DNA of 64,000 bases from positions 11,013 to 75,012 of the forward strand of contig DUEY01000002.1 in NCBI GenBank assembly GCA_011174795.1, written 5' to 3'. Below the pieces are notes generated by a model. That model worked only from the letters and a program-made list of their open reading frames with translations. It had not been told where the DNA came from and ran no database searches. The position numbers were made by a program, and so were the translations under genes. This stretch comes from Dehalococcoidia bacterium (lineage in GTDB: Bacteria; Chloroflexota; Dehalococcoidia; SZUA-161). This document shows positions 1 through 64,000 of this stretch, one piece after another; position 1 is the stretch's first letter; every line of letters starts with the position of its first letter.

Positions 1-153
1 GAATCCATGGTCATTTTTACACGATGAGAGGATGCTGCTCCAGCACCCCACCCGTTCTATTGTAAGCATGCGCCCTCGCGAAGTCCAGCCACACGCCTTG
101 ACCATACCGTTCGGTCATGGTTGGTATGATTCTTAAAGTATCGTGTTTTAAAA

Positions 154-211
154 CCGTTCGTGGTGAGCTTGTCGAACCATGAACGCCCTTCGACAGGCTC
201 AGGGCGAACGG
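154..211. repeat. 58-nt GC-rich compound hairpin / imperfect palindromic element (CCGTTCG..TGAGC..TGTCGAA-loop-TTCGACA..GCTCA..CGAACGG)
   Basis: Three stem segments (7+5+7 bp) are separated by small internal loops. A T-run follows on the minus strand and an A-run on the plus strand. Translating this element explains the short overlapping minus-strand ORFs 17..232 and 57..245. Confidence 0.4.
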
Positions 212-330
212 AAAATAATTGCCTAAACTCAACTATATACATCACCTAAAACCGAACGGTACCTTTACAGAGGCTAAACGCATACCCCAAACAGCTACCG
301 TCAAGACCCGGTTCATGTGATTGCCAACCG

Positions 331-360
331 TTGCCCCCCTTCGTCAATTTCAGGTATAAT
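331..360 (+). promoter_or_regulatory. sigma70-like promoter (TTGCCC-N18-TATAAT) for tRNA-Thr
   Basis: A consensus TATAAT -10 hexamer lies 17 nt upstream of the tRNA 5' end, with a weak -35 element. Confidence 0.4.
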
Positions 361-377
361 CAGTTGCGGGTTTTCAG

Positions 378-452
378 GCCAGCGTAGCTCAGCGGTAGAG
401 CAGCGGTTTCGTAAACCGCAGGCCGTCGGTTCGAATCCGACCGCTGGCTCCA
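378..452 (+). tRNA. tRNA-Thr (anticodon CGT)
   Basis: Cloverleaf with 7-bp acceptor stem GCCAGCG/CGCTGGC, D-arm GCTC..GAGC, anticodon loop TTCGTAA, T-loop GGTTCGAATCC and encoded CCA. Confidence 0.85.
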
Positions 453-472
453 CCTCTGGGGAATGAAATTTC

Positions 473-1333
473 GTGAGCAAAGTAGCAGTTGTTACCGACA
501 GCACATGCTGTCTCCCTGTTGAACTGATTAGGGACTACGATATCCACCTGGTACCCCTCTTTATAATCCACCAGGGCAAAAGTTACCGCGATGGAATCGA
601 CATAAGCCCTGACGAAGTCTACGAGATTATGCGGAGAAGAAAGGACTTACCCACCACCTCGACTCCATCAGCAGGAGACTTCCTCGAGGTATATCAACAG
701 TTGAGCCACGAGGCAGAGAGCATACTCTGCATAACCCTCACCGGGCAGCAGAGCAAAGTTTTCGAAGCCGCGCTCGTAGCCAAAGGAAAGTCGCAAGAAA
801 TGATACCGGGTACACCTATCGAGGTTATCGACAGCCGCGCTGTATCCGGCGCACTGGGCTTCGTCGTCCTCGAGGCCGCGCGGGTTGTCCGCCAGGGAGC
901 AGATTTAGCACAGGCAGCCGACGCCGCACGGGCCATGATCAGCAGAGTCAATCACATAGCCACACTGGACACACTCTACTATCTGGCGAGAACCGGTCGC
1001 ATTGGCAGAGCGGCGGCCTGGGCGGGCTCGGCACTGAATATAAAGCCTGTTGTCGAGCACTCCACCGCAATAGGTGAAACAAAGCCCGTGGCACGTCCCA
1101 GGACGAAGGTAAAAGCTGTTGAATGCCTGCTGAAGCTGATGGCAGAGAGAGTGGGCAACTCCAAAGTGCACGTCATTGTGCACCACGCCGGTGAACTGGA
1201 GGAAGGGAAAAAGCTCAAAGCAGAGATAGGAACCAGGTTTAACTGTGCGGAACTTCATCTCACAGAGTACACGCCGGGCATGGGGGTCCACGCCGGGCCC
1301 GGAGTACTTGCTATCTCCTTTTACACCGAGTAA
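473..1333 (+). CDS. DegV family fatty-acid-binding protein
   Basis: The N-terminus (KVAVVTDSTCCLP, then DGIDISPDEVYEIM) matches DegV/DUF194 family architecture. GTG start. Confidence 0.8.
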   Translation: MSKVAVVTDSTCCLPVELIRDYDIHLVPLFIIHQGKSYRDGIDISPDEVYEIMRRRKDLPTTSTPSAGDFLEVYQQLSHEAESILCITLTGQQSKVFEAALVAKGKSQEMIPGTPIEVIDSRAVSGALGFVVLEAARVVRQGADLAQAADAARAMISRVNHIATLDTLYYLARTGRIGRAAAWAGSALNIKPVVEHSTAIGETKPVARPRTKVKAVECLLKLMAERVGNSKVHVIVHHAGELEEGKKLKAEIGTRFNCAELHLTEYTPGMGVHAGPGVLAISFYTE

Positions 1334-1383
1334 GATGTTTACCCCATCAGGCAGTATCAACTAACAGCAAGCTGGGAGGGGGT

Positions 1384-2175
1384 ATGAGCAAACTACTAGA
1401 GAAGTTAGAGCTGCTATCCGAGGGAAGAGCCCAGCCCCTGGGTTTCGGGGCTGCTGCAGCCCGGGCAAAGAGCCCTCAGATGGTGGTAGTAGCCAGCGTA
1501 CCCGCGGGGGATATCAAGCTGGTAACGACAACCATAAAAGCAGGTGCCGATGCGGTATTAGTGACTATTGAGCATGAGTCCAAGAAGGAAGAGGCCCTGT
1601 CTCAACTCAGTAGGACTAAAATTGAGATTCCATGGGGTGTTTCACTGGACAAGGTAACAAGGGAAGAGGCCAGGCAACTCGCTGAGATAGGTTGTGACTT
1701 CGTCGTCTTCGCCCCTGCCGAGACACCGGCAGCGCTTTTAGGCGAGGAGAAAATCGGTAAAGTACTTCGGCTCGACGCTTCTCTGGAAGATAGCCTCACC
1801 AGGACTATAAACCGCCTCTCCGTCGACGCCATACTCCTCAGTCGGGCAGGTGAGGAGCAGTCTCCGCTTACCGTGCATCAACTCATGGTCTACGAGCGTC
1901 TTGCCGCCAGTGCGGGGAAGTACCTTCTCGCAGACATGCCGCCAGGATTGCCAACTGACGATGTAGAGAGCCTGTGGGAACTGGGGGTACGTGGTTTAGT
2001 GGTAGACCTGGCAGTTAAGGACCCCGAGCAGAGGCTGTCGCAGGTGCAGGAAGCGATTCAAAAGCTGCCGACAACCAGAAAAAAGAAAAGAGGGGGAATC
2101 GCCGCGACTCTACCTCTGGCAGGAGCGCAGTCAGAGATAACACAACCTGATGAAGATGATGAAGAGGATATCTAG
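1384..2175 (+). CDS. hypothetical protein with acidic C-terminal tail (possibly HpcH/HpaI aldolase/citrate-lyase-like TIM barrel; weak)
   Basis: Clean 263-aa ORF with an SD-like GGGAGGGGG upstream. No motif recognised with confidence. Confidence 0.45.
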   Translation: MSKLLEKLELLSEGRAQPLGFGAAAARAKSPQMVVVASVPAGDIKLVTTTIKAGADAVLVTIEHESKKEEALSQLSRTKIEIPWGVSLDKVTREEARQLAEIGCDFVVFAPAETPAALLGEEKIGKVLRLDASLEDSLTRTINRLSVDAILLSRAGEEQSPLTVHQLMVYERLAASAGKYLLADMPPGLPTDDVESLWELGVRGLVVDLAVKDPEQRLSQVQEAIQKLPTTRKKKRGGIAATLPLAGAQSEITQPDEDDEEDI

Positions 2176-2471
2176 CCCAGTATGAAAGCCAGTACGATGA
2201 GAACGAGAATCATGACCCCTGCCAGCAAACTGATCTTCCTCAGGTCATCCCTCACGTACTGATAGCCGTGCGCTGCCCGCTTCAACCCCGGTTTCGCTTT
2301 CGGTGCAGCTTTTGCCTCCGGGCTCTTAACGGGCGTGGGTTCAGCTACCTCCTGAGTCTGCTGTACGGGAAGTGCTCCCGTTGCTACAGGGAGTTTGCTC
2401 CGCTTCTTCTTCTTGCTCGCCCTGCTCAACTCCGAGTACTTGGCGGCTCTTCTGCGTGACTTCTTGGCCAT
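2172..2471 (-). CDS. small lysine-rich C-terminally anchored membrane protein (hypothetical)
   Basis: Internal Met of the 201-aa track ORF was chosen so that the gene does not overlap the divergent radical SAM gene. It has a K/R-rich N-terminal region and a single C-terminal TM helix (ISLLAGVMILVLIVLAFILG). Confidence 0.3.
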   Translation of the reverse strand: MAKKSRRRAAKYSELSRASKKKKRSKLPVATGALPVQQTQEVAEPTPVKSPEAKAAPKAKPGLKRAAHGYQYVRDDLRKISLLAGVMILVLIVLAFILG

Positions 2472-2642
2472 CCTACTTATCGCCCTGAACCCTTCACAGG
2501 CTTTGTCCAATTCTATCTCTTCAAGAGCGCTTTGGCAAGCGTCCCTGAAAATCTGTAAAGAGATAGACACAACCCCTGAGATATGATAGACTCTCGCTTG
2601 CCCCCGCTTTTTTAGGCAGGCTTGTTTTTGGGAGAGGATAGG

Positions 2643-3665
2643 ATGCGCGAGGCGATGCTCTACGAGAAACTGGCTGATGCCACCGTTCGCTGCAACGTAT
2701 GCCAGTGGCGCTGCATCATCAGGCCTGAAAAGTCCGGCCTTTGCCAGGTTCGGAAAAATACGGATGGCGTCCTCCATATCCTGAACTACGCCGAGGTGTC
2801 ATCAGTTGCAGTAGACCCCATCGAGAAGAAGCCGCTGTTCCACTTCCATCCCACCAGCATGGCCTTTTCCATCGGGGGCTGGGGCTGCAATTTTCACTGC
2901 AAGCACTGTCAGAACTGGGATATCTCATGCCAGACGCCATGGGAAAACAAGCAGGGCTCGAAACAAATATCGCCCGAGGAGTCAATCGCTCTCACCAAAC
3001 GCCACGGCTGTGAGGGGATCGCCTGGACCTATAACGAGCCCGGCATCTGGCTGGAATATACACTGGATGCGGCAAAGCTCGCCAAGGCAGAGGGACTATA
3101 TACCGTATATGTGACCAACGGCTACTCGACTCCCGAGGCGCTTGATGCTATAGGGCCTTACCTCGACGCCTGGAGAGTCGACGTCAAGGGATTCTCCGAC
3201 TCCTTCTACAGGCAACTGGCTAAGATACCGCAGTGGCGGGGCATACTGGAGGTCGCCGAAAGAGCGCAGGAGAAATGGGGCATGCATGTCGAGGTGGTGA
3301 CCAACATAATTCCTACCATGAACGACGACGATGAACAGCTTAAGGGTATCGCCACCTGGATACGCGACCGCCTGGGCGAACTGACTCCCTGGCATGTAAC
3401 CCGGTTCTACCCGCATCATAACCTTCAGCACCTCCCGCCGACTCCAGTAGCGACCATCGAGCATGCCTACAGTATCGGACAAAAGGCAGGCCTTCGCTTC
3501 ATTTACGTGGGCAACCTCCACGGCCACAGCGGAGAGAATACAACCTGCTACTCCTGCGGGCGGATTGTAGTACAGCGTATGGGATACCAGACCGAGCCAG
3601 TGGGGCTGGACGGCTCCACGTGCCGCTTCTGCGGAGCGGAACTGAATTTTAGGGTGAAACCCTGA
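2643..3665 (+). CDS. amrS: AmmeMemoRadiSam system radical SAM enzyme (AmrS)
   Basis: Radical SAM CxxxCxxC motif (CNFHCKHC). N-terminal Cys cluster (CNVCQWRC) and C-terminal Cys-rich tail (CYSCGR...CRFCG) are typical of AmrS. It lies adjacent to a Memo/AMMECR1 gene. Confidence 0.85.
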   Translation: MREAMLYEKLADATVRCNVCQWRCIIRPEKSGLCQVRKNTDGVLHILNYAEVSSVAVDPIEKKPLFHFHPTSMAFSIGGWGCNFHCKHCQNWDISCQTPWENKQGSKQISPEESIALTKRHGCEGIAWTYNEPGIWLEYTLDAAKLAKAEGLYTVYVTNGYSTPEALDAIGPYLDAWRVDVKGFSDSFYRQLAKIPQWRGILEVAERAQEKWGMHVEVVTNIIPTMNDDDEQLKGIATWIRDRLGELTPWHVTRFYPHHNLQHLPPTPVATIEHAYSIGQKAGLRFIYVGNLHGHSGENTTCYSCGRIVVQRMGYQTEPVGLDGSTCRFCGAELNFRVKP

Positions 3666-3680
3666 AGGGAGGAGGCTGCG

Positions 3681-5018
3681 ATGATCAGAGAACCGGTCGT
3701 AGCCGGGAGTTTCTATCCGGGCAAGCCCTCTTCGTTGGAAGCTGAGATTAAAGGGTTCACCGACGAGAAGGCCCCGAAAAAAGATGTTATTGGACTTGTC
3801 TCGCCTCATGCCGGATATATGTACTCCGGAGCGGTGGCTGGCGCTACAATCTCCCGGATTAAGTTCAAGGGCACATTTATCATCCTGGGCCCCAGCCACA
3901 CCGGGAGGGGCAAGCCCTTCAGCATTATGACCGAAGGCTCATGGAGGACGCCATTCGGCGAGGTGGAAATCGACTCCACGCTGGGGAAAGCGATACTTGC
4001 CAGGTCAAGACACCTCGAAGAGGACGCCGTTGCGCATCTCTATGAGCACTCCATCGAAGTCCAGCTACCCTTCCTCCAGTATTTCAAACGGGACATCAAA
4101 ATAGTGCCCATTGTCCTTTCACTCGCCCCCCCGTTTCTCTACACGGAGATCGGCGAGGAGATAGCCGATGTAATCATGAAGTCAAGGACCAAGCCGGTAA
4201 TCATCGCCAGCAGCGATATGACTCACTACGAGCCCCAGGAATCAGCCAAAAAGAAGGATACCGAGGCTATCAATGCGATATTGAACCTGGATGAAGACGA
4301 GCTCATGAGGCTGGTAATTGAGCGGAATCTGACGATGTGCGGGTACGCGCCGACGGCGGTCCTCATCGCAGCCGCTAAGAAGCTGGGAACAAAGGGGGCG
4401 GAACTCGTCGATTATAAGACAAGCGGCGACGTTACCAAAGACTACTCCAGCGTAGTAGGCTATGCGGGGATATTGATACTTAAGGGCAGAGCAAAGAAAG
4501 CGAAACCGAAGAAGATACACCCGCTGCCCAATCTGGCTAAGGAGACCGTTGAAAGCTATGTCAAAGATGGAAAGCTTCCCCGTCCCAAAGCGCTGACATC
4601 CACGATGAAAAAGCGGGCGGGCGTTTTCGTCACCATCAAGAAGCATGGCGAGCTGAGAGGCTGCATCGGCACCATAGAGCCCACGCAGCCCAACGTCGCC
4701 GAGGAGATAATCAGGAACGCAGTAAGCTCGTCAACACGCGACCCCCGCTTCCCTCCGGTGACGGCCAAGGAGCTGCCCGACTTGACCTACAGCGTCGATG
4801 TCCTCACCAAGCCCAAGCCGGTGTCAAGCGAAGAGCAGCTCGACCCGAAGAGATACGGCGTCATCGTGGAGATCGGACAGCGGCGCGGTCTGCTCCTCCC
4901 CAACCTGGAGGGAGTTGACACTATAGAGCAGCAGATAAGCATCTGCCGCCAGAAGGCAGGGATAGCTCCCGAAGAGCCGGTGAAGCTCTACAGGTTCGAG
5001 GTAAAGAGGTACAAGTAG
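3681..5018 (+). CDS. fused AmmeMemoRadiSam system protein B (Memo-like) and protein A (AMMECR1 domain)
   Basis: N-terminal Memo1 signature (VAGSFYPG...SPHAGYMYSG). The C-terminal ~180 aa form an AMMECR1 domain (RAGVFVTIKKHGELRGCIGTIEP). A Lys-rich linker (KGRAKKAKPKK) joins the two. Confidence 0.85.
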   Translation: MIREPVVAGSFYPGKPSSLEAEIKGFTDEKAPKKDVIGLVSPHAGYMYSGAVAGATISRIKFKGTFIILGPSHTGRGKPFSIMTEGSWRTPFGEVEIDSTLGKAILARSRHLEEDAVAHLYEHSIEVQLPFLQYFKRDIKIVPIVLSLAPPFLYTEIGEEIADVIMKSRTKPVIIASSDMTHYEPQESAKKKDTEAINAILNLDEDELMRLVIERNLTMCGYAPTAVLIAAAKKLGTKGAELVDYKTSGDVTKDYSSVVGYAGILILKGRAKKAKPKKIHPLPNLAKETVESYVKDGKLPRPKALTSTMKKRAGVFVTIKKHGELRGCIGTIEPTQPNVAEEIIRNAVSSSTRDPRFPPVTAKELPDLTYSVDVLTKPKPVSSEEQLDPKRYGVIVEIGQRRGLLLPNLEGVDTIEQQISICRQKAGIAPEEPVKLYRFEVKRYK

Positions 5019-5025
5019 CGAGTCG

Positions 5026-6384
5026 ATGAAAAGCCAGAAGAAGAGCCCGGACCTCTTCCGACACGTCAGCGACAGACAGCTGGCGAATGATGCGCCCCTC
5101 GCCGCCCGCATGAGGCCGAGGAATTTCGCCGAGTTCGTGGGCCAGGAGCACATGATAGGGGAAGAGCACGTGCTGAGGAAGAGCATCGAGGCCGACCAGC
5201 TTCCCTCAATCATCTTCTGGGGCCCGCCTGGGAGCGGCAAGACCACCCTCGCCCATATCATCGCCAGTGTCACCAAGTCGCATTTCAGCCCTATATCCGC
5301 GGTGGCGGCAGGCGTCGCTGACCTGCGCCGCGTGGTGGACGAGGCTATGGAGCGCCGCGGCATGTACCAGCAGAGGACCGTCCTCTTCATCGACGAGATA
5401 CACCGCTTCAACAAAGCGCAGCAGGACGCCATACTTCCTTACGTCGAGAACGGCACCATCACCCTGATAGGCGCTACCACCGAAAACCCCTCCTTCGAGG
5501 TAATCGCACCCCTGCTCTCGCGCTGCCGCGTGTTCACCCTGAACGCGCTCACCGATGAACAGGTCAGGCTCATAGTCCAGCAGGCGCTGGAAGACAAAGA
5601 GCGGGGCCTGGGGAATATGAAGGTAGAACTGGACGACGACGCCCTTGACTTCCTGTTAGTTATGTCAAATGGAGACGCCAGGGTTGCGCTCAATGCCCTG
5701 GAGCTCGCCGCCACAACAGCCCTGCCCTCGAAGGACGGCAAGCGCCGTATTAAGCTCAGCGACATCGAGGATGCCCTCCAGCACCACGCCCTGCTCTACG
5801 ATAGAGCCGGAGAGGAGCATTACAACATCATCTCCGCCCTTCATAAGTCGCTGCGGGACTCCGACCCCGACGGCGCTCTCTACTGGCTGGGGCGGATGCT
5901 GGAGGCCGGAGAGGACCCTCTTTACATCGCCCGGCGGCTGGTCAGGTTCGCCTCAGAGGACGTGGGCATGGCCGACCCCCAGGCGCTGGTCATCGCCACC
6001 TCCGCCCAGCAGGCAGTTCATTTCATCGGCATGCCGGAAGGCAACCTGGCACTGGCTCAGGCTGTGGTCTACCTCGCTACCGCGCCCAAGAGCAACTCCC
6101 TGTACAAGGCCTACACCAGCGTACAGCAGGACGTGGAGAAGACGAGAGCTGAGCCGGTCCCGCTCCACCTGCGCAACCCCGTAACGCCCCTGATGAAAAA
6201 GATGGGCTACGGCAAAGACTATAAGTACGCCCACAATTTCCCGAGGCATTTCGTCAGGCAGCAGCATCTCCCCGACCGGCTCAAAGGAAGGACATACTAC
6301 GAGCCCAGCAACCAGGGCTTCGAGCAAGAGATCGAGGAACGACTCAAGAAGTGGCGCAGCAAGGGAAAAGAGGACGTAAAGTAG
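5026..6384 (+). CDS. rarA: replication-associated recombination protein A (AAA+ ATPase)
   Basis: Walker A motif GPPGSGKTTLA, then the MgsA/RarA C-terminal region (LHKSLRDSDPDGALYWLGRML). Confidence 0.9.
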   Translation: MKSQKKSPDLFRHVSDRQLANDAPLAARMRPRNFAEFVGQEHMIGEEHVLRKSIEADQLPSIIFWGPPGSGKTTLAHIIASVTKSHFSPISAVAAGVADLRRVVDEAMERRGMYQQRTVLFIDEIHRFNKAQQDAILPYVENGTITLIGATTENPSFEVIAPLLSRCRVFTLNALTDEQVRLIVQQALEDKERGLGNMKVELDDDALDFLLVMSNGDARVALNALELAATTALPSKDGKRRIKLSDIEDALQHHALLYDRAGEEHYNIISALHKSLRDSDPDGALYWLGRMLEAGEDPLYIARRLVRFASEDVGMADPQALVIATSAQQAVHFIGMPEGNLALAQAVVYLATAPKSNSLYKAYTSVQQDVEKTRAEPVPLHLRNPVTPLMKKMGYGKDYKYAHNFPRHFVRQQHLPDRLKGRTYYEPSNQGFEQEIEERLKKWRSKGKEDVK

Positions 6385-6485
6385 CAAACCACATCTTCAG
6401 CATAAAAAGCCCCGGATTTCGACTACAGGGCATCTGACAGGACATTAGCGCACCACCCAGTCGGCAGGTTCAAGGAAGCTAAGCT

Positions 6486-7133
6486 ATGAGTGAAACCAGG
6501 GCAACATTTCCCTGCGATAACCTATCCCTCGAGGGGGTCTACAACGTCCCCGACGGCGAAGGCCACTTTGCCGCGGTGGTGGTCTGCCATCCCCATCCCC
6601 TCTATGGGGGCATGATGGACAACAATGTCGTCATCGCCGTCTGCCAGGCCCTGGCACAGGCGTCCATCATCTCCCTGAGGTTTAACTTCCGCGGCGTTGG
6701 TTTGAGCCAGGGGCAGCATGACAATAGCATCGGCGAGCAGGACGATATCGGCGCGGCGCTCTCCTTTATCGCGTCGCTCGAGCAGGTCGACCGTGAGAGG
6801 CTCGGGCTTTGCGGTTACTCCTTCGGCGCCGGCGTTGCCCTCGACGTCGCTGCCAGGGATGAGCGGGTGAAGGCACTGGCGCTGGTGTCGCCTCTACTTT
6901 CCCACCCCTCGCCCATAGAGAGCTATGGCAAGCCGAAGCTTCTCCTGTGGGGCAGCAGGGACCTCGCACTGCCCGCCGCTGACCTCAAGAGCTTCACCGA
7001 CGAGCTCCCGGAGCCCAGGCAATACGAGATAATCTCGGGAGCCGACCACTTCTGGTGGGGCTACGAGGGTGAGATAGCTCCCCGGATTGCCACCTTCTTT
7101 ACAGACACGCTTCACCCTGATTCGCAGAGCTAG
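6486..7133 (+). CDS. alpha/beta hydrolase (dienelactone-hydrolase-like)
   Basis: GxSxG nucleophile elbow (GYSFGAG). Overall length and pattern fit an alpha/beta hydrolase fold. Confidence 0.65.
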   Translation: MSETRATFPCDNLSLEGVYNVPDGEGHFAAVVVCHPHPLYGGMMDNNVVIAVCQALAQASIISLRFNFRGVGLSQGQHDNSIGEQDDIGAALSFIASLEQVDRERLGLCGYSFGAGVALDVAARDERVKALALVSPLLSHPSPIESYGKPKLLLWGSRDLALPAADLKSFTDELPEPRQYEIISGADHFWWGYEGEIAPRIATFFTDTLHPDSQS

Positions 7134-7582
7134 GGCATCTCCCCCCATTCAACAGACATCTTCCGTACATCCCTCCCACTATCGCCGAGACGGCGGCGAA
7201 ACTCTGTGAACGATGGCGCGGTGGGGAAATAGACCAGGTGGGAAACACACCCACATCCCGAGGAGCCGAAGCCAGCGACCGGCACCTTGGCCTGAGATAT
7301 ACCTGCTGCAGCCTGATACCAGCGACACTCGAGACTTTCATCGGAAACCAGATACCAGACCTCGACCACCCTCGCCTCCCGCCTCAGATAATCGATGTGC
7401 CAGTGGAGCTTGTTGCCACCCTTAATATGCCGCCTGACCCGGGGGAAAAGACCTCCCAGCGCGCTGCCAGCGTAGAGATAGTAACCCGCAGGGAAGGAAA
7501 ACTTGGTCAGCTTCCCCACAGTGATGGCAGAGTCTTTATCCAGAGCTAGGATAAGGGCGTACGTGCCCCTAGCAGGCTTCAC
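7130..7582 (-). CDS. DUF123 domain protein (GIY-YIG-like nuclease superfamily)
   Basis: Pattern GTYALILAL...GKL..F.AGYYLYAGSA...HWHIDYL is characteristic of DUF123. Confidence 0.55.
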   Translation of the reverse strand: MKPARGTYALILALDKDSAITVGKLTKFSFPAGYYLYAGSALGGLFPRVRRHIKGGNKLHWHIDYLRREARVVEVWYLVSDESLECRWYQAAAGISQAKVPVAGFGSSGCGCVSHLVYFPTAPSFTEFRRRLGDSGRDVRKMSVEWGEMP

Positions 7583-7682
7583 AATGCGATTCTAGGCTCC
7601 CCGCAGGCGGGTGTCAATTGAATGCCCCTACCGTATATGCTAAACTCGGAATCGTAAATAAAGGTGTCTTAAGCAGAGTACA

Positions 7683-8168
7683 ATGGCGAGACCACAGGTG
7701 CTTAACCACAGAGTGATAAAGGGGCTGCCCCTGCTGCTGACCGCCTTAGCGGTAATCGGTATCGACCAGCTCAGCAAGTGCCTGATCAGGGCCAATATGG
7801 ACCTAGGGCAGTCAATTCCCGAAGAGGGCATAGTGCGGCTCACCTACACCACCAATACCGGGGGGGCATTCGGGCTCTTCGCCAACCAGGCACTCCTTCT
7901 GGCAATAGTGGCCATCATCGGGATCGTGGTTCTCGTACTCTATCTGCGCTACCTGCCACCGGGGAGCAAGCTGCTCAAGGCAGGCCTCGGGCTCGACCTG
8001 GGAGGCGCTATAGGCAACCTTATCGACCGTATTCGCTTCGGGGAAGTCACCGATTTCATAGACGTAGGCTTCTGGCCGGTATTCAACCTCGCCGATTCGT
8101 CCATAGTCATCGGCACCTTCCTTATCGCCCTGTACCTGCTGCTCTCCGCCAGAAAGAGAGTCAGTTAA
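7683..8168 (+). CDS. lspA: lipoprotein signal peptidase (signal peptidase II)
   Basis: Conserved NTGGAFG and FNLADS motifs plus multiple TM helices. Confidence 0.85.
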   Translation: MARPQVLNHRVIKGLPLLLTALAVIGIDQLSKCLIRANMDLGQSIPEEGIVRLTYTTNTGGAFGLFANQALLLAIVAIIGIVVLVLYLRYLPPGSKLLKAGLGLDLGGAIGNLIDRIRFGEVTDFIDVGFWPVFNLADSSIVIGTFLIALYLLLSARKRVS

Positions 8169-8178
8169 GCGGCTTCTC

Positions 8179-9087
8179 ATGAACAAGCGGCTCGAATTTA
8201 CCGTAGACAGCCACGGCAGTCGCCTCGACAGGTATATAGCAGAGCACTGCCAGATATCACGTGCCTATGCCCATAAATTAATCGATGACGGCCATGTCCT
8301 CGTTAACGGCCACCACGCCAAAGCGAGCCACAGGCTCAACCCCGGCGAAAGCATCGAAGTCACCCTGCCACCCCCTGCGCCGATTGCCCTGACACCTGAG
8401 GCCATCCCGCTTAACGTTGTCTATGAGGATAACGACGTCATAGTAATCGACAAGCCGGCGGGACTGCTCGTTCACCCCGCTGCGGGACAGCGCAGCGGCA
8501 CGCTGGTAAACGCCCTCCTCGCCCGCTGCCCTGACCTCGGTGGAATCGACGGCTCCCTTCGCCCCGGCATCGTGCACCGGCTGGATAAGGATACCTCTGG
8601 GCTGATAATGGCGGCAAAGAACGACGCCGCCCAGATGAGCCTTTCACGCCAGATCAAGCAACGCACGATTACAAAGGGATACATAGCGCTGGTTTCAGGG
8701 CGCCTTTCCCCCGAGCGAGGCGCCATCGAGGCACCCGTTGGCCGCAACCCCAGGGACAGGAAACGTATGGCGGTTGTCTCCGGAGGCAGAGAGGCACGCA
8801 CAGAATATAAAGTGATGAAGTACCTAGAAGGCTACACCCTGCTCGAGGTAATGCCGGAAACAGGGCGCACTCACCAGATAAGGGTGCACCTCGCGGCGAT
8901 AGGACATCCTGTCTTCGGCGACCCTGTCTACGGGAAAAAGTCGCCCCTGTTGAGGCGGCAGTTCCTCCACGCCCACCGCCTCGGCTTCAGACTGCCCTCA
9001 AGCAGCGAGTATGTGGAGTTCAGTTCAGAGCTGCCCACGGAGCTGGAGGAAGTGCTGGAACGTGTCACCAGAGAGGCTAACGGTTAG
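8179..9087 (+). CDS. rluD: RluA-family 23S rRNA pseudouridine synthase (RluD-like)
   Basis: N-terminal S4 domain and catalytic motif HRLDKDTSGL. Confidence 0.85.
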   Translation: MNKRLEFTVDSHGSRLDRYIAEHCQISRAYAHKLIDDGHVLVNGHHAKASHRLNPGESIEVTLPPPAPIALTPEAIPLNVVYEDNDVIVIDKPAGLLVHPAAGQRSGTLVNALLARCPDLGGIDGSLRPGIVHRLDKDTSGLIMAAKNDAAQMSLSRQIKQRTITKGYIALVSGRLSPERGAIEAPVGRNPRDRKRMAVVSGGREARTEYKVMKYLEGYTLLEVMPETGRTHQIRVHLAAIGHPVFGDPVYGKKSPLLRRQFLHAHRLGFRLPSSSEYVEFSSELPTELEEVLERVTREANG

Positions 9088-9101
9088 CTATATCGTCTAT
9101 C

Positions 9102-10781
9102 CTATAGCTTCTTCTCGATCTTAGCCCACGTATCGCGCAGGGTAACCGTGCGGTTGAAGACCAGACGCCCACTGGAAGAGTCCTTCGAATCGACGCAGAA
9201 ATAGCCCAGCCGTTCGAACTGATACCGGTTTCCCGGGGCTGCGCCCGCCAGGCTGGATTCGACGCACCCCGTCACGGTCTCCAGCGAGTTGGGATTCAAG
9301 ACGCTCTCGAAATCCGCTACGTCTCCCGGGTCCTCCACGGTGAACAGCCGGTCATAAAGCCGCACCTCGGCCTCGAGCGCGTGAGCGGCAGAAACCCAGT
9401 GAATGGTCCCCTTGACCTTGCGCCCGTCGGGAGTTGTCCCTCCCCGCGTCTCAGGGTCATACGTACAATGCAGCTCGACCACTTCGCCAGTCCGCTCATC
9501 CTTCACCACATCCACGCACGTAATAAGGTAGGCATACCGCAGCCGCACCTCGCGGCCCGGGGCAAGCCGGAAGAACTTATCCGGCGGGTCCTCGCGGAAA
9601 TCGTCCTGTTCTATGTAAAGTACGCGTGAGAAAGGCACCTTCCGCATCCCCATATCGGGGTCCTCCGGATTGTTGACGGCGTCTACCTCTTCGGTCTGGC
9701 CTTCGGGATAGTTATCAATGACCACGCGCAGGGGACGTAACACGCCCATCACGCGCGGGGCGCGTTTGTTTAAATCCTCCCGGATGCAGTGCTCGAGGAG
9801 CGCAACATCGATGGTGCTGTCGGTCTTGGCAACACCGATACGCTCGCAGAAACTACGGATAGACTCCGGCGTGTATCCGCGCCTGCGCAGCCCCGAAACG
9901 GTCGGCATCCGGGGGTCGTCCCAGCCAGTAACATGTCCCCGCTCCACCAGTTGCAGCAGCCTTCGCTTGCTCATAATGGTGTAGGTAAGGTTGAGGCGGG
10001 CGAACTCGATCTGCTGCGGATGATAGACTCCCAGCTCTTCGAGAAACCAGTCGTACAGCGGGCGGTGGTCCTCGAATTCCAGCGTGCAGATGGAATGGGT
10101 AATCCCCTCGATGGAATCCTCGAGTCCATGTGCCCAGTCGTACATGGGGTAGATACACCACCTGTCGCCAGTGCGATGATGTTCCGCGTGCAGGATGCGG
10201 TACATGGCAGGGTCGCGCATATTCAGGTTCGGCGACGACATATCGATTTTTGCGCGGAGCACGCGGGAGCCGTCGGCGAACTCCCCCGCCCGCATGCGTT
10301 CAAATAAATCAAGGTTCTCCTCGACCGAACGGCTGCGGTGCGGGCTTTCCCTGCCGGGGTCGATGAGCGTGCCGCGGTACTGTCTGACCTCATCCGCACT
10401 CAGGTCATCGACATAGGCCTTACCGGCTTTGATCAACTGCACAGCGTACTCATACATTTGCTCGAAGTAGTCCGACCCGTAAAACAGCCGGTCCTGCCAA
10501 TCGAACCCCAGCCAGCGGACGTCTTCGATAATAGACTCGACGTACTCTTCCTCTTCCTTGACAGGATTGGTATCATCGAACCGCAGATTGCACAGGCCTC
10601 CGTACTGGGCTGCGATGCCGAAATTGAGGCAGATGGACTTGGCGTGCCCTATGTGCAAATAGCCGTTCGGCTCAGGAGGGAACCTCGTGTGCACACGCCC
10701 CCCGTATTTGCCAGTCTTAAGGTCTTCGTTAATGATAGCCCGAATGAAGTCGGTGGGAGCGGCTGTTCCGTGTGTAGTCAT
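9102..10781 (-). CDS. glnS: glutamine--tRNA ligase
   Basis: [18 protein letters not shown] (HIGH), [10 protein letters not shown] and VMSKR-like (TIMSKRRL) motifs. Close colinear match to class I GlnRS. Confidence 0.9.
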
Positions 10782-10975
10782 AATACCGTGATCACCTCTG
10801 CTATTCTACGCATTGAAGTGTTATAAAATGGACATCGTGTTTGAGTCATCCCTAAAATTACTATTTCCAATTGTTCCTGTCAAGGATTTGACTGCCTGTG
10901 TAAATGTCGAATAGACTCCCACTACCGATGATGCTAGAATATGAAAACAGCAGCTAGCGATATCAACGGTAAGCT

Positions 10976-12445
10976 ATGAGCGAACGAAATGTCCGGGTGC
11001 GCTTCGCACCCAGCCCAACCGGATACCCCCATATCGGGAATATCAGGACCGCGCTGTTCAACTGGCTCTTCGCCAGGCACAGCGGCGGCAGCTTTATCGT
11101 ACGTATCGAAGACACCGATGTAAGCCGCAAAGTAAAAGGAGCGATAGAAGCTATACTAGACGGGCTGCGCTGGCTGGGGATAGACTGGGACGAAGGGCCG
11201 GATATTGGCGGCGATTACGGGCCCTATTTCCAGTCACAGCGCCTGGACATCTACCAGAAGATTGCACGGCTCCTGGTAGCGGATGGCTATGCATATTACT
11301 GCTACTGCTCCCCGGGGCGACTCGCCAAGATGCGAGCCGAAATGGCCGAGCGCAAGGAATCGACGCGCAGCTATGACCGCCACTGCCGTAACCTGAGTCA
11401 GGAGGAACGGGACAAATTCGAAGCTCAGGGTATAACTCCCGTAGTCCGGTTCAAGACCCCCCTCGATGGTGAGACCAGCTTCAATGACTTGATTAAGGGA
11501 GAGGTGACGTTCGACAACAGCACCCTCGATGACTTCGTGCTGCTCAAGTCTGACGGATACCCGACCTATCACCTCGCCAACATAGTTGACGACCACCTGA
11601 TGGAAATCTCACACGTCCTCAGAGCCGACGAATGGTTGTCGAGCACCCCGCGCCATATCCTGCTCTACAGCGCCCTTGCCTACGAGCCGCCGCTGTTCAC
11701 ACACCTGCCTATGATCCTGGGAAGCGATGGCAGCAAGTTGAGCAAGAGGCACGGCGCTGTATCTATCACCGAATACCGCGACCAAGGATACCTGCCGCAG
11801 GCGATGATAAACTTCCTCACCCTGCTCGGCTGGTCGCTGGATGACCGTACCGAGCTCTTTACCACTGAGGAACTGGTGCGCCATTTCTCACTGGAGCGTA
11901 TCAGCAAGACCGGGGCTATATTCAGCCAGGACAAGCTGATGTGGATGAACGGGCACTACATCCGCAACATGAGCCCTGGGGAATTGAGAGAGCATTTGCT
12001 GCCCTTCCTGGAGAAACACCTGCCCGAAGAGGTAAAGCGGCCTGTATCACGGGAATATGTGCAGCAGATAATACCGCTAATCCAAGAGCGGTTGACGACT
12101 TTTAAAGAAGCAGCGGACCAATTCGCCTTCTTTTTCATAGACCAGCCCGATTACGAACCCGACCTTCTTCTCGGTAAGAAGCTAACCAGGGAAGCCGCAA
12201 TAGCAGCTCTCGTGGACGCTCTGACCCAGCTTCGAAAACTGACCTTCGAAGCGTCATCCCTCGAACTGGCGCTGCGTCCCCTTGCCTCTGAGTTGGGGAT
12301 GAAGACAGGCGATTTCTTCGGCCTGCTCAGGGTGGCGACTACGGGAAGCACCGCAGCCCCACCCCTCTTCCAGACCATGGCCGTGCTGGGTAAAGACAAG
12401 TGCCTCAAGCGCATTGAGGCTGCGCTTGATAAGCTTCGCAGGTAA
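10976..12445 (+). CDS. gltX: glutamate--tRNA ligase
   Basis: RFAPSPTGYPHIGN (HIGH-like) and KLSKRHG motifs. 489 aa. Confidence 0.9.
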   Translation: MSERNVRVRFAPSPTGYPHIGNIRTALFNWLFARHSGGSFIVRIEDTDVSRKVKGAIEAILDGLRWLGIDWDEGPDIGGDYGPYFQSQRLDIYQKIARLLVADGYAYYCYCSPGRLAKMRAEMAERKESTRSYDRHCRNLSQEERDKFEAQGITPVVRFKTPLDGETSFNDLIKGEVTFDNSTLDDFVLLKSDGYPTYHLANIVDDHLMEISHVLRADEWLSSTPRHILLYSALAYEPPLFTHLPMILGSDGSKLSKRHGAVSITEYRDQGYLPQAMINFLTLLGWSLDDRTELFTTEELVRHFSLERISKTGAIFSQDKLMWMNGHYIRNMSPGELREHLLPFLEKHLPEEVKRPVSREYVQQIIPLIQERLTTFKEAADQFAFFFIDQPDYEPDLLLGKKLTREAAIAALVDALTQLRKLTFEASSLELALRPLASELGMKTGDFFGLLRVATTGSTAAPPLFQTMAVLGKDKCLKRIEAALDKLRR

Positions 12446-12512
12446 CATTTGGAGAAATCGCCAGAATCAGAGCCTGTATCTAACCAATTGCCCAAATAGA
12501 AGGCACTGAAGT

Positions 12513-12722
12513 TCAGCCGCAGCACCGACCGCCCGGAAACACATAGCCACAGGCTATGCCGATACAATCGCAGCCGTCGTCAGTCCTGATCTCAGCCAGC
12601 TCCCTGCCGCACTCAGGGCAGATAATCTGCTCAACCGCTTCACCGTCACCCTCCACCCGGGACTCGAAGACCAGGGTCCTGTCGCAGTCGGGACAGTAAA
12701 TCCAGTGATATTCGTAATCCAT
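12513..12722 (-). CDS. small zinc-ribbon protein (hypothetical)
   Basis: Two CxxC pairs (CPDCD / CPECG) in 69 aa. Confidence 0.45.
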   Translation of the reverse strand: MDYEYHWIYCPDCDRTLVFESRVEGDGEAVEQIICPECGRELAEIRTDDGCDCIGIACGYVFPGGRCCG

Positions 12723-12817
12723 AGTAGCACAGCCAGTCTGTCCCCATTATACACTATCCGGTAGCACAAAGGGACAGCTCCTTTGTGATATCATGGAGCT
12801 AGAGAGAGCCAGAGGAG

Positions 12818-13084
12818 ATGGACGCTCGATCAAGCAAACACCCGTCTGGACAGGATAAGGGCTCGAGGTACTGCCCCAAACACAGGCGTTACTACGGGGC
12901 CGATGCCAGTTGCCCGATTTGTAAATACAAGGAATCCGCCTTTAAAAAGAGGGGAATAAACGCTCCCCGCGTACAGAAGTGCCCGGTCTGCGGAGAGATG
13001 TCTCTCTTCTGGTATCAGTGCAGTAACCGCTTTGAATGCCTCAATATCGACTGCAAGCTGAAGCAATCGGAGGCTGCGTATTAG
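12818..13084 (+). CDS. small double zinc-ribbon protein (hypothetical)
   Basis: CPKH...CPIC and CPVCG...C..C motifs. An 8-bp inverted repeat sits in its 5' leader. Confidence 0.45.
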   Translation: MDARSSKHPSGQDKGSRYCPKHRRYYGADASCPICKYKESAFKKRGINAPRVQKCPVCGEMSLFWYQCSNRFECLNIDCKLKQSEAAY

Positions 13085-13124
13085 CCCGTAACCGATACCA
13101 TAATACTGCGAGCTACCATTATAG

Positions 13125-13778
13125 CTAACTTACTACATATATAGTTATCCGTATTATGGTATCGCCTTCGTAATCCGGATTTTGAGAAGGGTCTCTCGGG
13201 GTGAGACTCTCCAAGACATCCATCCCCTCGATAAGCTGGCCGAAGACTGAGTACCTGCCATCGAGGTCGTGGCGGGGTACGTACGTAATAAAGAACTGGG
13301 AGCCGCCAGTGTTGGGAACACCGTAATTCGCCATAGATAAAGCACCGGCAACATGCGTGAGCCCGCTGATCTCGTCGCGAATGAAATAGCCAGGACCACC
13401 TGTTCCTGTCCCCGTTGGGTCACCGCCCTGCGCCATGAAGCCCGGTATTACACGGTGGAATGTGGTTCCGTCGTAGAACCCCTGATTTGCGAGGTAAATG
13501 AAGTTACTGACGGTGATAGGGGCATAGCTGGCATACAACTCCAGAGTCAGATTACCCTTTTCTGTTTCAATTATAGCGGCGTACTGTCTCGTGATATCAA
13601 CAATAGGTATTGCGATCTCGGTAGCCGTAGGCTGGATGGTTGGCGCGATCTCGGTAGCCGTAGGCTGGAAGGTTGGCTCTAGCGTCGGCGTGGCTGTAGG
13701 AACCACCTCCTCATCTCCACCGCAGCCACACACAAGAAGAGTTGCCACAACTATGATCAGGAGCAGAAGCCTTTTCAT
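13125..13778 (-). CDS. cyclophilin-type peptidyl-prolyl cis-trans isomerase, lipoprotein with Pro/Thr repeat linker
   Basis: Start set at MKRLLLL with a strong SD (GAGGAGGT). Lipoprotein-like signal (LLVCGC). Cyclophilin core motif [15 protein letters not shown]. Confidence 0.85.
13612..13677. repeat. 2 x 33-nt tandem direct repeat (1 mismatch) inside the cyclophilin gene, encoding PTATEIA linker repeats
   Basis: gcgatctcggtagccgtaggctgga(t/a)ggttggc occurs twice in tandem. Confidence 0.8.
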
Positions 13779-14164
13779 ATAGTCATACCTCCTCGAAAAA
13801 GGATACAATTGAGTCACGCCCGCTGTCAATAGAATAAGGCCCCGATACCATCCCTAATCCTCATGGCACCTTAATACCAAGCACACAATGTATACCGGGT
13901 TAACACACTGTAAGAGCTACGAAAAACGCCTTTAGCCATGTATAAAGAGAACTAATGTTCCGAACTAGCTTAAAGTACTATATTTTATGTTAATTATGTA
14001 AACCTTATGTCATCTACGTTCAGAACTTGCGTTCTATCCCAGGCTGCGCCTCACCCCAAAAGCACAGCGTCTTACCATTCAAAAGCCCTAGGTGCTGTGG
14101 GAAAAACGCCCAGATTTGGCTCTCAGGGCTTCTGTCGATTTCCCTGCCTCGATTACCCCGCACG

Positions 14165-14193
14165 TTGACAATAGAACCCCGCTCCACTACACT
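14165..14193 (+). promoter_or_regulatory. sigma70-like promoter TTGACA-N17-TACACT for the tRNA-Gln/tRNA-Glu pair
   Basis: Consensus -35 TTGACA, 17-nt spacer, -10 TACACT, placed about 24 nt upstream of tRNA-Gln. Confidence 0.5.
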
Positions 14194-14216
14194 ATTACCG
14201 TATTAATCCGGAGCGA

Positions 14217-14287
14217 TGGGGATTGGTCTAGCGGTAGGACAGCGGACTCTGGATCCGTAGGCCCAGGTTCGAATCCTGGATCCCCAG
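14217..14287 (+). tRNA. tRNA-Gln (anticodon CTG)
   Basis: Acceptor TGGGGAT/ATCCCCA (compare E. coli tRNA-Gln UGGGG...CCCCA), anticodon loop CTCTGGA, T-loop GGTTCGAATCC. CCA not encoded. Confidence 0.8.
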
Positions 14288-14317
14288 CTTTTTACCCTTA
14301 ACAAACTGGCTATACAC

Positions 14318-14394
14318 GGCGCATTCGTCTAGCGGCCTAGGACACCGCCCTCTCAAGGCGGAGATCAGGGGTTCGAATCCCCTATGCGCTACCA
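14318..14394 (+). tRNA. tRNA-Glu (anticodon CTC)
   Basis: GGCGCAT..GTCTAGCGGCCTAGGAC (typical tRNA-Glu D-arm), anticodon loop CTCTCAA, T-arm AGGGGTTCGAATCCCCT, encoded CCA. Confidence 0.85.
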
Positions 14395-14407
14395 TTTCGC
14401 AAGTAAG

Positions 14408-14728
14408 GTGTTGCAGGTGAGCGATATACTTGATGAAGCCGATGCTGTGGTGCAGTGCAAAGAATGCCCCTGGTATAAGTCCTGCGTCATGCCGATGAGG
14501 TATACCGCGGATGATATTAAAAGGCAGTTGCCAGCTTCACCCTTCGCTTCAGACGATGCCACCATGTCCAGATACTTTGCCGAACTCGCCGCAGCGACAC
14601 AGAATTTCCTCCTCGAGGGCTGCCCCGTATTCATCCAGAGGCTAAGGGCCAGCCCCAAACTTGCAGAGAGAATCAAGAAGCTGATGCAAAGCTGGGGAGC
14701 GGAAGAGGAGACCAGATCCCAGACCTAG
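14408..14728 (+). CDS. hypothetical protein (start uncertain; the track start 14384 would overlap the tRNA-Glu 3' end)
   Basis: 114-aa ORF with CxxC (CKECPW). An in-frame GTG start clear of the tRNA was chosen. Confidence 0.35.
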   Translation: MLQVSDILDEADAVVQCKECPWYKSCVMPMRYTADDIKRQLPASPFASDDATMSRYFAELAAATQNFLLEGCPVFIQRLRASPKLAERIKKLMQSWGAEEETRSQT

Positions 14729-14845
14729 AGCTATGCGAACACTGCTCGTGCGCCAGCTTTTCAGACACAGGTCCGTGTCCCATCTCCGCAGCCACCGCGA
14801 GATGGTATACTATAACCCGCAGATACTCCCAGAGATGAGAGCACT

Positions 14846-15526
14846 ATGATCGAATTGCGCAATGTCTGGCGACTGTACCGCATGGGTGACGAGACCATCA
14901 ATGCGCTTGCCGGCATCGATCTGGAGATCAGTCAAGGTGAATTCATATCTATCGTAGGACCGTCTGGCTCAGGCAAGAGCACGCTGCTTAATATCATCGG
15001 AGGGCTCGATTCCCCCACCACCGGCACAGTCGTAGTAGACGGACAGAACCTGAGTAAAGCCAGCGACAGAGAGCTCTCGCTATACCGCAATAAAAAGGTG
15101 GGCTTCGTCTTTCAAACCTTCAACCTTCAGCCCACGTATACAGCCTTAGAAAATGTGGCGCTGCCTCTCGTATTCGCCAAGGTCCCGCTGAGAAAGCGTA
15201 ATGAAATAGCCAGGGATACCTTGGAAACGGTTGAGCTAGCCGAACGTCTCGGTCATACGCCGGGACAGCTTTCAGGAGGTGAGAGGCAGCGGGTCGCCAT
15301 TGCACGCGCCCTGGTAAACGACCCCAGGATTTTGCTTGCCGATGAGCCTACAGGAAACCTCGACAGCAGGACAAGTGAGCTCATCGTGGAGCTTCTGCAA
15401 CGGTTGAGCAAGGAGCGTGGTATAACCATGCTGCTGGTTACCCACGAAATGATGATCGCCGAACATGCTAATCGAGTTATACACATGCTAGACGGCCAGA
15501 TAGCCAGGTCGACAGAAAGAAAGTAG
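14846..15526 (+). CDS. ABC transporter ATP-binding protein (MacB/LolD-like)
   Basis: Walker A GPSGSGKST, signature LSGGERQR, Walker B LLADEPTGNLD. Confidence 0.85.
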   Translation: MIELRNVWRLYRMGDETINALAGIDLEISQGEFISIVGPSGSGKSTLLNIIGGLDSPTTGTVVVDGQNLSKASDRELSLYRNKKVGFVFQTFNLQPTYTALENVALPLVFAKVPLRKRNEIARDTLETVELAERLGHTPGQLSGGERQRVAIARALVNDPRILLADEPTGNLDSRTSELIVELLQRLSKERGITMLLVTHEMMIAEHANRVIHMLDGQIARSTERK

Positions 15527-15530
15527 TATC

Positions 15531-16838
15531 TTGACTATAAGAGACCTTTTACGCAACGCGTTCTCCAACCTGCGGCGCAGGAAGCTGCGCAGCTTCCTGA
15601 CCATCTTCGCTGTCGTCATCGGGGCAGCTTTGGTATCGCTGCTCGTATCACTGGGAGTCGGTGCGCAGGAATTTCTCACCGCTCAGATCAGGGCGACTAT
15701 GCCCCCCGACGTACTGATGGTCGGCTCCAACCCAAACGCATTCCAGATAGGATTTGGCGCCATGGGCTTCGGCGGTAGCCCTGAGGAAATAACTGACGAC
15801 GAAGGCAGCCCCTATTCACTGGCCCCACTGACGCCGCAAGAAATCGAGAGTGTCCGTGCACTCGAGCATGTAGAGCGAGTGGATCCCTATATAATGGTCT
15901 CGGCAGACTCAGTCAGATTGCAGAACTCAGAGAAGAGATTCCGAACACAGCTCACAGCCTTACCAGACTATTTGATTACATCGAAAGAGCTCGTGGCGGG
16001 AAGGTACCTTAATGATGATTCACAGGGTGAGTGCATTATCGCCAATCAGTACCTCGAATCCTTCAACTTCGACCGGGCAGAGGACGCCCTGGGGCAAGAG
16101 GTAGTCATACAGGTCGGGCAGATAACCAGCTTCATAGGGCTACCAACCAAGACTAAGGACTATACCTTCGAGATAGTGGGAGTAGCCGAGAAAACGCTGA
16201 GTTCGACTCAGATTATGATCTCTATCGAAGACGGCAAGGAAATAGCCCGCTTTTGGGCGAATGAGCCGGAGCTTTATACTGATGAGGTGCCACCTGCCAT
16301 TCTGCAGGTAAAGGTCGAGGACAGTCAGTACGCTGACCAGGTAGCCGAAGCAGTCGAAGACCTCGACTTGGGCGCGCTCACGTCCGCCGATGTCTTGGGT
16401 CTTGTCGGCGACATCTTCACCATAATCCAGGCTGTTCTCAGCGTATTCGGGCTGATCGCCCTGGGCGTCGCCTCCCTGGGGATCATCAACACATTGATCA
16501 TGGCTATATACGAGCGCACAAGGGAAATCGGGGTGATGAAGGCGGTAGGAGCATCCCAGGGAACAGTTCGCAGGCTCTTTACTACCGAGGGAGCAGCCAT
16601 CGGTTTCCTGGGAGGGGTCATCGGTGTAGCTATAGGCTACGGCCTCGGCTTTATTATCAACCAGGTTTCCCACAGCACCTTTCTCGCGGATTTCGAGACA
16701 TTTAATATATCCGTTTTCCCGTGGTGGCTTATCGTGGGGGTCATCGCTCTCAGCACCCTGATCGCCCTCCTGGCCGCGCTTTATCCAGCCCACAGAGCCT
16801 CCCGTCTCGATCCCATCGAGGCACTGAGATACGAATAG
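15531..16838 (+). CDS. ABC transporter permease, FtsX/MacB family
   Basis: N-terminal TM helix, large periplasmic domain, C-terminal FtsX-like 3-TM bundle. Immediately follows the ATPase gene. Confidence 0.8.
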   Translation: MTIRDLLRNAFSNLRRRKLRSFLTIFAVVIGAALVSLLVSLGVGAQEFLTAQIRATMPPDVLMVGSNPNAFQIGFGAMGFGGSPEEITDDEGSPYSLAPLTPQEIESVRALEHVERVDPYIMVSADSVRLQNSEKRFRTQLTALPDYLITSKELVAGRYLNDDSQGECIIANQYLESFNFDRAEDALGQEVVIQVGQITSFIGLPTKTKDYTFEIVGVAEKTLSSTQIMISIEDGKEIARFWANEPELYTDEVPPAILQVKVEDSQYADQVAEAVEDLDLGALTSADVLGLVGDIFTIIQAVLSVFGLIALGVASLGIINTLIMAIYERTREIGVMKAVGASQGTVRRLFTTEGAAIGFLGGVIGVAIGYGLGFIINQVSHSTFLADFETFNISVFPWWLIVGVIALSTLIALLAALYPAHRASRLDPIEALRYE

Positions 16839-16872
16839 AACCGCATCGGGCAGCGGTGAACGGGGGAAGACG

Positions 16873-17361
16873 TTGAGCGGAAAAAAGAGAGAACAAGTCC
16901 CGATCGTGTTGAAGCCCATCGCCAGAGTAAAAAACAACGTCAAGGAGACAGGAATTCGCGACTGGTCTAAGGTAGTCTCCGAGCTGGTGTTCGAGCCCGG
17001 CTTCGAGGAGGCTATAGACGGTCTGGAGGACTTCTCTCATATAATAGTGCTTTTCTGGATGCACCTGTTCGCCGGCCAAGAACAAACTCCGTTAAAGACA
17101 CATCCCCAAATGAGGACGGACCTGCCTCTCGTTGGCATATTTGCCACCCGCAGCCCGGTACGGCCCAATCCGATAGGGATTGCCGTAGCAAAGCTTGTAG
17201 AGAGAAAAGGCAATGTACTAAAGGTTACTGTGCTTGATGCCATCGACGGCACCCCGGTGATAGATATCAAGCCCTACTTTCCCGGCGCTCCAGATACCGA
17301 GGTCAAAGTGCCCGATTGGGTTAACAAGCTGCAGCGGTATACCCTCAAAATGAGCGTCTGA
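16873..17361 (+). CDS. trmO: tRNA (N6-threonylcarbamoyladenosine37) methyltransferase TrmO/TsaA family
   Basis: UPF0066/TsaA-like core (RPNPIGIA...VLDAIDGTPVIDIKPYFPG). Confidence 0.7.
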   Translation: MSGKKREQVPIVLKPIARVKNNVKETGIRDWSKVVSELVFEPGFEEAIDGLEDFSHIIVLFWMHLFAGQEQTPLKTHPQMRTDLPLVGIFATRSPVRPNPIGIAVAKLVERKGNVLKVTVLDAIDGTPVIDIKPYFPGAPDTEVKVPDWVNKLQRYTLKMSV

Positions 17362-17374
17362 GCCCGAGGCTTCT

Positions 17375-18085
17375 ATGGTTAGGCAGAAATACTCCCAAGC
17401 TGCCGTTAGTGGAACCAGCGACCGTCCTTTAGAACGAACACTGGTTGAGGTCTATCAACATCTCATGGATTACTACGGGCCACAGCACTGGTGGCCGGGA
17501 GATTCCTCCTTCGAGGTCATTGTCGGCGCTATCCTGACCCAGTCCGCAGCATGGGGGAACGTGGAGAAGGCAATCTCAAACCTGAAAAATGCAGGAGCTT
17601 TGTCCCCTAGCTCCCTTCGAGAGATAACACTGGAGGAGTTGGCACACCTCATCTATCCCTCCGGCTATTATAATGCCAAGGCACTGAAGCTCAAATCTTT
17701 CGTCGAACACCTGGGAAGTGCTCACCAGGACTCCTTGGAGCAGCTTTTCGTCCTCGACATCTGCAGCCTGCGCAGCGAGCTGCTCTCAATTCACGGCATC
17801 GGAGATGAGACAGCGGATTCGATAATCCTCTATGCCGCACGGAAGCCGATATTTGTCATCGACGCCTACACCAGGCGCATTATTGCCAGGCTCGGGCTCA
17901 ACCCGCCGCGAAACGACTACGCCGCTTTCCAGTCGTTATTTATGGAGAACCTGCCCGCCGATGAGAAGCTGTTCAACGAATACCACGCCCTTCTCGTTCG
18001 CCACGGCAAAGAGGTATGCAAAAAGTCCCCACTTTGTGCACAGTGCTGCCTGAACAGCCTTTGCCCTCGCTTATTTCCAATATAA
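17375..18085 (+). CDS. HhH-GPD base-excision repair glycosylase (endonuclease III-related, [4Fe-4S] loop)
   Basis: HhH-GPD core plus C-terminal Cys loop C-x5-C-x2-C-x5-C. Confidence 0.7.
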   Translation: MVRQKYSQAAVSGTSDRPLERTLVEVYQHLMDYYGPQHWWPGDSSFEVIVGAILTQSAAWGNVEKAISNLKNAGALSPSSLREITLEELAHLIYPSGYYNAKALKLKSFVEHLGSAHQDSLEQLFVLDICSLRSELLSIHGIGDETADSIILYAARKPIFVIDAYTRRIIARLGLNPPRNDYAAFQSLFMENLPADEKLFNEYHALLVRHGKEVCKKSPLCAQCCLNSLCPRLFPI

Positions 18086-18269
18086 GCAGGCTACAACAGG
18101 AAAACGGCCCTGTAGCCTATGTGCCCTTCATTCAGGAGAGCAGGCTGCTTGAAGAAGACCCACACTGGCCGGATGACTTGACGCCAGCGAGCAGTAGCTT
18201 TAACATAGCACAACACCCCTATAATAATGATATGTGGCATCCTATTCAGGATGTAAAGAGAACGATAAG

Positions 18270-19067
18270 ATGATAATTGTAGGTGAGAAGATAAACACCA
18301 GCCGCCGGAGTATTGCGGAAGCCGTCGAGAAGCGGGATACTGACTTCATTGTCGGTGTGGCGAGAGAGCAAGCCGAAGCCGGCGCTAATTATATCGATGT
18401 CAATGCCGGAACTTTTTTAGAGCAAGAGGCTGATTGCCTCTGCTGGCTGGTCGAGACAGTACAGAACAGTATAGACCTGCCACTTTGCTTAGACAGTCCC
18501 AATCCAGCAGCACTATCCGAAGCAGCAAGGCGCCACAGAGGGGAACCGATGATCAATTCAATTTCACTGGAAGCAGACCGTTTCCAGTCCCTGCTCCCCG
18601 TGGTCACTTCCCAACCCTGTCATATCGTCGCCCTCTGCATGTCCGAAACATCAATGCCTATTACTACAGAGGAAAGAGTCCAGGTTGGTTCAGAACTCAT
18701 TAAGAAGCTTACAGACGAAGGTATTCCCCTTGGAAAGATTTATGTCGACCCATTGGTACAGCCTGTTTCCGTCGATATCCAAATGGGAATAGCTACGCTC
18801 AATGCTATAACGAGGCTTATGAATGACTTTCCCGGCGTTAACACCATTTGCGGCCTTTCCAACGTCTCTTTCGGGCTTCCGGAAAGACACCTGATCAATC
18901 GCAGCTTCCTGGCTCTTTGTATGGCGTCCGGCCTTTCTGCCGTTATTCTTGACCCGACTGATAAAAAACTCATGGCTACGCTCCTGGCCGTTGACATGCT
19001 TCTGGGACAAGACGAATACTGCGAAAAATACATAGATGCCTACCAGAACGGCACTATTGCTGGATAA
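18270..19067 (+). CDS. methyltetrahydrofolate:corrinoid methyltransferase (pterin-binding, MtrH/MeTr/AcsE-like)
   Basis: MIIVGEKINTSRR...GANYIDVNAG is the pterin-binding (DHPS-like) fold of MtrH/MeTr. Start moved to the MIIVGEKIN Met by analogy with the paralog at 34253-35062. Confidence 0.75.
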   Translation: MIIVGEKINTSRRSIAEAVEKRDTDFIVGVAREQAEAGANYIDVNAGTFLEQEADCLCWLVETVQNSIDLPLCLDSPNPAALSEAARRHRGEPMINSISLEADRFQSLLPVVTSQPCHIVALCMSETSMPITTEERVQVGSELIKKLTDEGIPLGKIYVDPLVQPVSVDIQMGIATLNAITRLMNDFPGVNTICGLSNVSFGLPERHLINRSFLALCMASGLSAVILDPTDKKLMATLLAVDMLLGQDEYCEKYIDAYQNGTIAG

Positions 19068-19108
19068 TAGCCATCCTTTTCCATTTGTACAGAAAAAGTT
19101 AAAGGGGG

Positions 19109-19753
19109 ATGAAAATGGGTGAGTATAAGGCATTAAACGGGGCTGTGCTCAAGGGGGATATCAATACAGCGACAGCGGAGATGCAAAAAGCCATAGATGC
19201 CGACAAAAACGTTCAGGATATCATCGACAACGGGCTCATTGCCGCCATGGACGAGGTTGGCGAGAGGTTCTCCAAAGGGCTGCTGTTCGTACCCCAGATG
19301 CTGCGCGCAGCCAAGACTATGCAGGAGTGCATGAAACTGATCGAGCCCCTTCTTCAGAAAGGCGATGTTACCCCCAAGGGAAAGGTGCTGATTGGCACAG
19401 TCAGGGGCGACCTTCACGACATCGGGAAAAACCTCGTTTCCATGATGATGGAGAGCGCAGGATTCATGATAACCGACCTGGGAGTGGATGTCCCCCCGGA
19501 GAAGTTTGTCCAAAAGGCACAAGAAGTGGAACCGGACATCGTCGCCATGTCAGCTTTGCTCTCCACCACCATGCCGGCCATGCCCCAGACCATCGAGGCT
19601 CTGGGCAAAGCCGGGCTCAGAGCCAAAGTCAAGGTGATGATTGGCGGAGCACCGGTTACCGAGAACTACGCCCATGAAATCAGGGCAGACGCCTATGCGT
19701 CCGATGCTGGTTCTGCCGTGAGCAAAGCTAAAAAGCTACTCGGTATTTCCTGA
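19109..19753 (+). CDS. cobalamin-binding corrinoid protein (MttC/MtbC-like)
   Basis: B12-binding DxHxxG motif (DLHDIGKN), N-terminal helical cap, Rossmann-like B12 domain. Confidence 0.8.
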   Translation: MKMGEYKALNGAVLKGDINTATAEMQKAIDADKNVQDIIDNGLIAAMDEVGERFSKGLLFVPQMLRAAKTMQECMKLIEPLLQKGDVTPKGKVLIGTVRGDLHDIGKNLVSMMMESAGFMITDLGVDVPPEKFVQKAQEVEPDIVAMSALLSTTMPAMPQTIEALGKAGLRAKVKVMIGGAPVTENYAHEIRADAYASDAGSAVSKAKKLLGIS

Positions 19754-19794
19754 GCAAGCTCAAAAAGATATCTCCGTCACAAAGGAGGAGAGCT

Positions 19795-21243
19795 ATGAAA
19801 TCATTAAATATCCCCACCTTTCTCCCCCGATTAAAAGTACTGAACCGAGAACAGGCGTTAGCAATACACCAGGCTGCTTTAGAAATCCTGGAAAAGACGG
19901 GATTTAAGATGGAGCACCCCGACGCCCATCAAATGCTTGTCGATGCCGGGGGCAAGGTTACCAATGACGGTCGGCTTACATTACCTGCTTACCTTGTTGA
20001 AGAGGCCTTAAAAACAACTCCGAAACAGATCGCACTTTATGACCAGAAGGGCAACAAAACGATGCCCCTGGTAGACGGCAATCCATTCTACGGCACAGGT
20101 TCGGACGCCACATTCACCCTGGACCTGGAGACCGGTCAACGTCGGCGAGCTGTCTTAAAAGACGTCGCCAATTTCGCCAGACTGGTGGACAACCTTGAAA
20201 ATATCTCCTTCGCCATGTCTATGGCCAATCCCGACGATGTTCCCGTAGAGGATATCTATGTCTACGTTTTTGCCGAGATGATTAAAAACATCAACAAACC
20301 CATCGTATTCATTGCAGACAGCGGCAGAGACATTGCCAAGATCTACGAAATCGCCTGCCTTGTGGCAGGCGGTGAAGAGGAATTTCAGAAAAAACCGTTT
20401 ATGCTCAATTACTCGGAAGCCATCAGCCCTCTGCGCTTCCCGCAAAACGTTATGGAAAAACTCATTTTCTGTGCCCGGAAAAAGATACCGATTTGCCTTC
20501 CATCAGGCTCCAATGCCGGAGGCGGAGCCCCGATCACGATTGCCGGTGCCATGGCTTTGGGGATCGCCGAGAACCTGGTCGGGCTCGCTGTCCATCAGTT
20601 GACCAATAAGGGGGCGCCTTTCCTTTTCGGTCCCAATGTAAGCACTTTGGATATGAAGTCCACCGTAGTTTCTTACGGCTGCCCTGAATGGAGTCTCAGC
20701 CAAGCTGCCCTCGCTGATATGCGTGATGAAATGTACGGCTTGCCCACCTGGGCCTATGCCGGGGCCTCAGATGCTAAAGTAATGGATGCCCAGGCAGGAG
20801 CCGAGGCCATGTTTTCCATTATCACCGCCATGCTCTCCCGCTCGAATTTGATTCACGATGTAGGTTTCTTGGAATATGGGAATACCTCTTCGCTAGAGAT
20901 GGTGACCATGGCGAACGAACTGGTAGCCATGAGCCGCTTTTTTACCGAGGGTATCCCTGTCAACGAAGGGACCTTAGCCCTCGACGTAATAGAGAGGGTG
21001 GCCACTGGTGGCCCCGGTTCCATCTTCCTCACAGACGATCACACCTTCGATTATTTCAGGGAGGCCCAGTTTCTTCCACAGCTTCTAGACCGCTCCCGAT
21101 ACGATTCATGGAAAGAGGCCGGAGCTATGGACCTCTATACAGTCTGCAATACCGAAGCAAAGAGGATACTCTCGGAACATCAGGTCGAACCTAAAACCGA
21201 TGAGGTGCTTAACGAAGTCGATCGAATCCTTAAAGGACGCTGA
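19795..21243 (+). CDS. MttB-superfamily (trimethylamine methyltransferase-like, non-pyrrolysine) substrate:corrinoid methyltransferase
   Basis: Full-length 482-aa TIM-barrel MttB-family protein with no in-frame amber codon. Strong SD AGGAGGAG. Confidence 0.85.
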   Translation: MKSLNIPTFLPRLKVLNREQALAIHQAALEILEKTGFKMEHPDAHQMLVDAGGKVTNDGRLTLPAYLVEEALKTTPKQIALYDQKGNKTMPLVDGNPFYGTGSDATFTLDLETGQRRRAVLKDVANFARLVDNLENISFAMSMANPDDVPVEDIYVYVFAEMIKNINKPIVFIADSGRDIAKIYEIACLVAGGEEEFQKKPFMLNYSEAISPLRFPQNVMEKLIFCARKKIPICLPSGSNAGGGAPITIAGAMALGIAENLVGLAVHQLTNKGAPFLFGPNVSTLDMKSTVVSYGCPEWSLSQAALADMRDEMYGLPTWAYAGASDAKVMDAQAGAEAMFSIITAMLSRSNLIHDVGFLEYGNTSSLEMVTMANELVAMSRFFTEGIPVNEGTLALDVIERVATGGPGSIFLTDDHTFDYFREAQFLPQLLDRSRYDSWKEAGAMDLYTVCNTEAKRILSEHQVEPKTDEVLNEVDRILKGR

Positions 21244-21257
21244 TACGAAGTAGAATC

Positions 21258-23306
21258 ATGGGAAATAGCCTGCCATTATACAGACCACTAACCCCGAAAG
21301 ATGTCCAGCACATCGACCAAGCTGGGCGCCGAATACTGGAACGCATCGGCATCAGTATCTATGACAGTAAATTCCTCGACATTCTGAAAGCAGCAGGAGC
21401 TCAGGTAGATTACGACAATCAGAGAGTACGCTTTCCAGGAGACTGGCTTGATGAAGCTCTGGGCAAAGCCCCCTCTCGCTTCACGCTATACTCTCGAGAT
21501 GGTCGAAATGACCTTCATCTAGGAGAAGGCAACGTCTACTTCACCAACGGAGGCCGGGTATTTCGAATTCTCGACATGGGAACAAGCAATTACCGCTACA
21601 CCATGATAAGACATGTGGCACGTACTGCCGCCCTCGTGGAGCACCTGGAGCACATTCGACTTTATATCATTGCCTGTCAGGCTCACGCTCTTGAACCTCA
21701 AATATATCATTTGAACGATTTTTTCCACGCCTTCAACCATACTACGAAACATGTAATGGGAGGCTGCGATAACCTGGCAGGCGCTGAACAGGTATGGGAA
21801 CTCGCAAGCTTTATCGCAGGAGGAGAGGGTAAACTTAAAAAAAAGCCCTTCGTCTCGGTAATCACAAATATGATAAGTCCCCTTACTATTGAGACGAAAG
21901 CACTGAATATACTCGACTTTTGCACGAAACATGGTATACCCACTACATGCGCACCTGCGCCTATCGCCGGAGCCACCTCGCCCGCAACCCTGGCAGGGAC
22001 ACTTGCCCAGATGCATGCTGAAGCCTTGGCAGGAGTTGCCCTGACACAGGTGTTCGCCCCCGGCGCCAAGGTGCTCTATGGAGCTGTTCCCACGATAATG
22101 GATTTGCGAAAAATGGACTTCACAATGGGCTCGGTGGAAATGGCGATGATGAACGCTGCCGCAGTCCAACTGGCGAAGCTCTACAACCTGCCTATCTATG
22201 CCTCGGCCGGAGTCACCGAGGCTAAAAGACCTGACATTCAGGCTGGCTTCGAAAAGACCTTTTCCGATTTGCTCGTGGCTATGGCAGGGGCGGATTTCGT
22301 CCACCTGGCTGCCGGAATGCTGGATTCAGGGAATACCATTTCCTATGAACAGTATGTCATAGACAACGAGATTATCGGAATGGTTCAGAGGATACTGGCG
22401 GGCATTAAAGTGAATAAGGGTACGCTAGGACTGGATATAATCGAGAAAGTTGGGCCCGGCGGGAACTATGTCACGGAAGATCACACCGTCGAACATATGA
22501 TGGATGAATTCTTCTACCCCGCGTTAAGCGTGCGATTAAACTTCGATATATGGGAGGAAAGGGGACGTCCCAGCATATTAAGCCGCGCTAAAGACAAAGC
22601 GCAAGAAATCCTGAAAGACAGCAAAGAAGGCCTCCTGGAACCAGACCTGGTCGCTGAGATAGAAAAGGCTTTCCCCGCTATACAAATGTCAATTACAAAA
22701 TCGCCGACCAGGGCCAAACAAGCTACACGTATTATAGCTTGCATGGTTTTCAAACCTGTCCTCGATCATCTTCAATTGGAAAAAAGATATCGTAACCTGC
22801 GTATAACCTACCTGCCAGCCAACCTGCATATGAACCCGCAGAAGTTAAAAAACTACCTGCTGAAACAGATAGCCGCAGCTGAGAAAAGAAACGAGCGAAT
22901 CATATGCCTTTACGGGGACTGCTTTCCAGATATTGACGACTTTTGCGAACAGCATGGAGCAATGAAAGCTCCTGGGACTCACTGCTATGAAATGCTTCTG
23001 GGGAGTGATCAATTCAAGCAGCTTACTGAAGAAACGGCAGGTACCTATTTTCTGGAGAAAGAACTTATTCTCAACTTCGACGAATTTTGTATTCAGCCCT
23101 TGGAACTCTATGATGAAGAAATGCGAAAATATTGCTTCGAACACTACAAGAGGCTGCTCTATGTGAGGCAGCCCTCAGACCCGGATGTCACGCCCCAGAC
23201 AAAAGAACTGGTTGAATTCTTAGAGTTGCCTCTGGAGATTAGAAACGCTGATTATTCAGATCTCGAGAGGAAGTTAATCAAGTTAATCGAGCCTAGACTT
23301 CTTTGA
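21258..23306 (+). CDS. MttB-superfamily methyltransferase fused to a C-terminal ~200-aa Cys-containing domain of unknown function (DUF1638-like by recollection)
   Basis: The N-terminal ~480 aa are colinear with the other MttB paralogs. Unrelated extra C-terminal domain (CLYGDCFPDIDDFC...HCYE). Confidence 0.8.
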   Translation: MGNSLPLYRPLTPKDVQHIDQAGRRILERIGISIYDSKFLDILKAAGAQVDYDNQRVRFPGDWLDEALGKAPSRFTLYSRDGRNDLHLGEGNVYFTNGGRVFRILDMGTSNYRYTMIRHVARTAALVEHLEHIRLYIIACQAHALEPQIYHLNDFFHAFNHTTKHVMGGCDNLAGAEQVWELASFIAGGEGKLKKKPFVSVITNMISPLTIETKALNILDFCTKHGIPTTCAPAPIAGATSPATLAGTLAQMHAEALAGVALTQVFAPGAKVLYGAVPTIMDLRKMDFTMGSVEMAMMNAAAVQLAKLYNLPIYASAGVTEAKRPDIQAGFEKTFSDLLVAMAGADFVHLAAGMLDSGNTISYEQYVIDNEIIGMVQRILAGIKVNKGTLGLDIIEKVGPGGNYVTEDHTVEHMMDEFFYPALSVRLNFDIWEERGRPSILSRAKDKAQEILKDSKEGLLEPDLVAEIEKAFPAIQMSITKSPTRAKQATRIIACMVFKPVLDHLQLEKRYRNLRITYLPANLHMNPQKLKNYLLKQIAAAEKRNERIICLYGDCFPDIDDFCEQHGAMKAPGTHCYEMLLGSDQFKQLTEETAGTYFLEKELILNFDEFCIQPLELYDEEMRKYCFEHYKRLLYVRQPSDPDVTPQTKELVEFLELPLEIRNADYSDLERKLIKLIEPRLL

Positions 23307-23350
23307 TAGTCAGAGCTTTTCAAACGAACCGTAGCCGGTCTTAAGCGGAT

Positions 23351-25306
23351 ATGGGAGTTAATATGAGGAAACATCAATTGGAAACGCCACAGCATGAAAA
23401 ATTTAGGAGAGGAAAACGCCCTATTGGAACCTCCGTGCTGAAAAAAAGTAGAACACAATACGTCTGGCTGAATGTTCTACCCGATGACCTCTGGCTGAAG
23501 GTTCGCCAGGGGGAAACTGTCTGGGGAGCTTTGAAAAGAGAAGGGGTTGAACTGGAAAGCGACTGTGGCGGACTGGGTAAATGCGGTAAATGCAAAGTGC
23601 GTGTCCTCTCTTCGATAGGGCCTCCATCTAAGGAAGAAGAAGAACTCCTCGATGAGGAGGAGTTGAAACAAGGCATCCGCCTCGCCTGCCGCACCGAAGT
23701 AGACAAAGACTTTGTGATTCATACCGAAGAAACCGATTTCGAGGCTGAGTATTTTCAGATTCTCAAAACCGGCCATCGGCCTTTTTTCCATACCCAGCCA
23801 CTTATAAACAAGCGGTTAATAACCCTGCCCCCAGATTTATTGGACGAGGGGATATCCGAGATGGACCGGATTAAAATGGTGATGGTCCCCGAATATCAAG
23901 ACCTTGTAGCCCCTATCCACTGTCTCCGTACGTTACCCGAAAGGCTAGATGCAACTGATTACCATGGAGCGGCAGTGCTCCATGAGAACTCACTGCTGGC
24001 CTGGCAAGACTGGGAGGAAGTGGACTGCCACTTCGGATTGGTCTACGACCTCGGTACCAGTACACTGGTGGGCAAGCTAATCAGTCTGATAGACGGAAGC
24101 GAAGTCGCCGTAGTCTCCTGCCTCAATAGCCAGATGAAGTACGGCTCAAATGTTATCAGTCGGCTCAAATACCTGCAGGACCATGCCAACGGCCTCGAAA
24201 GGTTCCATAACCTTCTCATCAATGACTTGAACCGCATCACTACACGCCTATTAAAAGCAGCCAATCTTCAGCCGAACGACGTTTTTATCGCCGTTGCGGC
24301 GGGTAACACCACCATGCAGCATTTTCTTCTTACACTGGACCCTTCAGGGATCGCCGAAGCGCCGTTCTCGCCTGTATTAACCGACGGGCTGATTGTGGGA
24401 GCAGCAGCCGTTGGCCTCGAATTGCACCCTGAAGCCCTCTGCTATGTGATGCCAACCAAATCCGGTTATATCGGCGGAGATCTAATCAGCGTCATCCTCA
24501 CCTCTGGAGCCTGGGAACAGGAGGATGAAATTATATTGGGGCTGGATCTTGGCACCAATGGAGAAATATTTCTCGGCAACCACAAGAGACTCCTGACATG
24601 CTCAGCTGCCGCCGGCCCTGCCCTCGAGGGCGCAACAATCTCACACGGGATGATTGCCAAGGCTGGAGCTATAGAAGGCGTCAGCGTAGAAGCGGACAAT
24701 GTGAGCTATCAGATCATCGGGAATATAAAGCCCAAAGGAGTTTGTGGGAGCGGACTGGTCGATTTAGTCGCAGTGTTGTTACATTGCGGCTATATAAACC
24801 ACGAAGGCCTGCTCCGTCCACCCCGTAAAAATAGAATAGAGAGCCTGGATTCAAAAATGATCAAGCGGGCAGGAGTTTATGAATTCCTCATCGCGTCCGC
24901 GGAGGAAAGTTATAGCAGTAGACCTATGTACCTCACGCAAAAAGACATTCGAGAACTCCAACTCGCCAAAGCTGCCGTAGCAGCCGGTATACAAATTTTA
25001 ATGAACGATATGGGCATCGTCACCGAGGACATCAAACACGTTTACCTCGCCGGTGCACTCGGTAATTATGTAGACCCGTTGAGTGCCATACGTACCGGTC
25101 TTATTCCTAGATTTAATCCAGAAATTGTCACGTCATTGGGCAACGCCGCCAGCACGGGGGCTTCAATGGCCCTTTTGTCCAAGAACTACTGGCGGATGGC
25201 TAACGAGCTTTCAGACTTCATCGAGCACGTTGAGCTTTCCTCTCGCCTCGACTTCAATGAATTTTTTGTCGAGAACATGGATTTTCCTAAAGGTAATATA
25301 TGGTAA
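23351..25306 (+). CDS. reductive activator of corrinoid enzymes (RACE/RamA-like ASKHA ATPase with N-terminal 2Fe-2S ferredoxin domain)
   Basis: N-terminal plant-type ferredoxin motif CGGLGKCGKCKV, followed by an acetate/sugar kinase-like ATPase domain as in corrinoid activases. Confidence 0.8.
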   Translation: MGVNMRKHQLETPQHEKFRRGKRPIGTSVLKKSRTQYVWLNVLPDDLWLKVRQGETVWGALKREGVELESDCGGLGKCGKCKVRVLSSIGPPSKEEEELLDEEELKQGIRLACRTEVDKDFVIHTEETDFEAEYFQILKTGHRPFFHTQPLINKRLITLPPDLLDEGISEMDRIKMVMVPEYQDLVAPIHCLRTLPERLDATDYHGAAVLHENSLLAWQDWEEVDCHFGLVYDLGTSTLVGKLISLIDGSEVAVVSCLNSQMKYGSNVISRLKYLQDHANGLERFHNLLINDLNRITTRLLKAANLQPNDVFIAVAAGNTTMQHFLLTLDPSGIAEAPFSPVLTDGLIVGAAAVGLELHPEALCYVMPTKSGYIGGDLISVILTSGAWEQEDEIILGLDLGTNGEIFLGNHKRLLTCSAAAGPALEGATISHGMIAKAGAIEGVSVEADNVSYQIIGNIKPKGVCGSGLVDLVAVLLHCGYINHEGLLRPPRKNRIESLDSKMIKRAGVYEFLIASAEESYSSRPMYLTQKDIRELQLAKAAVAAGIQILMNDMGIVTEDIKHVYLAGALGNYVDPLSAIRTGLIPRFNPEIVTSLGNAASTGASMALLSKNYWRMANELSDFIEHVELSSRLDFNEFFVENMDFPKGNIW

Positions 25307-27033
25307 GAAAAAATAAGAATAAACATCAAAGCAGTGTAACCATTGGTGTTGTCGGCGCCGGCGGCGATGGGGTTGTGGTGCTGGGCAGTTTCTTACAGAG
25401 ACTTGCTGCCTCACAGGGATATTTCAGCCAGATGCCCAGGTACTATGGTGCCCAGATTCGAGGTGGAAGCTCAGCAGTAAAACTGGAGTTGAATGCAGAA
25501 TCCCTATCACTGCCCAAAGATAGCCTAGACATTCTTGTATGTTTTAACTGGGATAAGTATCTGGAGTTTGAGCAGGAACTACCGCTTGCGGTTGATACCT
25601 TGGTAATCTACGAGACTAAACCCCAAGGCGCTATCAAATTGCCAGAGCCGTCATTTCAAGTCGATTTTTCTAAAAAAAGTAAAGAGGTAACCGGTTCAAC
25701 ACAAAACAAGAATATCGTAGCACTGGGATTACTGAAGAGAATTCTGGCCCTGCCTGATAAAAAGGTAAAGGTAGCTATTGAAACCGACATTGAATTAGAA
25801 CTGTTAAAGGCGAATCTTCCCGCCCTCGAAGCGGGTGAGCACTTATTTCCAGAATTGTCTCTCCCCGAGTTTAAATTAGCCCCGGCAACAGATAAGTCTG
25901 CTAAACTGATTATCCATGGAAATGCCGCTATGGCACAAGCTGCAATACACGCCGATTGCCGGGCTTTTTTTGGCTACCCCATTACACCCGCAGCAGAAAT
26001 TATGCAGGAAATGCAAAAGGAGCTTTCCCGGAATAAGGGCGTCTTCCTTCAAACAGAGGACGAGATTGCTTCAGCAGGACTTGTTATCGGTTCTTCCATC
26101 GTTGGTGCGAAGTCGATGACCTCCACCAGCGGTCCGGGACTCGATTTGATGACCGAGATGATGGGCCTAGCTTCTGCCGCTGAAATTCCGATGGTTATCA
26201 TCGATGTACAGCGCTGCGGGCCATCTACCGGCATACCGTCCAAGTCCGAGCAGTCAGACCTCAATCATGCCATCTACGGCGGTCACGGTGACGGACCCAG
26301 AGTGGTTCTGGCTCCCTACGACGTAGAAGGGTGTTACCGCCTCGTTATCGAGGGTTTCAGTATCGCTCAATATTTCCAGACCCCTGTCGTTATACTCTCC
26401 GATCAGTGGCTGGGACAAACCTTTCTCGCAATAAACAACAGATTCATGACTGAAGACTACCCAAGCCATGCAAGAATAAGCCCCGCAGTAAATGAGCTCG
26501 CTGATTATCACCGTTACCAGTTGACAGATAAGCTGATTTCGCCGATGGCAGCCGTAGGGGACGAAGGATTTACGTATCAAACAACCGGCCTTACTCACAA
26601 TGAGGAGGGGGCGCCGGCCTTCGATTTCGAGACCCATCAGAGAATGCATGAGAAAAGGTGGAGGAAACTGGCGCCGCTTTGCCAGAGGAATGATCTGGTT
26701 AAGGTTTTTGGTAAAGAGGAATCAAGCACAGGAATAATAACCTGGGGCTCCTCCGCTCAGGTTGTCCTGGAAACGGTCAAAGCCCTCGGGTTAGAGCATA
26801 GTCTCAAGCTTTGTGTACCAGAACTGGTCCACCCTCTACCAATAGGGGTCGAGAGGTTTATAAGCTCCATAAAAAAACTTCTAGTGGTCGAGATGAATTA
26901 TTCCGGGCAGTTTTATCATTATCTTCGGTCTCAAATAGACTTGCCCAAGAAAACCGAGCTCTACGCAAGGGCTGGAGGTCGACTCTTCAGCAGGAAAGAG
27001 CTTGCCCAACCCATAACAAAGGTGGCGAAATGA
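25300..27033 (+). CDS. 2-oxoacid:ferredoxin oxidoreductase, fused gamma-alpha subunit
   Basis: N-terminal gamma-like domain (GVVGAGGDG) and KorA/PorA core (GNAAMAQAAIHADCRAFFGYPITPA). Start overlaps the RACE stop by 7 nt (ATGGTAA). Confidence 0.8.
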   Translation: MVRKNKNKHQSSVTIGVVGAGGDGVVVLGSFLQRLAASQGYFSQMPRYYGAQIRGGSSAVKLELNAESLSLPKDSLDILVCFNWDKYLEFEQELPLAVDTLVIYETKPQGAIKLPEPSFQVDFSKKSKEVTGSTQNKNIVALGLLKRILALPDKKVKVAIETDIELELLKANLPALEAGEHLFPELSLPEFKLAPATDKSAKLIIHGNAAMAQAAIHADCRAFFGYPITPAAEIMQEMQKELSRNKGVFLQTEDEIASAGLVIGSSIVGAKSMTSTSGPGLDLMTEMMGLASAAEIPMVIIDVQRCGPSTGIPSKSEQSDLNHAIYGGHGDGPRVVLAPYDVEGCYRLVIEGFSIAQYFQTPVVILSDQWLGQTFLAINNRFMTEDYPSHARISPAVNELADYHRYQLTDKLISPMAAVGDEGFTYQTTGLTHNEEGAPAFDFETHQRMHEKRWRKLAPLCQRNDLVKVFGKEESSTGIITWGSSAQVVLETVKALGLEHSLKLCVPELVHPLPIGVERFISSIKKLLVVEMNYSGQFYHYLRSQIDLPKKTELYARAGGRLFSRKELAQPITKVAK

Positions 27034-27857
27034 GGGCACGTGCCGATTACAGGACAACTCTCAAGCCAGTCTGGTGCGCGGGCTGTGGTAATTTCGGCCT
27101 GCTCAACGCCCTAACCAAGAGAGTGCTGCCCGAGATCGGGATTCCCAACTATCAAACCCTTATCATTTCCGGCATCGGCTGCTCCTCGCGGATCCCTGCT
27201 TATATAGACACCTACGGTTTTAATAGCATACATGGCCGAGCACTGGTTATCGCACAGGGAGCGAAACTGGCAAAACCTGAGCTGACGGTAGTAGCCGTAG
27301 GTGGTGACGGTGATTTCTTCAGCATCGGAGCAGGCCATCTTCCCCACGCAGTGCGAAGAAACATCGATATCACCTGCATCATGGTCAACAACTTTGTCTA
27401 TGCCCTGACGAAAGGGCAGATTAGCCCCACAACACCACACCTGCTAAGAGGTGAAGGGCCTTTTCTTTCACTGGAACAGTACCCACCGGTCGACCCACTT
27501 CTGGATATGATCAGCTACAGCCTTTCAACCCGGGCTAGCTTCATCGCCCAGGGGATAACCACGGATATCCCTCATCTCGAATGGCTCATAAAGGAAGGGA
27601 TTGAACACAAAGGGTTTTCCTACATAAGTGTGTTCTCGCACTGCGTTACCTTCAATCCGCCGGAGCTATTCAGCACAATAAGAGCGAATGCACGCTATCT
27701 GCAAGAGGGCGAACTAGTCGAATTGCCAGCATCATCAAGAGAGAAGCCCTGGAGACACGACCTGAGCGACATAAGCCGCGCTCTACAACTGGCCCAGATC
27801 TCACTTCTCGATGAACCGCTTCTGGGGATATTCTTCCGAGGAAAAGAAGTCTATTGA
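27030..27857 (+). CDS. 2-oxoacid:ferredoxin oxidoreductase beta subunit (TPP-binding)
   Basis: CAGCGNFG and TPP motif GGDGDFF. ATGA start/stop overlap with the alpha subunit. Confidence 0.8.
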   Translation: MRARADYRTTLKPVWCAGCGNFGLLNALTKRVLPEIGIPNYQTLIISGIGCSSRIPAYIDTYGFNSIHGRALVIAQGAKLAKPELTVVAVGGDGDFFSIGAGHLPHAVRRNIDITCIMVNNFVYALTKGQISPTTPHLLRGEGPFLSLEQYPPVDPLLDMISYSLSTRASFIAQGITTDIPHLEWLIKEGIEHKGFSYISVFSHCVTFNPPELFSTIRANARYLQEGELVELPASSREKPWRHDLSDISRALQLAQISLLDEPLLGIFFRGKEVY

Positions 27858-27870
27858 AGCTGAAATTTCG

Positions 27871-28719
27871 TTATACAGTTACCTGCATGCCATCGTAAGC
27901 AAAGCGTATCCTCTTATCTTTTGACTCCAGGGCCTGATAGTCATCGTAACTGCGGTTCCAGTACTCCTCAAGGTGAACGAAGAGAACCTTCTTAGCCCTT
28001 ATGCGTCCAGCAAGCTCGAGGGTCTGCTCAAAGGTGTAGAGTGTCATCCTGGAGATATGATCGGCCGGATACCTGAAATTGTGTTTCAATCCCTCCTCGA
28101 ATATCCCCGGCTGGATAATCAACAGGTCGGCCTGCTGAACCTCGCCCCTGTGCTCAGGGAAGGGCTTGATATCGCAGGGGGCATAGACCACCTTGCAGCC
28201 CGACTGCTCGAAAACATAAATAAACGACAACTGAGAATCACGGTCAACCGGTATAGCAGTAACCTGAATATCTCCAATCCGGACTTTTTCCTGAAAGGTC
28301 TCCAGCCTGATAAAACCGCTCTCCTGGTAAAAGTCGAGCAGTGGCCCATACTGTGAGCGTATCTTCCTTAATGGCTCACGCAGCTCCTCGGGGAGCAGCA
28401 GGCAAATCTGCTTCTCTGGATAAGCACGCCAAGTACGAAAATCAAGCGAAATCTGTTCTACTACACGGAATCCCTCCACGTGGTCAGGGTCGAGATGAGT
28501 GAAAGTCAGGTAGTCGACACGACGTATAGCTGAACGGTTCAACAGTGTTATAATCTCAGCCGGGGTATCGATTAACAGGTTGATATCATGCAATAAAGCG
28601 GAGGGGCCTGCCCTAGCATAGGGAACACCCCTCTTCCTAGCTTCCCGGCAGACCCGGCAGCGGCACAGGGGCTTGGGGATGACCATACACCCCCCGGAGC
28701 CCAATATTGTGAATTCCAT
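27871..28719 (-). CDS. MBL-fold metallo-hydrolase
   Basis: Metallo-beta-lactamase motif THLDPDHVEG (HxHxDH-like). Confidence 0.7.
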   Translation of the reverse strand: MEFTILGSGGCMVIPKPLCRCRVCREARKRGVPYARAGPSALLHDINLLIDTPAEIITLLNRSAIRRVDYLTFTHLDPDHVEGFRVVEQISLDFRTWRAYPEKQICLLLPEELREPLRKIRSQYGPLLDFYQESGFIRLETFQEKVRIGDIQVTAIPVDRDSQLSFIYVFEQSGCKVVYAPCDIKPFPEHRGEVQQADLLIIQPGIFEEGLKHNFRYPADHISRMTLYTFEQTLELAGRIRAKKVLFVHLEEYWNRSYDDYQALESKDKRIRFAYDGMQVTV

Positions 28720-28767
28720 TAGGCCATCATAAAAGCGGTCTTACGGTTACCTCTCCCTATCACCCGC

Positions 28768-30357
28768 TCAGTGCACATGTTTCAAGTCGCCATCCATCGT
28801 GCCCCTCACCTTCTCCCTCTCCTCGGCAAAATCGAAACCCGTCCAGATTCCGATTGAACCAAGCACCGAGTCCTGAGGATGGTACTTACGGAAGATTTTA
28901 AAATAGTATGCCGCTTCCCGGCTGTTTATCTTCGCCAAAGGATTCTCAGCCTTGATGCGCTCGAAATCATCCTCACTTATTTCACTGTGAGCCAGCTTTT
29001 CCCCAAGGTCTTCGCAGCCCGCTCCCTGTGTGTACTGCACCTTGTAGCGCCATAGTATATCGTCGGGGAGGTAACCGGTATCTTCAAACGCCTTGCGCAG
29101 AATCCACTTCTCTATCCTATCCCCGACATATTCAGACTCACGAATCTTGAGCTCGGGAGGAATCTTCATAGCGAGGTCGACCATAGCTACATCCAAGAAA
29201 GGCACCCGTAACTCCAGGCTGAAGTACATCCCCATTCGGTCCGCACGCTGCAGGTTTATATTATGGAGATTGCCGATGCAGCGCCTCGCCTCCTTATTGA
29301 GAACATCAATGGGATAATGCTTCATATAGTGATAGCCCGTGAATATCTCGTCCGCCCCCTCACCTGTGAGCACCACCGTCACGTAATCGGCAGCCAGCTT
29401 GCAGGTGAAATAACAGGGAACGGCACAGCGTACAAGTGAAGGATCGTAGCTCTCAAGCTCCTTTATAACAATCGGCAGCGCCTCATAGTATTCATCCTCG
29501 GTAAATATCAACTCGTGATGTGTTGAGCCAATATGTTTTGCCGCAATACGGGAGGCCTTAAGGTCATCGCTCTCATCGCCGGATTCATCCTTCATGCCCA
29601 CCACGAAGGTGTGAAGATGAGGTATCTCTTCAGCAGCTATTGCAGCCACCAAGCTGCTGTCCAAACCGCCACTGCAGAAGGAGCCCACATGGATCTCCTT
29701 ATCCGACAACAACCTTTTCTTAACCGCCCGAATAAACGTTTCCCTGATTTTCATACAGGTCTGGTCTATATCCGTCAACATATGATCTTCGATAGGCGGA
29801 ATCTCATAGTACTGTACAAACCCCTCCTTAGGGGTGTAATAGTGCCCGGCGGGAAACTCATGACACTCCTCCACACCAGCCAGCGTCATAGCACCGAGTT
29901 CCGAGGAGAAATAAAGCTTGTCCTCAACATAGCCATAGTAGAGGGGTTTAATACCGATAGGATCGCGGGCCAGCATAAAATCATCACCATCGAAGATGGC
30001 AAATGCGAACATACCATCGAGTTCTTCTACACACCGAGGTCCTTTCTCTCGGTAAAGATGAAGAATTGATTCAGTATCCGACTGGGTCAGGAACTCGTAT
30101 TTAGAGATGAGCTTCTGCCGTAACTCCCGGTAGTTGTAGATTTCACCATTACAGATTATCCCCGTCCTTCCACCATTTACCAGAATGGGCTGATGGCCTT
30201 TAGCAACATCGACAATAGACAGCCTGGTGTGACCAAATACCGTGTTGTTGAAAGTATGGAGTCCGCGGTCATCTGGCCCTCGATGAGGCAGTGCGTCCAG
30301 CATTCGATTGATTGTCTTTTCGTCTCTGGTGCCAAAACAACCTGCTATGCCACACAT
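28768..30357 (-). CDS. asnB: asparagine synthase (glutamine-hydrolysing) family protein
   Basis: N-terminal MCGIAG Cys nucleophile, RLSIVD glutamine-binding motif, PP-loop SGGLDSS. Confidence 0.85.
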   Translation of the reverse strand: MCGIAGCFGTRDEKTINRMLDALPHRGPDDRGLHTFNNTVFGHTRLSIVDVAKGHQPILVNGGRTGIICNGEIYNYRELRQKLISKYEFLTQSDTESILHLYREKGPRCVEELDGMFAFAIFDGDDFMLARDPIGIKPLYYGYVEDKLYFSSELGAMTLAGVEECHEFPAGHYYTPKEGFVQYYEIPPIEDHMLTDIDQTCMKIRETFIRAVKKRLLSDKEIHVGSFCSGGLDSSLVAAIAAEEIPHLHTFVVGMKDESGDESDDLKASRIAAKHIGSTHHELIFTEDEYYEALPIVIKELESYDPSLVRCAVPCYFTCKLAADYVTVVLTGEGADEIFTGYHYMKHYPIDVLNKEARRCIGNLHNINLQRADRMGMYFSLELRVPFLDVAMVDLAMKIPPELKIRESEYVGDRIEKWILRKAFEDTGYLPDDILWRYKVQYTQGAGCEDLGEKLAHSEISEDDFERIKAENPLAKINSREAAYYFKIFRKYHPQDSVLGSIGIWTGFDFAEEREKVRGTMDGDLKHVH

Positions 30358-30426
30358 GGGTCTCGCCTTCTTAGCTTAGTCTACTCGTTTTTTGTTACGT
30401 CCATATTTCAAAGTTCAACGAACCGG

Positions 30427-31908
30427 TTATGCATTATCCAGGAAGAAAGCCGGCCTGAAAGGATCCCACCTGCCTACTAACCTATCGAAGGCAGGATCGG
30501 GGAATGTCTCCTTGAACATCCGGTAGTAATACAACTCCTCAACTGACGACAACCAGGGGGTATCCTCGGTCCTGTTGTGTTCTGCCAGGTCGATTGATGA
30601 GAGGTGCTTCTCAGCCTCCTCACGCATAGCATACGCTACACCAGAGCCCTGAGCGAAGAACCGCTTCGTCTGGTAGATGATGTGGTCGGGCAAACAACCC
30701 TCAAAGGCCTGTCGCAGGACCCACTTCCCCGTCTGCTCAGGGCCATGAATCTTGCAACTTAGTGGGATCTTCAGACAAAAGTCCATCACCCTTGCATCGA
30801 GGAACGGTGTGCGGCTTTCATACGAATTCGCAGCATTCAGTCTATCCAGCCGTTGTAGTGCTGTATTATGAGCAACATTGATAAGCTGGTCGACTATACT
30901 GGCGATCTCCTCAAGGTTTTTTCCCTGCCTGAACTGGCCGTCATACCCGGCTAAGAACTCATCAGCCCCTTCCCCAGTAAGAACGCACTTAGCATGCGGG
31001 CTGACAAAGCGCCCTGCCAAGAAATTGGCGATTGCACCGTGTACACAGCTTTCCTCATACATCTCCTGATGATAGATGGCCAAAGGCAGTATCTCGCTTA
31101 TCTCTTTTTCGCTAAACATCAAGATATGATGCTTAAGGCCAAGGTACTCCGTCACATCCTTTGCCAGCGGCAGGTCCTGCCCCTCCTCCATACTCACCGT
31201 AAAGCATTCGATATCCGGCTTTACCTCGTGGGCCATATAGGCAATAAGGCTGCTGTCCAGACCGCCACTCAGGAGGATACCTTTTACAGCGTTGTCCCTC
31301 ATCCTCTTTTCAGTTGCTTCCATTAAAAGCTGCTTTACCACTTTCTTGGCTTGCTCATAATCCTCGAAATCCGGTGTTTCGACGGCCTCGGAAGTCGGAT
31401 ACTTCTGGAATCCCAGTTCGCGGGAGTAAACGTATCCGGGCGGGAACTCCCTGACATCTCTAGAGATGCCCACCAGTGCTTTTGCCTCAGATGCAAAGCA
31501 CAGGCTCCCATCACTGTTATGCCCGTAGTATATCGGTTTAATACCAGCCCAATCACGAGCCAGTATTAGCTTGCCATTATCCGACACGGCACAGGCAAAG
31601 TCGCCGTTTATCTTAGCGGCAAAGCGGGTGCCGAACCTGACGTACAGGTCAAGCACAGCCTCAGCGTCGGCTTTAGTTCCCTTATCCGAATTGTAAACAC
31701 GCCCATCGAGAACGACCGCTACCTTGCCGTCAGAGGTATAATGGGAGCCATCCCTGCAGTCTGCACCCATATTCAGCTCATTGCAACCTACATTCACCTC
31801 GCCTTCGCGGCTCGTCCAAGTCTCGTGAGGGCCTCTGTGCTTGATCCGCTCAAGCATTCGGTCTAGCTCACCGTTATCAGCACCCTGAACTCCCGCTATT
31901 CCTGCCAA
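30427..31908 (-). CDS. AsnB-family ATP-dependent amidoligase with degenerate glutaminase domain (Cys1 replaced by Ala; beta-lactam-synthetase-like architecture)
   Basis: The N-terminus is MAGIAG (no Cys), and the glutamine-binding RLSI motif is replaced. The PP-loop SGGLDSS is retained. Confidence 0.75.
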   Translation of the reverse strand: MAGIAGVQGADNGELDRMLERIKHRGPHETWTSREGEVNVGCNELNMGADCRDGSHYTSDGKVAVVLDGRVYNSDKGTKADAEAVLDLYVRFGTRFAAKINGDFACAVSDNGKLILARDWAGIKPIYYGHNSDGSLCFASEAKALVGISRDVREFPPGYVYSRELGFQKYPTSEAVETPDFEDYEQAKKVVKQLLMEATEKRMRDNAVKGILLSGGLDSSLIAYMAHEVKPDIECFTVSMEEGQDLPLAKDVTEYLGLKHHILMFSEKEISEILPLAIYHQEMYEESCVHGAIANFLAGRFVSPHAKCVLTGEGADEFLAGYDGQFRQGKNLEEIASIVDQLINVAHNTALQRLDRLNAANSYESRTPFLDARVMDFCLKIPLSCKIHGPEQTGKWVLRQAFEGCLPDHIIYQTKRFFAQGSGVAYAMREEAEKHLSSIDLAEHNRTEDTPWLSSVEELYYYRMFKETFPDPAFDRLVGRWDPFRPAFFLDNA

Positions 31909-31931
31909 GAATCACCTCTTTCTAGGAGATT

Positions 31932-31961
31932 AATATATCTATGATATATCATAGATATATT
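31932..31961. promoter_or_regulatory. perfect 30-bp AT-rich palindrome (candidate operator) between the corrinoid-protein gene stop and the AsnB-like gene start
   Basis: taatatatctatgatatatcatagatatat is an exact reverse-complement match over 28-30 bp, about 24 nt upstream of the 31908 start codon. Confidence 0.5.
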
Positions 31962-31978
31962 TGATTCTACGCCCACGC

Positions 31979-32653
31979 CTACTGGTAGGCGTCCAGTACC
32001 TTAACAGCATCGAAGCCATCCACACAATAGGCATCCGCCCCTATCTCGCTGGCGTACTCATCGGACACCGCTGCCCCACCAATGAGAACCTTAACCTTGT
32101 CCCTGAGGCCACTCTCCTCCAGCGCCTTAATTACATTACCCATGACTACCATCGTGGTTGTCAGTAGAGCGGACAGCCCCAGATACTGAGGCTTCTCTTC
32201 CCTGACGAACTCAACAATCTTCTCCGTGGGCACATCTATACCCAGGTCATGCACCTCGTATCCCGCCCCTTTGAGCAAAATGGACACAATGTTCTTCCCG
32301 ATATCGTGTATATCACCCTGAACCGTGGCTATAGCGAATTTCCCCTTGGTCTCCACATTAGAAGCTTCCAGATGCGGCTTGAGCACATCCATGGCTGCGC
32401 CTACCGCCTCGGCAGAGGCAAGCATATCGGGGATGAAGTATTCCTTCGTAGAGAATTTCTCACCTACCACCTGCATCCCCGCAGTCAAACCCTCCGTGAT
32501 TATCACCTGCGGTGAGATACCCTTATCCAGAGCCTCCTTCGTCAACTCAAGAACACCGGGACCCGTGAGTTCCTCATCTATCCCTTCATCTTCCTCGGTT
32601 TTTCTTCCCTGGATAACGTTCTCCTTCATTGCCGCAATAATGTCCTCGCCCAT
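31979..32653 (-). CDS. cobalamin-binding corrinoid protein (second copy)
   Basis: DxHxxG motif (DIHDIGKN). Paralog of the 19109-19753 protein. Confidence 0.8.
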   Translation of the reverse strand: MGEDIIAAMKENVIQGRKTEEDEGIDEELTGPGVLELTKEALDKGISPQVIITEGLTAGMQVVGEKFSTKEYFIPDMLASAEAVGAAMDVLKPHLEASNVETKGKFAIATVQGDIHDIGKNIVSILLKGAGYEVHDLGIDVPTEKIVEFVREEKPQYLGLSALLTTTMVVMGNVIKALEESGLRDKVKVLIGGAAVSDEYASEIGADAYCVDGFDAVKVLDAYQ

Positions 32654-32655
32654 TT

Positions 32656-34197
32656 TTATCTCCTTTCCTCATATACGTTTAGTCTCGGCAACAAGCCGGG
32701 AATCTCCTGGAATATCTTAGCTGTTGTAGCCTTATCAATATGCTCTACCGGCTTCTCCAGGAGTTCCTGCATCCTGTCATATGCTATTTTAAATACGCTG
32801 TCCGTCTCCCCATCACCCTCAAAGGGATAGGGCGGCGAGAGTTGCCCGCTACGCATAACCTTGCGGATATAGCTGATATAAAGCTTCTGTGGTGTCGTTA
32901 CGACCTCCCGTATCTGCTTCAAGACCTCAGCAATCTCAGTTTCGTCAATACGCGGCGGCCTTAGGAAAAACTTAATCATCTGGAAGTGGGCATCATCCAG
33001 CACAGCCTGAAGAAGGCAGAAAACGGAATTGCAGTCAAGCAGACCGTATGCGCAGTGCAAGTACTGGGGCCCGCTCAAGGTAACCAATATGTCTGAGAAT
33101 AAACGCTCTATCGATGCTTGCTGTCCGGGCGTCTTCGTATCACAGACGCCCGCAGTCGAATAGTTAGGTATCCTGTAGAATCGCGCCATCTGGACGCAGT
33201 CGACATTGTACTGGCTGGTTTCAACAGCACCGTAGGAATCGCCGAGGGTATCCATGCGAGCCCGAACGGGGACGCTTCCATAAATGACCGGCGTACCCTT
33301 ATTTACCAGCTGACTCAAGGTTATACCCGCTAGAACCTCCGCGTTTATCTGAGCCATGATACCTGCTTCCTTGATAGGAGCGGTGCTCCCCGCCTGGGGT
33401 GACGAAGAAACCACCAGTGGCAGTCCCCTTCGGCAAATCTCGATAAATGTATCCGTAGTGTCCTCGACAAATTGCAGGGGGCTCTTGACCAGACAGGTGA
33501 TGAAGGAGATGATGGGATTCTCCCTAAGCTCTTCCTCCCCACCCACTATTATCTTCGCCATATTCACAACATTATCTAGTTGCTTCAGGCTGGTTAACCC
33601 CGACATAAAATGCTTGGTGTTATTATTCAAAGAGGCGAAATATTTATTGACGTCCTTATTCTCCTCTGTTATGTCCCTATCCTGAATGTTAACTGTACGG
33701 ATGTAGCCATCCACAGTCTCCAGATGCTCACAGACATGTGCTGACTTGCAGAGGTCAGCCACAGTACCGCGTCGCGGGTGGAACTCAGGCACCTGAATCT
33801 CCGTAGCAGGGTCGGATTTCTTCACATAGGTCGGGAAATCGACATCCAGCCAGATATTGGTTTCAGAGCCCGTGATAAAACGTACCCTTGGCTCTTCGCC
33901 ATCCAGTATCAGCATGTTCTCGGGATTCCTAGCGCCTAATTTAACCGTCTTGGGTGCGCTATCGAGGGCCTCGATAACTACCTTCTCCGGGATTCTCACC
34001 AGCCAGCACGGATGGTCGCTGGGGGAAACCGGCGTAACCTCCGCACCTTTGCCATCGAATATCTCAGCGGCCTCACGATTGAAAGACATCAGGCCAGGGT
34101 CGCTCAATATCTCTATGGAAGCCTGGTGAATCTGTTCCACCTGCTCTCTGGTCATCCTTTCGTAAGGCTTCTCAACTAAGATTCCTTCCCTAGGCAC
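32656..34197 (-). CDS. MttB-superfamily methyltransferase (non-pyrrolysine)
   Basis: 513 aa, colinear with the other MttB paralogs, uninterrupted ORF. Confidence 0.85.
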   Translation of the reverse strand: MPREGILVEKPYERMTREQVEQIHQASIEILSDPGLMSFNREAAEIFDGKGAEVTPVSPSDHPCWLVRIPEKVVIEALDSAPKTVKLGARNPENMLILDGEEPRVRFITGSETNIWLDVDFPTYVKKSDPATEIQVPEFHPRRGTVADLCKSAHVCEHLETVDGYIRTVNIQDRDITEENKDVNKYFASLNNNTKHFMSGLTSLKQLDNVVNMAKIIVGGEEELRENPIISFITCLVKSPLQFVEDTTDTFIEICRRGLPLVVSSSPQAGSTAPIKEAGIMAQINAEVLAGITLSQLVNKGTPVIYGSVPVRARMDTLGDSYGAVETSQYNVDCVQMARFYRIPNYSTAGVCDTKTPGQQASIERLFSDILVTLSGPQYLHCAYGLLDCNSVFCLLQAVLDDAHFQMIKFFLRPPRIDETEIAEVLKQIREVVTTPQKLYISYIRKVMRSGQLSPPYPFEGDGETDSVFKIAYDRMQELLEKPVEHIDKATTAKIFQEIPGLLPRLNVYEERR

Positions 34198-34252
34198 GTT
34201 ATTCCTCCTGATTAACTCAACAATTAGCAGAGCCCTGGTATCTATATCGCGG

Positions 34253-35062
34253 CTACTCTACCAGCAGGCCCTTCCTGTGAGCCCTGATAAAGCCTTTACA
34301 CGATGGGTCATTCCCCGTAAGCATATCAGCAACCCTGATGAAACTCATCATCCTAGCATCCAGTGGGTTCAGAATAGCGGCATCGAGCCCCGCAGAAGCT
34401 GCCATTACAAGAAAGGCACGGTTGACCAAACCCCGGTTCGGCAATCCGTAAGAGATGTTGCTGAGCCCGACCACAGTTTTTGCGGAAGGATAACGGGACT
34501 TAATCCCCTCAATAGTCTTCAGCGTGACGAACCCCTGGTTAGAATCTACAGAAACGGGAAGCACCAGAGGGTCGAAGAATATCTGCTCCTCCTGCATCCC
34601 CAGACGAGTCAAGTGCACCATGATCGACTCAGCAGCGTCGAGACGCTCGTCAACGGTGGGAGGGATTCCCCCCTCTCCCATAACCAGCGCCACCAGCGAA
34701 GCCCGGCGCTCCGCTGCTAATCTACCCACAGGTTCCAGCCTGTCAGGCTCGGCATTGACCGAATTGATCATCACATTGTCACCACGGTATTTACGCAAGC
34801 CAGCCTCAATAATGGAGGGAGTATCGCTATCAATAGCCAGCGGCTTCTCCGTTACTGACTGAACGATATCCACTAACCACTCCATCGCCATCGCAGGATT
34901 CTCCCAGGTGCCGTGGCCAACCCCAGCGTTTACATCTATGAAATCGGCCCCGGCAGCATCCTGCTCCCTAGTAAGGTTCTCCAGGAACTCCTGATTTTTA
35001 TTCGATATTGCCTCACCAACCGACTTGTTGGAGGCATTTATCTTCTCACCAATTACTAGCAA
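34253..35062 (-). CDS. methyltetrahydrofolate:corrinoid methyltransferase (MtrH/MeTr-like), second copy
   Basis: MLVIGEKINASNK...GADFIDVNAG. Paralog of the 18270-19067 protein. TTG start. Confidence 0.75.
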   Translation of the reverse strand: MLVIGEKINASNKSVGEAISNKNQEFLENLTREQDAAGADFIDVNAGVGHGTWENPAMAMEWLVDIVQSVTEKPLAIDSDTPSIIEAGLRKYRGDNVMINSVNAEPDRLEPVGRLAAERRASLVALVMGEGGIPPTVDERLDAAESIMVHLTRLGMQEEQIFFDPLVLPVSVDSNQGFVTLKTIEGIKSRYPSAKTVVGLSNISYGLPNRGLVNRAFLVMAASAGLDAAILNPLDARMMSFIRVADMLTGNDPSCKGFIRAHRKGLLVE

Positions 35063-35078
35063 CTTTCTACACTCCCAT

Positions 35079-36521
35079 CTACGATTCTACGATGCCTTTT
35101 ATCTCAGACAACACTCTGGCTCTTATGTCAACAGGCAAGCTATAGCCGTCTTTTGCCAAGATATCATCCACCCTCGCCGCCGCCCTCTCCCATGTTTTCT
35201 TAGCCCCTCCAGCCTCCCAATCCCCTCGGCTATTCCTATCGCTGAGCGCAGGCTGATAATGTTGATCTCGCATAAACCGCCTGGTATGCTTGGCGGAAAC
35301 GAAATTACCCCCCGGCCCCACCTCCTTAATGAGGTCAAAGGCCATCGTCTCCTCGTTCACCTCTATACCCTGAACAGCCCTCATCACCATCCCCAGTATC
35401 TCGTTATCCACAACATATTTCTCATAGCATGCAGTCAGAGCAAACTCCATAAGACCTGCAGCGTCGTGGATATAATTTGCGCCAGCCAGAGCATTGAGAA
35501 GTCCAGTGATAGCAGACTCATATCCGCTCTGTGCATCCACAACCTTAGCGTCAGTCATGCCTCCGGTGGAATAGAAGGGGAGCTGGTAAAACTGCGCCAT
35601 CTGTGCCCCACCCGCGTTAATGAGGCCCATCTCAACAGAGCCAGCCAGATAATTGAAGTTACTGAGGTCTGTGCTCGTTGCCACCGAGCCCAGAATAACA
35701 GGCGTCCCCGGACTCGCGAGTTGGGTAAGCATCACGCCCATCAATGAGTCTACTGTTTGCATTAATATATTACCGGCGAGCGTCACCGGCGAGGTAGCCC
35801 CACAGAGCGGTTCTGCGGGGCAGACCACAGGTATGCCGCTTCTTGCGATAGCTATCATAAAGTCGCCGTACTCTTTGTCTATCTTCAACGGGCTTATGGT
35901 ACAGGCTATCATCGATATAATAGGACGCTGGCGAAGGCTATCGGCAGAACCGGCGATAATCTCCGCCATCTTTATCACCTGCTTCAGACCATCCATGGTA
36001 TATAGCCCGCCCATAACATGCTTGCTGGTATTGTCCAAGCCTGCGAAGAAGCGATTTATGTCCACCTGCTCTATTGGCAAATCGTTAGGGTATGTAGGCA
36101 GCAGGAAGAAGTGGATATTATCCAGGTGGTCAACCAGCTTGGCGATGCACCTCAGGTCATCCAGGGTGGCAGGTGTCTTTTCACCCGTAGCCTGCCGAAA
36201 GATGTTCAGGGCAGTCCCCCCCGTCCCTGCATAGACACGAGTTCCACCCAGATGAAGATCGTGCTTCTCCTCTTGACCGCAGAGCGTTATCTCAGACGGC
36301 GCCATCTCTATCAGTTCCATCGCCTTCTCAGTTGGTAAACGCACCAGCCTCTTTTCGTCATCCACCAAAGCCCCCGCCCTCCTGAAAAGGTCCAGTCCGT
36401 TATCGGAATGAACCTGAAAGCCTACTTCCTCGATTACTCTCATGACATTCAGGTGCATCATCTGAATGCCCTCTTCGGTAATCGGCTTAAAGCTGCCGCC
36501 GGGTAATCCCCTCCGTATCAT
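35079..36521 (-). CDS. MttB-superfamily methyltransferase (non-pyrrolysine)
   Basis: Start set at the internal Met preceded by a strong SD (AGGAGGTG), which avoids a 62-nt overlap with the upstream gene. 480 aa. Confidence 0.8.
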   Translation of the reverse strand: MIRRGLPGGSFKPITEEGIQMMHLNVMRVIEEVGFQVHSDNGLDLFRRAGALVDDEKRLVRLPTEKAMELIEMAPSEITLCGQEEKHDLHLGGTRVYAGTGGTALNIFRQATGEKTPATLDDLRCIAKLVDHLDNIHFFLLPTYPNDLPIEQVDINRFFAGLDNTSKHVMGGLYTMDGLKQVIKMAEIIAGSADSLRQRPIISMIACTISPLKIDKEYGDFMIAIARSGIPVVCPAEPLCGATSPVTLAGNILMQTVDSLMGVMLTQLASPGTPVILGSVATSTDLSNFNYLAGSVEMGLINAGGAQMAQFYQLPFYSTGGMTDAKVVDAQSGYESAITGLLNALAGANYIHDAAGLMEFALTACYEKYVVDNEILGMVMRAVQGIEVNEETMAFDLIKEVGPGGNFVSAKHTRRFMRDQHYQPALSDRNSRGDWEAGGAKKTWERAAARVDDILAKDGYSLPVDIRARVLSEIKGIVES

Positions 36522-36528
36522 ATAGGTT

Positions 36529-37203
36529 TCACCTCCTGCCCAGACAATCGTATTTACGACAGGTTTCACAGGGATTGTAATTCTTCGCACCGCTATCGGG
36601 CGTACTTATACCAATAATACCTGAGATTGACTTTTGGGGAACCATAAGATAACCCTCGGTAAGTTGAACCCCTATCGAATCTCCTTCCAAAGCCGTAAAA
36701 ACCATCTCCTGCTGACTTATGTCCCAGTCACAATAGCCTGGGCTGAAGCGCCGACTGGTAACAAGTCCCTCAACCCTGGCTTTGTCATCCAGAATCCCCT
36801 TAACGAAATCTGCTAATTTTTCGACTGCATCTGACCCTATTGCATCCAGAACGTACGACTGAAGTATAAGCCCGTCTTCAGCCAGCCTATTAGCCATTTC
36901 CTCAAGATATTTCCCTATTGTTACTACAAATAACGCAACCTTACAACACCTGTCCAGCAGGCGAGCAATAACCTCGCCGTTAAACACGATCGACCCTTCA
37001 ATATAGATGTTAGAGCCCACCACCTGCTCGATATCCCTGATAATATATACGTACAACGGCTCGATTAGATTGTGAGCCTCTCCCATATATTCTTTAATCA
37101 AAGAAGAAATACGCAACGATGGTTTAATGCCATTGCGATATCCCAGATGGCGACACACGTTTTTTCTATCGATTTTTATATCTATATGATCGCTAGTAAC
37201 CAT
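36529..37203 (-). CDS. standalone vitamin-B12-dependent methionine synthase activation (reactivation) domain homolog
   Basis: RRFSPGYCDWDIS and LTEGYLMVPQKSISGIIG align with E. coli MetH RPAPGYPACPEHT and LTESFAMWPGASVSGWYF of the AdoMet-binding reactivation domain. Confidence 0.7.
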   Translation of the reverse strand: MVTSDHIDIKIDRKNVCRHLGYRNGIKPSLRISSLIKEYMGEAHNLIEPLYVYIIRDIEQVVGSNIYIEGSIVFNGEVIARLLDRCCKVALFVVTIGKYLEEMANRLAEDGLILQSYVLDAIGSDAVEKLADFVKGILDDKARVEGLVTSRRFSPGYCDWDISQQEMVFTALEGDSIGVQLTEGYLMVPQKSISGIIGISTPDSGAKNYNPCETCRKYDCLGRR

Positions 37204-37566
37204 ATGCTGTTCAGACCTCTTTCTTAGAGCAAAAGAAACACATTGAGCAGCCTTTCCCCTTATGATTCGAGATTAAGGAGATACGTTGCTAACAGAGAGG
37301 TTCGACTGTGGGGACTACCTTAAAAATAAATTGCTTGAGCGGAACTGAAGACCGCACGGAGTTATTAGAGGGTTAAAGGGGAAAACCAGGATGCTATCTA
37401 AACACGGGATAAGGTGCAGATAGAGGCCCCCCTGCTCACACGTCCCTTTCTACATCAGACCACTTTGCGCCCTCCTAGCCACATATGATACTCCTCTCCT
37501 ACCATTCTGTCTTGGGCAGAAACATAATAGCATATCCGCTCCCTGCTGTCCAGACTTCTCAGGGCT

Positions 37567-37586
37567 CTTTACAAATTTATGTAAAG
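37567..37586. promoter_or_regulatory. palindrome CTTTACA-N6-TGTAAAG in the 465-bp divergent intergenic region
   Basis: 7-bp perfect inverted arms lying between the minus-strand methyltransferase locus and the plus-strand thiC leader. Confidence 0.3.
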
Positions 37587-37667
37587 TACTAAGTCAATAC
37601 TCACCACGAAGGTTCACACTTGCATTCCGACCTGATTTGATGTATACTAAAGTCAAACCGAATATGG

Positions 37668-37757
37668 AACCGCTGGGGGAGCTCAGAGGCTGAGAGTCCG
37701 CCAAGGCGGACAACCCTTGGAACCTGACCTCGGTAATGCGAGCGTAGGAAAGCGGGA
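37668..37757 (+). ncRNA. TPP (THI-box) riboswitch
   Basis: CTGGGGGAGC..CTGAGAG...ACCCTTGGAACCTGACCTCGGTAATGCGAGCGTAGGAA matches the THI element consensus (CUGAGA, ACCCUUUGAACCUGAUCUGGUUAAUACCAGCGUAGGGAA). Confidence 0.85.
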
Positions 37758-37772
37758 GCTTCGAAGAAGAAA

Positions 37773-37806
37773 GGCCGCGAACCTAGGTTTGCGGCCTCTT
37801 TTTTGG
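37773..37806 (+). terminator. riboswitch expression-platform intrinsic terminator
   Basis: GGCCGCGAACCTAGGTTTGCGGCC hairpin followed by TCTTTTTTG, 12 nt before the thiC start. Confidence 0.7.
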
Positions 37807-37818
37807 GGAAACGAAATA

Positions 37819-39114
37819 ATGACGCAGTTAGAATTGGCAAGAGATGGCACTTTATCGCCGGAGATGAATGCTGTTGCCGAGAAGGAAGGACTCGACCCTG
37901 AGACAGTATGCTCAGGTGTGGCAGAAGGCACTATCGTGATCCCGGCCAATATAAACCGCAAAGGACTGAAGCCCTGTGGAATCGGTAAAGGGCTGTGCAC
38001 AAAGGTCAACGCCAATATCGGCACATCATCAGACTATGGCGATATAAATACCGAACTGGAAAAGCTTGAGGCAGCCACATCCGCCAGGGCAGACACGGTA
38101 ATGGACTTGAGCACGGGCGGCGATATCAGCGCTATTCGCCGCGCCCTCATCGCCTCGACTTCCCTTCCCCTAGGTACTGTTCCTCTTTATCAGGCAGGAA
38201 TAGAGGCTATAGACAAGTGGGGATCGATAGTTGCCATGCCAGTAAACCACCTCTTCAACGTAATCCAAGAGCAGGCAGAGGATGGAGTCGACTTCATGAC
38301 CGTGCACTGCGGCGTAACCCAAAAAGCAGTCAGCCGTTTGAGAGAATCCCCGAGAGTGACGGACGTCGTTTCCCGCGGCGGTGCTTTTGTGATCGGCTGG
38401 ATGCTTCACAACGAGCAGGAGAACCCGCTCTATGAGCACTTCGACCGCCTGCTCGAGATCGCCCGTAAATACGATGTCACGCTCAGCCTAGGGGACGGGC
38501 TTCGTCCCGGAAGCCTGGCAGATGCTTCAGATCGCGCCCAGATAGAGGAACTGCTGACTATCGGCGAGCTAGTAGAACGAAGCCGGGCAGCTGGGGTACA
38601 GGTGATGGTCGAAGGGCCAGGACATATGCCGCTGGACCAGATAGCAGCCAATGTAGAACTAGAGAAGGTGGTCTGCAAAGGAGCGCCCTTCTACGTGCTG
38701 GGACCACTGGTAACCGATGTCGCTGCTGGCTATGACCACATCAGCGCCGCAATAGGTGGCACCGTCGCTGCCGCAGCCGGCGCAGACTACCTTTGTTACG
38801 TTACCCCCTCGGAGCATCTATCCCTCCCCGACTCTGAGGATGTGAGAGAGGGTGTCGTCGCAACCCGTATCGCCGCCCATGCTGGCGATATCGTGAAAGG
38901 GGTTAAAGGCGCCCGCGATTGGGACCTGAAGATGTCTCTCGCCCGCAAGAACCTTGACTGGCGAGAGCAGATCAAGCTGTCTATAGACCCTCTCAGAGCC
39001 GAGAAGGCTCGTGCCCAGCATGAGACATCAGGCTCAGGTTGCAGCATGTGCGGCCAATACTGTGCAATGGAGCTTGTTGCTAATTATTTAAAAACCAAAG
39101 CAGGGCGCTGCTAG
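37819..39114 (+). CDS. thiC: phosphomethylpyrimidine synthase (short anaerobic-type ThiC)
   Basis: Radical SAM ThiC C-terminal CxxCxxxxC (CSMCGQYC). Length 431 aa. Lies downstream of the TPP riboswitch. Confidence 0.9.
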
Positions 39115-39140
39115 TATTACCAGCACTGGAGGAAAGAAAA

Positions 39141-39935
39141 ATGCCGTTGTTCCATCCCGTAAAAGAGAGCGATGTCACACGCGCCATCGTCAGCAACTTC
39201 CTGCGCCAGTTTGAAGAGTACGCCGAGAGCGATGTCATCATCGTCGGCGGCGGGCCCAGTGGCCTGATTGCGGGGAAGGAGCTGGCTAAGGCCGGTCTCA
39301 AGGTAGCTTTAATAGAGAGGAACAACTACCTTGGTGGCGGTTTCTGGATCGGCGGCTACTTCATGAACAAGTTCACGCTGAGAGAGCCGTCACAAGAGGT
39401 ACTGGATGAGCTGGGAGTGCCCTACGAGAAGGCTACTGCCGGATTATACGTGGCGGACGCTCCCCACGCATGCGCAAGCCTCATCGCCGCTGCCTGCAAT
39501 GCCGGGCTCAAAATATTCAACCTGACCCTACTCGAGGACATCATACTACACGAAAACGACCGCATGGCGGGTGTAGTGGTCAACTGGAGCCCGATTATCC
39601 ACATGCCCAAGGAGTTGACCGCACTCGACCCTGTGCCGATGGAATCTAGGGTCGTGATCGACGCTACCGGCCATGATGCCGTGGTGCTAAAAAAGCTCGA
39701 GAAGCGGCAACTGATCCAGCTTGCGGGCGAGGGCGCACTGTGGATTGACAAATCGGAGGACGCAGTAGTAGAGCACACTGGTGAGGCTTATCCCGGCCTA
39801 GTCGTGACCGGTATGGCGGTGGGTGCGGTATACGGTCTGCCCCGCATGGGCCCTACCTTCGGCGCTATGCTCCTTTCTGGAAAGAGAGCAGCAGAGGTCA
39901 CCCTTGGAATAGTAAAAAAAGCCGCTATACCCTAG
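39141..39935 (+). CDS. thi4: Thi4-family thiazole synthase
   Basis: FAD-binding GGGPSGL then LIERNNYLGGG, characteristic of Thi4/THI1. Confidence 0.8.
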   Translation: MPLFHPVKESDVTRAIVSNFLRQFEEYAESDVIIVGGGPSGLIAGKELAKAGLKVALIERNNYLGGGFWIGGYFMNKFTLREPSQEVLDELGVPYEKATAGLYVADAPHACASLIAAACNAGLKIFNLTLLEDIILHENDRMAGVVVNWSPIIHMPKELTALDPVPMESRVVIDATGHDAVVLKKLEKRQLIQLAGEGALWIDKSEDAVVEHTGEAYPGLVVTGMAVGAVYGLPRMGPTFGAMLLSGKRAAEVTLGIVKKAAIP

Positions 39936-40036
39936 CCAATAGGCAGAGTGCCCTCATTTTTTTCCTACCCTACCTTGGGTAGATTATAGCTTAGTGAGCA
40001 CAGGCAATAGCATCAGTCCACAAGGAACCACCCCTG

Positions 40037-41458
40037 ATGAAGACGCTTATTGTTCATTTTCGCTCTGCCCCTGATAGAGACCTAAAGGAAGAGTTGGCAG
40101 ACGCAGACCCACTGGACTCAGCAGGCACAGACGGCGTCTCCCTGGAGATGGCGAAACGTCAAACCCTGCTTAAAGAAATGGGCCACGAGGTTGCGATTTG
40201 CTCAGCATACGACTGGGCGGATTTCCCAGTGCCTGCGCTGGAGTTCAACCGAGAACAAGTGACAATGCTGGTACGTAATCTCTACGGGGCTGGGATAACG
40301 GAATTTACCAGCGAAGCCGAACTCAGAAGTGCCTTCGATGCATCTCGACTGGAGTTGCAACGACAGTTGCGTAGTGTGATCGAGTGTTTTGCACCCGACC
40401 TGCTCTTTATACACAATATATTCTCCCTCCCCGTTCATCCGGCAGCCACCGTGAGCCTGACGGGACTTCTTCGAGAAAAGCAAATACCCTGCGCTGCTAT
40501 ACACCATGACATGCTCAGTGAAGGGGCATACAAATTCACGCCGACATGTGACCTGGCTAAATCTATACTCAGTGAATATTATCCCCCAAGCATGGCTAAT
40601 ATCAGGCACTGGACGATAAATACGCGTAATAAAAAAGCCCTTTGGGACAAGGGTGTAGATGCCAAAGTGATTCATGACTCAATGGATTTTGAGCAACGTC
40701 CCGAGCCCTCAGAGCGTGCCAGAATACGGGCTATTCTGCGAGCTAAATACGGTATTGATTCACATGACGTTGTCCTTTTCTCAGGTGCACGTATAGTGCC
40801 CAACAAGCAGACTGAACTGGCGGGACACCTGACCGCTGCTATGCTCAGCCTGCGCCAAGAGATTATAGGAAAGAAGCTCTACCATGGCGATGTATTTTCA
40901 GACAAGAGCAAAGTATTTCTCGTTCTCGCCGGCCGACCGGAGCGGGCTTTTCTAGACTACCGAAAGAACCTCTTCGAGCTTTTCGATACGCTGAAGATTC
41001 AATGGAGCTACGTAGGTGACGATGTACGCCCGCATCGCAACATAGATGAAGGTCTCTATGCACTATATCCCGATTTCTATACAATAGCCGACTTTGTCCT
41101 CTACCCCACAGGTTGGGAGGGATTCGGCAACCAGCTTCTCGAGGCATTAGCCGCTGAACTGCCAGTTGCGGTCTTTGAATATCCGGTTTTTAAGGAGGAT
41201 ATAGCTCCCACAGGCGTTAAGATTGTGTCTCTTGGAGACAAACTGCTGCCGGAGAAAGATGGCAGAGGTCTTGTTAAACTTCCCTATGAGGTGCTGCAAC
41301 AAGCAGGCCGCGAGATAATTGCCATTCTCACCAGCCCCGAGGTATTTCGGAGCATTACCGACCACAATGTCGCTGTTGGAAAGAAATATTTTAGCTACGA
41401 TGTGCTCAGAGCCCACCTGCGTGACGCACTGCAATGGGCCAAAACATGTAACGGCTAG
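40037..41458 (+). CDS. GT4-family (GT-B) glycosyltransferase
   Basis: C-terminal E-x7-E motif (EGFGNQLLE) typical of retaining GT4 enzymes. Confidence 0.6.
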   Translation: MKTLIVHFRSAPDRDLKEELADADPLDSAGTDGVSLEMAKRQTLLKEMGHEVAICSAYDWADFPVPALEFNREQVTMLVRNLYGAGITEFTSEAELRSAFDASRLELQRQLRSVIECFAPDLLFIHNIFSLPVHPAATVSLTGLLREKQIPCAAIHHDMLSEGAYKFTPTCDLAKSILSEYYPPSMANIRHWTINTRNKKALWDKGVDAKVIHDSMDFEQRPEPSERARIRAILRAKYGIDSHDVVLFSGARIVPNKQTELAGHLTAAMLSLRQEIIGKKLYHGDVFSDKSKVFLVLAGRPERAFLDYRKNLFELFDTLKIQWSYVGDDVRPHRNIDEGLYALYPDFYTIADFVLYPTGWEGFGNQLLEALAAELPVAVFEYPVFKEDIAPTGVKIVSLGDKLLPEKDGRGLVKLPYEVLQQAGREIIAILTSPEVFRSITDHNVAVGKKYFSYDVLRAHLRDALQWAKTCNG

Positions 41459-41575
41459 TCTATCTATTACCGTAAAGTACTCTACCTTATCAACGAAAAA
41501 TATGATAATCTGTATTGGTTTGGCAACACTATTAATCACCTTTCCCGCTAGAACAAGGAATAAACCTATATTAAA

Positions 41576-44500
41576 ATGACGAGCAAAGATATCGCGGAAC
41601 TTGAAGCCTTATACGCAGAGTCGCTAGGCAAACCCCTCAAAGAGGCCAAAAAAATTGGAGATGCTGACATAGTAGTCGGCATCACTCTGCAAAATGAAGC
41701 CGGCACAGTCACTAACATGTGCCGGCAAATAGCGAAAGCGGCCTCAAAGCTCTTCCCCGATAGAAAAAGCGTTTTGGTCTGCGCTGGCGATCCAGATAGT
41801 AAGCAAGCAATAAAAGCCGTTCAAGAAACACGTCCAGAACGGGATATGAAGAGAATTGCTTTTTCTATGAAGGACAAACGCCTGAGCGGCAAGGCTTGGC
41901 GTCTCAGGGCGATGATGGAGATAGCAAATAGTCTGAAAGCCGATTTGGTTGTTCTGGATGCCAACCTCGAGAGCAGGAAATCCAGGAACGAAACCGAAGA
42001 TACAGCCCTGGAATGGTTCAAGCACCTATTGACACCGATAGAGAAAGAAGGGATTGACCTCGTTATACCCAGGTCTAACGGTCATCATCTCGACGTTCCA
42101 GATTTCACTCATCTGGTTCGTCCCCTGCTTGCCTCTATATTCAATCTCAAAATTGGAAGCTTGCCCAATCAAGCGTTCGGGGTCTCGAGCAAGCTCGTTG
42201 GGATCTATATGGCTGACCCCGACGTCTGGTCCGCCCGCATCGGCGATCACGGCATCGGTACATGGCTCGTCATAACCGCCGTCACCAGTAATGCTCAAAT
42301 ATGTGAAACCAGTCTAGGGTGGAAAAGCTATCAGGCTTACCCAGACAAGGAGCTGGTATGGAGACAGCAGACTGAGGTGCTCTTTGAACAGATAGCAGCA
42401 TGGAAAGAATGGTGGCGGCAAAGAGGGGACCTAATCCATCCTCTGGCCATATTTCAGGATAGCAGGAACCACTGGCCAGAGGTTGTGATGCCAGATACTA
42501 ATACCCTGATAGAGCGATACAAGCAGGGGTACAACGAGTTCCAAGGCTTATATGCAGAGGTGTTATCTCGAGACGCGTCAAGAGAGCTCAGGAAGCTGTC
42601 AGGAAGCGAGCCAGAGAAATTTATGTTTCCTTCGCATCTCTGGGTAGAGATAGTCTATGACTTCCTAGTCGCCTATTGTCTGGAGCAGGAATTCAATAAA
42701 ACCAACTTGCTCAATTCCTTCATTACCCTATGCTATGGGAGAGAAGCCGGATTCATTCAGGAGCTTAAAACACTTGAGGAACGGTTGGCAGCCGCAATAC
42801 CTGATAAGGCAGACCATTTGACAGCTCTCATGGCAGAATGGGAGATCGAGCGTCAGAGCCAGGAATCTATAAAGCAGAAGCCCGGTTTCCTGGCGAGATG
42901 GCGAGAGATAGAGACAGAACGCAAACCGCTTCTCCCCAAGGTGACCTACCGCGAATTTATTCCCGGAGTACCCTTAATAGTACTCAAGGAGCTTGTTTCC
43001 CCTTCAGGTGATATCATTAGAACAGATGACATCTATAGAAATATACTTCAAAGATACCACAAGGAATTTGAGAAGTTCATTCACGAGAGGCTCAATCTCC
43101 GTTCAACAGCAACTCCCGAGGATATCGTTAAGTCCATCACCGATTTGATGTTACAGGTAGAGGATGATTTAGATAAACTCTTGATACCTGGCGACCTCTC
43201 AAGTATAGACGGAACCCAAGCCGTCGCCCAGGCTATATTCCGCCATTTCCCCCACTCTGAAACATTCGCCCTGAAACCTGAAGTAGCTTCCTGGATTCTG
43301 CGGCGAAATCCCCCATCCAATCTATTCATACGGTTCAGCGCAGCTAACCTCGCTGAGCTTGAGAAAAAATTCGGTCCAAATGATCTCCTGGCTCTATCAA
43401 GCGTATCGGAGGAAACAGCATATACATCGGGTGTATGGGAATGGATAGCAGGAAATGCCCGTTCTGAACACTTTGCACCATTGAACTTAGAGCCACTGGC
43501 CGTAAACTCTGAGGACTTCCGCATGCTCACCATTCTCAAAGAGACCTCTACCTTGAGCAAGCTTACGGGAAGAGTAATTATAGGCAATCTGCTTAAAGGA
43601 ACAGGCGGCAAATTCCCCAAGCTGCGTTACTTCATCACGATGGCCAAGAATATCGTCGAGGCTGAGAGTTTAGGGAAAATATGGGAACAGTTTGCCCGGG
43701 AGAGAAAGGAGTTTGGCACGAGGGTCGTAAATTCGCTCAGAGGGCACTGGGGAAAAGAGCCTTTATCAGCCCACAACATATTTGAAAATAAAATCCAGAG
43801 GATATTGATTGAGCGGCTTAGGGGCATGAATAAGGACTGGCATGAAAGGGGCGAACCCACAATGTCCCGCCTCGTTTCAAATATAAACAACGTTGTGGAT
43901 TGTTATCACCTTGCTTCGTCTTTTCCAGACGGGACATTCATTCCCTGCTCTGCCTGGACATGGGCAAGTTACAGCTTCAAAGGTGGCAAAGGAATGCCCA
44001 CGCCTCTGTCACTGCATGTAGAGAGGGACTGGGCATCGAGGGAGTTCCTCGTGGAGTTAGTTAAAGCCCTAGGTGGCAGCGAGGAGCATATTGACAGGAA
44101 GATTACGGAACTGATGGGAGAGGGGAGAGAGTCAGAAAATCTGGCTACGGTAATTCTCCCTGGGTGGGACACTGTGCAGGAGGTTATCCCTGAGCAATTA
44201 CCACTGCCCGCAGAGCCCGAGGCCGGCAAGCTGAGCAGGTTCCCTGATAATCCGATTCTGAGAGCAATAGAAGATCACCCCTGGGAATCCAAATATGTGT
44301 TCAATCCAGGTGTCATCAGGCTAGATAGTAAAATATATATCTTTTACCGCGCATTTGGAGATGACCAAATCTCCCGAATCGGACTGGCAATAAGCTCAGA
44401 TGGCTTTCATATCGATGAGAGGCTGGAAAGCCCTATATACGAGCCAAAGGAGAAATGGGAGAAAAAAGGCTGCGAGGACCCCAGACTGGTATTGATAGGG

Positions 44501-45190
44501 GAACGCATCTACATGACTTATACTGCATACGACGGCGTTGTGGCCCAGATTGCCCTAGCCTCAATTGAGCTAGCAGATTTTCTCGCCCGCCGCTGGGATA
44601 AATGGGAACGATGCGGTCTCGCTTTTCCCGGGTTCGAGGACAAGGATGCAACGCTGTTTCCCCAGCTGTTCAATGGACGATATATGCTCTATCACAGGAT
44701 AGAGCCAAGTATCTGGATTTCTTCATTTGAACGTATAGAATGCCCCTGGCCCCGTGAAGAACACCGTATACTGATAGGTCCAGGCGCAGGTATGGTCTGG
44801 GATGGCCTGAAGATCGGAGGCGGCTCACAGCCTATAAAGACAAAATATGGCTGGCTCCTTATCTACCACGGCGTTGACAACTCCTGGGTTTATAGGCTGG
44901 GCGTACTGCTGGTAGCACTGGACAACCCGGGACGGGTGATCTATCGCTCCCCCAATCACGTGTTAGAACCCGAGGCTAGCTGTGAGCTCGGCGAAGAGGG
45001 TTGCTTCGTGCCTCACGTTGTATTCACCTGTGGCGCCGTTTCCGGTGTGGACAAAGCGATGCTTGATGATGATGATGAGGTCATCATTTACTACGGGGCA
45101 GCAGATACAGCGATTTGTGTCGCCACAGCAAAGGTCTCAGAGCTTATACCAGAGGAAATCAGGCTAAGCAGAAACCACGGATTCTATTAG
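41576..45190 (+). CDS. 1204-aa multidomain protein with a C-terminal GH130-like glycoside phosphorylase/hydrolase beta-propeller domain and an N-terminal GT-A-like domain
   Basis: The last ~330 aa resemble GH130 mannoside phosphorylases (FNPGVIRLDSKIYIFYRAFGDD..., CEDPRLVLIGERIYMTYTAYDG). The N-terminal ~230 aa have a GT-A-like pattern (VVGITLQNE..., LVVLDANLE). Confidence 0.65.
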   Translation: MTSKDIAELEALYAESLGKPLKEAKKIGDADIVVGITLQNEAGTVTNMCRQIAKAASKLFPDRKSVLVCAGDPDSKQAIKAVQETRPERDMKRIAFSMKDKRLSGKAWRLRAMMEIANSLKADLVVLDANLESRKSRNETEDTALEWFKHLLTPIEKEGIDLVIPRSNGHHLDVPDFTHLVRPLLASIFNLKIGSLPNQAFGVSSKLVGIYMADPDVWSARIGDHGIGTWLVITAVTSNAQICETSLGWKSYQAYPDKELVWRQQTEVLFEQIAAWKEWWRQRGDLIHPLAIFQDSRNHWPEVVMPDTNTLIERYKQGYNEFQGLYAEVLSRDASRELRKLSGSEPEKFMFPSHLWVEIVYDFLVAYCLEQEFNKTNLLNSFITLCYGREAGFIQELKTLEERLAAAIPDKADHLTALMAEWEIERQSQESIKQKPGFLARWREIETERKPLLPKVTYREFIPGVPLIVLKELVSPSGDIIRTDDIYRNILQRYHKEFEKFIHERLNLRSTATPEDIVKSITDLMLQVEDDLDKLLIPGDLSSIDGTQAVAQAIFRHFPHSETFALKPEVASWILRRNPPSNLFIRFSAANLAELEKKFGPNDLLALSSVSEETAYTSGVWEWIAGNARSEHFAPLNLEPLAVNSEDFRMLTILKETSTLSKLTGRVIIGNLLKGTGGKFPKLRYFITMAKNIVEAESLGKIWEQFARERKEFGTRVVNSLRGHWGKEPLSAHNIFENKIQRILIERLRGMNKDWHERGEPTMSRLVSNINNVVDCYHLASSFPDGTFIPCSAWTWASYSFKGGKGMPTPLSLHVERDWASREFLVELVKALGGSEEHIDRKITELMGEGRESENLATVILPGWDTVQEVIPEQLPLPAEPEAGKLSRFPDNPILRAIEDHPWESKYVFNPGVIRLDSKIYIFYRAFGDDQISRIGLAISSDGFHIDERLESPIYEPKEKWEKKGCEDPRLVLIGERIYMTYTAYDGVVAQIALASIELADFLARRWDKWERCGLAFPGFEDKDATLFPQLFNGRYMLYHRIEPSIWISSFERIECPWPREEHRILIGPGAGMVWDGLKIGGGSQPIKTKYGWLLIYHGVDNSWVYRLGVLLVALDNPGRVIYRSPNHVLEPEASCELGEEGCFVPHVVFTCGAVSGVDKAMLDDDDEVIIYYGAADTAICVATAKVSELIPEEIRLSRNHGFY

Positions 45191-45239
45191 TAATATAGAG
45201 GAGCAGTTTTTTCCTACAACGTTCTTTCTCTCTCAAGCA

Positions 45240-45539
45240 TCAGCCGGCCTGCTTAGCCCTACCCCTTCGCTTCCAGCCCAGCATAACCAGGAGCTCCCCA
45301 ACAGCAGCATCCGTGTCTTCATCCTTGAGAGGCACATCCGAGTGAATTCTGTACTGATTCTGCCTGCCCACCTTGGTCTTTGTAATGTACCCTTCCCTTT
45401 CGAGATCGTTTATTATTTTGTGGGCTGCCCTCTCGGTTATACCGACAGCATCGCCGATCTCCCTGGCTGTACTGCGCGGACGTTTGGCAATAGCGGCTAA
45501 TATAAGACCGTGGTTTGTAATGAAGCTCCATTCAGGCAT
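45240..45539 (-). CDS. winged-helix transcriptional regulator (MarR/ArsR-like)
   Basis: HTH segment STAREIGDAVGITERAAHKIINDLEREGYI. Confidence 0.6.
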   Translation of the reverse strand: MPEWSFITNHGLILAAIAKRPRSTAREIGDAVGITERAAHKIINDLEREGYITKTKVGRQNQYRIHSDVPLKDEDTDAAVGELLVMLGWKRRGRAKQAG

Positions 45540-45906
45540 TTTTGTAAAATTCTCCTACAATATTCCGACAACCACTTGACAAGCCCCTCATATTATGCAT
45601 ACTTAAAACTGCTATATATTTCATGTTATATAGACGTAGCAGTAATTATCTAGTATAATATAGCAGTTGTTATTATTCACGAAATAATTAGCACACTCCA
45701 TACTTCTTGTAATGTCTTTCCTGAAAACTTGAGTAGAATTATTCCACAGAAAACCCTGTCTGTCAAGCCCCGTAGGAATATGGCAGTTAAAAGATGAAGT
45801 TAAATCGTACGCGTAATGACAGAGTGATTATATGGAATTTCTAGATGACTATGATTTTCCCGCGGATTATTATGAATTATTCGAGTGGAGCCTCGTAAAA
45901 AACTGC

Positions 45907-45935
45907 TTGACAATCAGTCTTTTATAACCTAGTAT
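45907..45935 (+). promoter_or_regulatory. candidate promoter TTGACA-N17-TAGTAT
   Basis: Consensus -35 with correctly spaced -10-like hexamer, inside the AT-rich island upstream of the 46043 gene. Confidence 0.3.
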
Positions 45936-46042
45936 ACAGGTGGCCAAGCGCGTTTTCCACAATTGCCCCTACTGGCCTATGTGCCATTCATCTGCAGAGG
46001 CAAGCGGGAGGTGTGGGTGGCTCCGACACAAGGGAGGATTGG

Positions 46043-47338
46043 ATGGCATATATTACTTTTATCACAACATATAAACCAATAATCTGTGGAATCGCGGACT
46101 ACTCAGACTTCCTCACCAGAGAGAGCACGCCCGGTACATGGGCTGTGATCACGTTCGATCTTGACAACTTCGTTGTACCGTTCAGCGACGACCTGATCGA
46201 ACTCACCACTCCCGTAAGCTACTGCATACCCAGCCGAGAGGACTACACCGCCGACTCCATTTCAAAATGGCTGAAGCTAAAAGAAGCCCATGTTCTCTGG
46301 TTTCAACACGAATTCGGCATCTGGGGCAACGGGGTTCGATTCACTAACATGCTCAGAGAGCTAAACGATGTTACAGTGGTATCCCCGCACACACTCCATT
46401 TTCAAAGCAACGAGACCACGTATGGACTGCGTAAATTTGAAGATTCCTTCCTGCGTTCGCTCCTGCCCAGCACGGATGCAATTACAGTGTTCAGCGATGG
46501 CGTTTATAGTGCAGTAACCCGTGCATTCCCTGAGTACAGCGACAAGGTGCATGTAATGAGGCACGGCACTCATTGCTACCCGACGATAGCCAGAATGAGC
46601 AGAGCGGAAGCTAAAGCTAAGATCTATGACTACCTGATGTACGAATCGAATCTAGACCAGGCAAGCAAGGATAGGATACAGCGGGAAAATGTGTTTACCG
46701 ACCCTGCCACAACGCTCATAGGCGGAACAGGGTTTATCACAGCGAACAAAGGTATCGAGCTCATCTACCAGGTACGCAATACACTGCTGAAGATGCTGCC
46801 TCAGCAGAAGATGGTAGCGGTATATGTAGGCTTCCTGAGGGAACCCGATAATATCATTGATGGAGGGTGTGCTGCCAAATTGCGGGCCAAATATAACGGC
46901 TCGGGACAGTTCTTCTTGGAGAATTATCTGCCAGAAGAGATGCTACCTATTATGCTTAGAGCCTTTGATATCCATTTCTACTGGCCGGGAGACTGCACTC
47001 AGAGCGGAATCATTGCCCATGCCCTCGGTGCCGGCGCTACGATTGCCTGCCGTGATATGGAGGGTGTAGGCGAAACGGTAAAAATGGCGGGTGGACTCGC
47101 CCGGTCAGAACTGGGGCAGCTCATCACAGGGATCAAGGAGCTTATCCTCAACCCTGAACTCAGGGACGAAATATCTCAGAGAGCGGTGAGATACGCCATG
47201 AAGTTCTCGTGGAAAAATCAGGCCCTGAAGCACTTTGAGCTGGCAGAAGAATTATGCCGTTCCAAGGCTAAGCGTTCAATTACAGGTTCTACCCTTCTTC
47301 TCAGCGCCTCGTTAAAAGAAAACCGTCTCCCACTGTAA
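46043..47338 (+). CDS. hypothetical protein (possible GT-B-like glycosyltransferase; weak)
   Basis: Start set at the ATG preceded by the GGGAGG SD. No diagnostic motif recognised. Confidence 0.45.
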   Translation: MAYITFITTYKPIICGIADYSDFLTRESTPGTWAVITFDLDNFVVPFSDDLIELTTPVSYCIPSREDYTADSISKWLKLKEAHVLWFQHEFGIWGNGVRFTNMLRELNDVTVVSPHTLHFQSNETTYGLRKFEDSFLRSLLPSTDAITVFSDGVYSAVTRAFPEYSDKVHVMRHGTHCYPTIARMSRAEAKAKIYDYLMYESNLDQASKDRIQRENVFTDPATTLIGGTGFITANKGIELIYQVRNTLLKMLPQQKMVAVYVGFLREPDNIIDGGCAAKLRAKYNGSGQFFLENYLPEEMLPIMLRAFDIHFYWPGDCTQSGIIAHALGAGATIACRDMEGVGETVKMAGGLARSELGQLITGIKELILNPELRDEISQRAVRYAMKFSWKNQALKHFELAEELCRSKAKRSITGSTLLLSASLKENRLPL

Positions 47339-47433
47339 AGAGACAATCAGTATATCCTGAGAATCTGGGTGTCACACATTCCACAGTCTTTGTGATATAT
47401 ACTGCCTCCACAGTTACCCCCCAAGTGTTTGAG

Positions 47434-47442
47434 TGGTATAAT
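47434..47442 (+). promoter_or_regulatory. extended -10 element TGgTATAAT upstream of cinA
   Basis: TGnTATAAT about 60 nt upstream of the cinA start. Confidence 0.3.
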
Positions 47443-47500
47443 CAAAAAAAGCGAGGATACCTGTTTACGGATAGCACCGCTAGGCCATATCCAGAGACAC

Positions 47501-48733
47501 ATGAAGGCTGAGATCATTTCCATCGGCACCGAGCTACTGCTGGGGCAGATAACCGATACCAATGCCGCGTATCTTGCCTCCGAACTACCTCTGCTGGGCA
47601 TCGACCTCTACTGGATAACCCAGGTGGGTGACAACCGCAGCCGGCTGGTAGATGCCTTAAGGCGGGCCTGCGAGCGCTCCGATATCGTCATCACCACGGG
47701 AGGCCTAGGCCCCACCGAGGACGACGTGACTCGTGAAGCTATTGCCGAACTGCTAGGCGAGGAAATGACTGTTGACCCTGAGATCGAGCAGTGGATACGG
47801 GACATGTTCCAGAAGATGGATATTGACATGCCTGAATGTAATATCAGGCAAGCGAACCTGATCCCCTCGGCACGGGCTATCATCAACCTGCGGGGGACAG
47901 CTCCCGGGTGGTGGGTGGAGCACGAGAATAGGATAATCCTGACTATGCCCGGCCCCCCTAGTGAAATGCAGCAGATGTGGGAAAGGGAGATAAAACCCGA
48001 ACTAAAGAAAAGACTGAGTGGTGATATTATTGTTTCGCGTACCGTCAAGACACTGGGGCTCACCGAGGCCAGGGTAGACGAAATGGTGACCCCGCTTTTA
48101 CACTCGACAAACCCCACTCTGGCGGTCTACGCTAAGCTCGACGGTATACACCTCCGCCTTACTGCCAAGCACCGCGAGCAAGCAAAGGCGAGAGAACTGA
48201 TTGCACAAGCAGAAGAGCAGCTAAGCGACATTTTGGGACAATATATCTGGGGATTCGACGAAGATACCCTTGAAAGCATTATCGGCTCAATGCTTAGACA
48301 AAAGATGCTTAGCCTGGCAACTATGGAGTCATGCACCGGTGGTCTTCTTGCCAGCACTATTACCGATGTCCCCGGCAGTTCCGATTATTTCAAAGGGGGC
48401 CTGGTCGCCTATTCTGCAGAGATGAAGGCTACTTTTGGAGTTGACGATGCACTCCTCGCCGAAAAGGGCACTGTGGCCTCAGAAGTAGCAGCAGCGATGG
48501 CTCAGGCAGCGCGCCTCAAATTAAAGGCTGATATCGGCATCGGCATCACCGGCGTCGCAGGCCCTGCCGAACTCGAGTGGAAAACAGCCGGTACCGTTCA
48601 CATCGCAATCGATGCCGATGGAAAAGTAAGCTCGCTCTCGACTCGCTTTCCACCACGACGCCAGGAGGTCAAGCGCCGCGCTGTATTCGCCGCCCTCTTT
48701 ATACTCAGACAGCTTCTAATCGACTGGAAATAG
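47501..48733 (+). CDS. cinA: competence/damage-inducible protein CinA (MoCF-biosynthesis-like plus nicotinamide-nucleotide amidase domains)
   Basis: MKAEIISIGTELLLGQITDTNAAYLA at the N-terminus and a C-terminal CinA domain. Confidence 0.85.
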   Translation: MKAEIISIGTELLLGQITDTNAAYLASELPLLGIDLYWITQVGDNRSRLVDALRRACERSDIVITTGGLGPTEDDVTREAIAELLGEEMTVDPEIEQWIRDMFQKMDIDMPECNIRQANLIPSARAIINLRGTAPGWWVEHENRIILTMPGPPSEMQQMWEREIKPELKKRLSGDIIVSRTVKTLGLTEARVDEMVTPLLHSTNPTLAVYAKLDGIHLRLTAKHREQAKARELIAQAEEQLSDILGQYIWGFDEDTLESIIGSMLRQKMLSLATMESCTGGLLASTITDVPGSSDYFKGGLVAYSAEMKATFGVDDALLAEKGTVASEVAAAMAQAARLKLKADIGIGITGVAGPAELEWKTAGTVHIAIDADGKVSSLSTRFPPRRQEVKRRAVFAALFILRQLLIDWK

Positions 48734-48739
48734 CCTGGC

Positions 48740-49330
48740 TCACTTCAGCCCACCTGAGCCGAAGACCAAATTCAGGAACTGGTCCAGTATTATGGCAGTG
48801 ATACCTGTTATTCTATGCTCTCCGAACTGATAATGGACCCAAGGGTGAAGCCTGCCCTCGGAATCCGGAGTTTGCGTACTGAAGCAGGACGGGTCCATAA
48901 GTGCCGTTACAGATGCCTCTACCAATGCCTCCACCTCTTCACGATTTACCTTGAACTCATATGGATATGGAATGACACCGACGAAAGGCGTGATAGCAAA
49001 ACGGCTTGTTGCCGTTGCCTGGTCATCCAGCTTACCGAGTATTTCCACATCACCGGGTCGAATCCCGACCTCCTCGTAAGCCTCCCGGAGTGCAGTAGTC
49101 TCCAAGTTACCGTCCTCATCGTCATAAGCCCCGCCGGGAAACGCCATCTGCCCTTTATGATGCTCTACATCCTGCGTCCTCTTAGTAAGCACGATGTAAT
49201 ACTCTCCGCCCCTTTTATAGATGGGAACCAGCACCGCTGATGGCGCCAGCCCTTTTCTGGTGATTACCCTCCTCCGTCTTTGAGACAGTATTTCCGCGAT
49301 TCTTCGCTTCCAGGATTCTTCTTTATTCAT
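48740..49330 (-). CDS. NUDIX hydrolase (CoA pyrophosphatase-like)
   Basis: Nudix box GGAYDDEDGNLETTALREAYEEVGI. Confidence 0.75.
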   Translation of the reverse strand: MNKEESWKRRIAEILSQRRRRVITRKGLAPSAVLVPIYKRGGEYYIVLTKRTQDVEHHKGQMAFPGGAYDDEDGNLETTALREAYEEVGIRPGDVEILGKLDDQATATSRFAITPFVGVIPYPYEFKVNREEVEALVEASVTALMDPSCFSTQTPDSEGRLHPWVHYQFGEHRITGITAIILDQFLNLVFGSGGLK

Positions 49331-49356
49331 AATTCGATTTCAATATGCACACAGGG

Positions 49357-49962
49357 CTAGTCGGTTGTTAACGACCCAAGCGCCTGCCAGAGCCCAAGGA
49401 CTTTTTCCTCGAGCGTATCGATGTCGGCATCATTTTCAATAACTACGTGAGCGTGTTTCACTCGCTCAGCTATGGACATTTGAGCGTTTAAACGTGCTCT
49501 TGCCTGATCCTCGGTGAACCCTTTCTGTTCCCGCAGCCGATTAATCACGGTAGCCTCCGAGGCGGCTACAACCCAAACCTGGTCCACAAGGTCAGTCCAG
49601 TTGGCCTCGATAAGCAACGCAGCCTCCAAAATCACTACCTTGACTTTACGGCGGCGCAATGCCTCAATTCTTTGCTCTACTACGCGACGCATTCTTGGGT
49701 GCATAATCTTGTTGAGTTGCTCCAGAGCCTGCGGATTATTAAACACAATTTCGGCAAGCTTGCCCCGGTCAACCTCGTTGGTTTGGTCAAGGATACCGTT
49801 GCTGAAGGCGGCTATTACTTCCCCCCGGGCTTCGCTGCCGCTACGAAGGGCTTCATGCCCTACCCTATCAGCGTCGATAAGGGTGGCTCCCAACCTCGAG
49901 AGCATACGGGACACAGTGCTCTTACCACTGGCAATTCCACCTGTCAGACCGATAACAATCAT
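49357..49962 (-). CDS. coaE: dephospho-CoA kinase
   Basis: MIVIGLTGGIASGKSTV P-loop at the N-terminus. 201 aa. Confidence 0.9.
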   Translation of the reverse strand: MIVIGLTGGIASGKSTVSRMLSRLGATLIDADRVGHEALRSGSEARGEVIAAFSNGILDQTNEVDRGKLAEIVFNNPQALEQLNKIMHPRMRRVVEQRIEALRRRKVKVVILEAALLIEANWTDLVDQVWVVAASEATVINRLREQKGFTEDQARARLNAQMSIAERVKHAHVVIENDADIDTLEEKVLGLWQALGSLTTD

Positions 49963-50003
49963 TTGTTATTCCCGAAGCCAAGCCCGTGCCGGGCTATTCT
50001 ATT

Positions 50004-50035
50004 AAAAAGCCCAAGCCTTACGGGCCTGGGCTTTT
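50004..50035. terminator. bidirectional intrinsic-terminator-like hairpin (A-run, GC stem, T-run)
   Basis: AAAAAGCCCAAGCCTTACGGGCCTGGGCTTTT. A second hairpin AGCCCGtgcCGGGCT lies at 49981-49995. Confidence 0.45.
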
Positions 50036-50070
50036 CGACAGCAACCATGTCAAACAGCCTGAAAACATCT

Positions 50071-50397
50071 CTAGTTTTTAGAAAACAGACTCGCGATATC
50101 TCCCTCGAAATCCTTCAAGAGATTATGTACATCCAGAACGTCATCTATCCCCACCACCTCGCCATCAGTAAATCTATCGTACTCATCCTCGGTAAAATCG
50201 GTAATAACTTCGGCAATAGTGCCATCCTGAACAACTGCGGCTATCAACCCCTGAGTTCGACAGGAGTTGCAGTAGACACTGAGAACCCAAAGCCCGTCCT
50301 CCTGGTCGATCACCTTGATATTCGACATATCATAGCGCTGACCACAAATCCCGCACTCTACTTTAGAAAAAAGCCGCTTCAGGAATGACTCACGCAT
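50071..50397 (-). CDS. hypothetical zinc-ribbon protein
   Basis: CGICGQ...CNSC motifs. Immediately downstream of the bifunctional nuclease gene on the same strand. Confidence 0.45.
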   Translation of the reverse strand: MRESFLKRLFSKVECGICGQRYDMSNIKVIDQEDGLWVLSVYCNSCRTQGLIAAVVQDGTIAEVITDFTEDEYDRFTDGEVVGIDDVLDVHNLLKDFEGDIASLFSKN

Positions 50398-50411
50398 CTC
50401 GCAGCACCTCC

Positions 50412-50939
50412 CTAAGAGTCCGATTTTCCCTTGTCAAAGTCCGAAAGGTCAAGACTCTCGATAAAATCGCGGAATGCAGACATCTGCTCCAGTTCCTCAG
50501 GAGGGATATCACGTACTGGTGTCGGCTTTCCAGTCTCCGGATCGATAACAATCCCCGCCTTCTCGAGCACGGCTTCCTCCGCGTAGATGGGCGATTGCGT
50601 CCTCACTGCCAGCGCTATAGCATCGCTGGGACGTGAATCCACTTCCATCTGCTTGCCGTCAACAGCAAGGATGATCTTTGCGAAGAAGGTATCGTTTTGC
50701 AGGTCACAAACGACAATCGATTCCACAGTGGCTCCGAGGGTGCTGATAACAGAGCCCAACAGGTCATGCGTTAAGGGACGGGGCACCTGATAATCCTGGA
50801 GTTTAACGGCTATAGCATCAGCCTCAGCGGGGCCTATCCAGATTGGCAGGTAGCGTTCCGCTTCCTTCTCTTTGAGGATAACCACCCTCTGGTAATTGAG
50901 AGTGCTCACACGTATACTCTCAATAACCATCTCAAGCAT
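50412..50939 (-). CDS. bifunctional nuclease family protein (DUF151/BFN domain)
   Basis: LPIWIGPAEADAIAVKLQ...RPLTHDL is typical of the BFN domain. Confidence 0.7.
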   Translation of the reverse strand: MLEMVIESIRVSTLNYQRVVILKEKEAERYLPIWIGPAEADAIAVKLQDYQVPRPLTHDLLGSVISTLGATVESIVVCDLQNDTFFAKIILAVDGKQMEVDSRPSDAIALAVRTQSPIYAEEAVLEKAGIVIDPETGKPTPVRDIPPEELEQMSAFRDFIESLDLSDFDKGKSDS

Positions 50940-51039
50940 AACCCACCCCTCGCAGGAAGTATATTTTACCTTATGGGCAGCCTCAGTGTCAAGGTTGACA
51001 AAGCTGAGCCTTTGGGCTATATTTTTACACTGCCAGCAA

Positions 51040-51100
51040 GGGCGGTTAGCTCAGGGGTTAGAGCGCCCCGATGAATCGGGGAGGTCACTGAGCGAGACCC
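51040..51100 (+). pseudogene. tRNA-Val 5' fragment duplicate (positions 1-27 identical to the downstream tRNA-Val, then a substitute stem-loop and no T-arm or acceptor 3' strand)
   Basis: gggcggttagctcaggggttagagcgc is identical to 51411-51437. It is followed by CCCCGATGAATCGGGGAGGTCAC and then diverges. Confidence 0.6.
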
Positions 51101-51101
51101 C

Positions 51102-51350
51102 ATGTATTATGTATATATTCTAAAGAGTCAGAGAAAAGGTGGCTTCTACACCGGCTTCACTAAAGATGTAGTGAAAAGGCTCTCGCAACATAATACCGGA
51201 AAGGTCAAGTCAACTAAACATTTAATACCTTTTGACCTTGTTTACAGCGAAGCTTACCAAAATGCTGCTGAAGCAAGAAAGCGAGAGTATTATATCAAGT
51301 CCCAGAAAAGCCGGCAGTTCATAGAACAATTAATAGCGAAGGCTAGTTAG
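51102..51350 (+). CDS. GIY-YIG nuclease family protein (small, standalone)
   Basis: MYYVYILKS..GGFYTGFT..R..QHN matches the GIY-YIG N-terminal motif. 82 aa. Confidence 0.8.
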   Translation: MYYVYILKSQRKGGFYTGFTKDVVKRLSQHNTGKVKSTKHLIPFDLVYSEAYQNAAEARKREYYIKSQKSRQFIEQLIAKAS

Positions 51351-51366
51351 CTTAGCAGTTTGAAAG

Positions 51367-51391
51367 CCCCGATATAATCGGGGTAGGTCAC
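51367..51391. repeat. stem-loop CCCCGATATAATCGGGG-T-AGGTCAC, imperfect direct repeat of 51066-51088 (CCCCGATGAATCGGGG-A-GGTCAC), flanking the GIY-YIG gene
   Basis: Both copies are perfect 7-bp inverted repeats followed by GGTCAC, a sequence also present in the variable/T-stem region of tRNA-Val. Confidence 0.6.
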
Positions 51392-51410
51392 AGGTAATCA
51401 TTGACAAGAA

Positions 51411-51486
51411 GGGCGGTTAGCTCAGGGGTTAGAGCGCTGCGTTGACATCGCAGAGGTCACTGGTTCAAATCCAGTATCGCCCACCA
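51411..51486 (+). tRNA. tRNA-Val (anticodon GAC)
   Basis: Full cloverleaf with acceptor GGGCGGT/ATCGCCC, anticodon loop TTGACAT, T-arm ACTGGTTCAAATCCAGT and encoded CCA. Confidence 0.9.
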
Positions 51487-51631
51487 TTCATTCTACTTCG
51501 TTCATAGTGTCCCACCCAGTTACCACCAGATAAGGGATTTCAATTCTCTTGTGCAGAGAGACAAAATAATGTAATATTTTTAAAGTGAACCTCTCGTTCC
51601 ATACGGGCGGGAGGTTCTGCTTTCGAATCCA

Positions 51632-53398
51632 TTGAAAGGTTGTGTGGTGCCTGGCAGGAAAATTGAGGACGCTCAGAAAGCAGAGCAACGTGAGGGCACA
51701 CGCCACTCGGCAGCTCATATCATGGCCGAAGCGGTATTATCGCTCTTTCCCGAAGCCAAATTCGGCATAGGACCCGCCACAGCCGACGGCTTCTACTATG
51801 ACTTCGACCTGCCACGTGCACTGACGCCAGAAGACCTGGCTACCATCGAGACCAAGATGCACGAGAGCATAGCCTCTAATCATCCTTTCTTCAGAGAGGA
51901 AGTCAGCAAGGATGCAGCCCGCGAGATGTTCAGCGCCCAGCCCTATAAGCTCGAGCTTATCGATGAGTTGCCCGATGATACAGTTACGGTTTACCGGCAC
52001 GGCTCCTTCGTAGACCTCTGCCGTGGCCCTCACGTGACCTCGACGGGTGAGATCAAGGCCTTCAAGCTGCTGAGCATTGCCGGAGCTTACTGGAGAGGCG
52101 ATGAGCAACGCCCTATGCTGCAGCGGATATATGGCACCGCCTTCGACACCGCGGAAGAGTTGGAGAGCCATCTCGAGAAGCTGGATGAAGCTGCAAAGCG
52201 CGACCACAGGAAGCTGGGTAAGTCGCTTGACCTGTTCAGCATCCACGATGAGGCAGGAGCAGGGCTCGTCTACTGGCACCCAAAGGGTGCCCTCATACGC
52301 AACATCATCGAGGACTTCTGGAAAAGCGAGCACTTCAAGCGGGGCTACGATATCATACACACACCTCATATCGCGAAAATCGGCCTTTGGCAGAGCAGCG
52401 GTCATCTGGAATTCTACAAAGATAGTATGTATCCACCCATCGACATCGAGGGGCAGAACTATCTGATAAAGCCGATGAATTGCCCCGGCCATATCCTCAT
52501 ATATAAGACACAACTCCGCAGCTATAGACAGTTACCACTTCGCTGGGCAGAACTGGGTACCGTTTACCGCTGGGAAAGGTCCGGTGTCCTCCACGGGCTA
52601 ACCCGCGTACGAGGCTTCACCCAAGACGATGCCCACATATTCTGCCGCCCCGACCAACTGGAGGACGAAGTAGTCGGTGTGGTAGAATTCGCCTGCTTCA
52701 TGCTCCGCATCTTCGGCTTCGATGAATACGATGTCATGCTCTCCACACGTCCTGAGAAATACGCGGGCACTATCGAGGTCTGGGACCAAGCAACAGATAC
52801 GTTAAAGAGAGCGCTCGAGCGCCTCCACATAGACTATGAAATAGACCCTGGAGAAGGTGTATTCTACGGCCCTAAGATAGATATCTCGCTCAGAGACTCA
52901 CTTGGGCGAACCTGGCAAGGACCTACCACGCAGGTAGATTTCAACCTGCCCGAGCGGTTCGACGTCAACTACATCGGCGATGATGGACTTGAGCACCGGG
53001 TAGTGATGATACACCGCACCGTTCTGGGAAGTATGGAACGCTTCCTGGGCTGCCTCATAGAGCACTATGGCGGCGCATTTCCGCCGTGGCTTGCACCTAT
53101 CCAGGTAGAGGTAATACCCATAGCCGACCAGCATCTGGACTATGCGCACAAGGTAGCCCTTGAGCTTGAGAGCGAGGGGATAAGGGTTGAAACAGATGAG
53201 CGCAGCGAGAGGATGAACTTGAAGATACGCGATGCACAGCTTCGGAAGGTGCCCTACATGTTGATTGTAGGCAATGAAGAGGAGGCAAGCTCGACGGTCT
53301 CGGTTCGCCTCCGTAATGGCGAGAACTTAAAATCCCAATCCCTATCCCAGTTCAAGTCCCTCGTTAAGGTAATCGTGGAATCAAAGAAAAACGTTTGA
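51632..53398 (+). CDS. thrS: threonine--tRNA ligase (lacks the N-terminal TGS domain; start codon uncertain)
   Basis: Editing-domain HSAAHIMAEAV and class II catalytic core. Confidence 0.85.
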   Translation: MKGCVVPGRKIEDAQKAEQREGTRHSAAHIMAEAVLSLFPEAKFGIGPATADGFYYDFDLPRALTPEDLATIETKMHESIASNHPFFREEVSKDAAREMFSAQPYKLELIDELPDDTVTVYRHGSFVDLCRGPHVTSTGEIKAFKLLSIAGAYWRGDEQRPMLQRIYGTAFDTAEELESHLEKLDEAAKRDHRKLGKSLDLFSIHDEAGAGLVYWHPKGALIRNIIEDFWKSEHFKRGYDIIHTPHIAKIGLWQSSGHLEFYKDSMYPPIDIEGQNYLIKPMNCPGHILIYKTQLRSYRQLPLRWAELGTVYRWERSGVLHGLTRVRGFTQDDAHIFCRPDQLEDEVVGVVEFACFMLRIFGFDEYDVMLSTRPEKYAGTIEVWDQATDTLKRALERLHIDYEIDPGEGVFYGPKIDISLRDSLGRTWQGPTTQVDFNLPERFDVNYIGDDGLEHRVVMIHRTVLGSMERFLGCLIEHYGGAFPPWLAPIQVEVIPIADQHLDYAHKVALELESEGIRVETDERSERMNLKIRDAQLRKVPYMLIVGNEEEASSTVSVRLRNGENLKSQSLSQFKSLVKVIVESKKNV

Positions 53399-53511
53399 TT
53401 TCTTTGAACAGTTGTGTTATAAAAGTATGCTAGCTCATTCTTGGGAGGGAAAGTATAGTTAAACACTTTACGGCGCGGGAGCGTGTAAGCAAGCAGTACC
53501 GAATCAATAGC

Positions 53512-54063
53512 ATGATCAGGGCTAAAGAGGTCCGGGTGATCGGGGAGAACGGTGAGCAGCATGGTATTCTATCACTGAAGGACGCCCTTAATCTCGCCCA
53601 GGACAAAGAGGTTGACCTGGTCGAAGTAGCTCCCACCGCCGACCCACCGGTCTGCCGCCTGCTCGATTACGGCAAATTCAAGTACGAGCAGCAGAAGAAG
53701 GAGCGGCAGGCACACAAGAAGCAGACCACGATCTCCATAAGACAGGTGCGTCTTCGGCCGAAGACCGGTGAGCATGACCTGTGGTTCAAGACAGCCCTGG
53801 TAAAGAAGCTGCTCGATAAGGGTAACAAGGTCAAGGTTCTGGTGCTCTTCCGCGGACGTGAGATTTCACACCCTCAATTGGGAAAGGAATTGCTAGACAA
53901 AGTAGCCAACGCCCTGAAGGAAAGGGCAAGTGTGGAACGGCCGGCTTCTATAGAGGGACGCTCCATGAGCATGATACTTTCCCCCCAGACAATTAGGAAA
54001 CCCAAGAAAGAACAAAACGAAGTGGCTGAAGAGGTTGCAGATGCCCAAAATGAAAACTCATAA
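53512..54063 (+). CDS. infC: translation initiation factor IF-3
   Basis: MIRAKEVRVIGENGEQHGILSLKDALNLAQDKEVDLVEVAP. Confidence 0.9.
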   Translation: MIRAKEVRVIGENGEQHGILSLKDALNLAQDKEVDLVEVAPTADPPVCRLLDYGKFKYEQQKKERQAHKKQTTISIRQVRLRPKTGEHDLWFKTALVKKLLDKGNKVKVLVLFRGREISHPQLGKELLDKVANALKERASVERPASIEGRSMSMILSPQTIRKPKKEQNEVAEEVADAQNENS

Positions 54064-54238
54064 GGGAGCTAAGGACCGTTTCCATATTACCGGAAGTGGT
54101 AAGATTATGCGCGTAAAAATCGGCAAAAGCCACCTGCGCCGTAAGAAGCCAAAACGGGTGCGACGGCTGTATGATGAAACGATTCCCCTCCACCCTACGG
54201 CAAGGAAGCGAATAAGAAGGTTGCTGCCGGGGGTCTAA
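54035..54238 (+). CDS. rpmI: 50S ribosomal protein L35
   Basis: [24 protein letters not shown]. Confidence 0.9.
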
Positions 54239-54332
54239 AGAGCTAATCGGGCTTAGAAAGGCCCGCCCACAGATAGAATTGTGGGAAAGGATTTCCAGCC
54301 TTGAAATCATATATTGCCACAGGAGGATTACC

Positions 54333-54704
54333 TTGCCTCGAGTAACAGGCGGAACAACAACCCGCCACCGTCATAAGAAAGTACTGAAGCTAACCAAGGG
54401 GCACCGGGCCACCAAGCACTCTCTCTACCGGCGAGCCCATGAATCGATGCTGAAGTCGCTGTCATATGCGTATCGCCATCGAAGAGAACGCAAGGGCGAT
54501 ATGCGCCGGCTGTGGATTACTCGAATTAATGCCGCGACAAGACTCGAAGGTCTTTCCTACAGCAGGTTTATCGAGGGTTTAAGTAGAGCTGGAATAGCCC
54601 TCGATCGCAAGATGCTCGCCGAGTTAGCAGTAACGGACCCCACCGCTTTCGCCCAGTTGGTGGCAGTAGCCAAGGAGAATATCCAGCAAGTAGATGAAAG
54701 ATAA
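54333..54704 (+). CDS. rplT: 50S ribosomal protein L20 (TTG start)
   Basis: (M)[28 protein letters not shown]. Start moved to the TTG that gives the canonical N-terminus. Confidence 0.85.
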
Positions 54705-55734
54705 GCTTGACGAGCTCCGATCAAAGGCGATCAGCGAGCTCGACAGCATCGATGCACCGAGCGACCTCGATTCCTGGCGTGTCCGCTATCTGGGCCGCAA
54801 GAGCGCCCTGACACAGGTTCTGCGTGGATTAGCGACGTTGCCCCTGGAGGAGAAACGGTCAGTAGGGGCAGCCGCCAATGAACTCAGAGCCTTCCTGGAA
54901 AAGAGCCTGGCACTTAAAGAAGAATCGGTCAGGGAGTCTGAGGTGGCCCGGTCTATCGAGAGGGGACGCCTCGATGTTACCCTGCCCGGCCGCCCCCCTG
55001 CCCTCGGTCGGTTGCACCCCGCTACCCAGATGCTTCGTCATATCTGCGATATTTTCCTGTCCATGGGCTTCGAGGTAGTCGAGGGGCCCGATGTGGAATG
55101 GGAATACTATAACTTTGATGCGCTTAACATACCCCCTGACCATCCCGCCCGCGATATGTGGGACACGCTGTGGATAGATTTCGAGACCGAAGATGGGCAG
55201 CGGCCAATGCTCCTCCGCACCCACACCTCTCCCATGCAGATTCGAGTTATGGAGTCCCGGCTTCCACCTGTGCGGGTGATAGTGCCGGGCAAAGTCTATA
55301 GATACGAGGCAACCGATGCCACCCACGAAGCCATATTCTACCAGATAGAAGGATTCGCAGTTGACAGGAATATCACCCTCGCCGACCTGAAGGGAACCCT
55401 GTTCGAGTTCGCCAAGCAGCTTTTCGGAGAGGAGCGGAAGGTGAGGTTCAGATGCGACTACTTCCCCTTCGTTGAACCGGGAGTCGAGATGGCAATCGAC
55501 TGCTTCGCGTGTAACGGCGCCGGCTGCTCGCTTTGCTCAGGAAGCGGCTGGATCGAGATACTGGGCGCGGGAATGGTGCATCCCGATGTCCTGCGCAGGG
55601 TGAACTACGACCCCGAGGTCTATACCGGCTTCGCCTTCGGACTGGGAGTAGAGCGTATGTCCATGCTCAAGTACGGCATCGAAGATATCCGTCTCTTCTA
55701 CTCAAATGACCTGAGATTTTTGCGGCAGTTTTAG
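54694..55734 (+). CDS. pheS: phenylalanine--tRNA ligase alpha subunit
   Basis: Class II core motifs, including the FPFVEPGVE region. Confidence 0.9.
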
Positions 55735-55736
55735 CT

Positions 55737-58139
55737 ATGAGAGTCTCCCTCAAATGGCTAAAGGATTATGTTAAGCTATCTGTGCCCGCTGAGGAGCTGG
55801 CCGCAAAGCTGACCATGTCAGGAAACGAGGTCGGCGAGATAGATGTCGTTGGCGCTACCTGGGAGGGTGTCTCCGTAGGCCAGGTGAAAGCGCTGGAAAA
55901 GCATCCCGACGCCGACCGCCTTTTGCTAGCGACAATTGACATCGGTAAAGAAACTATAACTGTGGTCACCGGCGCTCCTAACCTCGAGGCGGGCCAGAAA
56001 GTGCCCTTCGCCCGCGTCGGAACGCAGCTCATAGATGGCCACACAGGCAAACTAATAAAGCTCAAACCCGCCACTATTAGGGGCATACGGTCGGAGGGAA
56101 TGGCTTGCTCGGAAAAGGAACTCGGCATCTCCGAACGACACGAGGGGATAATGGTCCTGCCCGAGGAAGCACCAGTGGGCATGCCCCTCTCCCAATACCT
56201 GGGAGATACCATCATCGACATCACAACAACACCCAACCGTCCCGACTGCCTCTCGGTTATCGGTATCGCCCGAGAGGTTGCAGCCCTTACAGGGCATGAA
56301 GCGCATATACCCGAGATTACCTATGAAGAGCAAGGGGCGCCTATCCAAGACGCTGCCTCGGTTGAGATCGACGACCCCGACCTGTGCTCCAGATACTGTG
56401 CCAGCCTGGTAACCGGAGTGACAGTGGGGCCCTCACCACAATGGATGCAACAGCGGATTATCGCCTCCGGCATGCGCCCTATCAGCAACATCGTAGACAT
56501 CACCAACTATGTGATGATGGAGTACGGGCAGCCCCTCCACGCCTTCGACTACGAGCAGATCAAGGAGAGGAAGATAATCGTACGGCGGGCGAGGGATGAC
56601 GAATCGCTCTACACACTCGATGGGATGAAGAGGGAGTTAAACAGCGATATGCTTATTATCGCCGACGCAACGGAACCCATCGCCCTCGCCGGTGTCATGG
56701 GAGGAGCTGACAGCGAGGTAATCGATTCTACAACATCCATCCTGCTCGAGTCGGCGAACTTCAACGCAGGCAGCATCAGAAGAACCTCCATGAGATTAGG
56801 CCTGCGCAGCGAGGCCTCCGCCCGCTTCGAAAGAAGCATCAGCCCGGAGCTTGCGCCGATTGCGCTGCGCCGCGCCACCCAACTGCTCGTAGAGCTGGGC
56901 GGCGGCAAGGCAGCCAGGGGGATAATCGACGTCTACCCGGGTAAAAGCGAGAGGAAGCCTATCCTGCTAACCCAAGAGCGGGTAGATCGTATTCTTGGAG
57001 TAGCAGTGGAAACGGAGCGCGTAAGGCAAGTGCTAACATCGCTGGGGTTCAGCAGTGAGCCCTCGGGGGTTTCCAGCGAACTGCTGGTAACAGTCCCCTA
57101 CTGGCGTACCGATATTCGACTTGCCGATGACCTTATCGAAGAAATAGCACGCATCATAGGCTATGACGAGATACCAACCACCATGCTCAGCAGCGGAATC
57201 CCCGAACGGGCACCAGCGCCTTTGCTATCCCTGAAAGAGACTATCCGCGACCTCCTCGTCGGAAGCGGCATGCAGGAAGTAATCACCTACTCCCTGGTCA
57301 GTAGAGCCACACTGGAAAAGATAGACCCTCAACAGAAGCTGGGTTCTGCGCTTCGAACAGCCAACCCTATGACCCTGGAGCAGGAATACCTGCGTACCTC
57401 TCTGCGGGGAGGCCTGCTCGCTACCTTCTCAGCAAACGAGAGGCATGAAGAGGACGGCATCAAGCTGTTTGAGGTAGGCAAGATATACCTCCCCAAGCAA
57501 AACGACCTCCCCGAAGAACGAGAGGCGCTGGCGGGTATCCTTGGAGGCACGCGTCTTGACCGCTCCTGGCTATCCGGGGAGGAAACGCTCGATTTCTTCG
57601 ACGCCAAAGGCATTGTAGAAACGGTTTTCAACAGATTGCATGTCGAGGCCAGCTTTCAGCCAGCCGAGGCCCAAGGCCTTATCCCCGGGAGAACGGCAGC
57701 GGTAATTGTCGACGGGCAACAACTGGGAGTCCTGGGAGAGGTGCACCCTAAAACCGCTGCGCTGTTCGACATCTCGACAGAACCGGTAGTTCTTTTCGAG
57801 ATCGACCTGGAGAAACTGCTGCCCTTCGCCGGCGCAGTACCCAGATATCAACCCCTGCCCCGCCTCCCTGCAATAGACCGCGACCTGGCGCTGGTGGTGG
57901 ATGCCGATATTGCTGCAAATCAAATTCAAGCTATCATACGAAGCTTTCCGCTGGTAAGCGAAGTTACCCTTTTTGACGTGTACAGCGGTAAGCAGGTACC
58001 CGAGGGCAAGAAGTCCCTGGCTTTCTCCGTCCGCTACCGTTCACCGCAGCGTACCCTCACCGACGAAGAGGTCGACCGAACGCAGCAGAAGATACTGGAG
58101 CACCTGGAGCGTGAGTTCGGCGCAACCTTGAGAAGCTAG
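55737..58139 (+). CDS. pheT: phenylalanine--tRNA ligase beta subunit
   Basis: 800 aa with the typical PheT domain order. Immediately downstream of pheS. Confidence 0.9.
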   Translation: MRVSLKWLKDYVKLSVPAEELAAKLTMSGNEVGEIDVVGATWEGVSVGQVKALEKHPDADRLLLATIDIGKETITVVTGAPNLEAGQKVPFARVGTQLIDGHTGKLIKLKPATIRGIRSEGMACSEKELGISERHEGIMVLPEEAPVGMPLSQYLGDTIIDITTTPNRPDCLSVIGIAREVAALTGHEAHIPEITYEEQGAPIQDAASVEIDDPDLCSRYCASLVTGVTVGPSPQWMQQRIIASGMRPISNIVDITNYVMMEYGQPLHAFDYEQIKERKIIVRRARDDESLYTLDGMKRELNSDMLIIADATEPIALAGVMGGADSEVIDSTTSILLESANFNAGSIRRTSMRLGLRSEASARFERSISPELAPIALRRATQLLVELGGGKAARGIIDVYPGKSERKPILLTQERVDRILGVAVETERVRQVLTSLGFSSEPSGVSSELLVTVPYWRTDIRLADDLIEEIARIIGYDEIPTTMLSSGIPERAPAPLLSLKETIRDLLVGSGMQEVITYSLVSRATLEKIDPQQKLGSALRTANPMTLEQEYLRTSLRGGLLATFSANERHEEDGIKLFEVGKIYLPKQNDLPEEREALAGILGGTRLDRSWLSGEETLDFFDAKGIVETVFNRLHVEASFQPAEAQGLIPGRTAAVIVDGQQLGVLGEVHPKTAALFDISTEPVVLFEIDLEKLLPFAGAVPRYQPLPRLPAIDRDLALVVDADIAANQIQAIIRSFPLVSEVTLFDVYSGKQVPEGKKSLAFSVRYRSPQRTLTDEEVDRTQQKILEHLEREFGATLRS

Positions 58140-58265
58140 ACCAGCTATCTCCAACCACAATCCCTTGCTTATACCCTGTACTTTTTATTGGAATCTAGAG
58201 AGCTAGTTGCTGGTTCAGACTTATGTTAGAATGAACCGTAATCCTAACTTGGTTTAAACGGAGAC

Positions 58266-58994
58266 TTGCCTGAAGATATGGAGATAATCCCTGCTATCGA
58301 CCTCAGAAACGGGAAATGCGTCCGTCTCTACCAGGGCGACTACGGGAAGGAGACCGTATTCTCCGATGACCCCATATCAGTTGCCCTGCGCTGGCAGTCG
58401 GAGGGAGCTAGAAGACTGCACCTGGTCGACCTCGATGGAGCCGCCAAAGGCGAGCCCTGCAATATCAATGCCATCGAGAAGATAACAGCAGCGGTCGAGA
58501 TTCCCACTCAGGTCGGCGGAGGCGTGCGACGACTGGATACTATAGCGCAACTCCTCGAACTCGGCGTCGGGCGTGTGATCCTAAGTACGATGGCAGTAGA
58601 GAATCCCGACCTGATGCAGGAGGCATGCCGCCGGTTCAATGAGCAGGTCATTATCGGCATCGATGCCCGCGACGGTATAATTTCTACCCGGGGCTGGCTT
58701 GAGCAGTCAGCGGTCACAGCCAGTGAACTGGCAGACAGGATGGTTGGCATCGGGGCGAGGCGCTTCATCTATACCGACATCAGCCGCGACGGCACCCTCA
58801 CCAGCCCCAATTTCGAAGCAGTTTCCGAGCTGATATCACAAGTAAGTGTGCCGGTGATCGCCGCCGGAGGGATAAGCTTGGTCGAGCACCTGACCAAGCT
58901 CGCTGAACTGGGGGCGGAAGGCGCCATCGTGGGACGCGCCATCTACACCGGAGACGTAAACCTGATAGAGGCACTGAAGATTATTCCGCAATAA
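58266..58994 (+). CDS. hisA: 1-(5-phosphoribosyl)-5-[(5-phosphoribosylamino)methylideneamino]imidazole-4-carboxamide isomerase
   Basis: [21 protein letters not shown]-terminus and a (beta/alpha)8 HisA pattern. Confidence 0.85.
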
Positions 58995-59016
58995 ACTTGA
59001 AAAGGGATATACAAAC

Positions 59017-59358
59017 ATGAAATTCGACGAAAATGGTTTGCTACCTGCCATAGCTCAGGACGCAGATACGGGCGAGGTGCTTATGCTCGCTTATATGAAC
59101 AAAGAAGCTCTGGAGAAGACCCTCTCAACAGGACAGGCATGGTTCTACAGCCGGAGCCGTCAAGAACTGTGGCATAAAGGGGCAACGTCGGGCAACTACC
59201 TGAATGTGAAGAAGGTGCTCATCGATTGCGATGAGGATACGGTCCTGCTACTGGTGGACGCCACCGGACCCGTCTGCCATACCGGTAACAGGAGCTGCTT
59301 CTTCCGCAAGCTCGACAGCGGATTTGAGATCAGCATCGAGGACTCTCCTCAGGGCTGA
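59017..59358 (+). CDS. hisI: phosphoribosyl-AMP cyclohydrolase
   Basis: [26 protein letters not shown] motif set. Confidence 0.85.
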
Positions 59359-60228
59359 GATAGCGACCTCCAACTGACTGTCGTCCGGCTCGCGCGTGGT
59401 CATCGACTGGAGGAGGAGACCGGGTTTAATCGTAAGTCGCACCAGACTGTTCTTGATATTAGCAGCGCTGAACCGTATCATCTCGTAGCTAAGCGCACCT
59501 ATAACAGGCAGAATAGCGAGCCGCTCCAGAAAGCGCAGCCACCAGTCAGGTCGCCCCAGAAAGGCATGGGCTATGATAGCAATTACCAGCACAATGAGTA
59601 TAAAGCCCGTCCCGCAGCGGGTATGGGCAGTGCTGTAATTTCGAATCCTATCCACCTCAAGAGGTTCCCCGGCTTCGTAGGCATTTATGGTCTTATGCTC
59701 CGCGCCATGATAGGCCCATACCCGGCGAATGTCAGGGATCAAGGTTACCACCCTGAGGTAAATAAGAAATATTACCAGGCGAATAAATCCGTCGGCAACA
59801 TTGCTAACGACATCGGACATATAGGGATCGAGATAGTGGACGATCAACAGCGGCAGCGCCAGGAACAGCCCCAGCGCAAAGATAATGCCCACAGCAGCCA
59901 TACCCCATAGCATCGTCGGGGTAACCTCCTGCTCCTCTTCAAATGCCACTGAGGCCGAGTAAAGCAGGGCGCGCACGCCGAGGACAAAGGTCTCTATCAG
60001 GACAATAGGGCCCCGCACTAATGGAATCTGCCGAAGCCGCCCGGTAAAAAAACCGCTCAGCGGCTCATGGCGGACAACGATTTCACCATCGGGGCGGCGG
60101 ACGGCTATCGACACGCTACCACGGCCGCGCATCATTACCCCTTCAATGACCGCCTGCCCGCCGTAGTAGAATTTCTTATCCACTATCTCAACTAAATGAA
60201 AAGGGCGAGACTTGCTCGCCCCTGTCAC
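59248..60228 (-). CDS. DUF1385 domain-containing membrane-associated protein
   Basis: [19 protein letters not shown]-terminal signature of DUF1385 (YqhQ-like). Confidence 0.7.
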
Positions 60229-60247
60229 TCACCAGCACTTGTTGCCA

Positions 60248-60454
60248 CTAGTCCTTTATCTTATATCTGCGCTTAAAGCGTTCAACCTGTCCTGCCGTAT
60301 CCACAATCCTGCGCTGACCCCCGCTGAAAAAGGGATGGCACTTGCTGCATATCTCTACCTTCAGTGTAGGCCTGGTGGCTTTAGTCTCAAAGGTATTGCC
60401 ACAGGCGCAGGTTACCGTGGCATTCACATACTCAGGATGAATATCCTTCTTCAC
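60248..60454 (-). CDS. rpmE: 50S ribosomal protein L31 (Zn-binding type)
   Basis: MKKDIHPEY..CxC..C..C. Confidence 0.9.
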
Positions 60455-60723
60455 TGTGCCTTCTCCCCCTCATCAGCGTACACGCTCACCATTCGCCTCT
60501 CCTTTGAAGCCGGTTCATATTTCACGATGCCGTCCCTAAGAGCGAACAGCGTGTGATCTCGTCCCAAGCCCACATTGTTCCCCTGGCGAATGCGCGTGCC
60601 TCGCTGCCTCACCAGTATCGTGCCAGCGCGTACGAACTGACCGTCGTAGCGCTTGACTCCTAGCCGCTTGGGCTTGCTATCGCGCCCCAGGCGCGTGCTG
60701 CCACCACCCTTCTTATGCGCCAT
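60451..60723 (-). CDS. rpmA: 50S ribosomal protein L27
   Basis: [16 protein letters not shown]. Confidence 0.9.
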
Positions 60724-61054
60724 CTGCCTTCTTTCTCCTTCTCTTTGCGGTGACTATCTCTTTAATAGCCAGCCTGGTATAGGGCTGGCGATGTCCTTTC
60801 TTCCTGCGGTACCTAACCTTCGACTTGTACTTAAAAACAAGTACTTTGTCACCCCTGCCCTCCTCGACCACGTCAGCGATAACCTTAGCCCCATCTATCG
60901 TCGGCCTGCCCAGGGTGACCTTTTTACCGTCAGAGACGAGGTGCACCTTATCCAGCTCGACGGTTTTGCCACCGGCAGGAAGCTTCTCAACGTCGATTGT
61001 TTGACCGGGGGAGACTTTGTACTGCTTGCCCCCGGTTTCAACTATAGCGTAAAT
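60713..61054 (-). CDS. rplU: 50S ribosomal protein L21 (apparent AUU initiation codon)
   Basis: The track ORF lacks the N-terminus. Extending upstream gives [25 protein letters not shown], the canonical L21 start, with ATT at the Met position. A GGAGG sits 7 nt upstream, and no in-frame ATG/GTG/TTG lies between the preceding TAG stop and this ATT. Confidence 0.75.
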
Positions 61055-61190
61055 CGCCGTCCTCCAAAGATAGCGTACTTTGAGATTCTACCAACTCACG
61101 CTCACACTGTCAAGCTGCTTCACTCTGTGCCTACGGTTCATACAGGTAGGGGCGTTCAATTGAACGCCCCTACATCACCATCAAAGATTA

Positions 61191-63617
61191 TTACCCGGCT
61201 TCCCTGCTGAACACCAGCCCCTCGGGGCTGAGGTCGACATTAACCGTGTCGCCTTCTTTGAACTCACCGAGAAGTATCTTCCTTGAAAGCGGGTTCTCCA
61301 CCTCACGCTGGATAGTACGCCTCAAGGGACGGGCACCGAAGCTGGGATCGAAGCCCTCCCTGGCCAGCCAGGACTTGGCTTCCTCGGTTAGAACCACAGT
61401 TATCTTCCGGTCGTCGATTCTTCCCTGTACCTCTTTCATCATGAGGTCGACAATTTGCCTTATCTGTTCCTCCGTGAGCGGCTCGAAGATGATGGTTTCG
61501 TCGACACGGTTCAGGAACTCGGGACGAAACGTTTGCTTCAGAGCACTTTCGACTGAACTCCGCAGCCGCTTCTGCTCGCTCTTGGACTGCTTCTCATGGT
61601 GAAAGCCCAGGGAGCCGCGCTGAAATTCCTGGCTTCCCAGGTTCGAGGTCATGATGACTACGGTGTTCTTGAAATCAACGGTCCTGCCATGACCATCGGT
61701 CAGCCGTCCGTCCTCCATAATCTGGAGCAGTATATTGAACACATCGGGGTGAGCCTTCTCCACCTCGTCGAACAGTATGACCTTATAGGGGCGACGGCGC
61801 ACCGCCTCGGTGAGCTGCCCCCCCTCTTCATAGCCGATGTATCCCGGAGGAGCACCGATGAGGCGGGACACAGTGTGCTTCTCCATGTACTCCGACATAT
61901 CGAGCCGCACCATCGCTTCCTCCTCATCGAAGAGGAATTCTGCCAGAGCCCGGGCAAGCTCCGTCTTACCAACGCCGGTAGGGCCGAGGAAGATGAAGCT
62001 GCCGATAGGCCTCTTGGGATCCTTCAGCCCCGCCCGTGCCCTTCTTATGGCATCCGAAACTGCGCTTATCGCCTCGTCCTGCCCGATGACCCGCTGGTGC
62101 AGCGCCTCCTCCATGTGCACGAGTTTCTCCGTCTCGCCCTCCATCATGCGGCTTACGGGGATGCCGGTCCACTTGGAGACGAGTTCAGCGATGGTCTCCT
62201 CATGAACAACATTATCGATCTTCTTATCCTTAAGCCACTTGTTCTTGGCTTTGTTGTATTTCTCTTCCAGGCCAATACGTTCGGTCTTGAGCTTAGCTGC
62301 CTGTTCAAAGTCACCGCGCTGGGACACTGCCTCTTCTTCGTCTACCAGTTGCTTAAGCTTCTTCTCCATAGTCTTGACTTCAGGAGGAGCGCTCTCAGCA
62401 TCGATTCTCAGCTTGGATGCAGCCTCATCTATGAGGTCAATAGCCTTGTCAGGCAGAAAGCGGTCGGAGATGTAACGCTGGCTGAGCCTAGCTGCGGCTA
62501 CCAGCGCCGCATCCTCTATCTGTATCTTGTGATGAGCCTCATATCGCGGCCTCAGCCCCCTCAGCATCTCGATAGTATCCTCCACGCTGGGCTCGTCGAT
62601 AAACACCGGCTGAAACCTTCTCTCAAGGGCGCGGTCTTTCTCCACGTGCTCGCGGTACTCATCGAGCGTGGTCGCACCCACGCACTGGAGCTCGCCCCGC
62701 GCCAGCGCTGGTTTGAGCATGTTGGAGGCATCTATAGCTCCCTCGGCAGCACCGGCACCAACGACGGTATGAAGCTCATCGATGAAGAGCACTATCTCGC
62801 CCTGGGCACGGCGAACCTCTTCCATAACCGCCTTGAGCCGCTCCTCGAACTCTCCCCGGAACTTGCTGCCGGCAACCAGCGAGCCCATATCGAGAGCAAT
62901 GACCCTGCGTCCTTTCAGGGAGTCGGGCACATCGCCAGCCACGATCTTCTGCGCCAGACCCTCGGCAATAGCCGTCTTGCCTACGCCGACCTCACCGATG
63001 ATGACAGGATTGTTCTTGGTGCGCCGTGTCAGCACCTGAATCACCCTTTTTATCTCCTCCTCACGCCCTATCACCGGGTCCAGCTTCCCCTGCTTGGCAA
63101 GCTCGGTAAGGTCGCGGCTGTACTTCTCCAGGGCGCGGTACTTGCTCTCCGCCCTGGGGTCGGTAATCCGCTGCCCGCCACGTATTTTCTGGAGAGCGCC
63201 ATAGATCTTCTCCTCGTCTATACCTAACTCCTTTAGAATTTTGGCTGACTCTCCACCCCACTCGCCGGCAATGGCGATGAACAAGTGTTCACTGCCTATG
63301 AACTCGTCATTGAATCTCTCTGCCTCGCTCGCGGCAGCGCGAAATACACCCTCTATACGCGGTGTGGGGTAAATCTGCTTCCCTTCATAGGCAACAGTCG
63401 GGGTGCGCGTAAGCGCCTGCTCCACCTTCCCCCGCACCGGCTCGATGTCAACACCGAGCTCTTCCAGTATCTCGGCGGTAACGCCGCCCTCCTGCTCCAG
63501 TAGCGCAAGCAGGATATGCTCCACATCCCACTGGCTATGCCGGTAGCGCCGAACTATCTCTTGGGAAGCAGCGAGTACCTCCTGTGCCTGTTCTGTGAAT
63601 TTAGGTGGCTGCATCAT
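61191..63617 (-). CDS. clpC: ATP-dependent Clp protease ATP-binding subunit, ClpC-like (two AAA+ modules, short M-domain)
   Basis: Clp N-domain repeats, two Walker A motifs (GEVGVGKT / GPTGVGKT) and a short linker ([10 protein letters not shown]) resembling the ClpC middle domain rather than the long ClpB coiled coil. Confidence 0.8.
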
Positions 63618-63660
63618 GGCTTAACTCCTTTACCACAACCATTCGTTTATCAGCTATAGC

Positions 63661-63987
63661 CTACCTCTGCGAAAGCTCCGCATCAGTGATGCGTTTAATC
63701 TTCTTCTCCAGTGCCTGTATCTCCCTGTCCATCTCGGACATGCGCTGGGCCATCCTCATTATCACCTCCACCCCGGCCAGGTTGACGCCGAGGTCGTCGA
63801 TGAGGGTCTTTATCCGACGCAGCCTCTCTATATCATCCGTCGAGTAGAGCCTGCGGTTACCCTTAGACCGGGATGGCGAGATTATACCCACCCGCTCGTA
63901 ATATCTCAGGGTTTGAGCATGCACACCGAGCATCCGGGCGGCAACGCTTATTACATAACAGGGTTCAGTATCTTCGAATTCCATCAT
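63661..63987 (-). CDS. hspR: MerR-family heat-shock regulator (HspR-like)
   Basis: MerR HTH YVISVAARMLGVHAQTLRYYERVGII. Immediately upstream of clpC on the same strand. Confidence 0.7.
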   Translation of the reverse strand: MMEFEDTEPCYVISVAARMLGVHAQTLRYYERVGIISPSRSKGNRRLYSTDDIERLRRIKTLIDDLGVNLAGVEVIMRMAQRMSEMDREIQALEKKIKRITDAELSQR

Positions 63988-64000
63988 TTTTCACCCCCAA

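Follow-up and report, generated by a model that had tools for sequence, protein, structure and literature searches.

A 2-oxoacid:ferredoxin oxidoreductase appended to a corrinoid methyltransferase and reductive activase operon of an uncultured Dehalococcoidia bacterium: a candidate electron source for corrinoid repair

The feeding of an ATP-driven reductase by a KorAB-type 2-oxoacid:ferredoxin oxidoreductase (OFOR) is already known. According to PMC9973337 (citing Dorner and Boll 2002), korAB lies in gene clusters for aromatic degradation and provides the ATP-dependent benzoyl-CoA reductase with reduced ferredoxin, and the KorAB of Thauera aromatica also runs the TCA cycle. For corrinoid proteins, the ATP-dependent reduction of Co(II) to Co(I) is the role of RACE-family activases such as RACo/AcsV of Carboxydothermus hydrogenoformans (3ZYY, 4C1N) and the O-demethylase activating enzymes, the physiological donor being given only as "e.g. 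ferredoxin or flavodoxin" (PMC6739815). The MtgB/MtgC/MtgA(D) glycine betaine systems of Desulfitobacterium hafniense and Ruegeria/Phaeobacter combine a non-pyrrolysine MttB-family methyltransferase (MT1), a corrinoid protein, a pterin-binding methyltransferase (MT2), a Fer2+DUF4445 activase and DUF1638 (PMC5764234, PMC12478193); of these, genetic evidence shows DUF1638 and the RamA-like Fer2+DUF4445 protein to be needed for reactivating B12 (PMC5764234). RACE-type activases work without a linked OFOR, including in aerobic roseobacters (PMC12478193). In the literature searched, no OFOR was described within a RACE/RamA operon, which agrees with an earlier sequence-only reading of the present locus in which such a linkage was said not to be standard in described RamA systems. 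The new element at this locus is an OFOR appended to a RACE/MttB operon.

The locus originates from the MAG of an uncultured Dehalococcoidia bacterium and was analysed within a 64-kb stretch of DNA, here called the window. Seven genes on the + strand form a block at 18234-27857, encoding, in order, a methyl-THF methyltransferase, a corrinoid protein, a first MttB protein, a second MttB protein fused to DUF1638, the activase, OFOR alpha and OFOR beta, with successive spacers of 41, 41, 14, 44, -7 and -4 nt. A promoter-like site (TTAACA-17-AATAAT, 18200-18228, + strand, with TATAAT at 18220-18225), recognised by its consensus match alone (10 of 12 positions), lies upstream of the first gene. The scan of the block sequence found no + strand promoter-like site further downstream than 18991-19020 and no canonical terminator before 27857. 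The block is one operon, for which co-transcription may be strongly inferred from this layout. The gene calls, both gene overlaps and the operon arrangement of the sequence-only reading were borne out by the ORF coordinates and profile matches. That reading had also named a terminator or an independent promoter between the activase and OFOR genes as evidence against their coupling; the two genes overlap, leaving zero intergenic space, and neither a + strand promoter-like site nor a convincing terminator-like site was found between them. Beyond the block, a convergent gene for an MBL-fold protein (27871-28719) ends 13 nt from the OFOR beta stop, and a second methyltransferase cluster lies on the - strand at 31979-37203, making the window a methyltransferase-rich island.

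The first gene (18234-19067, +) encodes the pterin-binding methyl-THF:corrinoid methyltransferase, or MT2 (Pfam Pterin_bind 74.3 bits; NF005719 331.5 bits against a cutoff of 259); the NF005719 match begins at residue 13, and the true start is likely the ATG at 18270. The corrinoid protein (19109-19753, +) is MtgC/MtbC-like, with matches to Pfam B12-binding (95.4 bits) and B12-binding_2 (69.7 bits), a GDLHDIGKN motif and, as its top NCBIfam match, MtgC at 203 bits, which is below the cutoff. The first MttB-family gene (19795-21243, +; Pfam MTTB 284.3 bits; TIGR02369 373 bits, below the cutoff of 525) has no in-frame UAG and is non-pyrrolysine, and the second (21258-23306, +; MTTB 362.5 bits) carries a C-terminal DUF1638 domain at residues 519-671 (104 bits), which in most relatives is a separate gene and in the window genome is fused to MttB. 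Both MTTB genes are uninterrupted ORFs and, together with the corrinoid protein and the methyl-THF MT2, they make up a non-pyrrolysine MttB system. Compared with the Mtg systems, the modules are the same, but the window has two MttB paralogues, DUF1638 fused to one of them and the OFOR appended, and all of its substrate-assigning equivalog scores fall below their cutoffs. As a whole, the block appears to encode corrinoid-dependent methyl transfer of the MttB (quaternary-amine/methylamine) type, accompanied by a predicted cofactor-repair module comprised of DUF1638 and a RACo-type ATP-dependent activase, to which a two-subunit OFOR lacking a ferredoxin domain appears to be translationally coupled.

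The fifth gene (23351-25306, +, 651 aa) is predicted to encode this RACE-family ATP-dependent corrinoid reductive activase of the RACo type (Pfam RACo_C_ter 263.8 bits, Raco_middle 159.1 bits, and Fer2 38.5 bits against a cutoff of 21). Its domain order, with an N-terminal [2Fe-2S] ferredoxin domain followed by the RACo middle domain and an ASKHA ATPase domain, is the same as in RACo/AcsV and the O-demethylase activating enzymes, and the best solved relative is RACo 3ZYY (312 bits, residues 44-643). The segment CGGLGKCGKCKV...LACRT aligns with CGGAGTCGKCLV...LACQT of 3ZYY such that the cluster cysteines match up, providing the four Cys ligands of a plant-type [2Fe-2S] domain, and the phosphate-binding motifs DLGTSTLVG and DLGTNGEI align with DIGTTTVVV and DIGTNGEM (DxGT(S/T)T / DxGTNGE). 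Judging by its neighbours in the operon, a corrinoid protein and DUF1638, the activase presumably uses ATP to reduce the corrinoid protein from Co(II) to Co(I), as RACo/AcsV does, here serving an MttB-type methyltransferase system and not CoFeSP. The previous designation as a "RACE/RamA-like" activase stands for the RACE family and falls for RamA proper: at 130.7 bits the TIGR04270 score stays below the cutoff of 500, a [2Fe-2S] Fer2 domain occupies the N-terminus, the [4Fe-4S] motif CxxCxxCxxxC[PAG] is missing from the entire window, and the architecture is RACo/AcsV-like. RamA reportedly binds two [4Fe-4S] clusters, in work from 2009 by Ferguson et al. An assignment to the AcsV equivalog was also rejected (NF040756 383 bits against a cutoff of 800), the activase being related to AcsV and not an equivalog.

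At 25300-25306 (+), the 7-nt sequence ATGGTAA combines the start codon of OFOR alpha (ATG 25300-25302) with the stop codon of the activase (TAA 25304-25306), and at 27030-27033 (+) a 4-nt ATGA combines the beta start (ATG at 27030) with the alpha stop (TGA at 27031-27033). Position 25300 is the sole usable alpha start, with no other ATG, GTG or TTG before the conserved GxGGxG motif, and a Shine-Dalgarno-like AAAGGT lies 8-13 nt upstream of it. Independent assemblies of three samples (ERZ27275860, ERZ27275891 and JGI 3300028897) all contain the identical activase-OFOR junction, which is therefore not an assembly artefact. Short gene overlaps are common in operons, so the overlap represents tight packing and is nothing unusual in itself; the part that goes beyond chance is the recurrence of the adjacency in diverged relatives.

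OFOR alpha (25300-27033, +, 577 aa) is KorA-like, with an N-terminal gamma domain (Pfam POR, residues 21-179, 65.8 bits) fused to POR_N (residues 214-451, 173.9 bits) and a TIGR03710 score of 489.9 against a cutoff of 482.75. OFOR beta (27030-27857, +, 275 aa; Pfam TPP_enzyme_C 84.1 bits), called by the ORF finder as a longer TTG-started frame at 26811-27857, is KorB-like and scores below the NCBIfam cutoffs (NF008820 244.5; TIGR02177 220.1 against 261.9). For both subunits, the closest solved structure, though only a moderately close relative, is the Magnetococcus marinus enzyme MmOGOR (6N2N/6N2O), with which the window OFOR has in common the gamma-alpha fusion, the YPITP motif (GYPITPAAEI of alpha aligned to AYPITPATEV of 6N2N_A, 324.7 bits), a single [4Fe-4S] cluster and the GDG TPP motif; MmOGOR itself acts in the reverse TCA cycle, in a genomic context unrelated to corrinoid enzymes. 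In beta, WCAGCG, GIGCSSR, GGDGD and SHCVTFN align to 6N2N_B (192.6 bits) and account for the cluster cysteines and the TPP motif, with alignments covering residues 5-214 (6N2N_B) and 4-226 (NCBIfam profile) and leaving outside a divergent stretch of about the last 50 residues. Pfam gave no Fer4 match in either subunit, and the pair lacks a delta component, the ferredoxin-like subunit or domain with 2x[4Fe-4S].

No NCBIfam equivalog model gives the OFOR a substrate. The closest solved structure is an OGOR and the nearest unlinked orthologues adjoin genes for succinate-CoA ligase and methylmalonyl-CoA mutase/epimerase, neighbours that favour 2-oxoglutarate/succinyl-CoA, so the enzyme is probably a KorAB-like 2-oxoglutarate OFOR, a substrate that these clues suggest weakly. 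A catabolic role has also been considered, in which the OFOR would break down what is left of the methylated substrate, its carbon skeleton. An amino-acid betaine, for instance, would be fully demethylated by both MttB paralogues and deaminated to a 2-oxoacid, which the OFOR would oxidise to an acyl-CoA for ATP synthesis. The presence of two different MttB paralogues in every version of the block, the lack of an equivalog assignment and the broad substrates that two-subunit OFORs can accept, with the Sulfolobus enzymes 5B46/5B48 among the solved relatives, are compatible with such a pathway. Nevertheless, genes for an aminotransferase, an amino-acid dehydrogenase, a transporter or the use of acyl-CoA are absent from the conserved block, and the same OFOR orthologue is found without methyltransferase genes in succinyl-CoA contexts, making this role very improbable.

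The gene neighbourhood was compared across 19 loci that share 65% or more OFOR alpha identity with the window, a check proposed in the sequence-only reading. The activase lies directly upstream of OFOR alpha on the same strand in 12 of the 19 loci, is adjacent but convergent in one (L003) and is absent upstream in six. In L003, an inversion has turned the two convergent, yet the same methyltransferase-RACE cluster has stayed beside the OFOR genes. The two genes overlap by 7 nt in the window, 4 nt in L043/L044, and 11 nt in L005, L038, L049 and L055; elsewhere they are separated by 14 nt (L045), 27 nt (L047), 45 nt (L046), ~45-59 nt (L002), ~83 nt (L016) or 104 nt (L050). The linked loci are deeply diverged (for most pairs, OFOR alpha 63-77% and RACE 62-76% identical), and their outer flanks vary, with HhH-GPD, GAPDH, peptidase M24 or unknown genes upstream and MBL, NTP-transferase, ComEA, ADH or transposase HTH genes downstream. 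Because the flanks differ between loci, the block has been kept as a unit amid reshuffled surroundings; the activase-OFOR operon is real and conserved.

Outside this set, the RACE-OFOR link occurs in 0 of 10 sister-clade loci and 0 of 19 loci with distant OFORs, and an OFOR is missing downstream of two orthologous methyltransferase-RACE clusters (L039/L037 and L040). Within the set, the OFOR tree intersperses linked and unlinked copies in one clade, with no clade of linked copies: the unlinked OFOR of L001 is 90% identical to the linked one of L043, and the two copies closest to the window's, L041 (78%) and L042 (77%), are both unlinked. These patterns would be expected if there were no functional link, the methyltransferase-RACE cassette having landed upstream of a housekeeping korAB in the ancestor of the subclade, where korAB lost its own promoter (hence the overlaps), was kept by read-through as in a neutral ratchet, and was freed whenever it captured another promoter. 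The many MttB/RACE clusters in these genomes (the window has two methyltransferase clusters) raise the chance of such an adjacency, and the convergent pair of L003 works without being co-transcribed. Gene order decays outside operons, and retention in 12 of 19 loci at ~63-77% protein identity with both outer flanks reshuffled exceeds the usual neutral synteny. Moreover, L042, which has no methyltransferase operon upstream, has another RACE-family paralogue (Fer2 + RACo_linker + RACo_middle, ~29% identical, the contig ending inside the gene) on the same strand ~100 nt downstream of OFOR beta; here RACE and OFOR have come to be neighbours a second time, independently and in a different geometry. 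Several relatives of the window activase, unlike RACo/AcsV and the O-demethylase activating enzymes, bear a C-terminal CBS pair, and a CBS module sits exactly at the RACE/OFOR junction in six loci, suggesting selection on the junction. Weighed together, an accidental adjacency is rather unlikely.

The genes next to unlinked OFORs belong to central acyl-CoA metabolism: succinate-CoA ligase in L042, methylmalonyl-CoA epimerase/mutase in L041 and CoA-transferases/acyl-CoA dehydrogenase in L048. These neighbours and the interspersion of linked and unlinked copies make the OFOR look like the cell's general KorAB-type enzyme, so the "dedicated" electron source claimed in the sequence-only reading did not hold up. 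The neighbours also suggest metabolic co-regulation, in which the OFOR would be co-expressed for the central carbon or redox needs of methyl-group metabolism. It would either work in the carboxylating direction, as a 2-oxoglutarate or pyruvate synthase using reduced ferredoxin to assimilate carbon on methylated amines, or be an oxidative TCA-branch enzyme. Its position beside RACE would then only reflect that RACE is always the last gene of the methyltransferase cluster, which makes adjacency to RACE inseparable from adjacency to the cluster. The CO2-fixing, reverse-TCA function of the closest solved relative (6N2N) and the second methyltransferase cluster, which embeds the OFOR among methylotrophy genes generally, fit this explanation. 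However, it is hard to see how a 2-oxoglutarate-specific OFOR would bear directly on methyl-THF or acetyl-CoA flux, and neither CODH/ACS, MetF, FolD nor another central-metabolism gene accompanies the block. In L042, moreover, the OFOR is paired with another RACE paralogue without an MttB gene in between, which better fits a RACE-specific link. Co-regulation of this kind is rather unlikely as well.

The favoured explanation, drawn from the analogy of Thauera KorAB feeding benzoyl-CoA reductase, is that the OFOR supplies the activase with electrons, at a probability of roughly 40%. The OFOR would oxidise its 2-oxoacid with CoA and release electrons at about -500 mV, which would pass to the N-terminal [2Fe-2S] domain of the activase, either via a ferredoxin encoded elsewhere or directly, and the activase would spend ATP to push one electron onto the inactive Co(II) corrinoid protein, returning it to Co(I). 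The enzyme is probably the general OFOR of this lineage, brought into the operon while still serving central metabolism, as Thauera aromatica KorAB does. The placement of the OFOR directly after the repair genes (DUF1638 and RACE) argues for electron supply, and the tight packing, the recurrence in 12 of 19 loci, the reshuffled flanks and the arrangements in L003 and L042 support it as the best explanation. With the activase Fe/S cluster at -330 mV (PMC6739815), reduction by the OFOR would be thermodynamically downhill, but a cluster at this potential does not require a -500 mV donor, which counts against electron supply. Also counting against it are the labile linkage, with six of the 19 close orthologues unlinked, the OFOR-less methyltransferase-RACE clusters, the absence of a linked-OFOR clade, the 0/10 and 0/19 counts, the RACE-type activases that work elsewhere with no OFOR linked to them and the absence of a ferredoxin or flavodoxin gene from the operon. 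Corrinoid reactivation takes only occasional single electrons, and a stoichiometric OFOR for repair alone therefore seems excessive.

The Thauera KorAB-ferredoxin-benzoyl-CoA reductase system resembles the window in that a two-subunit OFOR (gamma-alpha + beta) is clustered with an ATP-hydrolysing enzyme that passes an electron to an acceptor of very low potential. It differs in that the acceptor here is a RACE-family corrinoid activase and not a class I benzoyl-CoA reductase, and the demand would be catalytic and occasional rather than stoichiometric. The carrier is a further difference: Pfam found no ferredoxin or flavodoxin gene in the operon, and the 64-kb window holds no ferredoxin gene and no CxxCxxCxxxC[PAG] motif in any frame. 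Among OFOR donor modules (KorAB-Fdx-BCR; NifJ-NifF-nitrogenase), the window therefore resembles the class in having donor and acceptor in the same cluster (overlapping in the window, recurring in 12 of 19 loci) and departs from it in that block and window encode no cognate ferredoxin or flavodoxin carrier, the activase having its own Fer2 domain.

The OFOR-activase pairing is a candidate natural electron source for the repair of vitamin-B12-type cofactors. An improbable extension is that the OFOR, devoid of a ferredoxin domain, docks directly with the tethered [2Fe-2S] domain of the activase, which would form a self-contained, 2-oxoacid-powered and ATP-boosted corrinoid-repair machine with a CBS adenylate-sensing gate at the junction in half of the linked lineages. 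If direct docking were true, a RACE enzyme would for the first time have an identified physiological source of electrons, and an OFOR a protein domain as its acceptor.

Two flavodoxin genes lie 2-3.5 kb downstream of the OFOR-less orthologous cluster in L039.

The seven same-strand genes of the block were identified by Pfam and NCBIfam profile searches as encoding a methyl-THF:corrinoid methyltransferase (18234-19067, +; NF005719, 331.5 bits against a cutoff of 259), a corrinoid protein (19109-19753, +; B12-binding and B12-binding_2 of Pfam), two MttB-family methyltransferases without in-frame UAG (19795-21243, +, and 21258-23306, +, the latter with a C-terminal DUF1638), a RACE-family activase (23351-25306, +; Fer2, RACo_middle and RACo_C_ter), and the alpha (25300-27033, +; gamma domain fused; TIGR03710, 489.9 bits against a cutoff of 482.75) and beta (27030-27857, +; TPP_enzyme_C) subunits of a 2-oxoacid:ferredoxin oxidoreductase (OFOR). 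The spacers between them are 41, 41, 14, 44, -7 and -4 nt. As the sequence-only reading had described, the activase gene ends (TAA, 25304-25306) and OFOR alpha begins (ATG 25300) within a shared ATGGTAA, and the alpha stop overlaps the beta start in an ATGA; both overlaps are seen in the sequence. ATG 25300 is the sole start codon 5' of the conserved GxGGxG motif, with an AAAGGT motif upstream, and the junction with its 7-nt overlap was assembled, together with the downstream MBL-fold gene, identically from three different samples. A protein identical to this OFOR alpha is annotated in a MAG of Dehalococcoidia. A consensus scan placed a promoter-like site just 5' of the first gene (18200-18228, +), with no plus-strand promoter-like site within the block past 19020 and no convincing plus-strand terminator in the block; a promoter or terminator at the activase-OFOR junction, which would have spoken against the proposed coupling, was looked for and neither was seen. 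A distance of 13 nt separates the stop codons of OFOR beta and the convergent MBL-fold gene (27871-28719). Co-transcription of the block is strongly suggested by this arrangement. A cobalamin riboswitch was looked for 5' of the block and was absent. In the window and its closest relative (L036), the second MttB paralogue carries the DUF1638 domain at its C-terminus; six other related loci (L043, L045, L046, L047, L049 and L055) encode DUF1638 as a separate gene.

To place this arrangement among relatives, loci were gathered from species-representative genomes (around OFOR alpha relatives), from metagenomes (around activase relatives) and around individual OFOR alpha homologues, and homologues of the window genes were located in them by tblastn. 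The comparison set comprised 19 distinct loci whose OFOR alpha shares at least 65% identity with that of the window, and conservation of the neighbourhood, put forward earlier as a check, was borne out: the activase lies directly upstream of OFOR alpha on the same strand in 12 of the 19. One further locus (L003) has the same methyltransferase-RACE cluster adjoining the OFOR convergently on the opposite strand, and six (L001, L004, L041, L042, L048, L051) are unlinked upstream. The linked junctions comprise overlaps of 11 nt (L005, L038, L049, L055), 7 nt (the window) and 4 nt (L043/L044), and gaps of 14 nt (L045), 27 nt (L047), 45 nt (L046), about 45-59 nt (L002), about 83 nt (L016) and 104 nt (L050); a hairpin seen in the L016 and L050 spacers (83-104 nt) lacks a U-tract and has a z-score of -1.6. 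The RACE-OFOR coupling is probably operonic, and translational in several lineages.

Wherever the contig was long enough, the full block was present (pterin methyltransferase, corrinoid protein, MttB, MttB, DUF1638, RACE, OFOR alpha, OFOR beta), and the genes on either side of it differ in nearly every locus. Linked loci are 63-77% identical in OFOR alpha for most pairs and 62-76% in RACE, so that a block kept amid reshuffled surroundings bears the signature of a selected operon or of a unit dependent on a shared promoter. As a measure of co-inheritance, the pairwise identities of RACE and OFOR alpha across nine linked loci gave r = 0.22 (Mantel p about 0.18), a figure that says nothing either way on a star-like phylogeny with little variance. 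In flanks that extended to as much as 10 kb, contig permitting, no RACE homologue was found near the OFOR in 10 loci from sister Dehalococcoidia clades (60-65% identity) or in 19 loci with distant OFORs, and two orthologous methyltransferase-RACE clusters (L039/L037 and L040) have no OFOR downstream. A neutral capture, in which the upstream cassette took in a housekeeping korAB that then lost its promoter, fits a link this labile, the convergent L003 and the clusters that have no OFOR; this history is conceivable and we consider it rather unlikely.

Several loci carried features of their own. Two flavodoxin genes lie 2-3.5 kb 3' of the OFOR-less methyltransferase-RACE cluster of L039 (12113-12622 and 13432-13947, +), and their products could be an alternative electron donor, though they are not adjacent to the cluster. 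In L050, a "complete" 2.79-Mb MAG chromosome, a stand-alone RACE-OFOR alpha-beta unit without methyltransferase genes was considered and dropped: a run of N (~7257-7358) cuts the activase N-terminus exactly where ftsK adjoins, and the upstream content therefore cannot be concluded. The OFOR alpha ORF of L016 (9986-11011) ends early at 341 aa, probably through a frameshift; given these defects at the locus, synteny claims from both MAG "chromosomes" call for caution. The unlinked locus L004 has, 5' of its OFOR (1-880), several copies of a ~150-nt unit, which translates to a recurring peptide, …GFVHPIRERGLRGPIVDQSRFCSATPASPYGTG…, in two frames or more.

A CBS-domain pair was observed exactly at the RACE|OFOR junction in six related loci. 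In five it is a C-terminal extension of the activase, which reaches about 795-801 aa (L002:2105-4492, L005:7543-9948, L038:6182-8587, L047:6577-8973 and L055:4498-6879), and in the sixth it is a separate ORF of 147 aa (L049:8568-9011) with a stop overlapping the OFOR alpha start. L005 and L038 each carry two tandem activase genes with the CBS pair on the second only, and the window activase is without one. RACE-OFOR gaps of 400-585 nt in L002, L005 and L038, taken as evidence against coupling or as room for a ferredoxin gene, were dropped because they encode the activase CBS extension, with its stop overlapping or abutting the OFOR start. The pair may sense adenylate or SAM, serving either the repair module or the OFOR.

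Residues 44-643 of the window activase align to RACo of Carboxydothermus (3ZYY) at 312 bits, an alignment that takes in the [2Fe-2S] cysteines and the ASKHA phosphate-binding motifs; identities as RamA proper (TIGR04270, 130.7 against 500) and as an AcsV equivalog (383 against 800) were ruled out. The OFOR belongs to the two-subunit KorAB type, with YPITP in alpha, four Cys and GDG in beta, and no ferredoxin-like delta domain. Its nearest solved structure is the Magnetococcus 2-oxoglutarate:ferredoxin oxidoreductase (6N2N, 324.7 and 192.6 bits), and none of the NCBIfam equivalog models that assign an OFOR substrate scored above cutoff.

The suggestion that this OFOR is dedicated to the activase was not upheld, as OFORs with and without the link intermingle within a single clade of a neighbor-joining tree. 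The unlinked L001 and the linked L043 are 90% identical and group at 100% bootstrap, and the window joins both at 99%; use of the tree was restricted to such shallow nodes (99-100%) and the interspersion pattern, the deep-node bootstraps being implausibly low, probably through a rooting or clade-matching artefact. Both nearest homologues of the window OFOR (L041, 78%, and L042, 77%) are unlinked: that of L042 has succinate-CoA ligase beta and alpha 5', both above NCBIfam cutoffs, and that of L041 has methylmalonyl-CoA epimerase and the mutase B12-binding subunit 3'. Both the contexts and the closest structural match speak for a KorAB-like 2-oxoglutarate enzyme making succinyl-CoA, the putative general OFOR of these bacteria. 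That the OFOR catabolizes a 2-oxoacid which arises from the demethylated substrate seems very improbable. Co-regulation of the methyltransferase system with metabolism, for example for reductive carboxylation or as a ferredoxin sink during methylotrophy, is a conceivable but rather unlikely reason for the linkage.

A second adjacency was found in L042, where a RACE-family paralogue (6164-7198, +; Fer2, RACo_linker, RACo_middle) starts about 100 nt 3' of OFOR beta on the same strand. The paralogue shares about 29% identity with the window activase, and the contig ends within it. This adjacency is independent of the inherited operon and partners the OFOR with an activase, not with MttB genes; it is a single case, and given several RACE paralogues per genome, chance could produce it at the level of a few percent by rough estimate.

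Activase and ATP shift the Co(II)/Co(I) couple from about -530 mV to about -250 mV, the activase Fe/S cluster lies at -330 mV, and the physiological donor of RACE activases has been guessed at as "e.g. ferredoxin or flavodoxin" (PMC6739815). Reactivation of B12 genetically requires both DUF1638 and a Fer2+DUF4445 RamA-like protein (PMC5764234; the DUF1638 result is from Phaeobacter), and the two are co-induced with MtgBCD during growth on betaine (PMC12478193). The two-subunit KorAB of Thauera aromatica gives reduced ferredoxin to an ATP-dependent benzoyl-CoA reductase; korAB homologues occur in aromatic-degradation clusters (PMC9973337). Because of the analogy with this Thauera pair, the most economical reading, at a probability of roughly 0.4, is that the OFOR supplies electrons to the activase alongside central metabolism: it would keep the activase [2Fe-2S] domain reduced and simultaneously do its central-metabolic job. 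Against such a supply, the block has no accompanying ferredoxin gene, reactivation takes only a small electron flux, and RACE systems elsewhere, aerobes included, have no linked OFOR. The classical [4Fe-4S] ferredoxin motif had no match in any of the six frames of the 64-kb window. Direct docking of the ferredoxin-less OFOR on the tethered [2Fe-2S] domain of the activase, possibly gated by the junction CBS module of six lineages, is an improbable variant.

RACE/RamA-type activases sustain corrinoid methyltransferases in acetogens, methanogens, organohalide respirers and marine betaine degraders, and they run on artificial reductants in vitro. The remark that an OFOR-activase linkage is not standard for described RamA systems agrees with the searchable literature, in which no account of an OFOR within such an operon (RACE/RamA) was found, an absence that is not proof of novelty. 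The constituent families are all known; the pairing of a RACE activase with a KorAB-type OFOR is what is new relative to that literature. Known donor-consumer clusters, KorAB with benzoyl-CoA reductase and NifJ with nitrogenase, place the gene for a low-potential electron generator beside that of its ATP-driven consumer, and the window block is similar to them. Electron supply by the OFOR would extend this principle, and the conserved operon offers a concrete, testable candidate for the natural RACE donor in one lineage. It overturns nothing, and makes the long-open question of the RACE physiological reductant testable in a defined system; were the link only regulatory or neutral, it would be an ordinary operon variant. 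The operon is also a sign that a widespread but uncultured group of Dehalococcoidia probably uses methylated amines.

Converging on the OFOR, a second corrinoid methyltransferase cluster was observed in the window (31979-37203, -). It runs from a MetH-activation-domain-like protein (36529-37203) through MttB, a pterin methyltransferase and a further MttB to a corrinoid protein; two asparagine-synthase paralogues and the MBL-fold gene (27871-31908) come next. This cluster is without a RACE gene and may use SAM-dependent reactivation; its arrangement also occurs 3' of the OFOR in L001 and L050. A match to Rfam PYLIS_3, the mttB pyrrolysine insertion sequence (35459-35558, -; 53.6 bits, gathering score 38), sits within an uninterrupted 503-aa MttB ORF with zero in-frame UAG and is probably conserved coding sequence, not a functional PYLIS. 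A TPP riboswitch (37665-37767, +; 70.9 bits) stands 5' of thiC and thi4 (37717-39935) in an ordinary arrangement; TPP is the OFOR cofactor, and these elements are 10 kb from the OFOR. The G+C of the methyltransferase/OFOR island (18000-37000) is 0.48-0.52, below that of the flanking housekeeping regions (0.52-0.59 at 1-18 kb and 0.53-0.57 at 52-64 kb), a dip that could come from gene-family composition or from acquisition of the island.

Follow-up and report, generated by a model that had tools for sequence, protein, structure and literature searches.

The window, i.e. the whole 64,000-nucleotide stretch of Dehalococcoidia DNA analysed here, carries on its minus strand an operon in the order MetH-activation-like gene, MttB_b gene, methyl-tetrahydrofolate methyltransferase gene, MttB_a gene, corrinoid protein gene and AsnX gene. 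AsnX is a label coined in this analysis for the upstream of two neighbouring AsnB homologues. The features of the locus, in the direction of transcription, are the following.

36529..37203, minus strand: MetH-activation-domain-like small protein (Met_synt_B12), first gene of the operon
35079..36590, minus strand: MttB_b, non-pyrrolysine MttB-family methyltransferase, with G/Y/D/A at the MtgB substrate positions
34253..35062, minus strand: methyl-tetrahydrofolate:corrinoid methyltransferase (pterin-binding)
32656..34197, minus strand: MttB_a, divergent non-pyrrolysine MttB-family methyltransferase, with S/Y/C/N at MtgB Y97/R312/H348/F356
31979..32653, minus strand: corrinoid (B12-binding) protein, MtgC-like, directly upstream of AsnX
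31933..31960, strandless: perfect AT-rich palindrome of 28 bp in the corrinoid-AsnX spacer, genome-specific
31912..31918, minus strand: Shine-Dalgarno sequence GAGGTG (31918-31913), overlapping an in-frame TGA (31914-31912), 5' of the AsnX TTG
30427..31908, minus strand: AsnX, 493 aa, predicted Cys-less AsnB-like ATP-pyrophosphatase/amide synthetase with a degenerate glutaminase site and the motif EESCVHG
28768..30357, minus strand: canonical AsnB, 529 aa, with MCGIAG, RLSIVD and SLVR, predicted to be of the glutamine-dependent type, facultative neighbour of AsnX
27871..28719, minus strand: MBL-fold hydrolase (Lactamase_B_2), PhnP-like, with an N-terminal CxCxxC

In AsnB and its human counterpart ASNS, a class II Ntn glutamine amidotransferase domain is joined to an ATP pyrophosphatase domain with a PP-loop. 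AsnX and the downstream AsnB share 32% identity across their entire length, and the original prediction had described them as a tandem pair of which the upstream member alone is without the glutaminase nucleophile. The sequences agree with this description. The downstream protein starts with MCGIAG, reads GHTRLSIVD and scores 599 bits against the NCBIfam AsnB equivalog NF006949, above the cut-off of 499 bits. AsnX scores 333 bits, below the cut-off; it starts with MAGIAG, with Ala at position 2, reads GCNELNMG in place of the RLSI segment and LDGRVYN where the downstream AsnB reads CNGEIYN, and retains the PP-loop as LLSGGLDSS. Thus, the Cys1 nucleophile, N-terminal after removal of Met, is present in the downstream AsnB and absent from AsnX. 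The glutamine-binding residues of AsnB are Arg49, Asn74, Gly75, Glu76 and Asp98 (PMC6748925, PMC5775275). All five are canonical in the downstream AsnB, whereas AsnX has Glu/Asp/Gly/Arg/Asp at these positions, so that its substitutions in E. coli numbering are Cys1 to Ala, Arg49 to Glu, Asn74 to Asp and Glu76 to Arg.

A misplaced start does not account for the missing Cys. AsnX starts with TTG (31908-31906, minus strand), and since the in-frame TGA lies two codons before it, an earlier start restoring the Cys, which had been named as a possible objection, is forbidden. Almost all of 120 family clusters (77-88% identity) share an N-terminus of the form M/V/L-A-G-I-A-G; the loss of Cys is no artefact of sequencing or annotation. 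In the whole AsnX clade, position 2 is Ala in 23 sequences, Ser in 4 and Thr in 1. Conservation within the AsnX family is 0.82 for the N-domain vs 0.88 for the C-domain and shows, at the level of sequence, an N-domain still under purifying selection in spite of its predicted dead glutaminase site.

The synthetase site of AsnX is intact. It has the SGGxDS PP-loop and the equivalents of E. coli Glu348/Asp351/Glu352 and Lys449, and S214-S219 (the PP-loop), E313, D316, E317 and K415 are invariant in both family alignments. The acidic residues E313/D316/E317 were equated with Glu348/Asp351/Glu352 by alignment to E. coli AsnB; that K415 corresponds to Lys449 is our own reading of this alignment. These acidic residues lie in the GEGADE segment of AsnB, which is retained. 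The predicted combination of an intact adenylation site with a lost glutaminase nucleophile and lost glutamine-binding residues therefore stands, and a role other than ordinary glutamine-dependent asparagine synthesis is probable.

Changes specific to the AsnX clade are concentrated in the Thr-Thr-x-Arg (TT.R) motif, which is cited as aspartate- and ATP-binding (PMC5775275). AsnX reads SCVH there and the downstream AsnB SLVR. The clade is marked at this site by [DE]xxC[VI]xG, with unvarying Cys and Gly and with His, Ser, Tyr, Lys or Thr in place of Arg. According to work by Boehlein in 1997, the Arg of this motif is reportedly essential for the formation of β-aspartyl-AMP in E. coli AsnB; its loss in the AsnX clade therefore speaks against aspartate as the acyl substrate. 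AsnX has also gained the clade-specific acidic residues D205, E286 and D482 and shows several large-to-small changes. In a neighbor-joining tree including 28 clade sequences, the clade without Cys1 was monophyletic in 100/100 bootstrap replicates. Clustering within genuine asparagine synthetases had been named as a second possible objection. AsnX falls outside the proven asparagine synthetases; it also falls outside β-lactam synthetase (BLS) and carbapenam synthetase (CarA), and groups with uncharacterised Cys-less AsnB-like proteins. The invariant changes of the clade (C288, G291 and the loss of Arg) are absent from the far larger group of Cys-less AsnB-like proteins.

It had been proposed that AsnX resembles BLS and CarA and forms an intramolecular amide on a small molecule, with the canonical AsnB and the MBL hydrolase as partners. 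The general pattern is indeed common to all three: they are homologous to AsnB, their N-terminal domain is inactive, and the adenylating domain is active or, in AsnX, intact. However, AsnX is closer to AsnB both in sequence (168 bits to E. coli AsnB, 75 to BLS and 49 to CarA, among PDB sequences) and in predicted fold (TM-scores of 0.85 to AsnB, 1CT9, and to human ASNS, 0.72-0.76 to BLS and 0.64-0.73 to CarA). The HMMER alignment of AsnX with 1JGT sets ltGEGAD against ltGYGAD of BLS, the Tyr of which we take to be Tyr348 of the BLS catalytic dyad; AsnX has Glu at this position. BLS and CarA belong to antibiotic gene clusters and form lactams intramolecularly, whereas clavam or carbapenem biosynthetic genes are absent around AsnX, the neighbours being MttB, corrinoid protein, pterin methyltransferase, AsnB and MBL genes, of which the last two are facultative. 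Membership of AsnX in the BLS/CarA group is thus rejected, the BLS/CarA-like reading is largely refuted, and the proposal as a whole appears extremely improbable. Among AsnB homologues, lasso-peptide cyclases (macrolactam synthetases) also lack the Cys and form an amide through adenylation. AsnX reaches 125 bits against the cut-off of 525 of NF033535, and no leader protease, RRE or precursor-peptide genes adjoin it; this assignment was rejected as well. AsnB/ASNS remains the best sequence match of AsnX, with a common two-domain fold, PP-loop, GEGADE and Lys449 equivalent. The differences lie in the absent Cys1, the replaced Arg49/Asn74/Glu76, ExxC[VI]xG instead of TT.R, and the location of the gene within MttB/corrinoid operons.

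This location is strongly conserved. With few exceptions, AsnX-clade genes stand at the end of corrinoid-dependent MttB-type operons for methylamine demethylation, in several bacterial phyla. Since related lineages contribute many of the loci, the following counts are not independent. Among close relatives, a corrinoid gene lies directly upstream of AsnX in 55 of 58 loci, with spacers mostly of 27-57 bp and a conserved Shine-Dalgarno sequence, and an MttB gene lies at most 8 kb upstream in 49 of 51. For relatives 40-50% identical to AsnX with adequate flanks, an MttB gene was present at most 8 kb to either side in 13 of 19 loci and was not found within this distance in the other 6. Sequence comparison showed that the MttB pair of the distant loci is orthologous to MttB_a/MttB_b, to which AsnX is linked on the same strand in the window. 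Operon linkage to this pair extends over Chloroflexota, Thermodesulfobacteriota, Planctomycetota, Lentisphaerota and Elusimicrobiota with varying gene orders, some distant loci having MttB-MttB-C8-OpuA-type ABC importer-AsnX and others MttB-MttB-activation protein-AsnX. Reciprocally, when loci were anchored on MttB_a, an AsnB-superfamily gene stood right after the corrinoid gene in 48/48, a figure valid for the close family only, since all relatives that came out of the metagenome scan were close ones (77-86% identical). This slot held an AsnX-type gene in 41 loci (about 31 with EESCVHG and 9 with DEDCISG) and a canonical asnB in 7. The position of AsnX between two methyltransferase loci had been noted in the original prediction; AsnX is indeed flanked by them, and this was an understatement, AsnX being the terminal gene of one locus across phyla. 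The conservation of the neighbourhood holds for the MttB/corrinoid linkage, and the asnB and MBL genes are facultative.

The tandem pair as a functional unit was not borne out: a canonical asnB comes next after AsnX in only 4 of 50 close loci and stands on either side of it in 4 of 19 distant ones. The MBL gene, assumed to be a component of the system, follows in 15 of 45 close loci and, whether behind AsnX or behind AsnB, is confined to some of the Dehalococcoidia-type loci; this assumption had to be abandoned. The palindrome is real, although 28 bp long instead of the 30 bp claimed (0 matches in 100 shuffles of the sequence); it is no part of the system. Its absence from about 55 related spacers led us to reject a conserved operator or terminator, and promoter and terminator scans gave results at chance level. 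A recombination scar between AsnX and AsnB was not seen in the window; one is present in locus L102.

Canonical AsnB is normally a homodimer, and AsnX might be a non-catalytic or regulatory partner of it. Canonical AsnB of two different lineages adjoins AsnX, in Dehalococcoidia and in Planctomycetota/Lentisphaerota-type loci, and the N-domain of AsnX is conserved though catalytically dead; both points favour such a partnership. Nevertheless, AsnX lacks an adjacent AsnB in 46 of 50 close and 15 of 19 distant loci, and no member of the clade deviates in the PP-loop or in the catalytic Glu and Lys, a degree of conservation not usual in a pseudoenzyme. We therefore regard a heteromer as very unlikely. 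The downstream gene would be an ordinary glutamine-dependent asnB of a nitrogen-assimilation regulon. Orthologues of it also occur in a GOGAT-AsnB-Amt-PII-GS-NadE nitrogen island (84% identical) and, in other cases, directly in the AsnX slot after the corrinoid gene, and a 69%-identical relative is embedded in an MttB-type operon.

These nitrogen genes raise the question of whether AsnX is coupled to the MttB pathway at all. AsnX could be an ammonia-dependent asparagine synthetase isozyme, the MttB operon lying in, or being co-regulated with, a nitrogen-assimilation neighbourhood by chance. Genes for canonical AsnB, GS, NadE and GOGAT adjoin some operons, GS or NadE flanking AsnX operons themselves; AsnX and AsnB alternate at one position, and AsnX retains the catalytic Glu, Asp and Lys of AsnB. 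One AsnX relative sits between genes similar to glutamate synthase and L-2-hydroxyglutarate oxidase (the latter, a DAO-family neighbour, was rejected as a sarcosine oxidase). However, nitrogen-assimilation genes were rejected as general neighbours of AsnX, since they are found at few loci and are tied mainly to canonical AsnB. Moreover, relatives with no more than 40% identity, in at least 5 phyla and with varying gene orders, are still linked to the same MttB pair, the spacers are operon-like, and the invariant changes C288, G291 and Arg loss are the clade's own. An isozyme without coupling to the pathway is thus quite unlikely. A search of the literature for asparagine synthetase or synthase linked with MttB or trimethylamine methyltransferase returned nothing relevant.

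Within the pathway, AsnX is unlikely to be the ATP-dependent reductive activase of the corrinoid protein. The window has its own gene for the reductive activase RACo, so that AsnX is not needed for this function, and distant AsnX loci in which MttB genes are present without an adjacent corrinoid gene also count against it. The MttB proteins give some indication of the substrate. The carboxylate-binding Arg312 of MtgB is Tyr in both paralogues and in their orthologues across phyla, and His348 is Asp in MttB_b. Neither paralogue has any of the four MtgB binding residues, and glycine betaine as their direct substrate is unsupported.

AsnX might then act before the MttB proteins. With ATP and ammonia, it would amidate the carboxylate of an imported quaternary amine of the betaine type, or that of its partly demethylated product, and the amide would be the true methyl donor for MttB_a/MttB_b; the acid may later be freed by an amidase, for which the MBL hydrolase is a possible candidate. 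The absence of Arg312 in both MttB proteins suits this model at least as well as the one we prefer. The loss of the motif Arg in AsnX, together with the retained GEGADE, the gained D205, E286 and D482 and the large-to-small changes, would fit a cationic substrate without an α-carboxylate, and OpuAC-type betaine-binding ABC importers stand beside AsnX in several distant loci (e.g. L078, L081, L083, L084, L088, L090). There is a precedent in the MthB/MthC/MthA system of Eubacterium limosum, where the choline kinase MthK phosphorylates choline into the true substrate of the MttB-family protein MthB (PMC12155760). MthK is an ATP-using accessory enzyme from an MttB-family cluster, in many genomes co-localised with the MttB protein that it serves, and may be a functional analogue of AsnX. 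The two differ in that MthK belongs to an unrelated kinase family and forms a phosphoester, not an amide, and in that its role is shown by experiment whereas that of AsnX is inferred. Converting ATP to AMP + PPi for each molecule would however be dear for anaerobic methylotrophy, and in 7 of 48 loci the same slot is occupied by a canonical AsnB with every appearance of the aspartate type. No natural betaine amide is known to us as a methyl donor, and the MBL gene, found in roughly one locus in three, is similar to PhnP, which suggests a phosphodiesterase. Amidation of the substrate thus seems unlikely. We would call it likewise unlikely that AsnX makes the methyl donor of this new MttB pair from an imported quaternary or methylated amine, by ATP-dependent amidation or aspartyl conjugation. 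If true, corrinoid-dependent demethylation would gain amide-type compounds as a new substrate class, and AsnB-like enzymes would join the MthK kinase as a second type of accessory that activates substrates for MttB systems.

Our preferred explanation, which we hold tentatively and at somewhat under an even chance, is that AsnX is a glutamine-independent AsnB-type amide synthetase acting as the last gene product and an integral step of an MttB/corrinoid methylated-amine pathway, and not one half of an AsnB pair. ATP would be bound at the PP-loop and a carboxylate adenylated; the acyl-AMP would be attacked by free ammonia or a small amine instead of glutamine-derived ammonia, giving an amide, AMP and PPi. 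This would be the amide-forming step of methylated-amine or quaternary-amine utilisation. In the version that we favour, the ammonia or amine nitrogen from demethylation would be fixed onto an aspartate-like acyl substrate, following the logic of γ-glutamylmethylamide synthetase in methylamine use. GmaS and related γ-glutamyl-amine synthetases also capture an amine on the side chain of an acidic amino acid with ATP during the use of methylated amines; however, they have a glutamine-synthetase fold, produce ADP + Pi and not AMP + PPi, and share no homology with AsnX. Fixation of ammonia or an amine by AsnX would explain why canonical AsnB, which is also ammonia-competent, can take the same slot; AS-B enzymes accept either ammonia or glutamine (PMC3854871). 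The small number of AsnX loci with nitrogen-assimilation genes counts against nitrogen capture. So does the fact that demethylation of quaternary amines itself frees no ammonia, and the cost of AMP + PPi per turnover for an anaerobe weighs on the preferred explanation too. The MttB-type pathways encoded by the AsnX operons probably include an as yet undescribed ATP-dependent amide-forming step.

The non-pyrrolysine MttB superfamily is large, and most of its members have no known substrate. It is abundant in anoxic sediments, where it steers the fate of osmolyte-derived methylated amines and hence the supply of methane precursors. A conserved, predicted ATP-dependent amide synthetase in a widespread type of MttB operon, found in Dehalococcoidia, Syntrophales, Planctomycetota, Lentisphaerota and Elusimicrobiota, is a concrete biochemical handle. 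Through AsnX it should be possible to find either the substrate or a nitrogen-capture step of two uncharacterised MttB subfamilies without the carboxylate-binding Arg of MtgB. The AsnX subfamily can be recognised by motif and context among genes annotated "asparagine synthase-related", and such genes should not be annotated as asnB or as β-lactam-synthetase-like.

As regards gene boundaries in the operon, the listed GTG start of MttB_b is probably too far upstream.

AsnX, the Cys-less AsnB-like protein encoded by the upstream copy of a tandem pair, and the canonical AsnB beside it are encoded as follows:

30427-31908, minus strand: AsnX, TTG start
28768-30357, minus strand: canonical AsnB, the downstream gene, with MCGIAG and RLSIVD

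The original prediction, of an upstream copy without the glutaminase cysteine but with an intact PP-loop next to a canonical downstream copy, was confirmed in every detail. The TTG has a GAGGTG ribosome-binding site 5 nt upstream, and because an in-frame TGA stands two codons before the start codon, the product can only begin M-A-G-I-A-G; no start that would restore the cysteine is possible. In comparison with the downstream paralogue and E. coli AsnB, using the glutaminase residues listed in PMC6748925 and PMC5775275, AsnX carries Cys1 to Ala, Arg49 to Glu, Asn74 to Asp and Glu76 to Arg replacements, and it keeps the PP-loop SGGLDSS, GEGADE (equivalents of Glu348, Asp351 and Glu352) and the Lys449 equivalent; E. 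coli AsnB numbering is offset by one between sources. The two neighbours share 32% identity and score 333 (AsnX) and 599 bits (AsnB) against an AsnB cut-off of 499. The exact AsnX protein is recorded from a Dehalococcoidia MAG, and its database names are "asparagine synthase-related protein" or "hypothetical". That AsnX is a glutamine-independent enzyme derived from AsnB, with its adenylation site intact, is firmly supported.

The upstream copy had also been likened to β-lactam synthetase (BLS) and carbapenam synthetase (CarA), a resemblance that did not hold. AsnX scores 168 bits with E. coli AsnB and 131 with human ASNS, against 75 with BLS and 49 with CarA, and its AlphaFold model (pLDDT 90) gives TM-scores of 0.85 with AsnB/ASNS, 0.72-0.76 with BLS and 0.64-0.73 with CarA. 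Moreover, alignment to 1JGT places the AsnB-type GEGADE of AsnX, common to E. coli AsnB, opposite GYGAD in BLS, whose Tyr we take to be the BLS catalytic residue. A BLS-like function is thus among the less likely readings. BLS has Glu at the Arg position of the TT.R motif; this Arg is therefore dispensable for adenylation generally and is tied to the aspartate substrate. A lasso-cyclase identity was rejected, the model scores being far under the cut-offs.

In a distance-based neighbour-joining tree of 158 AsnB-like proteins, AsnX falls in a monophyletic clade of 28 sequences (bootstrap 100/100 in a 68-taxon subset), so that the Cys-less paralogue groups with relatives of its own and not with BLS-like enzymes. 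The clade has Ala (23), Ser (4) or Thr (1) at position 2, and its hallmark is [DE]xxC[VI]xG where canonical enzymes have DxxLVR[SG] or TTIR, a motif assigned to aspartate/ATP binding (PMC5775275). Clade-specific positions cluster there (E286, C288, G291 and the lost Arg). A far larger set of Cys-less AsnB-like proteins, with Ser or Ala at position 2, retains LVRS and falls outside this clade. The AsnX family itself forms one cluster at 50% identity, and its next relatives, 39-42% identical, also lack the Cys. Nearly all of more than 120 family clusters (77-88% identity) start with (M/V/L)AGIAG. Mean column identity is 0.82 in the N-domain versus 0.88 in the synthetase domain; the dead N-domain, being nearly as conserved, is therefore retained for a reason. 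We consider it less likely that AsnX is a pseudoenzyme or a heteromer partner.

Upstream of AsnX, the same strand encodes a corrinoid protein, MttB_a (32656-34197), a methyl-THF:corrinoid methyltransferase, MttB_b (35079-36590) and a MetH-activation-domain-like protein. Window proteins were mapped onto 13 loci found by exact-protein look-up and 80 taken from one genome per species, many of them phylogenetically related, with crude ORF calling in GC-rich loci. In the close family (at least 60% identity, 66 loci), the corrinoid gene is directly upstream of AsnX in 55 of 58 loci and an MttB gene lies within 8 kb upstream in 49 of 51. The tandem pair with the adjacent MBL-fold hydrolase gene (MBL) had been proposed as a unit, which these neighbourhoods do not support, canonical AsnB being downstream in 4/50 and MBL in 15/45. 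The corrinoid-AsnX spacers are mostly 27-57 bp, with a conserved AAAGGAG. Among distant relatives (40-50% identity), from Planctomycetota, Phycisphaerae, Lentisphaerota, Elusimicrobiota, Anaerolineales and other Dehalococcoidia, MttB is within 8 kb in 13/19 loci and canonical AsnB is adjacent in 4/19. Their gene orders include AsnX-activation protein-MttB-pterin methyltransferase-MttB-corrinoid protein, MttB-MttB-activation protein-AsnX, and MttB-MttB-C8-(ABC ATPase, permease, OpuAC-type betaine-binding protein)-AsnX. The distant MttB pair is orthologous to MttB_b and MttB_a, with 43-49% identity to the counterparts versus 29% between the paralogues. A place for AsnX among the conserved members of one MttB/corrinoid operon type is thus firmly supported.

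C8 is a conserved protein of 408-435 aa with a marginal SAM-methyltransferase-like match; the PDB offers no relative by sequence. On one side of it is the MttB pair or the corrinoid gene, on the other the OpuA-type transporter or AsnX (L083 5950-7236; also relatives' loci L008, L073, L078, L081, L086, L087, L089, L090 and L175). The distant operon type thus has a further uncharacterised component in C8.

Besides Dehalococcoidia, MAGs with a Syntrophales/Thermodesulfobacteriota label contain the close family, and the whole operon (62-78% identity) was found in MAGs whose label is Syntrophales, Deltaproteobacteria or Thermodesulfobacteriota (loci L020, L026, L029, L036, L040, L046, L048, L051-L053, L055-L058, L065, L068), in L058 on a single 2.79-Mb contig. 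This distribution points to lateral transfer of the whole operon between Chloroflexota and Thermodesulfobacteriota, although MAG labels may carry binning errors and some cases may be of that kind.

A reciprocal test, in which an MttB_a alignment was run against metagenome contigs, covers close MttB_a relatives. In each of the 48 loci whose contig reached far enough downstream, the cognate corrinoid protein was followed directly by an AsnB-superfamily gene; none of these slots was empty. About 31 occupants are of the window type (EESCVHG), nine of the other AsnX subtype (DEDCISG, 34-37% identical), and seven are canonical Cys-AsnB orthologues (85-88% identical) followed by MBL. Pure synteny without pathway coupling is a less likely explanation. 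A 69%-identical relative of the window AsnB lies inside an MttB operon, in the order MarR-activation-MttB-pterin-MttB-corrinoid-C8-SH3-AsnB-ABC. In locus L102, a chimeric 80-aa ORF (5954-6196) between a gene for an AsnX relative and canonical AsnB, in which 56 aa from the N-terminus of the MBL hydrolase run into the C-terminus of the corrinoid protein, marks the scar of a recombination between alternative ends of the operon. In L007 (8264-9864), canonical AsnB is split into ORFs of 83 and 435 aa, a probable frameshift or pseudogene, and the adjoining AsnX is intact.

In some Dehalococcoidia, an 84%-identical AsnB orthologue belongs to a compact nitrogen island, split GOGAT-AsnB-Amt-PII-GS-NadE (L177/L178 4754-15347; L165), followed by a possible regulator with WHD_RNase_R and NRD1_2 domains. 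In L165, NadE and AsnB of such an island flank the MttB operon, and L176 has the order NadE-operon-AsnX relative-AsnB-GS. We read canonical AsnB as a housekeeping, nitrogen-regulated gene that the MttB operon tends to adjoin, and AsnX-AsnB-MBL in the window as the full arrangement, from which AsnB or AsnX was lost in other lineages. NAD-biosynthesis genes adjoin AsnX/MttB loci in three unrelated contigs (NadA, L008 5769-6674; glutamine-dependent NadE, L088 5547-7160 and L176 1-832). This could be coincidental or belong to the nitrogen-island theme; a connection with N-methylnicotinate-type substrates is another conceivable reading.

The MttB paralogues offer hints about the reaction. In MtgB, the glycine-betaine site defined from structure consists of Y97, R312, H348 and F356, of which R312 is shared by every characterised member with an acidic substrate (PMC13080624). 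All four residues are missing from both paralogues (S/Y/C/N in MttB_a, G/Y/D/A in MttB_b), and orthologues of both retain Tyr in place of Arg312 across phyla (L008, L072-L090). On these grounds, MttB_a and MttB_b are two uncharacterised MttB subfamilies, occurring paired, whose substrate, judging from the sequences, probably does not bind by way of a free carboxylate. In AsnX, the acidic cluster that binds the aspartate α-amino group in the ASNS model (PMC6748925) is kept, the TT.R Arg is lost, and acidic and smaller residues are gained. AsnX would join an adenylated carboxylate to free ammonia or an amine, giving an amide; PMC3854871 describes AsnB as able to use ammonia or glutamine. As the main rival explanation, AsnX might amidate a betaine carboxylate and so make the true methyl donor. 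This accounts better for the changed pockets of MttB and AsnX, and the E. limosum choline system, where MthK turns choline into phosphocholine before demethylation (PMC12155760), is a precedent for an ATP-dependent substrate-derivatising enzyme in an MttB cluster; however, betaine amidation is energetically costly and leaves canonical AsnB in the slot unexplained. We slightly prefer nitrogen capture on an aspartate-like acyl substrate, since it would explain both canonical AsnB in the slot and the nitrogen-assimilation genes sometimes adjacent.

A full-text literature search found no link of asparagine synthetase/synthase with MttB, corrinoid or trimethylamine methyltransferase, and the publications on MtgB/MttB systems that were examined do not mention an AsnX-type gene. 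AsnX represents a new subfamily of the AsnB superfamily, set in a conserved pathway context that is itself new; the system as a whole is not of a new kind.

The window has a second corrinoid methyltransferase locus (18270-25306, plus strand):

18270-19058, plus strand: pterin-binding methyltransferase
19184-19720, plus strand: corrinoid protein
19831-21234, plus strand: MttB
21258-23306, plus strand: MttB::DUF1638 fusion
23351-25306, plus strand: RACo-type reductive activase with 2Fe-2S domain

With a RACo activase encoded in the window itself, corrinoid reactivation does not require AsnX.

The palindrome predicted upstream of the pair is real, perfect and AT-rich (31933-31960, in the corrinoid-AsnX spacer), but measures 28 bp, not 30. 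It folds strongly as RNA (z = -3.8) and is unique in the window; about 55 related loci have no copy of it in the equivalent spacer, which suggests a lineage-specific insertion. Finally, the listed GTG start of MttB_b (36590) overlaps the preceding gene by 62 nt (36529-36590), and the listed TTG start of the TPP-enzyme β-subunit (26811) does so by 223 nt (26811-27033); both true starts are probably further downstream.

Follow-up and report, generated by a model that had tools for sequence, protein, structure and literature searches.

For the reactivation of B12 in MetH, the activation domain of methionine synthase (PF02965) and RamA-like proteins have been treated as alternative modules that can stand in for one another (PMC5764234), and RACE/RamA proteins are regarded as reactivation modules in their own right, working without AdoMet (PMC5764234, PMC12478193, PMC9768040). 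RACE is usually paired with DUF1638, and the two are known as the accessories of MtgBCD-type systems (PMC12478193). In Thermotoga maritima, TM0268 and TM0269 form a split methionine synthase with a stand-alone activation subunit, a precedent cited in PMC7857596. The non-pyrrolysine MttB systems (MtgBCA for glycine betaine; MtpB, MtcB, MtyB, and others) combine an MttB-fold methyltransferase with a DxHxxG corrinoid protein and a pterin-binding methyltransferase; the papers found on characterized examples describe RACE-type activators and mention no PF02965 protein, and our literature search found no paper describing an activation-domain protein at the head of an MttB operon.

Within the window, which is the whole 64-kb stretch of Dehalococcoidia DNA analyzed here, locus 2 has the gene order ACT, MttB2a, MtrH2, MttB2b, CoP2 (Table 1). 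This content and order (activation-domain protein, MttB, MtrH-like protein, MttB, corrinoid protein) had been proposed in the initial annotation and was borne out by Pfam and NCBIfam models. With its MttB-fold proteins, DxHxxG corrinoid protein, and pterin-binding methyltransferase, locus 2 is a non-pyrrolysine MttB-superfamily system of the kind described above. The closest solved structures to MttB2a were the glycine betaine methyltransferase MtgB (2QNE/9YCE, E value of 2e-81), which was the nearest, and MttB (7XCL), while MttB2b was 29% identical to MttB2a and matched 2QNE with an E value of 9e-39. The position equivalent to pyrrolysine is Met in MttB2a and Met or Val across the locus 2 MttB proteins, whose reading frames are uninterrupted, with no in-frame UAG. 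The equivalog model TIGR02369 scored the MttB proteins at 449 and 279 bits, both below its cut-off of 525. MtrH2 exceeded the cut-off of NCBIfam NF005719 for methyl-THF:corrinoid methyltransferases (291 bits against 259). The resemblance of these partners to modules of MetH was upheld by the metH model TIGR02082, which matched MtrH2 over its pterin segment 344-592 (109 bits) and CoP2 over its B12 segment 663-839 (157 bits); CoP2 also scored 210 bits with TIGR02370.

Table 1. Coordinates of the two methyltransferase loci and of features discussed in the text
Feature	Position	Strand	Description	Basis
Locus 1	18234..25306	+	MtrH1, CoP1, MttB1a, MttB1b-DUF1638 fusion, RACE	Pfam, NCBIfam AcsV/RamA-type models
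RACE	23351-25306	+	Fer2 (2Fe-2S) plus RACo middle and C-terminal domains, ASKHA ATPase; only RACE gene in the window	Pfam
Metallo-beta-lactamase-fold gene	28719..27871	-	Syntenic with the operon	Pfam
Two AsnB-like amidotransferase genes	31908..30427, 30357..28768	-	Syntenic with the operon	Pfam
CoP2	31979..32653	-	Corrinoid protein, cap plus Rossmann B12 domain, DxHxxG (GDIHDIG)	Pfam B12-binding_2 and B12-binding
MttB2b	32656..34197	-	Divergent second MttB-superfamily member	Pfam MTTB, 197 bits
MtrH2	34253..35062	-	Pterin-binding methyl-corrinoid:tetrahydrofolate methyltransferase	Pfam Pterin_bind, 75 bits
MttB2a	35079..36521	-	Non-pyrrolysine MttB-superfamily substrate:corrinoid methyltransferase	Pfam MTTB, 365 bits
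ACT/MttB2a junction	36519..36540	-	GGC AGG AGG TGA aacctat ATG	Read from the sequence
ACT	36529..37203	-	224-aa stand-alone homolog of the MetH activation domain (AdoMet-binding, reactivation), TM0269-like	Pfam, PDB, AF2, Foldseek, hhalign
C212-x2-C215-x4-C220 codons	36544..36570	-	C-terminal cysteine motif, absent from TM0269	
R152-F-S-P-G-Y157-C158 codons	36730..36750	-	RxxxGY AdoMet motif with conserved Cys158 directly after	

The first gene of the operon had been taken for a homolog of the MetH activation domain, and the profile HMM comparison confirmed this. ACT scored 35.3 bits with the Pfam model Met_synt_B12 (PF02965), whose curated cut-off is 25 (E value of 1.1e-8). Only part of the profile was matched, from position 123 to 247 of 273. 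Its best solved relative by sequence was TM0269 (PDB 1J6R, E value of 3.7e-8). An AF2 model of ACT (pLDDT of 91.2, pTM of 0.88) was used in a Foldseek search of the PDB, in which the top 19 matches were all MetH activation domains and the next match had an E value of 8e-3. TM0269 was again the best (E value of 1.4e-13, TM of 0.83), followed by the activation domains of E. coli, human, and Thermus MetH (E values of 1e-10 to 1e-7). When the ACT family profile was searched against solved chains it reached TM0269 only, with no direct match to a solved canonical MetH; its hhalign comparison with residues 897-1227 of E. coli MetH gave a probability of 90.6% and an E value of 1.3e-6. In this alignment the motifs previously quoted as matching MetH did so, R152-F-S-P-G156-Y157 falling on R1134-P-A-P-G1138-Y1139 and LMVPQKSISG on AMWPGASVSG, while E128 fell on E1097. 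We take E1097 and Y1139 of E. coli MetH to be the Glu/Tyr pair that faces cobalamin, and RxxxGY to be the AdoMet-binding motif. R152, G156, Y157, and E128 were 89 to 99% conserved among 142 diverse representatives (50% identity or less). By HMM, fold, and AdoMet and cobalt-facing residues, ACT is a true homolog of the MetH activation domain, and it is predicted to bind AdoMet.

ACT resembles TM0269 in being a separate polypeptide of similar size (224 and 214 aa, respectively) and in sharing the R-x-S-P-G-Y motif and a P-x-K-[ST] strand. However, TM0269 partners a truncated MetH, whereas ACT heads an MttB/corrinoid/pterin operon with no homocysteine domain nearby. With the activation domains of E. 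coli, human, and Thermus MetH (PF02965; 1MSK, 6BM5, 2O2K, 8SSE), ACT shares the fold, the RxxxGY motif, and residues equivalent to E1097 and Y1139, but it is about 100 residues shorter, is 15 to 18% identical, is not fused to a B12 domain, and has a different class of substrate methyltransferase as its partner. It also differs from them in a four-cysteine motif. Cys158, which aligns to P1140 of E. coli MetH and adjoins the cobalt-facing Y157, was invariant in 21 close homologs and 86% conserved in the 142 representatives; C212, C215, and C220 were likewise invariant in the close homologs and 93 to 94% conserved in the representatives. TM0269 has Gly at the position of Cys158 and lacks CxxCx4C, the alignment stopping before that motif. 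The ACT relatives found beside truncated MetH also have Gly at 158 and often an additional C-terminal Cys: such a Cys was present in 21 of 38 Gly158 forms versus 9 of 224 Cys158 forms, an odds ratio of 30 over sequences that are non-independent. The extra Cys reads as compensating, and this pattern, together with the conservation of the four cysteines, suggests a putative four-Cys metal site (Fe-S or Zn). The motif is new here; the characterized versions of the activation domain have no such site.

The linkage of ACT to MttB2a is very close. The conserved Gly-Arg-Arg codons that end ACT form a Shine-Dalgarno sequence 7 nt before the MttB2a start, the MttB genes of orthologous loci begin 10 to 15 nt past the ACT stop codon, and the two genes are likely to be translationally coupled, as read from this junction. 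A GTG at 36590 was set aside as the MttB2a start, the ATG at 36521 (480 aa) being likelier. An MttB2a ortholog lay no more than 150 nt downstream of the ACT ortholog in 70 of the 71 Dehalococcoidia genomes, counted at species level, that had sufficient flanking sequence. The arrangement, which had been called unusual, is instead a widespread and conserved Dehalococcoidia trait and no oddity of one genome. ACT, the two MttB paralogs, and the corrinoid protein were the constant parts of the operon, with ACT its constant accessory gene, and many orthologous operons carried an additional corrinoid protein. In the 46 loci with at least 8 kb of downstream sequence, the pterin-binding gene was present in 28 and missing from 18, which indicates that the latter operons already depend on genes elsewhere. 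An AsnS-/AsnB-like gene followed the operon in 39 of these 46 loci, and in the window the conserved block probably continues through the two AsnB-like genes and the metallo-beta-lactamase-fold gene to 27871.

Beyond these operons, members of the ACT family were found in other settings. Three relatives (L087; L089, from Desulfohalotomaculum tongense; and L090) are encoded directly upstream of a MetH of about 800 aa that has no activation domain of its own, matching the TM0268/TM0269 precedent; the ACT of the window is not encoded beside a cobalamin-dependent methionine synthase. One relative (L086) lies in an MttB corrinoid methyltransferase cluster, and two (L094 and L095) occur with URO-D and a corrinoid protein.

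Locus 1 contains, as annotated, a RACE gene, and with it the RACE and DUF1638 pair of MtgBCD-type systems. RACE/RamA/RACo proteins presumably do the same job as ACT, returning Co(II) corrinoid proteins to the cycle, but their fold and chemistry are unrelated, an ASKHA ATPase with a 2Fe-2S cluster driving reduction with ATP as against an AdoMet-binding domain by which reduction would be pulled through methylation. The two loci are paralogous, as had been stated; MtrH1 shares 39% identity with MtrH2 and CoP1 shares 48% with CoP2, the locus 1 and locus 2 sets each form separate ortholog groups across genomes, and on these comparisons they are old paralog sets and not a recent duplication. The separation of 4 kb given for them holds (4.1 kb) when locus 1 is taken to include the 2-oxoacid:ferredoxin oxidoreductase genes, whereas the RACE gene and CoP2 are 6.7 kb apart.

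The reading we favor, with moderate confidence, is that ACT was recruited from methionine synthase and, as a separate AdoMet-binding reactivation protein like TM0269, now serves a three-component system of the MttB family. In the normal cycle, MttB2a or MttB2b would load CoP2 with a methyl group from a methylated amine, and MtrH2 would pass it to tetrahydrofolate. CoP2, and the extra corrinoid protein of many orthologous operons, would occasionally drop to inactive Co(II). ACT would then dock on the B12 domain of CoP2, as the activation domain of MetH does in the reactivation conformation, placing Tyr157 and Glu128 over the cobalt; one low-potential electron would reduce Co(II), and the methyl group of AdoMet would trap the cobalt as methyl-Co(III), returning it to the cycle. 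Several points weaken this reading: the PF02965 match is partial and the family profile reaches only TM0269, a RACE gene lies in the same window and RACE clusters are divergent neighbors in some genomes, and the operon contains no electron donor gene (flavodoxin or ferredoxin). In addition, each repair event that uses AdoMet is more expensive than one ATP, and the advantage over RACE is therefore not obvious.

The initial annotation had further held that ACT is used instead of RACE. Pfam found no ASKHA ATPase (RACo_C_ter, DUF4445) or Fe-S domain in any locus 2 gene, and neither RACE nor DUF1638 occurred inside the ACT operon in any of the 46 loci, so that part of the claim stands; replacement itself is unproven. 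A RACE/DUF1638-type cluster is the immediate divergent neighbor of ACT in four genomes (L005, L019, L020, and L052) and partly in a fifth (L049); counted over the 32 genomes with at least 8 kb upstream, it is the divergent neighbor in 3, and it is so in L005 as well. Two of the four (L005 and L020) have no MttB2 operon, and a single methyltransferase cluster is adjoined by both ACT and RACE, a pattern hard to reconcile with strict either/or use. These neighborhoods are compatible with sharing or cooperation, and the locus 1 RACE is a possible shared reductase. It might reduce the corrinoid proteins of the two loci alike with an ATP-driven electron, while ACT contributes no more than the methyl group of AdoMet to trap Co(I), or helps CoP2 as a chaperone of its conformation or loading. 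The activation domain of MetH never supplies the electron itself, and the 18 operons that rely on a pterin-binding gene elsewhere would be in keeping with such an arrangement. However, 29 of the 32 loci with at least 8 kb upstream, and all 46 with at least 8 kb downstream, had no RACE gene in the flank, the literature treats RACE/RamA as a full reactivation module without AdoMet (PMC5764234, PMC12478193, PMC9768040), and from the conserved four-Cys site ACT may have a redox or metal center of its own. Overall, cooperation of this kind seems rather unlikely.

Other roles for ACT were considered less probable still. If ACT were catalytic, AdoMet would methylate the corrinoid protein at every turnover and an MttB paralog would donate the methyl group in a biosynthetic pathway, perhaps with the two AsnB-like and metallo-beta-lactamase-fold proteins. 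The constancy of ACT, the two MttB proteins, and the corrinoid protein beside a dispensable methyl-THF module, the AsnB-like genes that so often follow, and the low identity of MttB2a to MttB2b, which makes different roles possible, would fit such a pathway. Nevertheless, the activation domain of MetH reaches cobalt only in the rare reactivation conformation, the relatives of ACT that pair with MetH have a repair role there, and the characterized MttB-superfamily members all demethylate amines onto Co(I) (PMC8604678, PMC13080624, and PMC12155760). A catalytic ACT is judged improbable. More doubtful still is an incidental co-location, in which ACT would reactivate the product of a gene at another place in the genome, either a methionine synthase or a corrinoid protein for methionine synthesis. 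TM0269, the closest characterized relative, and several family members do serve truncated MetH, and our view of this genome is limited to 64 kb. Against this stand the adjacency to MttB2a in all but one genome, the overlapping translation signals, and the search for a homocysteine methyltransferase domain (S-methyl_trans), which found none in the window, nor in the 10-kb flanks of 85 Dehalococcoidia loci. Under the favored reading, in which an AdoMet-dependent reactivation protein serves an MttB system, the conserved four-Cys site points to a mode of B12-protein repair not previously studied.

Locus 2 comprises five closely spaced genes on the minus strand, running from 37203 to 31979, the first of which encodes ACT, the stand-alone homolog of the methionine synthase (MetH) activation domain. 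It is followed by the MttB-type methyltransferase MttB2a, the pterin-binding protein MtrH2, a second MttB (MttB2b) and the corrinoid protein CoP2. MtrH2 scored above the cut-off of NF005719, the NCBIfam model for methyl-THF:corrinoid methyltransferase. The NCBIfam metH model placed MtrH2 at MetH positions 344-592, CoP2 at 663-839 and ACT at 1051-1171, and the portrayal of the operon in the initial annotation as a split MetH with MttB replacing the homocysteine barrel is therefore fair as a parts list. A homocysteine methyltransferase domain was absent from the window and from all 85 Dehalococcoidia loci. The window has no methionine synthase, and its genes outside the two loci are housekeeping genes; a 1204-aa ORF at 41576-45190, considered as a possible MetH, proved to be a GH130-containing protein.

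Features of the two methyltransferase loci and adjoining elements in the window
Feature	Position	Strand	Evidence or description
Locus 1	18234-25306	+	MtrH1, CoP1, two MttB (second fused to DUF1638), RACE (Pfam)
MttB1b-DUF1638	21258-23306	+	Single 682-aa ORF
2-oxoacid:ferredoxin oxidoreductase alpha and beta	25300-27857	+	
Two AsnB-like amidotransferases and metallo-beta-lactamase-fold protein	27871-31908	-	3' of the ACT operon
CoP2	32653..31979	-	Corrinoid protein; cap and Rossmann B12 domains, GDIHDIG motif
MttB2b	34197..32656	-	Second, divergent MttB; Pfam 197 bits
MtrH2	35062..34253	-	Pterin-binding (Pfam); NCBIfam NF005719 291 bits (cut-off 259)
PYLIS_3 match	35459-35558	-	Inside MttB2a; Rfam 53.6 bits (gathering score 38)
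MttB2a	ORF from 36590; likely start ATG 36521	-	480 aa; Pfam MTTB 365 bits
ACT	37203..36529	-	224 aa; Met_synt_B12 (PF02965) 35.3 bits
TPP riboswitch	37665-37767	+	70.9 bits; ahead of divergent thiC-thi4

The assignment of ACT to the activation-domain family was borne out. In the HMM search that had been named beforehand, its match to Met_synt_B12 exceeded the curated cut-off of 25 bits (E value of 1.1e-8; profile positions 123-247 of 273). The sole solved chain reached by sequence was 1J6R, the stand-alone Thermotoga maritima activation protein TM0269 (E values of 3.7e-8 with the single sequence and 3.4e-10 with the family profile). Since the family profile searched against the PDB gave TM0269 only and did not reach the canonical MetH structures, the link to E. 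coli MetH was drawn through Pfam, hhalign and Foldseek. The AlphaFold2 model, computed from an alignment of 119 homologs that included the MetH-linked branch, had a pLDDT of 91.2 and a pTM of 0.88; this alignment was used instead of one with 21 close homologs, which gave a pLDDT of 48. The 19 best Foldseek matches of the model in the PDB were all MetH activation domains, led by TM0269 (E value of 1.4e-13, TM-score of 0.83) and then the Thermus, E. coli and human MetH proteins, with the next match at an E value of 8e-3. Alignment of the ACT family profile with residues 897-1227 of E. coli MetH by hhalign (probability 90.6%, E value of 1.3e-6) paired R152-x3-G156-Y157 with the RxxxGY motif R1134-G1138-Y1139, E128 with E1097, and P189-x-K-S-x-S-G with P1173...S1176-x-S1178-G1179. 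In MetH, RxxxGY is the AdoMet-binding motif, with Y1139 and E1097 lying over cobalamin in the reactivation complex. The AdoMet- and cobalamin-facing positions were 89-99% conserved among 142 representatives sharing at most 50% identity. Four independent lines drawn from sequence and modeled structure, namely the Pfam match, the 1J6R match, the AlphaFold2/Foldseek comparison and hhalign, indicate that ACT is a true activation-domain homolog.

A word-indexed search returned 1,148 close relatives of ACT, nearly all unnamed or annotated as hypothetical. A protein with 99% identity came from an NCBI Dehalococcoidia MAG, in keeping with the assignment of the window to a Dehalococcoidia bacterium. 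When 1.84 billion cluster representatives were searched exhaustively with a profile, 7,658 clusters (at 50% identity) passed an E-value limit of 1e-3; tightening the limit to 1e-10 and to 1e-30 left 5,144 and 469, respectively. When one genome per species was scanned, at least 574 genomes had a relative from the close subfamily; the best 80 of these were almost all Dehalococcoidia, as judged by record title, and the window proteins were mapped onto their loci by tblastn. An MttB2a ortholog lay within 150 nt 3' of ACT in 70 of the 71 loci with at least 1.5 kb of downstream sequence. The usual order was ACT-MttB2a-[MtrH2]-[CoP]-MttB2b-CoP2-AsnB-like(-AsnB-like-MBL). Of the 46 loci in which the downstream sequence extended to 8 kb or more, 28 had the pterin gene and 39 had an AsnB-like gene after the operon. 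In many orthologous operons, L001-L003, L011 and L027 among them, an extra corrinoid protein took the place of the pterin gene (ACT-MttB-CoP-MttB-CoP), which gives one corrinoid protein for each MttB, and other operons had both. The two AsnB-like paralogs in the window differ at the N terminus, one starting MCGIAG with the Cys2 nucleophile and the other MAGIAG without it.

GGC AGG AGG TGA, the last codons of ACT, double as a Shine-Dalgarno sequence that lies 7 nt 5' of the MttB2a ATG, so that the conserved C-terminal Gly-Arg-Arg falls at the site of the likely translational coupling. No cobalamin or SAM riboswitch was detected in the approximately 460 nt upstream of ACT, the sole element there being the TPP riboswitch of thiC, which is divergent. 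The listed thiC ORF (TTG 37717) begins within this riboswitch, and its true start must therefore lie further downstream. Promoter and terminator scans gave no excess over the shuffled expectation. The match within MttB2a to PYLIS_3, the pyrrolysine insertion sequence of mttB, was rejected as a sign of a pyrrolysine gene; because the UAG of the model aligns with an AUG (the Met of STGGMTDAK) in an uninterrupted ORF, the match reflects coding-sequence conservation in a non-Pyl MttB.

The comparison locus, locus 1, carries RACE, an ATP-dependent reductive activase with a 2Fe-2S domain and the RACo middle and C-terminal domains (Pfam). The two loci are convergent, with the end of the RACE gene 6.7 kb from CoP2. 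MttB1b and DUF1638 are fused in the window and encoded by two adjoining genes in L005, L019, L020 and L052; DUF1638, a protein of unknown function, has been implicated by genetics in B12 reactivation (PMC5764234). The 2-oxoacid:ferredoxin oxidoreductase genes overlap the last 7 nt of the RACE gene, which suggests a coupled low-potential electron supply for RACE, and were not seen beside RACE in the other loci compared. MtrH1 and MtrH2 shared 39% identity, CoP1 and CoP2 48%, and the four MttB proteins 26-38% among themselves. Across genomes the paralogs formed separate ortholog groups: MtrH2-type genes had a mean identity of 64% to MtrH2 and 40% to MtrH1, and MtrH1-type genes 74% to MtrH1 and 40% to MtrH2. 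Judged from these sequences the paralogs are old, and loci 1 and 2 are thus not the result of a recent duplication.

In the published view, RamA-like proteins and PF02965 are alternatives to each other in the B12 reactivation of MetH (PMC5764234), and RACE and DUF1638 together reactivate MtgBCD-type systems (PMC12478193, PMC9768040). Within operons, ACT and RACE/DUF1638 were mutually exclusive, with no RACE gene downstream of ACT in any of the 46 loci having at least 8 kb there, and this fits the idea that they are alternative accessory factors. At the level of the neighborhood they were not exclusive. A cluster of the locus 1 type (MtrH1-CoP1-MttB1a-MttB1b-DUF1638-RACE) was the direct divergent neighbor of ACT in L005, L019, L020 and L052, and partly in L049, a count amounting to one metagenome contig and 3 of the 32 species genomes in which the upstream sequence extended to 8 kb or more. 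In L005 and L020 there was no MttB2 operon behind ACT, and a single methyltransferase cluster had both RACE and ACT beside it. The claim in the initial annotation that ACT is used instead of RACE is thus only partly supported, and the mechanistic contrast it drew with RACE is plausible, not demonstrated. A serious rival is that the two cooperate, with RACE as the source of the electron and ACT as that of the trapping methyl group; we rate this as rather unlikely. The reading that we favor, with some reserve, is that ACT is probably devoted to the AdoMet-dependent reactivation of the corrinoid protein or proteins of its own operon. The homology and synteny of ACT are solid; the reactivation mechanism is what we infer.

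Relatives of ACT were also found in other settings. In Bacillota, they lay directly 5' of an approximately 800-aa MetH lacking an activation domain (L087, L089 from Desulfohalotomaculum tongense, and L090). Homologs with Cys at the position of ACT residue 158 occurred 5' of another MttB (L086), beside a lone 108-aa B12-binding_2 (cap-only) protein adjoining a ribosomal protein operon (L092, 296-1477), without an obvious partner (L088 and L091), and in glycan-utilization-like loci of Marinilabiliaceae and a related contig (L094 and L095). The neighbors in the last two (L094, 4827-7687; L095, 351-7708) were URO-D/MtaA-like methyltransferases, a corrinoid protein, a stand-alone S-methyl_trans (homocysteine-type) protein of approximately 295 aa and CobW, among genes for rhamnosidase and other glycoside hydrolases; this system may serve the corrinoid-dependent demethylation of methylated sugars. 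From these settings, the ACT family seems to serve corrinoid proteins in general as a stand-alone partner, MetH being only one of its clients.

Five cysteines, C86, C158, C212, C215 and C220, were invariant in the close homologs of ACT. Among the 142 diverse representatives, C158 was 86% conserved and C212, C215 and C220 93-94%, whereas C86 was only 51% conserved. C158 immediately follows Y157 and aligns with P1140 of E. coli MetH; TM0269 has Gly at this position and its chain ends before the C-terminal Cys motif, whereas ACT has both Cys158 and the motif. The MetH-adjacent relatives (L087, L089 and L090) have PGYG rather than PGYC, and proteins of this type keep CxxCx4-5C, often with a fourth Cys 7-8 residues further on. 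In the pooled set, the extra tail Cys was found in 21 of 38 Gly158 forms versus 9 of 224 Cys158 forms, an odds ratio of 30 that describes the pattern among related sequences and is not a formal test. A metal site with four ligands, one of them relocated, would leave such a pattern. This candidate site could hold a [4Fe-4S] cluster or zinc. We tentatively raise the possibility, which we hold to be a speculative one, that C158 and C212-x2-C215-x4-C220 bind [4Fe-4S] and that ACT carries the repair electron itself as a self-contained reductive methylase. The cluster would then be within electron-transfer distance of cobalamin, because Cys158 follows the Tyr positioned over the cobalt in the MetH reactivation complex. 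With ferredoxin or an oxidoreductase as its electron donor, ACT would reduce Co(II), and AdoMet would trap the resulting Co(I).

Corrinoid methyltransferases of anaerobes act on glycine betaine, other quaternary amines, methoxylated aromatics and methanol, and current accounts assign their repair to ATP-dependent RACE/RamA proteins. To our knowledge, AdoMet-dependent repair has been held to be peculiar to methionine synthase. By sequence and predicted fold ACT belongs to the MetH activation-domain family, with TM0269 as its closest characterized member, and would act likewise. It differs from MetH activation domains in having no association with methionine synthase and in its four-Cys motif. 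In a literature search covering few subscription journals, we found no report linking PF02965 proteins to MttB-type or other non-MetH corrinoid methyltransferases or to Dehalococcoidia, and, as a similarly limited negative, none in which activation proteins are described as carrying a Cys or Fe-S motif. What is new is a large family of stand-alone activation proteins wired into non-MetH methyltransferase operons, together with a putative four-Cys site, conserved in the family, adjoining the AdoMet/cobalt-facing loop.

These findings would affect metagenome annotation, in which ACT-family genes are now called hypothetical or mislabeled as methionine synthase. If ACT works as proposed, the AdoMet repair route would reach a second major enzyme class, and ACT would be the missing accessory factor for in vitro reconstitution of the MttB-family enzymes of uncultured Dehalococcoidia, as well as a concrete candidate for flavodoxin-free delivery of the repair electron in anaerobes. 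Should the site hold a [4Fe-4S] cluster, ACT would be an ATP-independent and flavodoxin-independent counterpart of RACE in thousands of anaerobe lineages, serving MttB-type, MtaA/URO-D-type and truncated-MetH systems alike.
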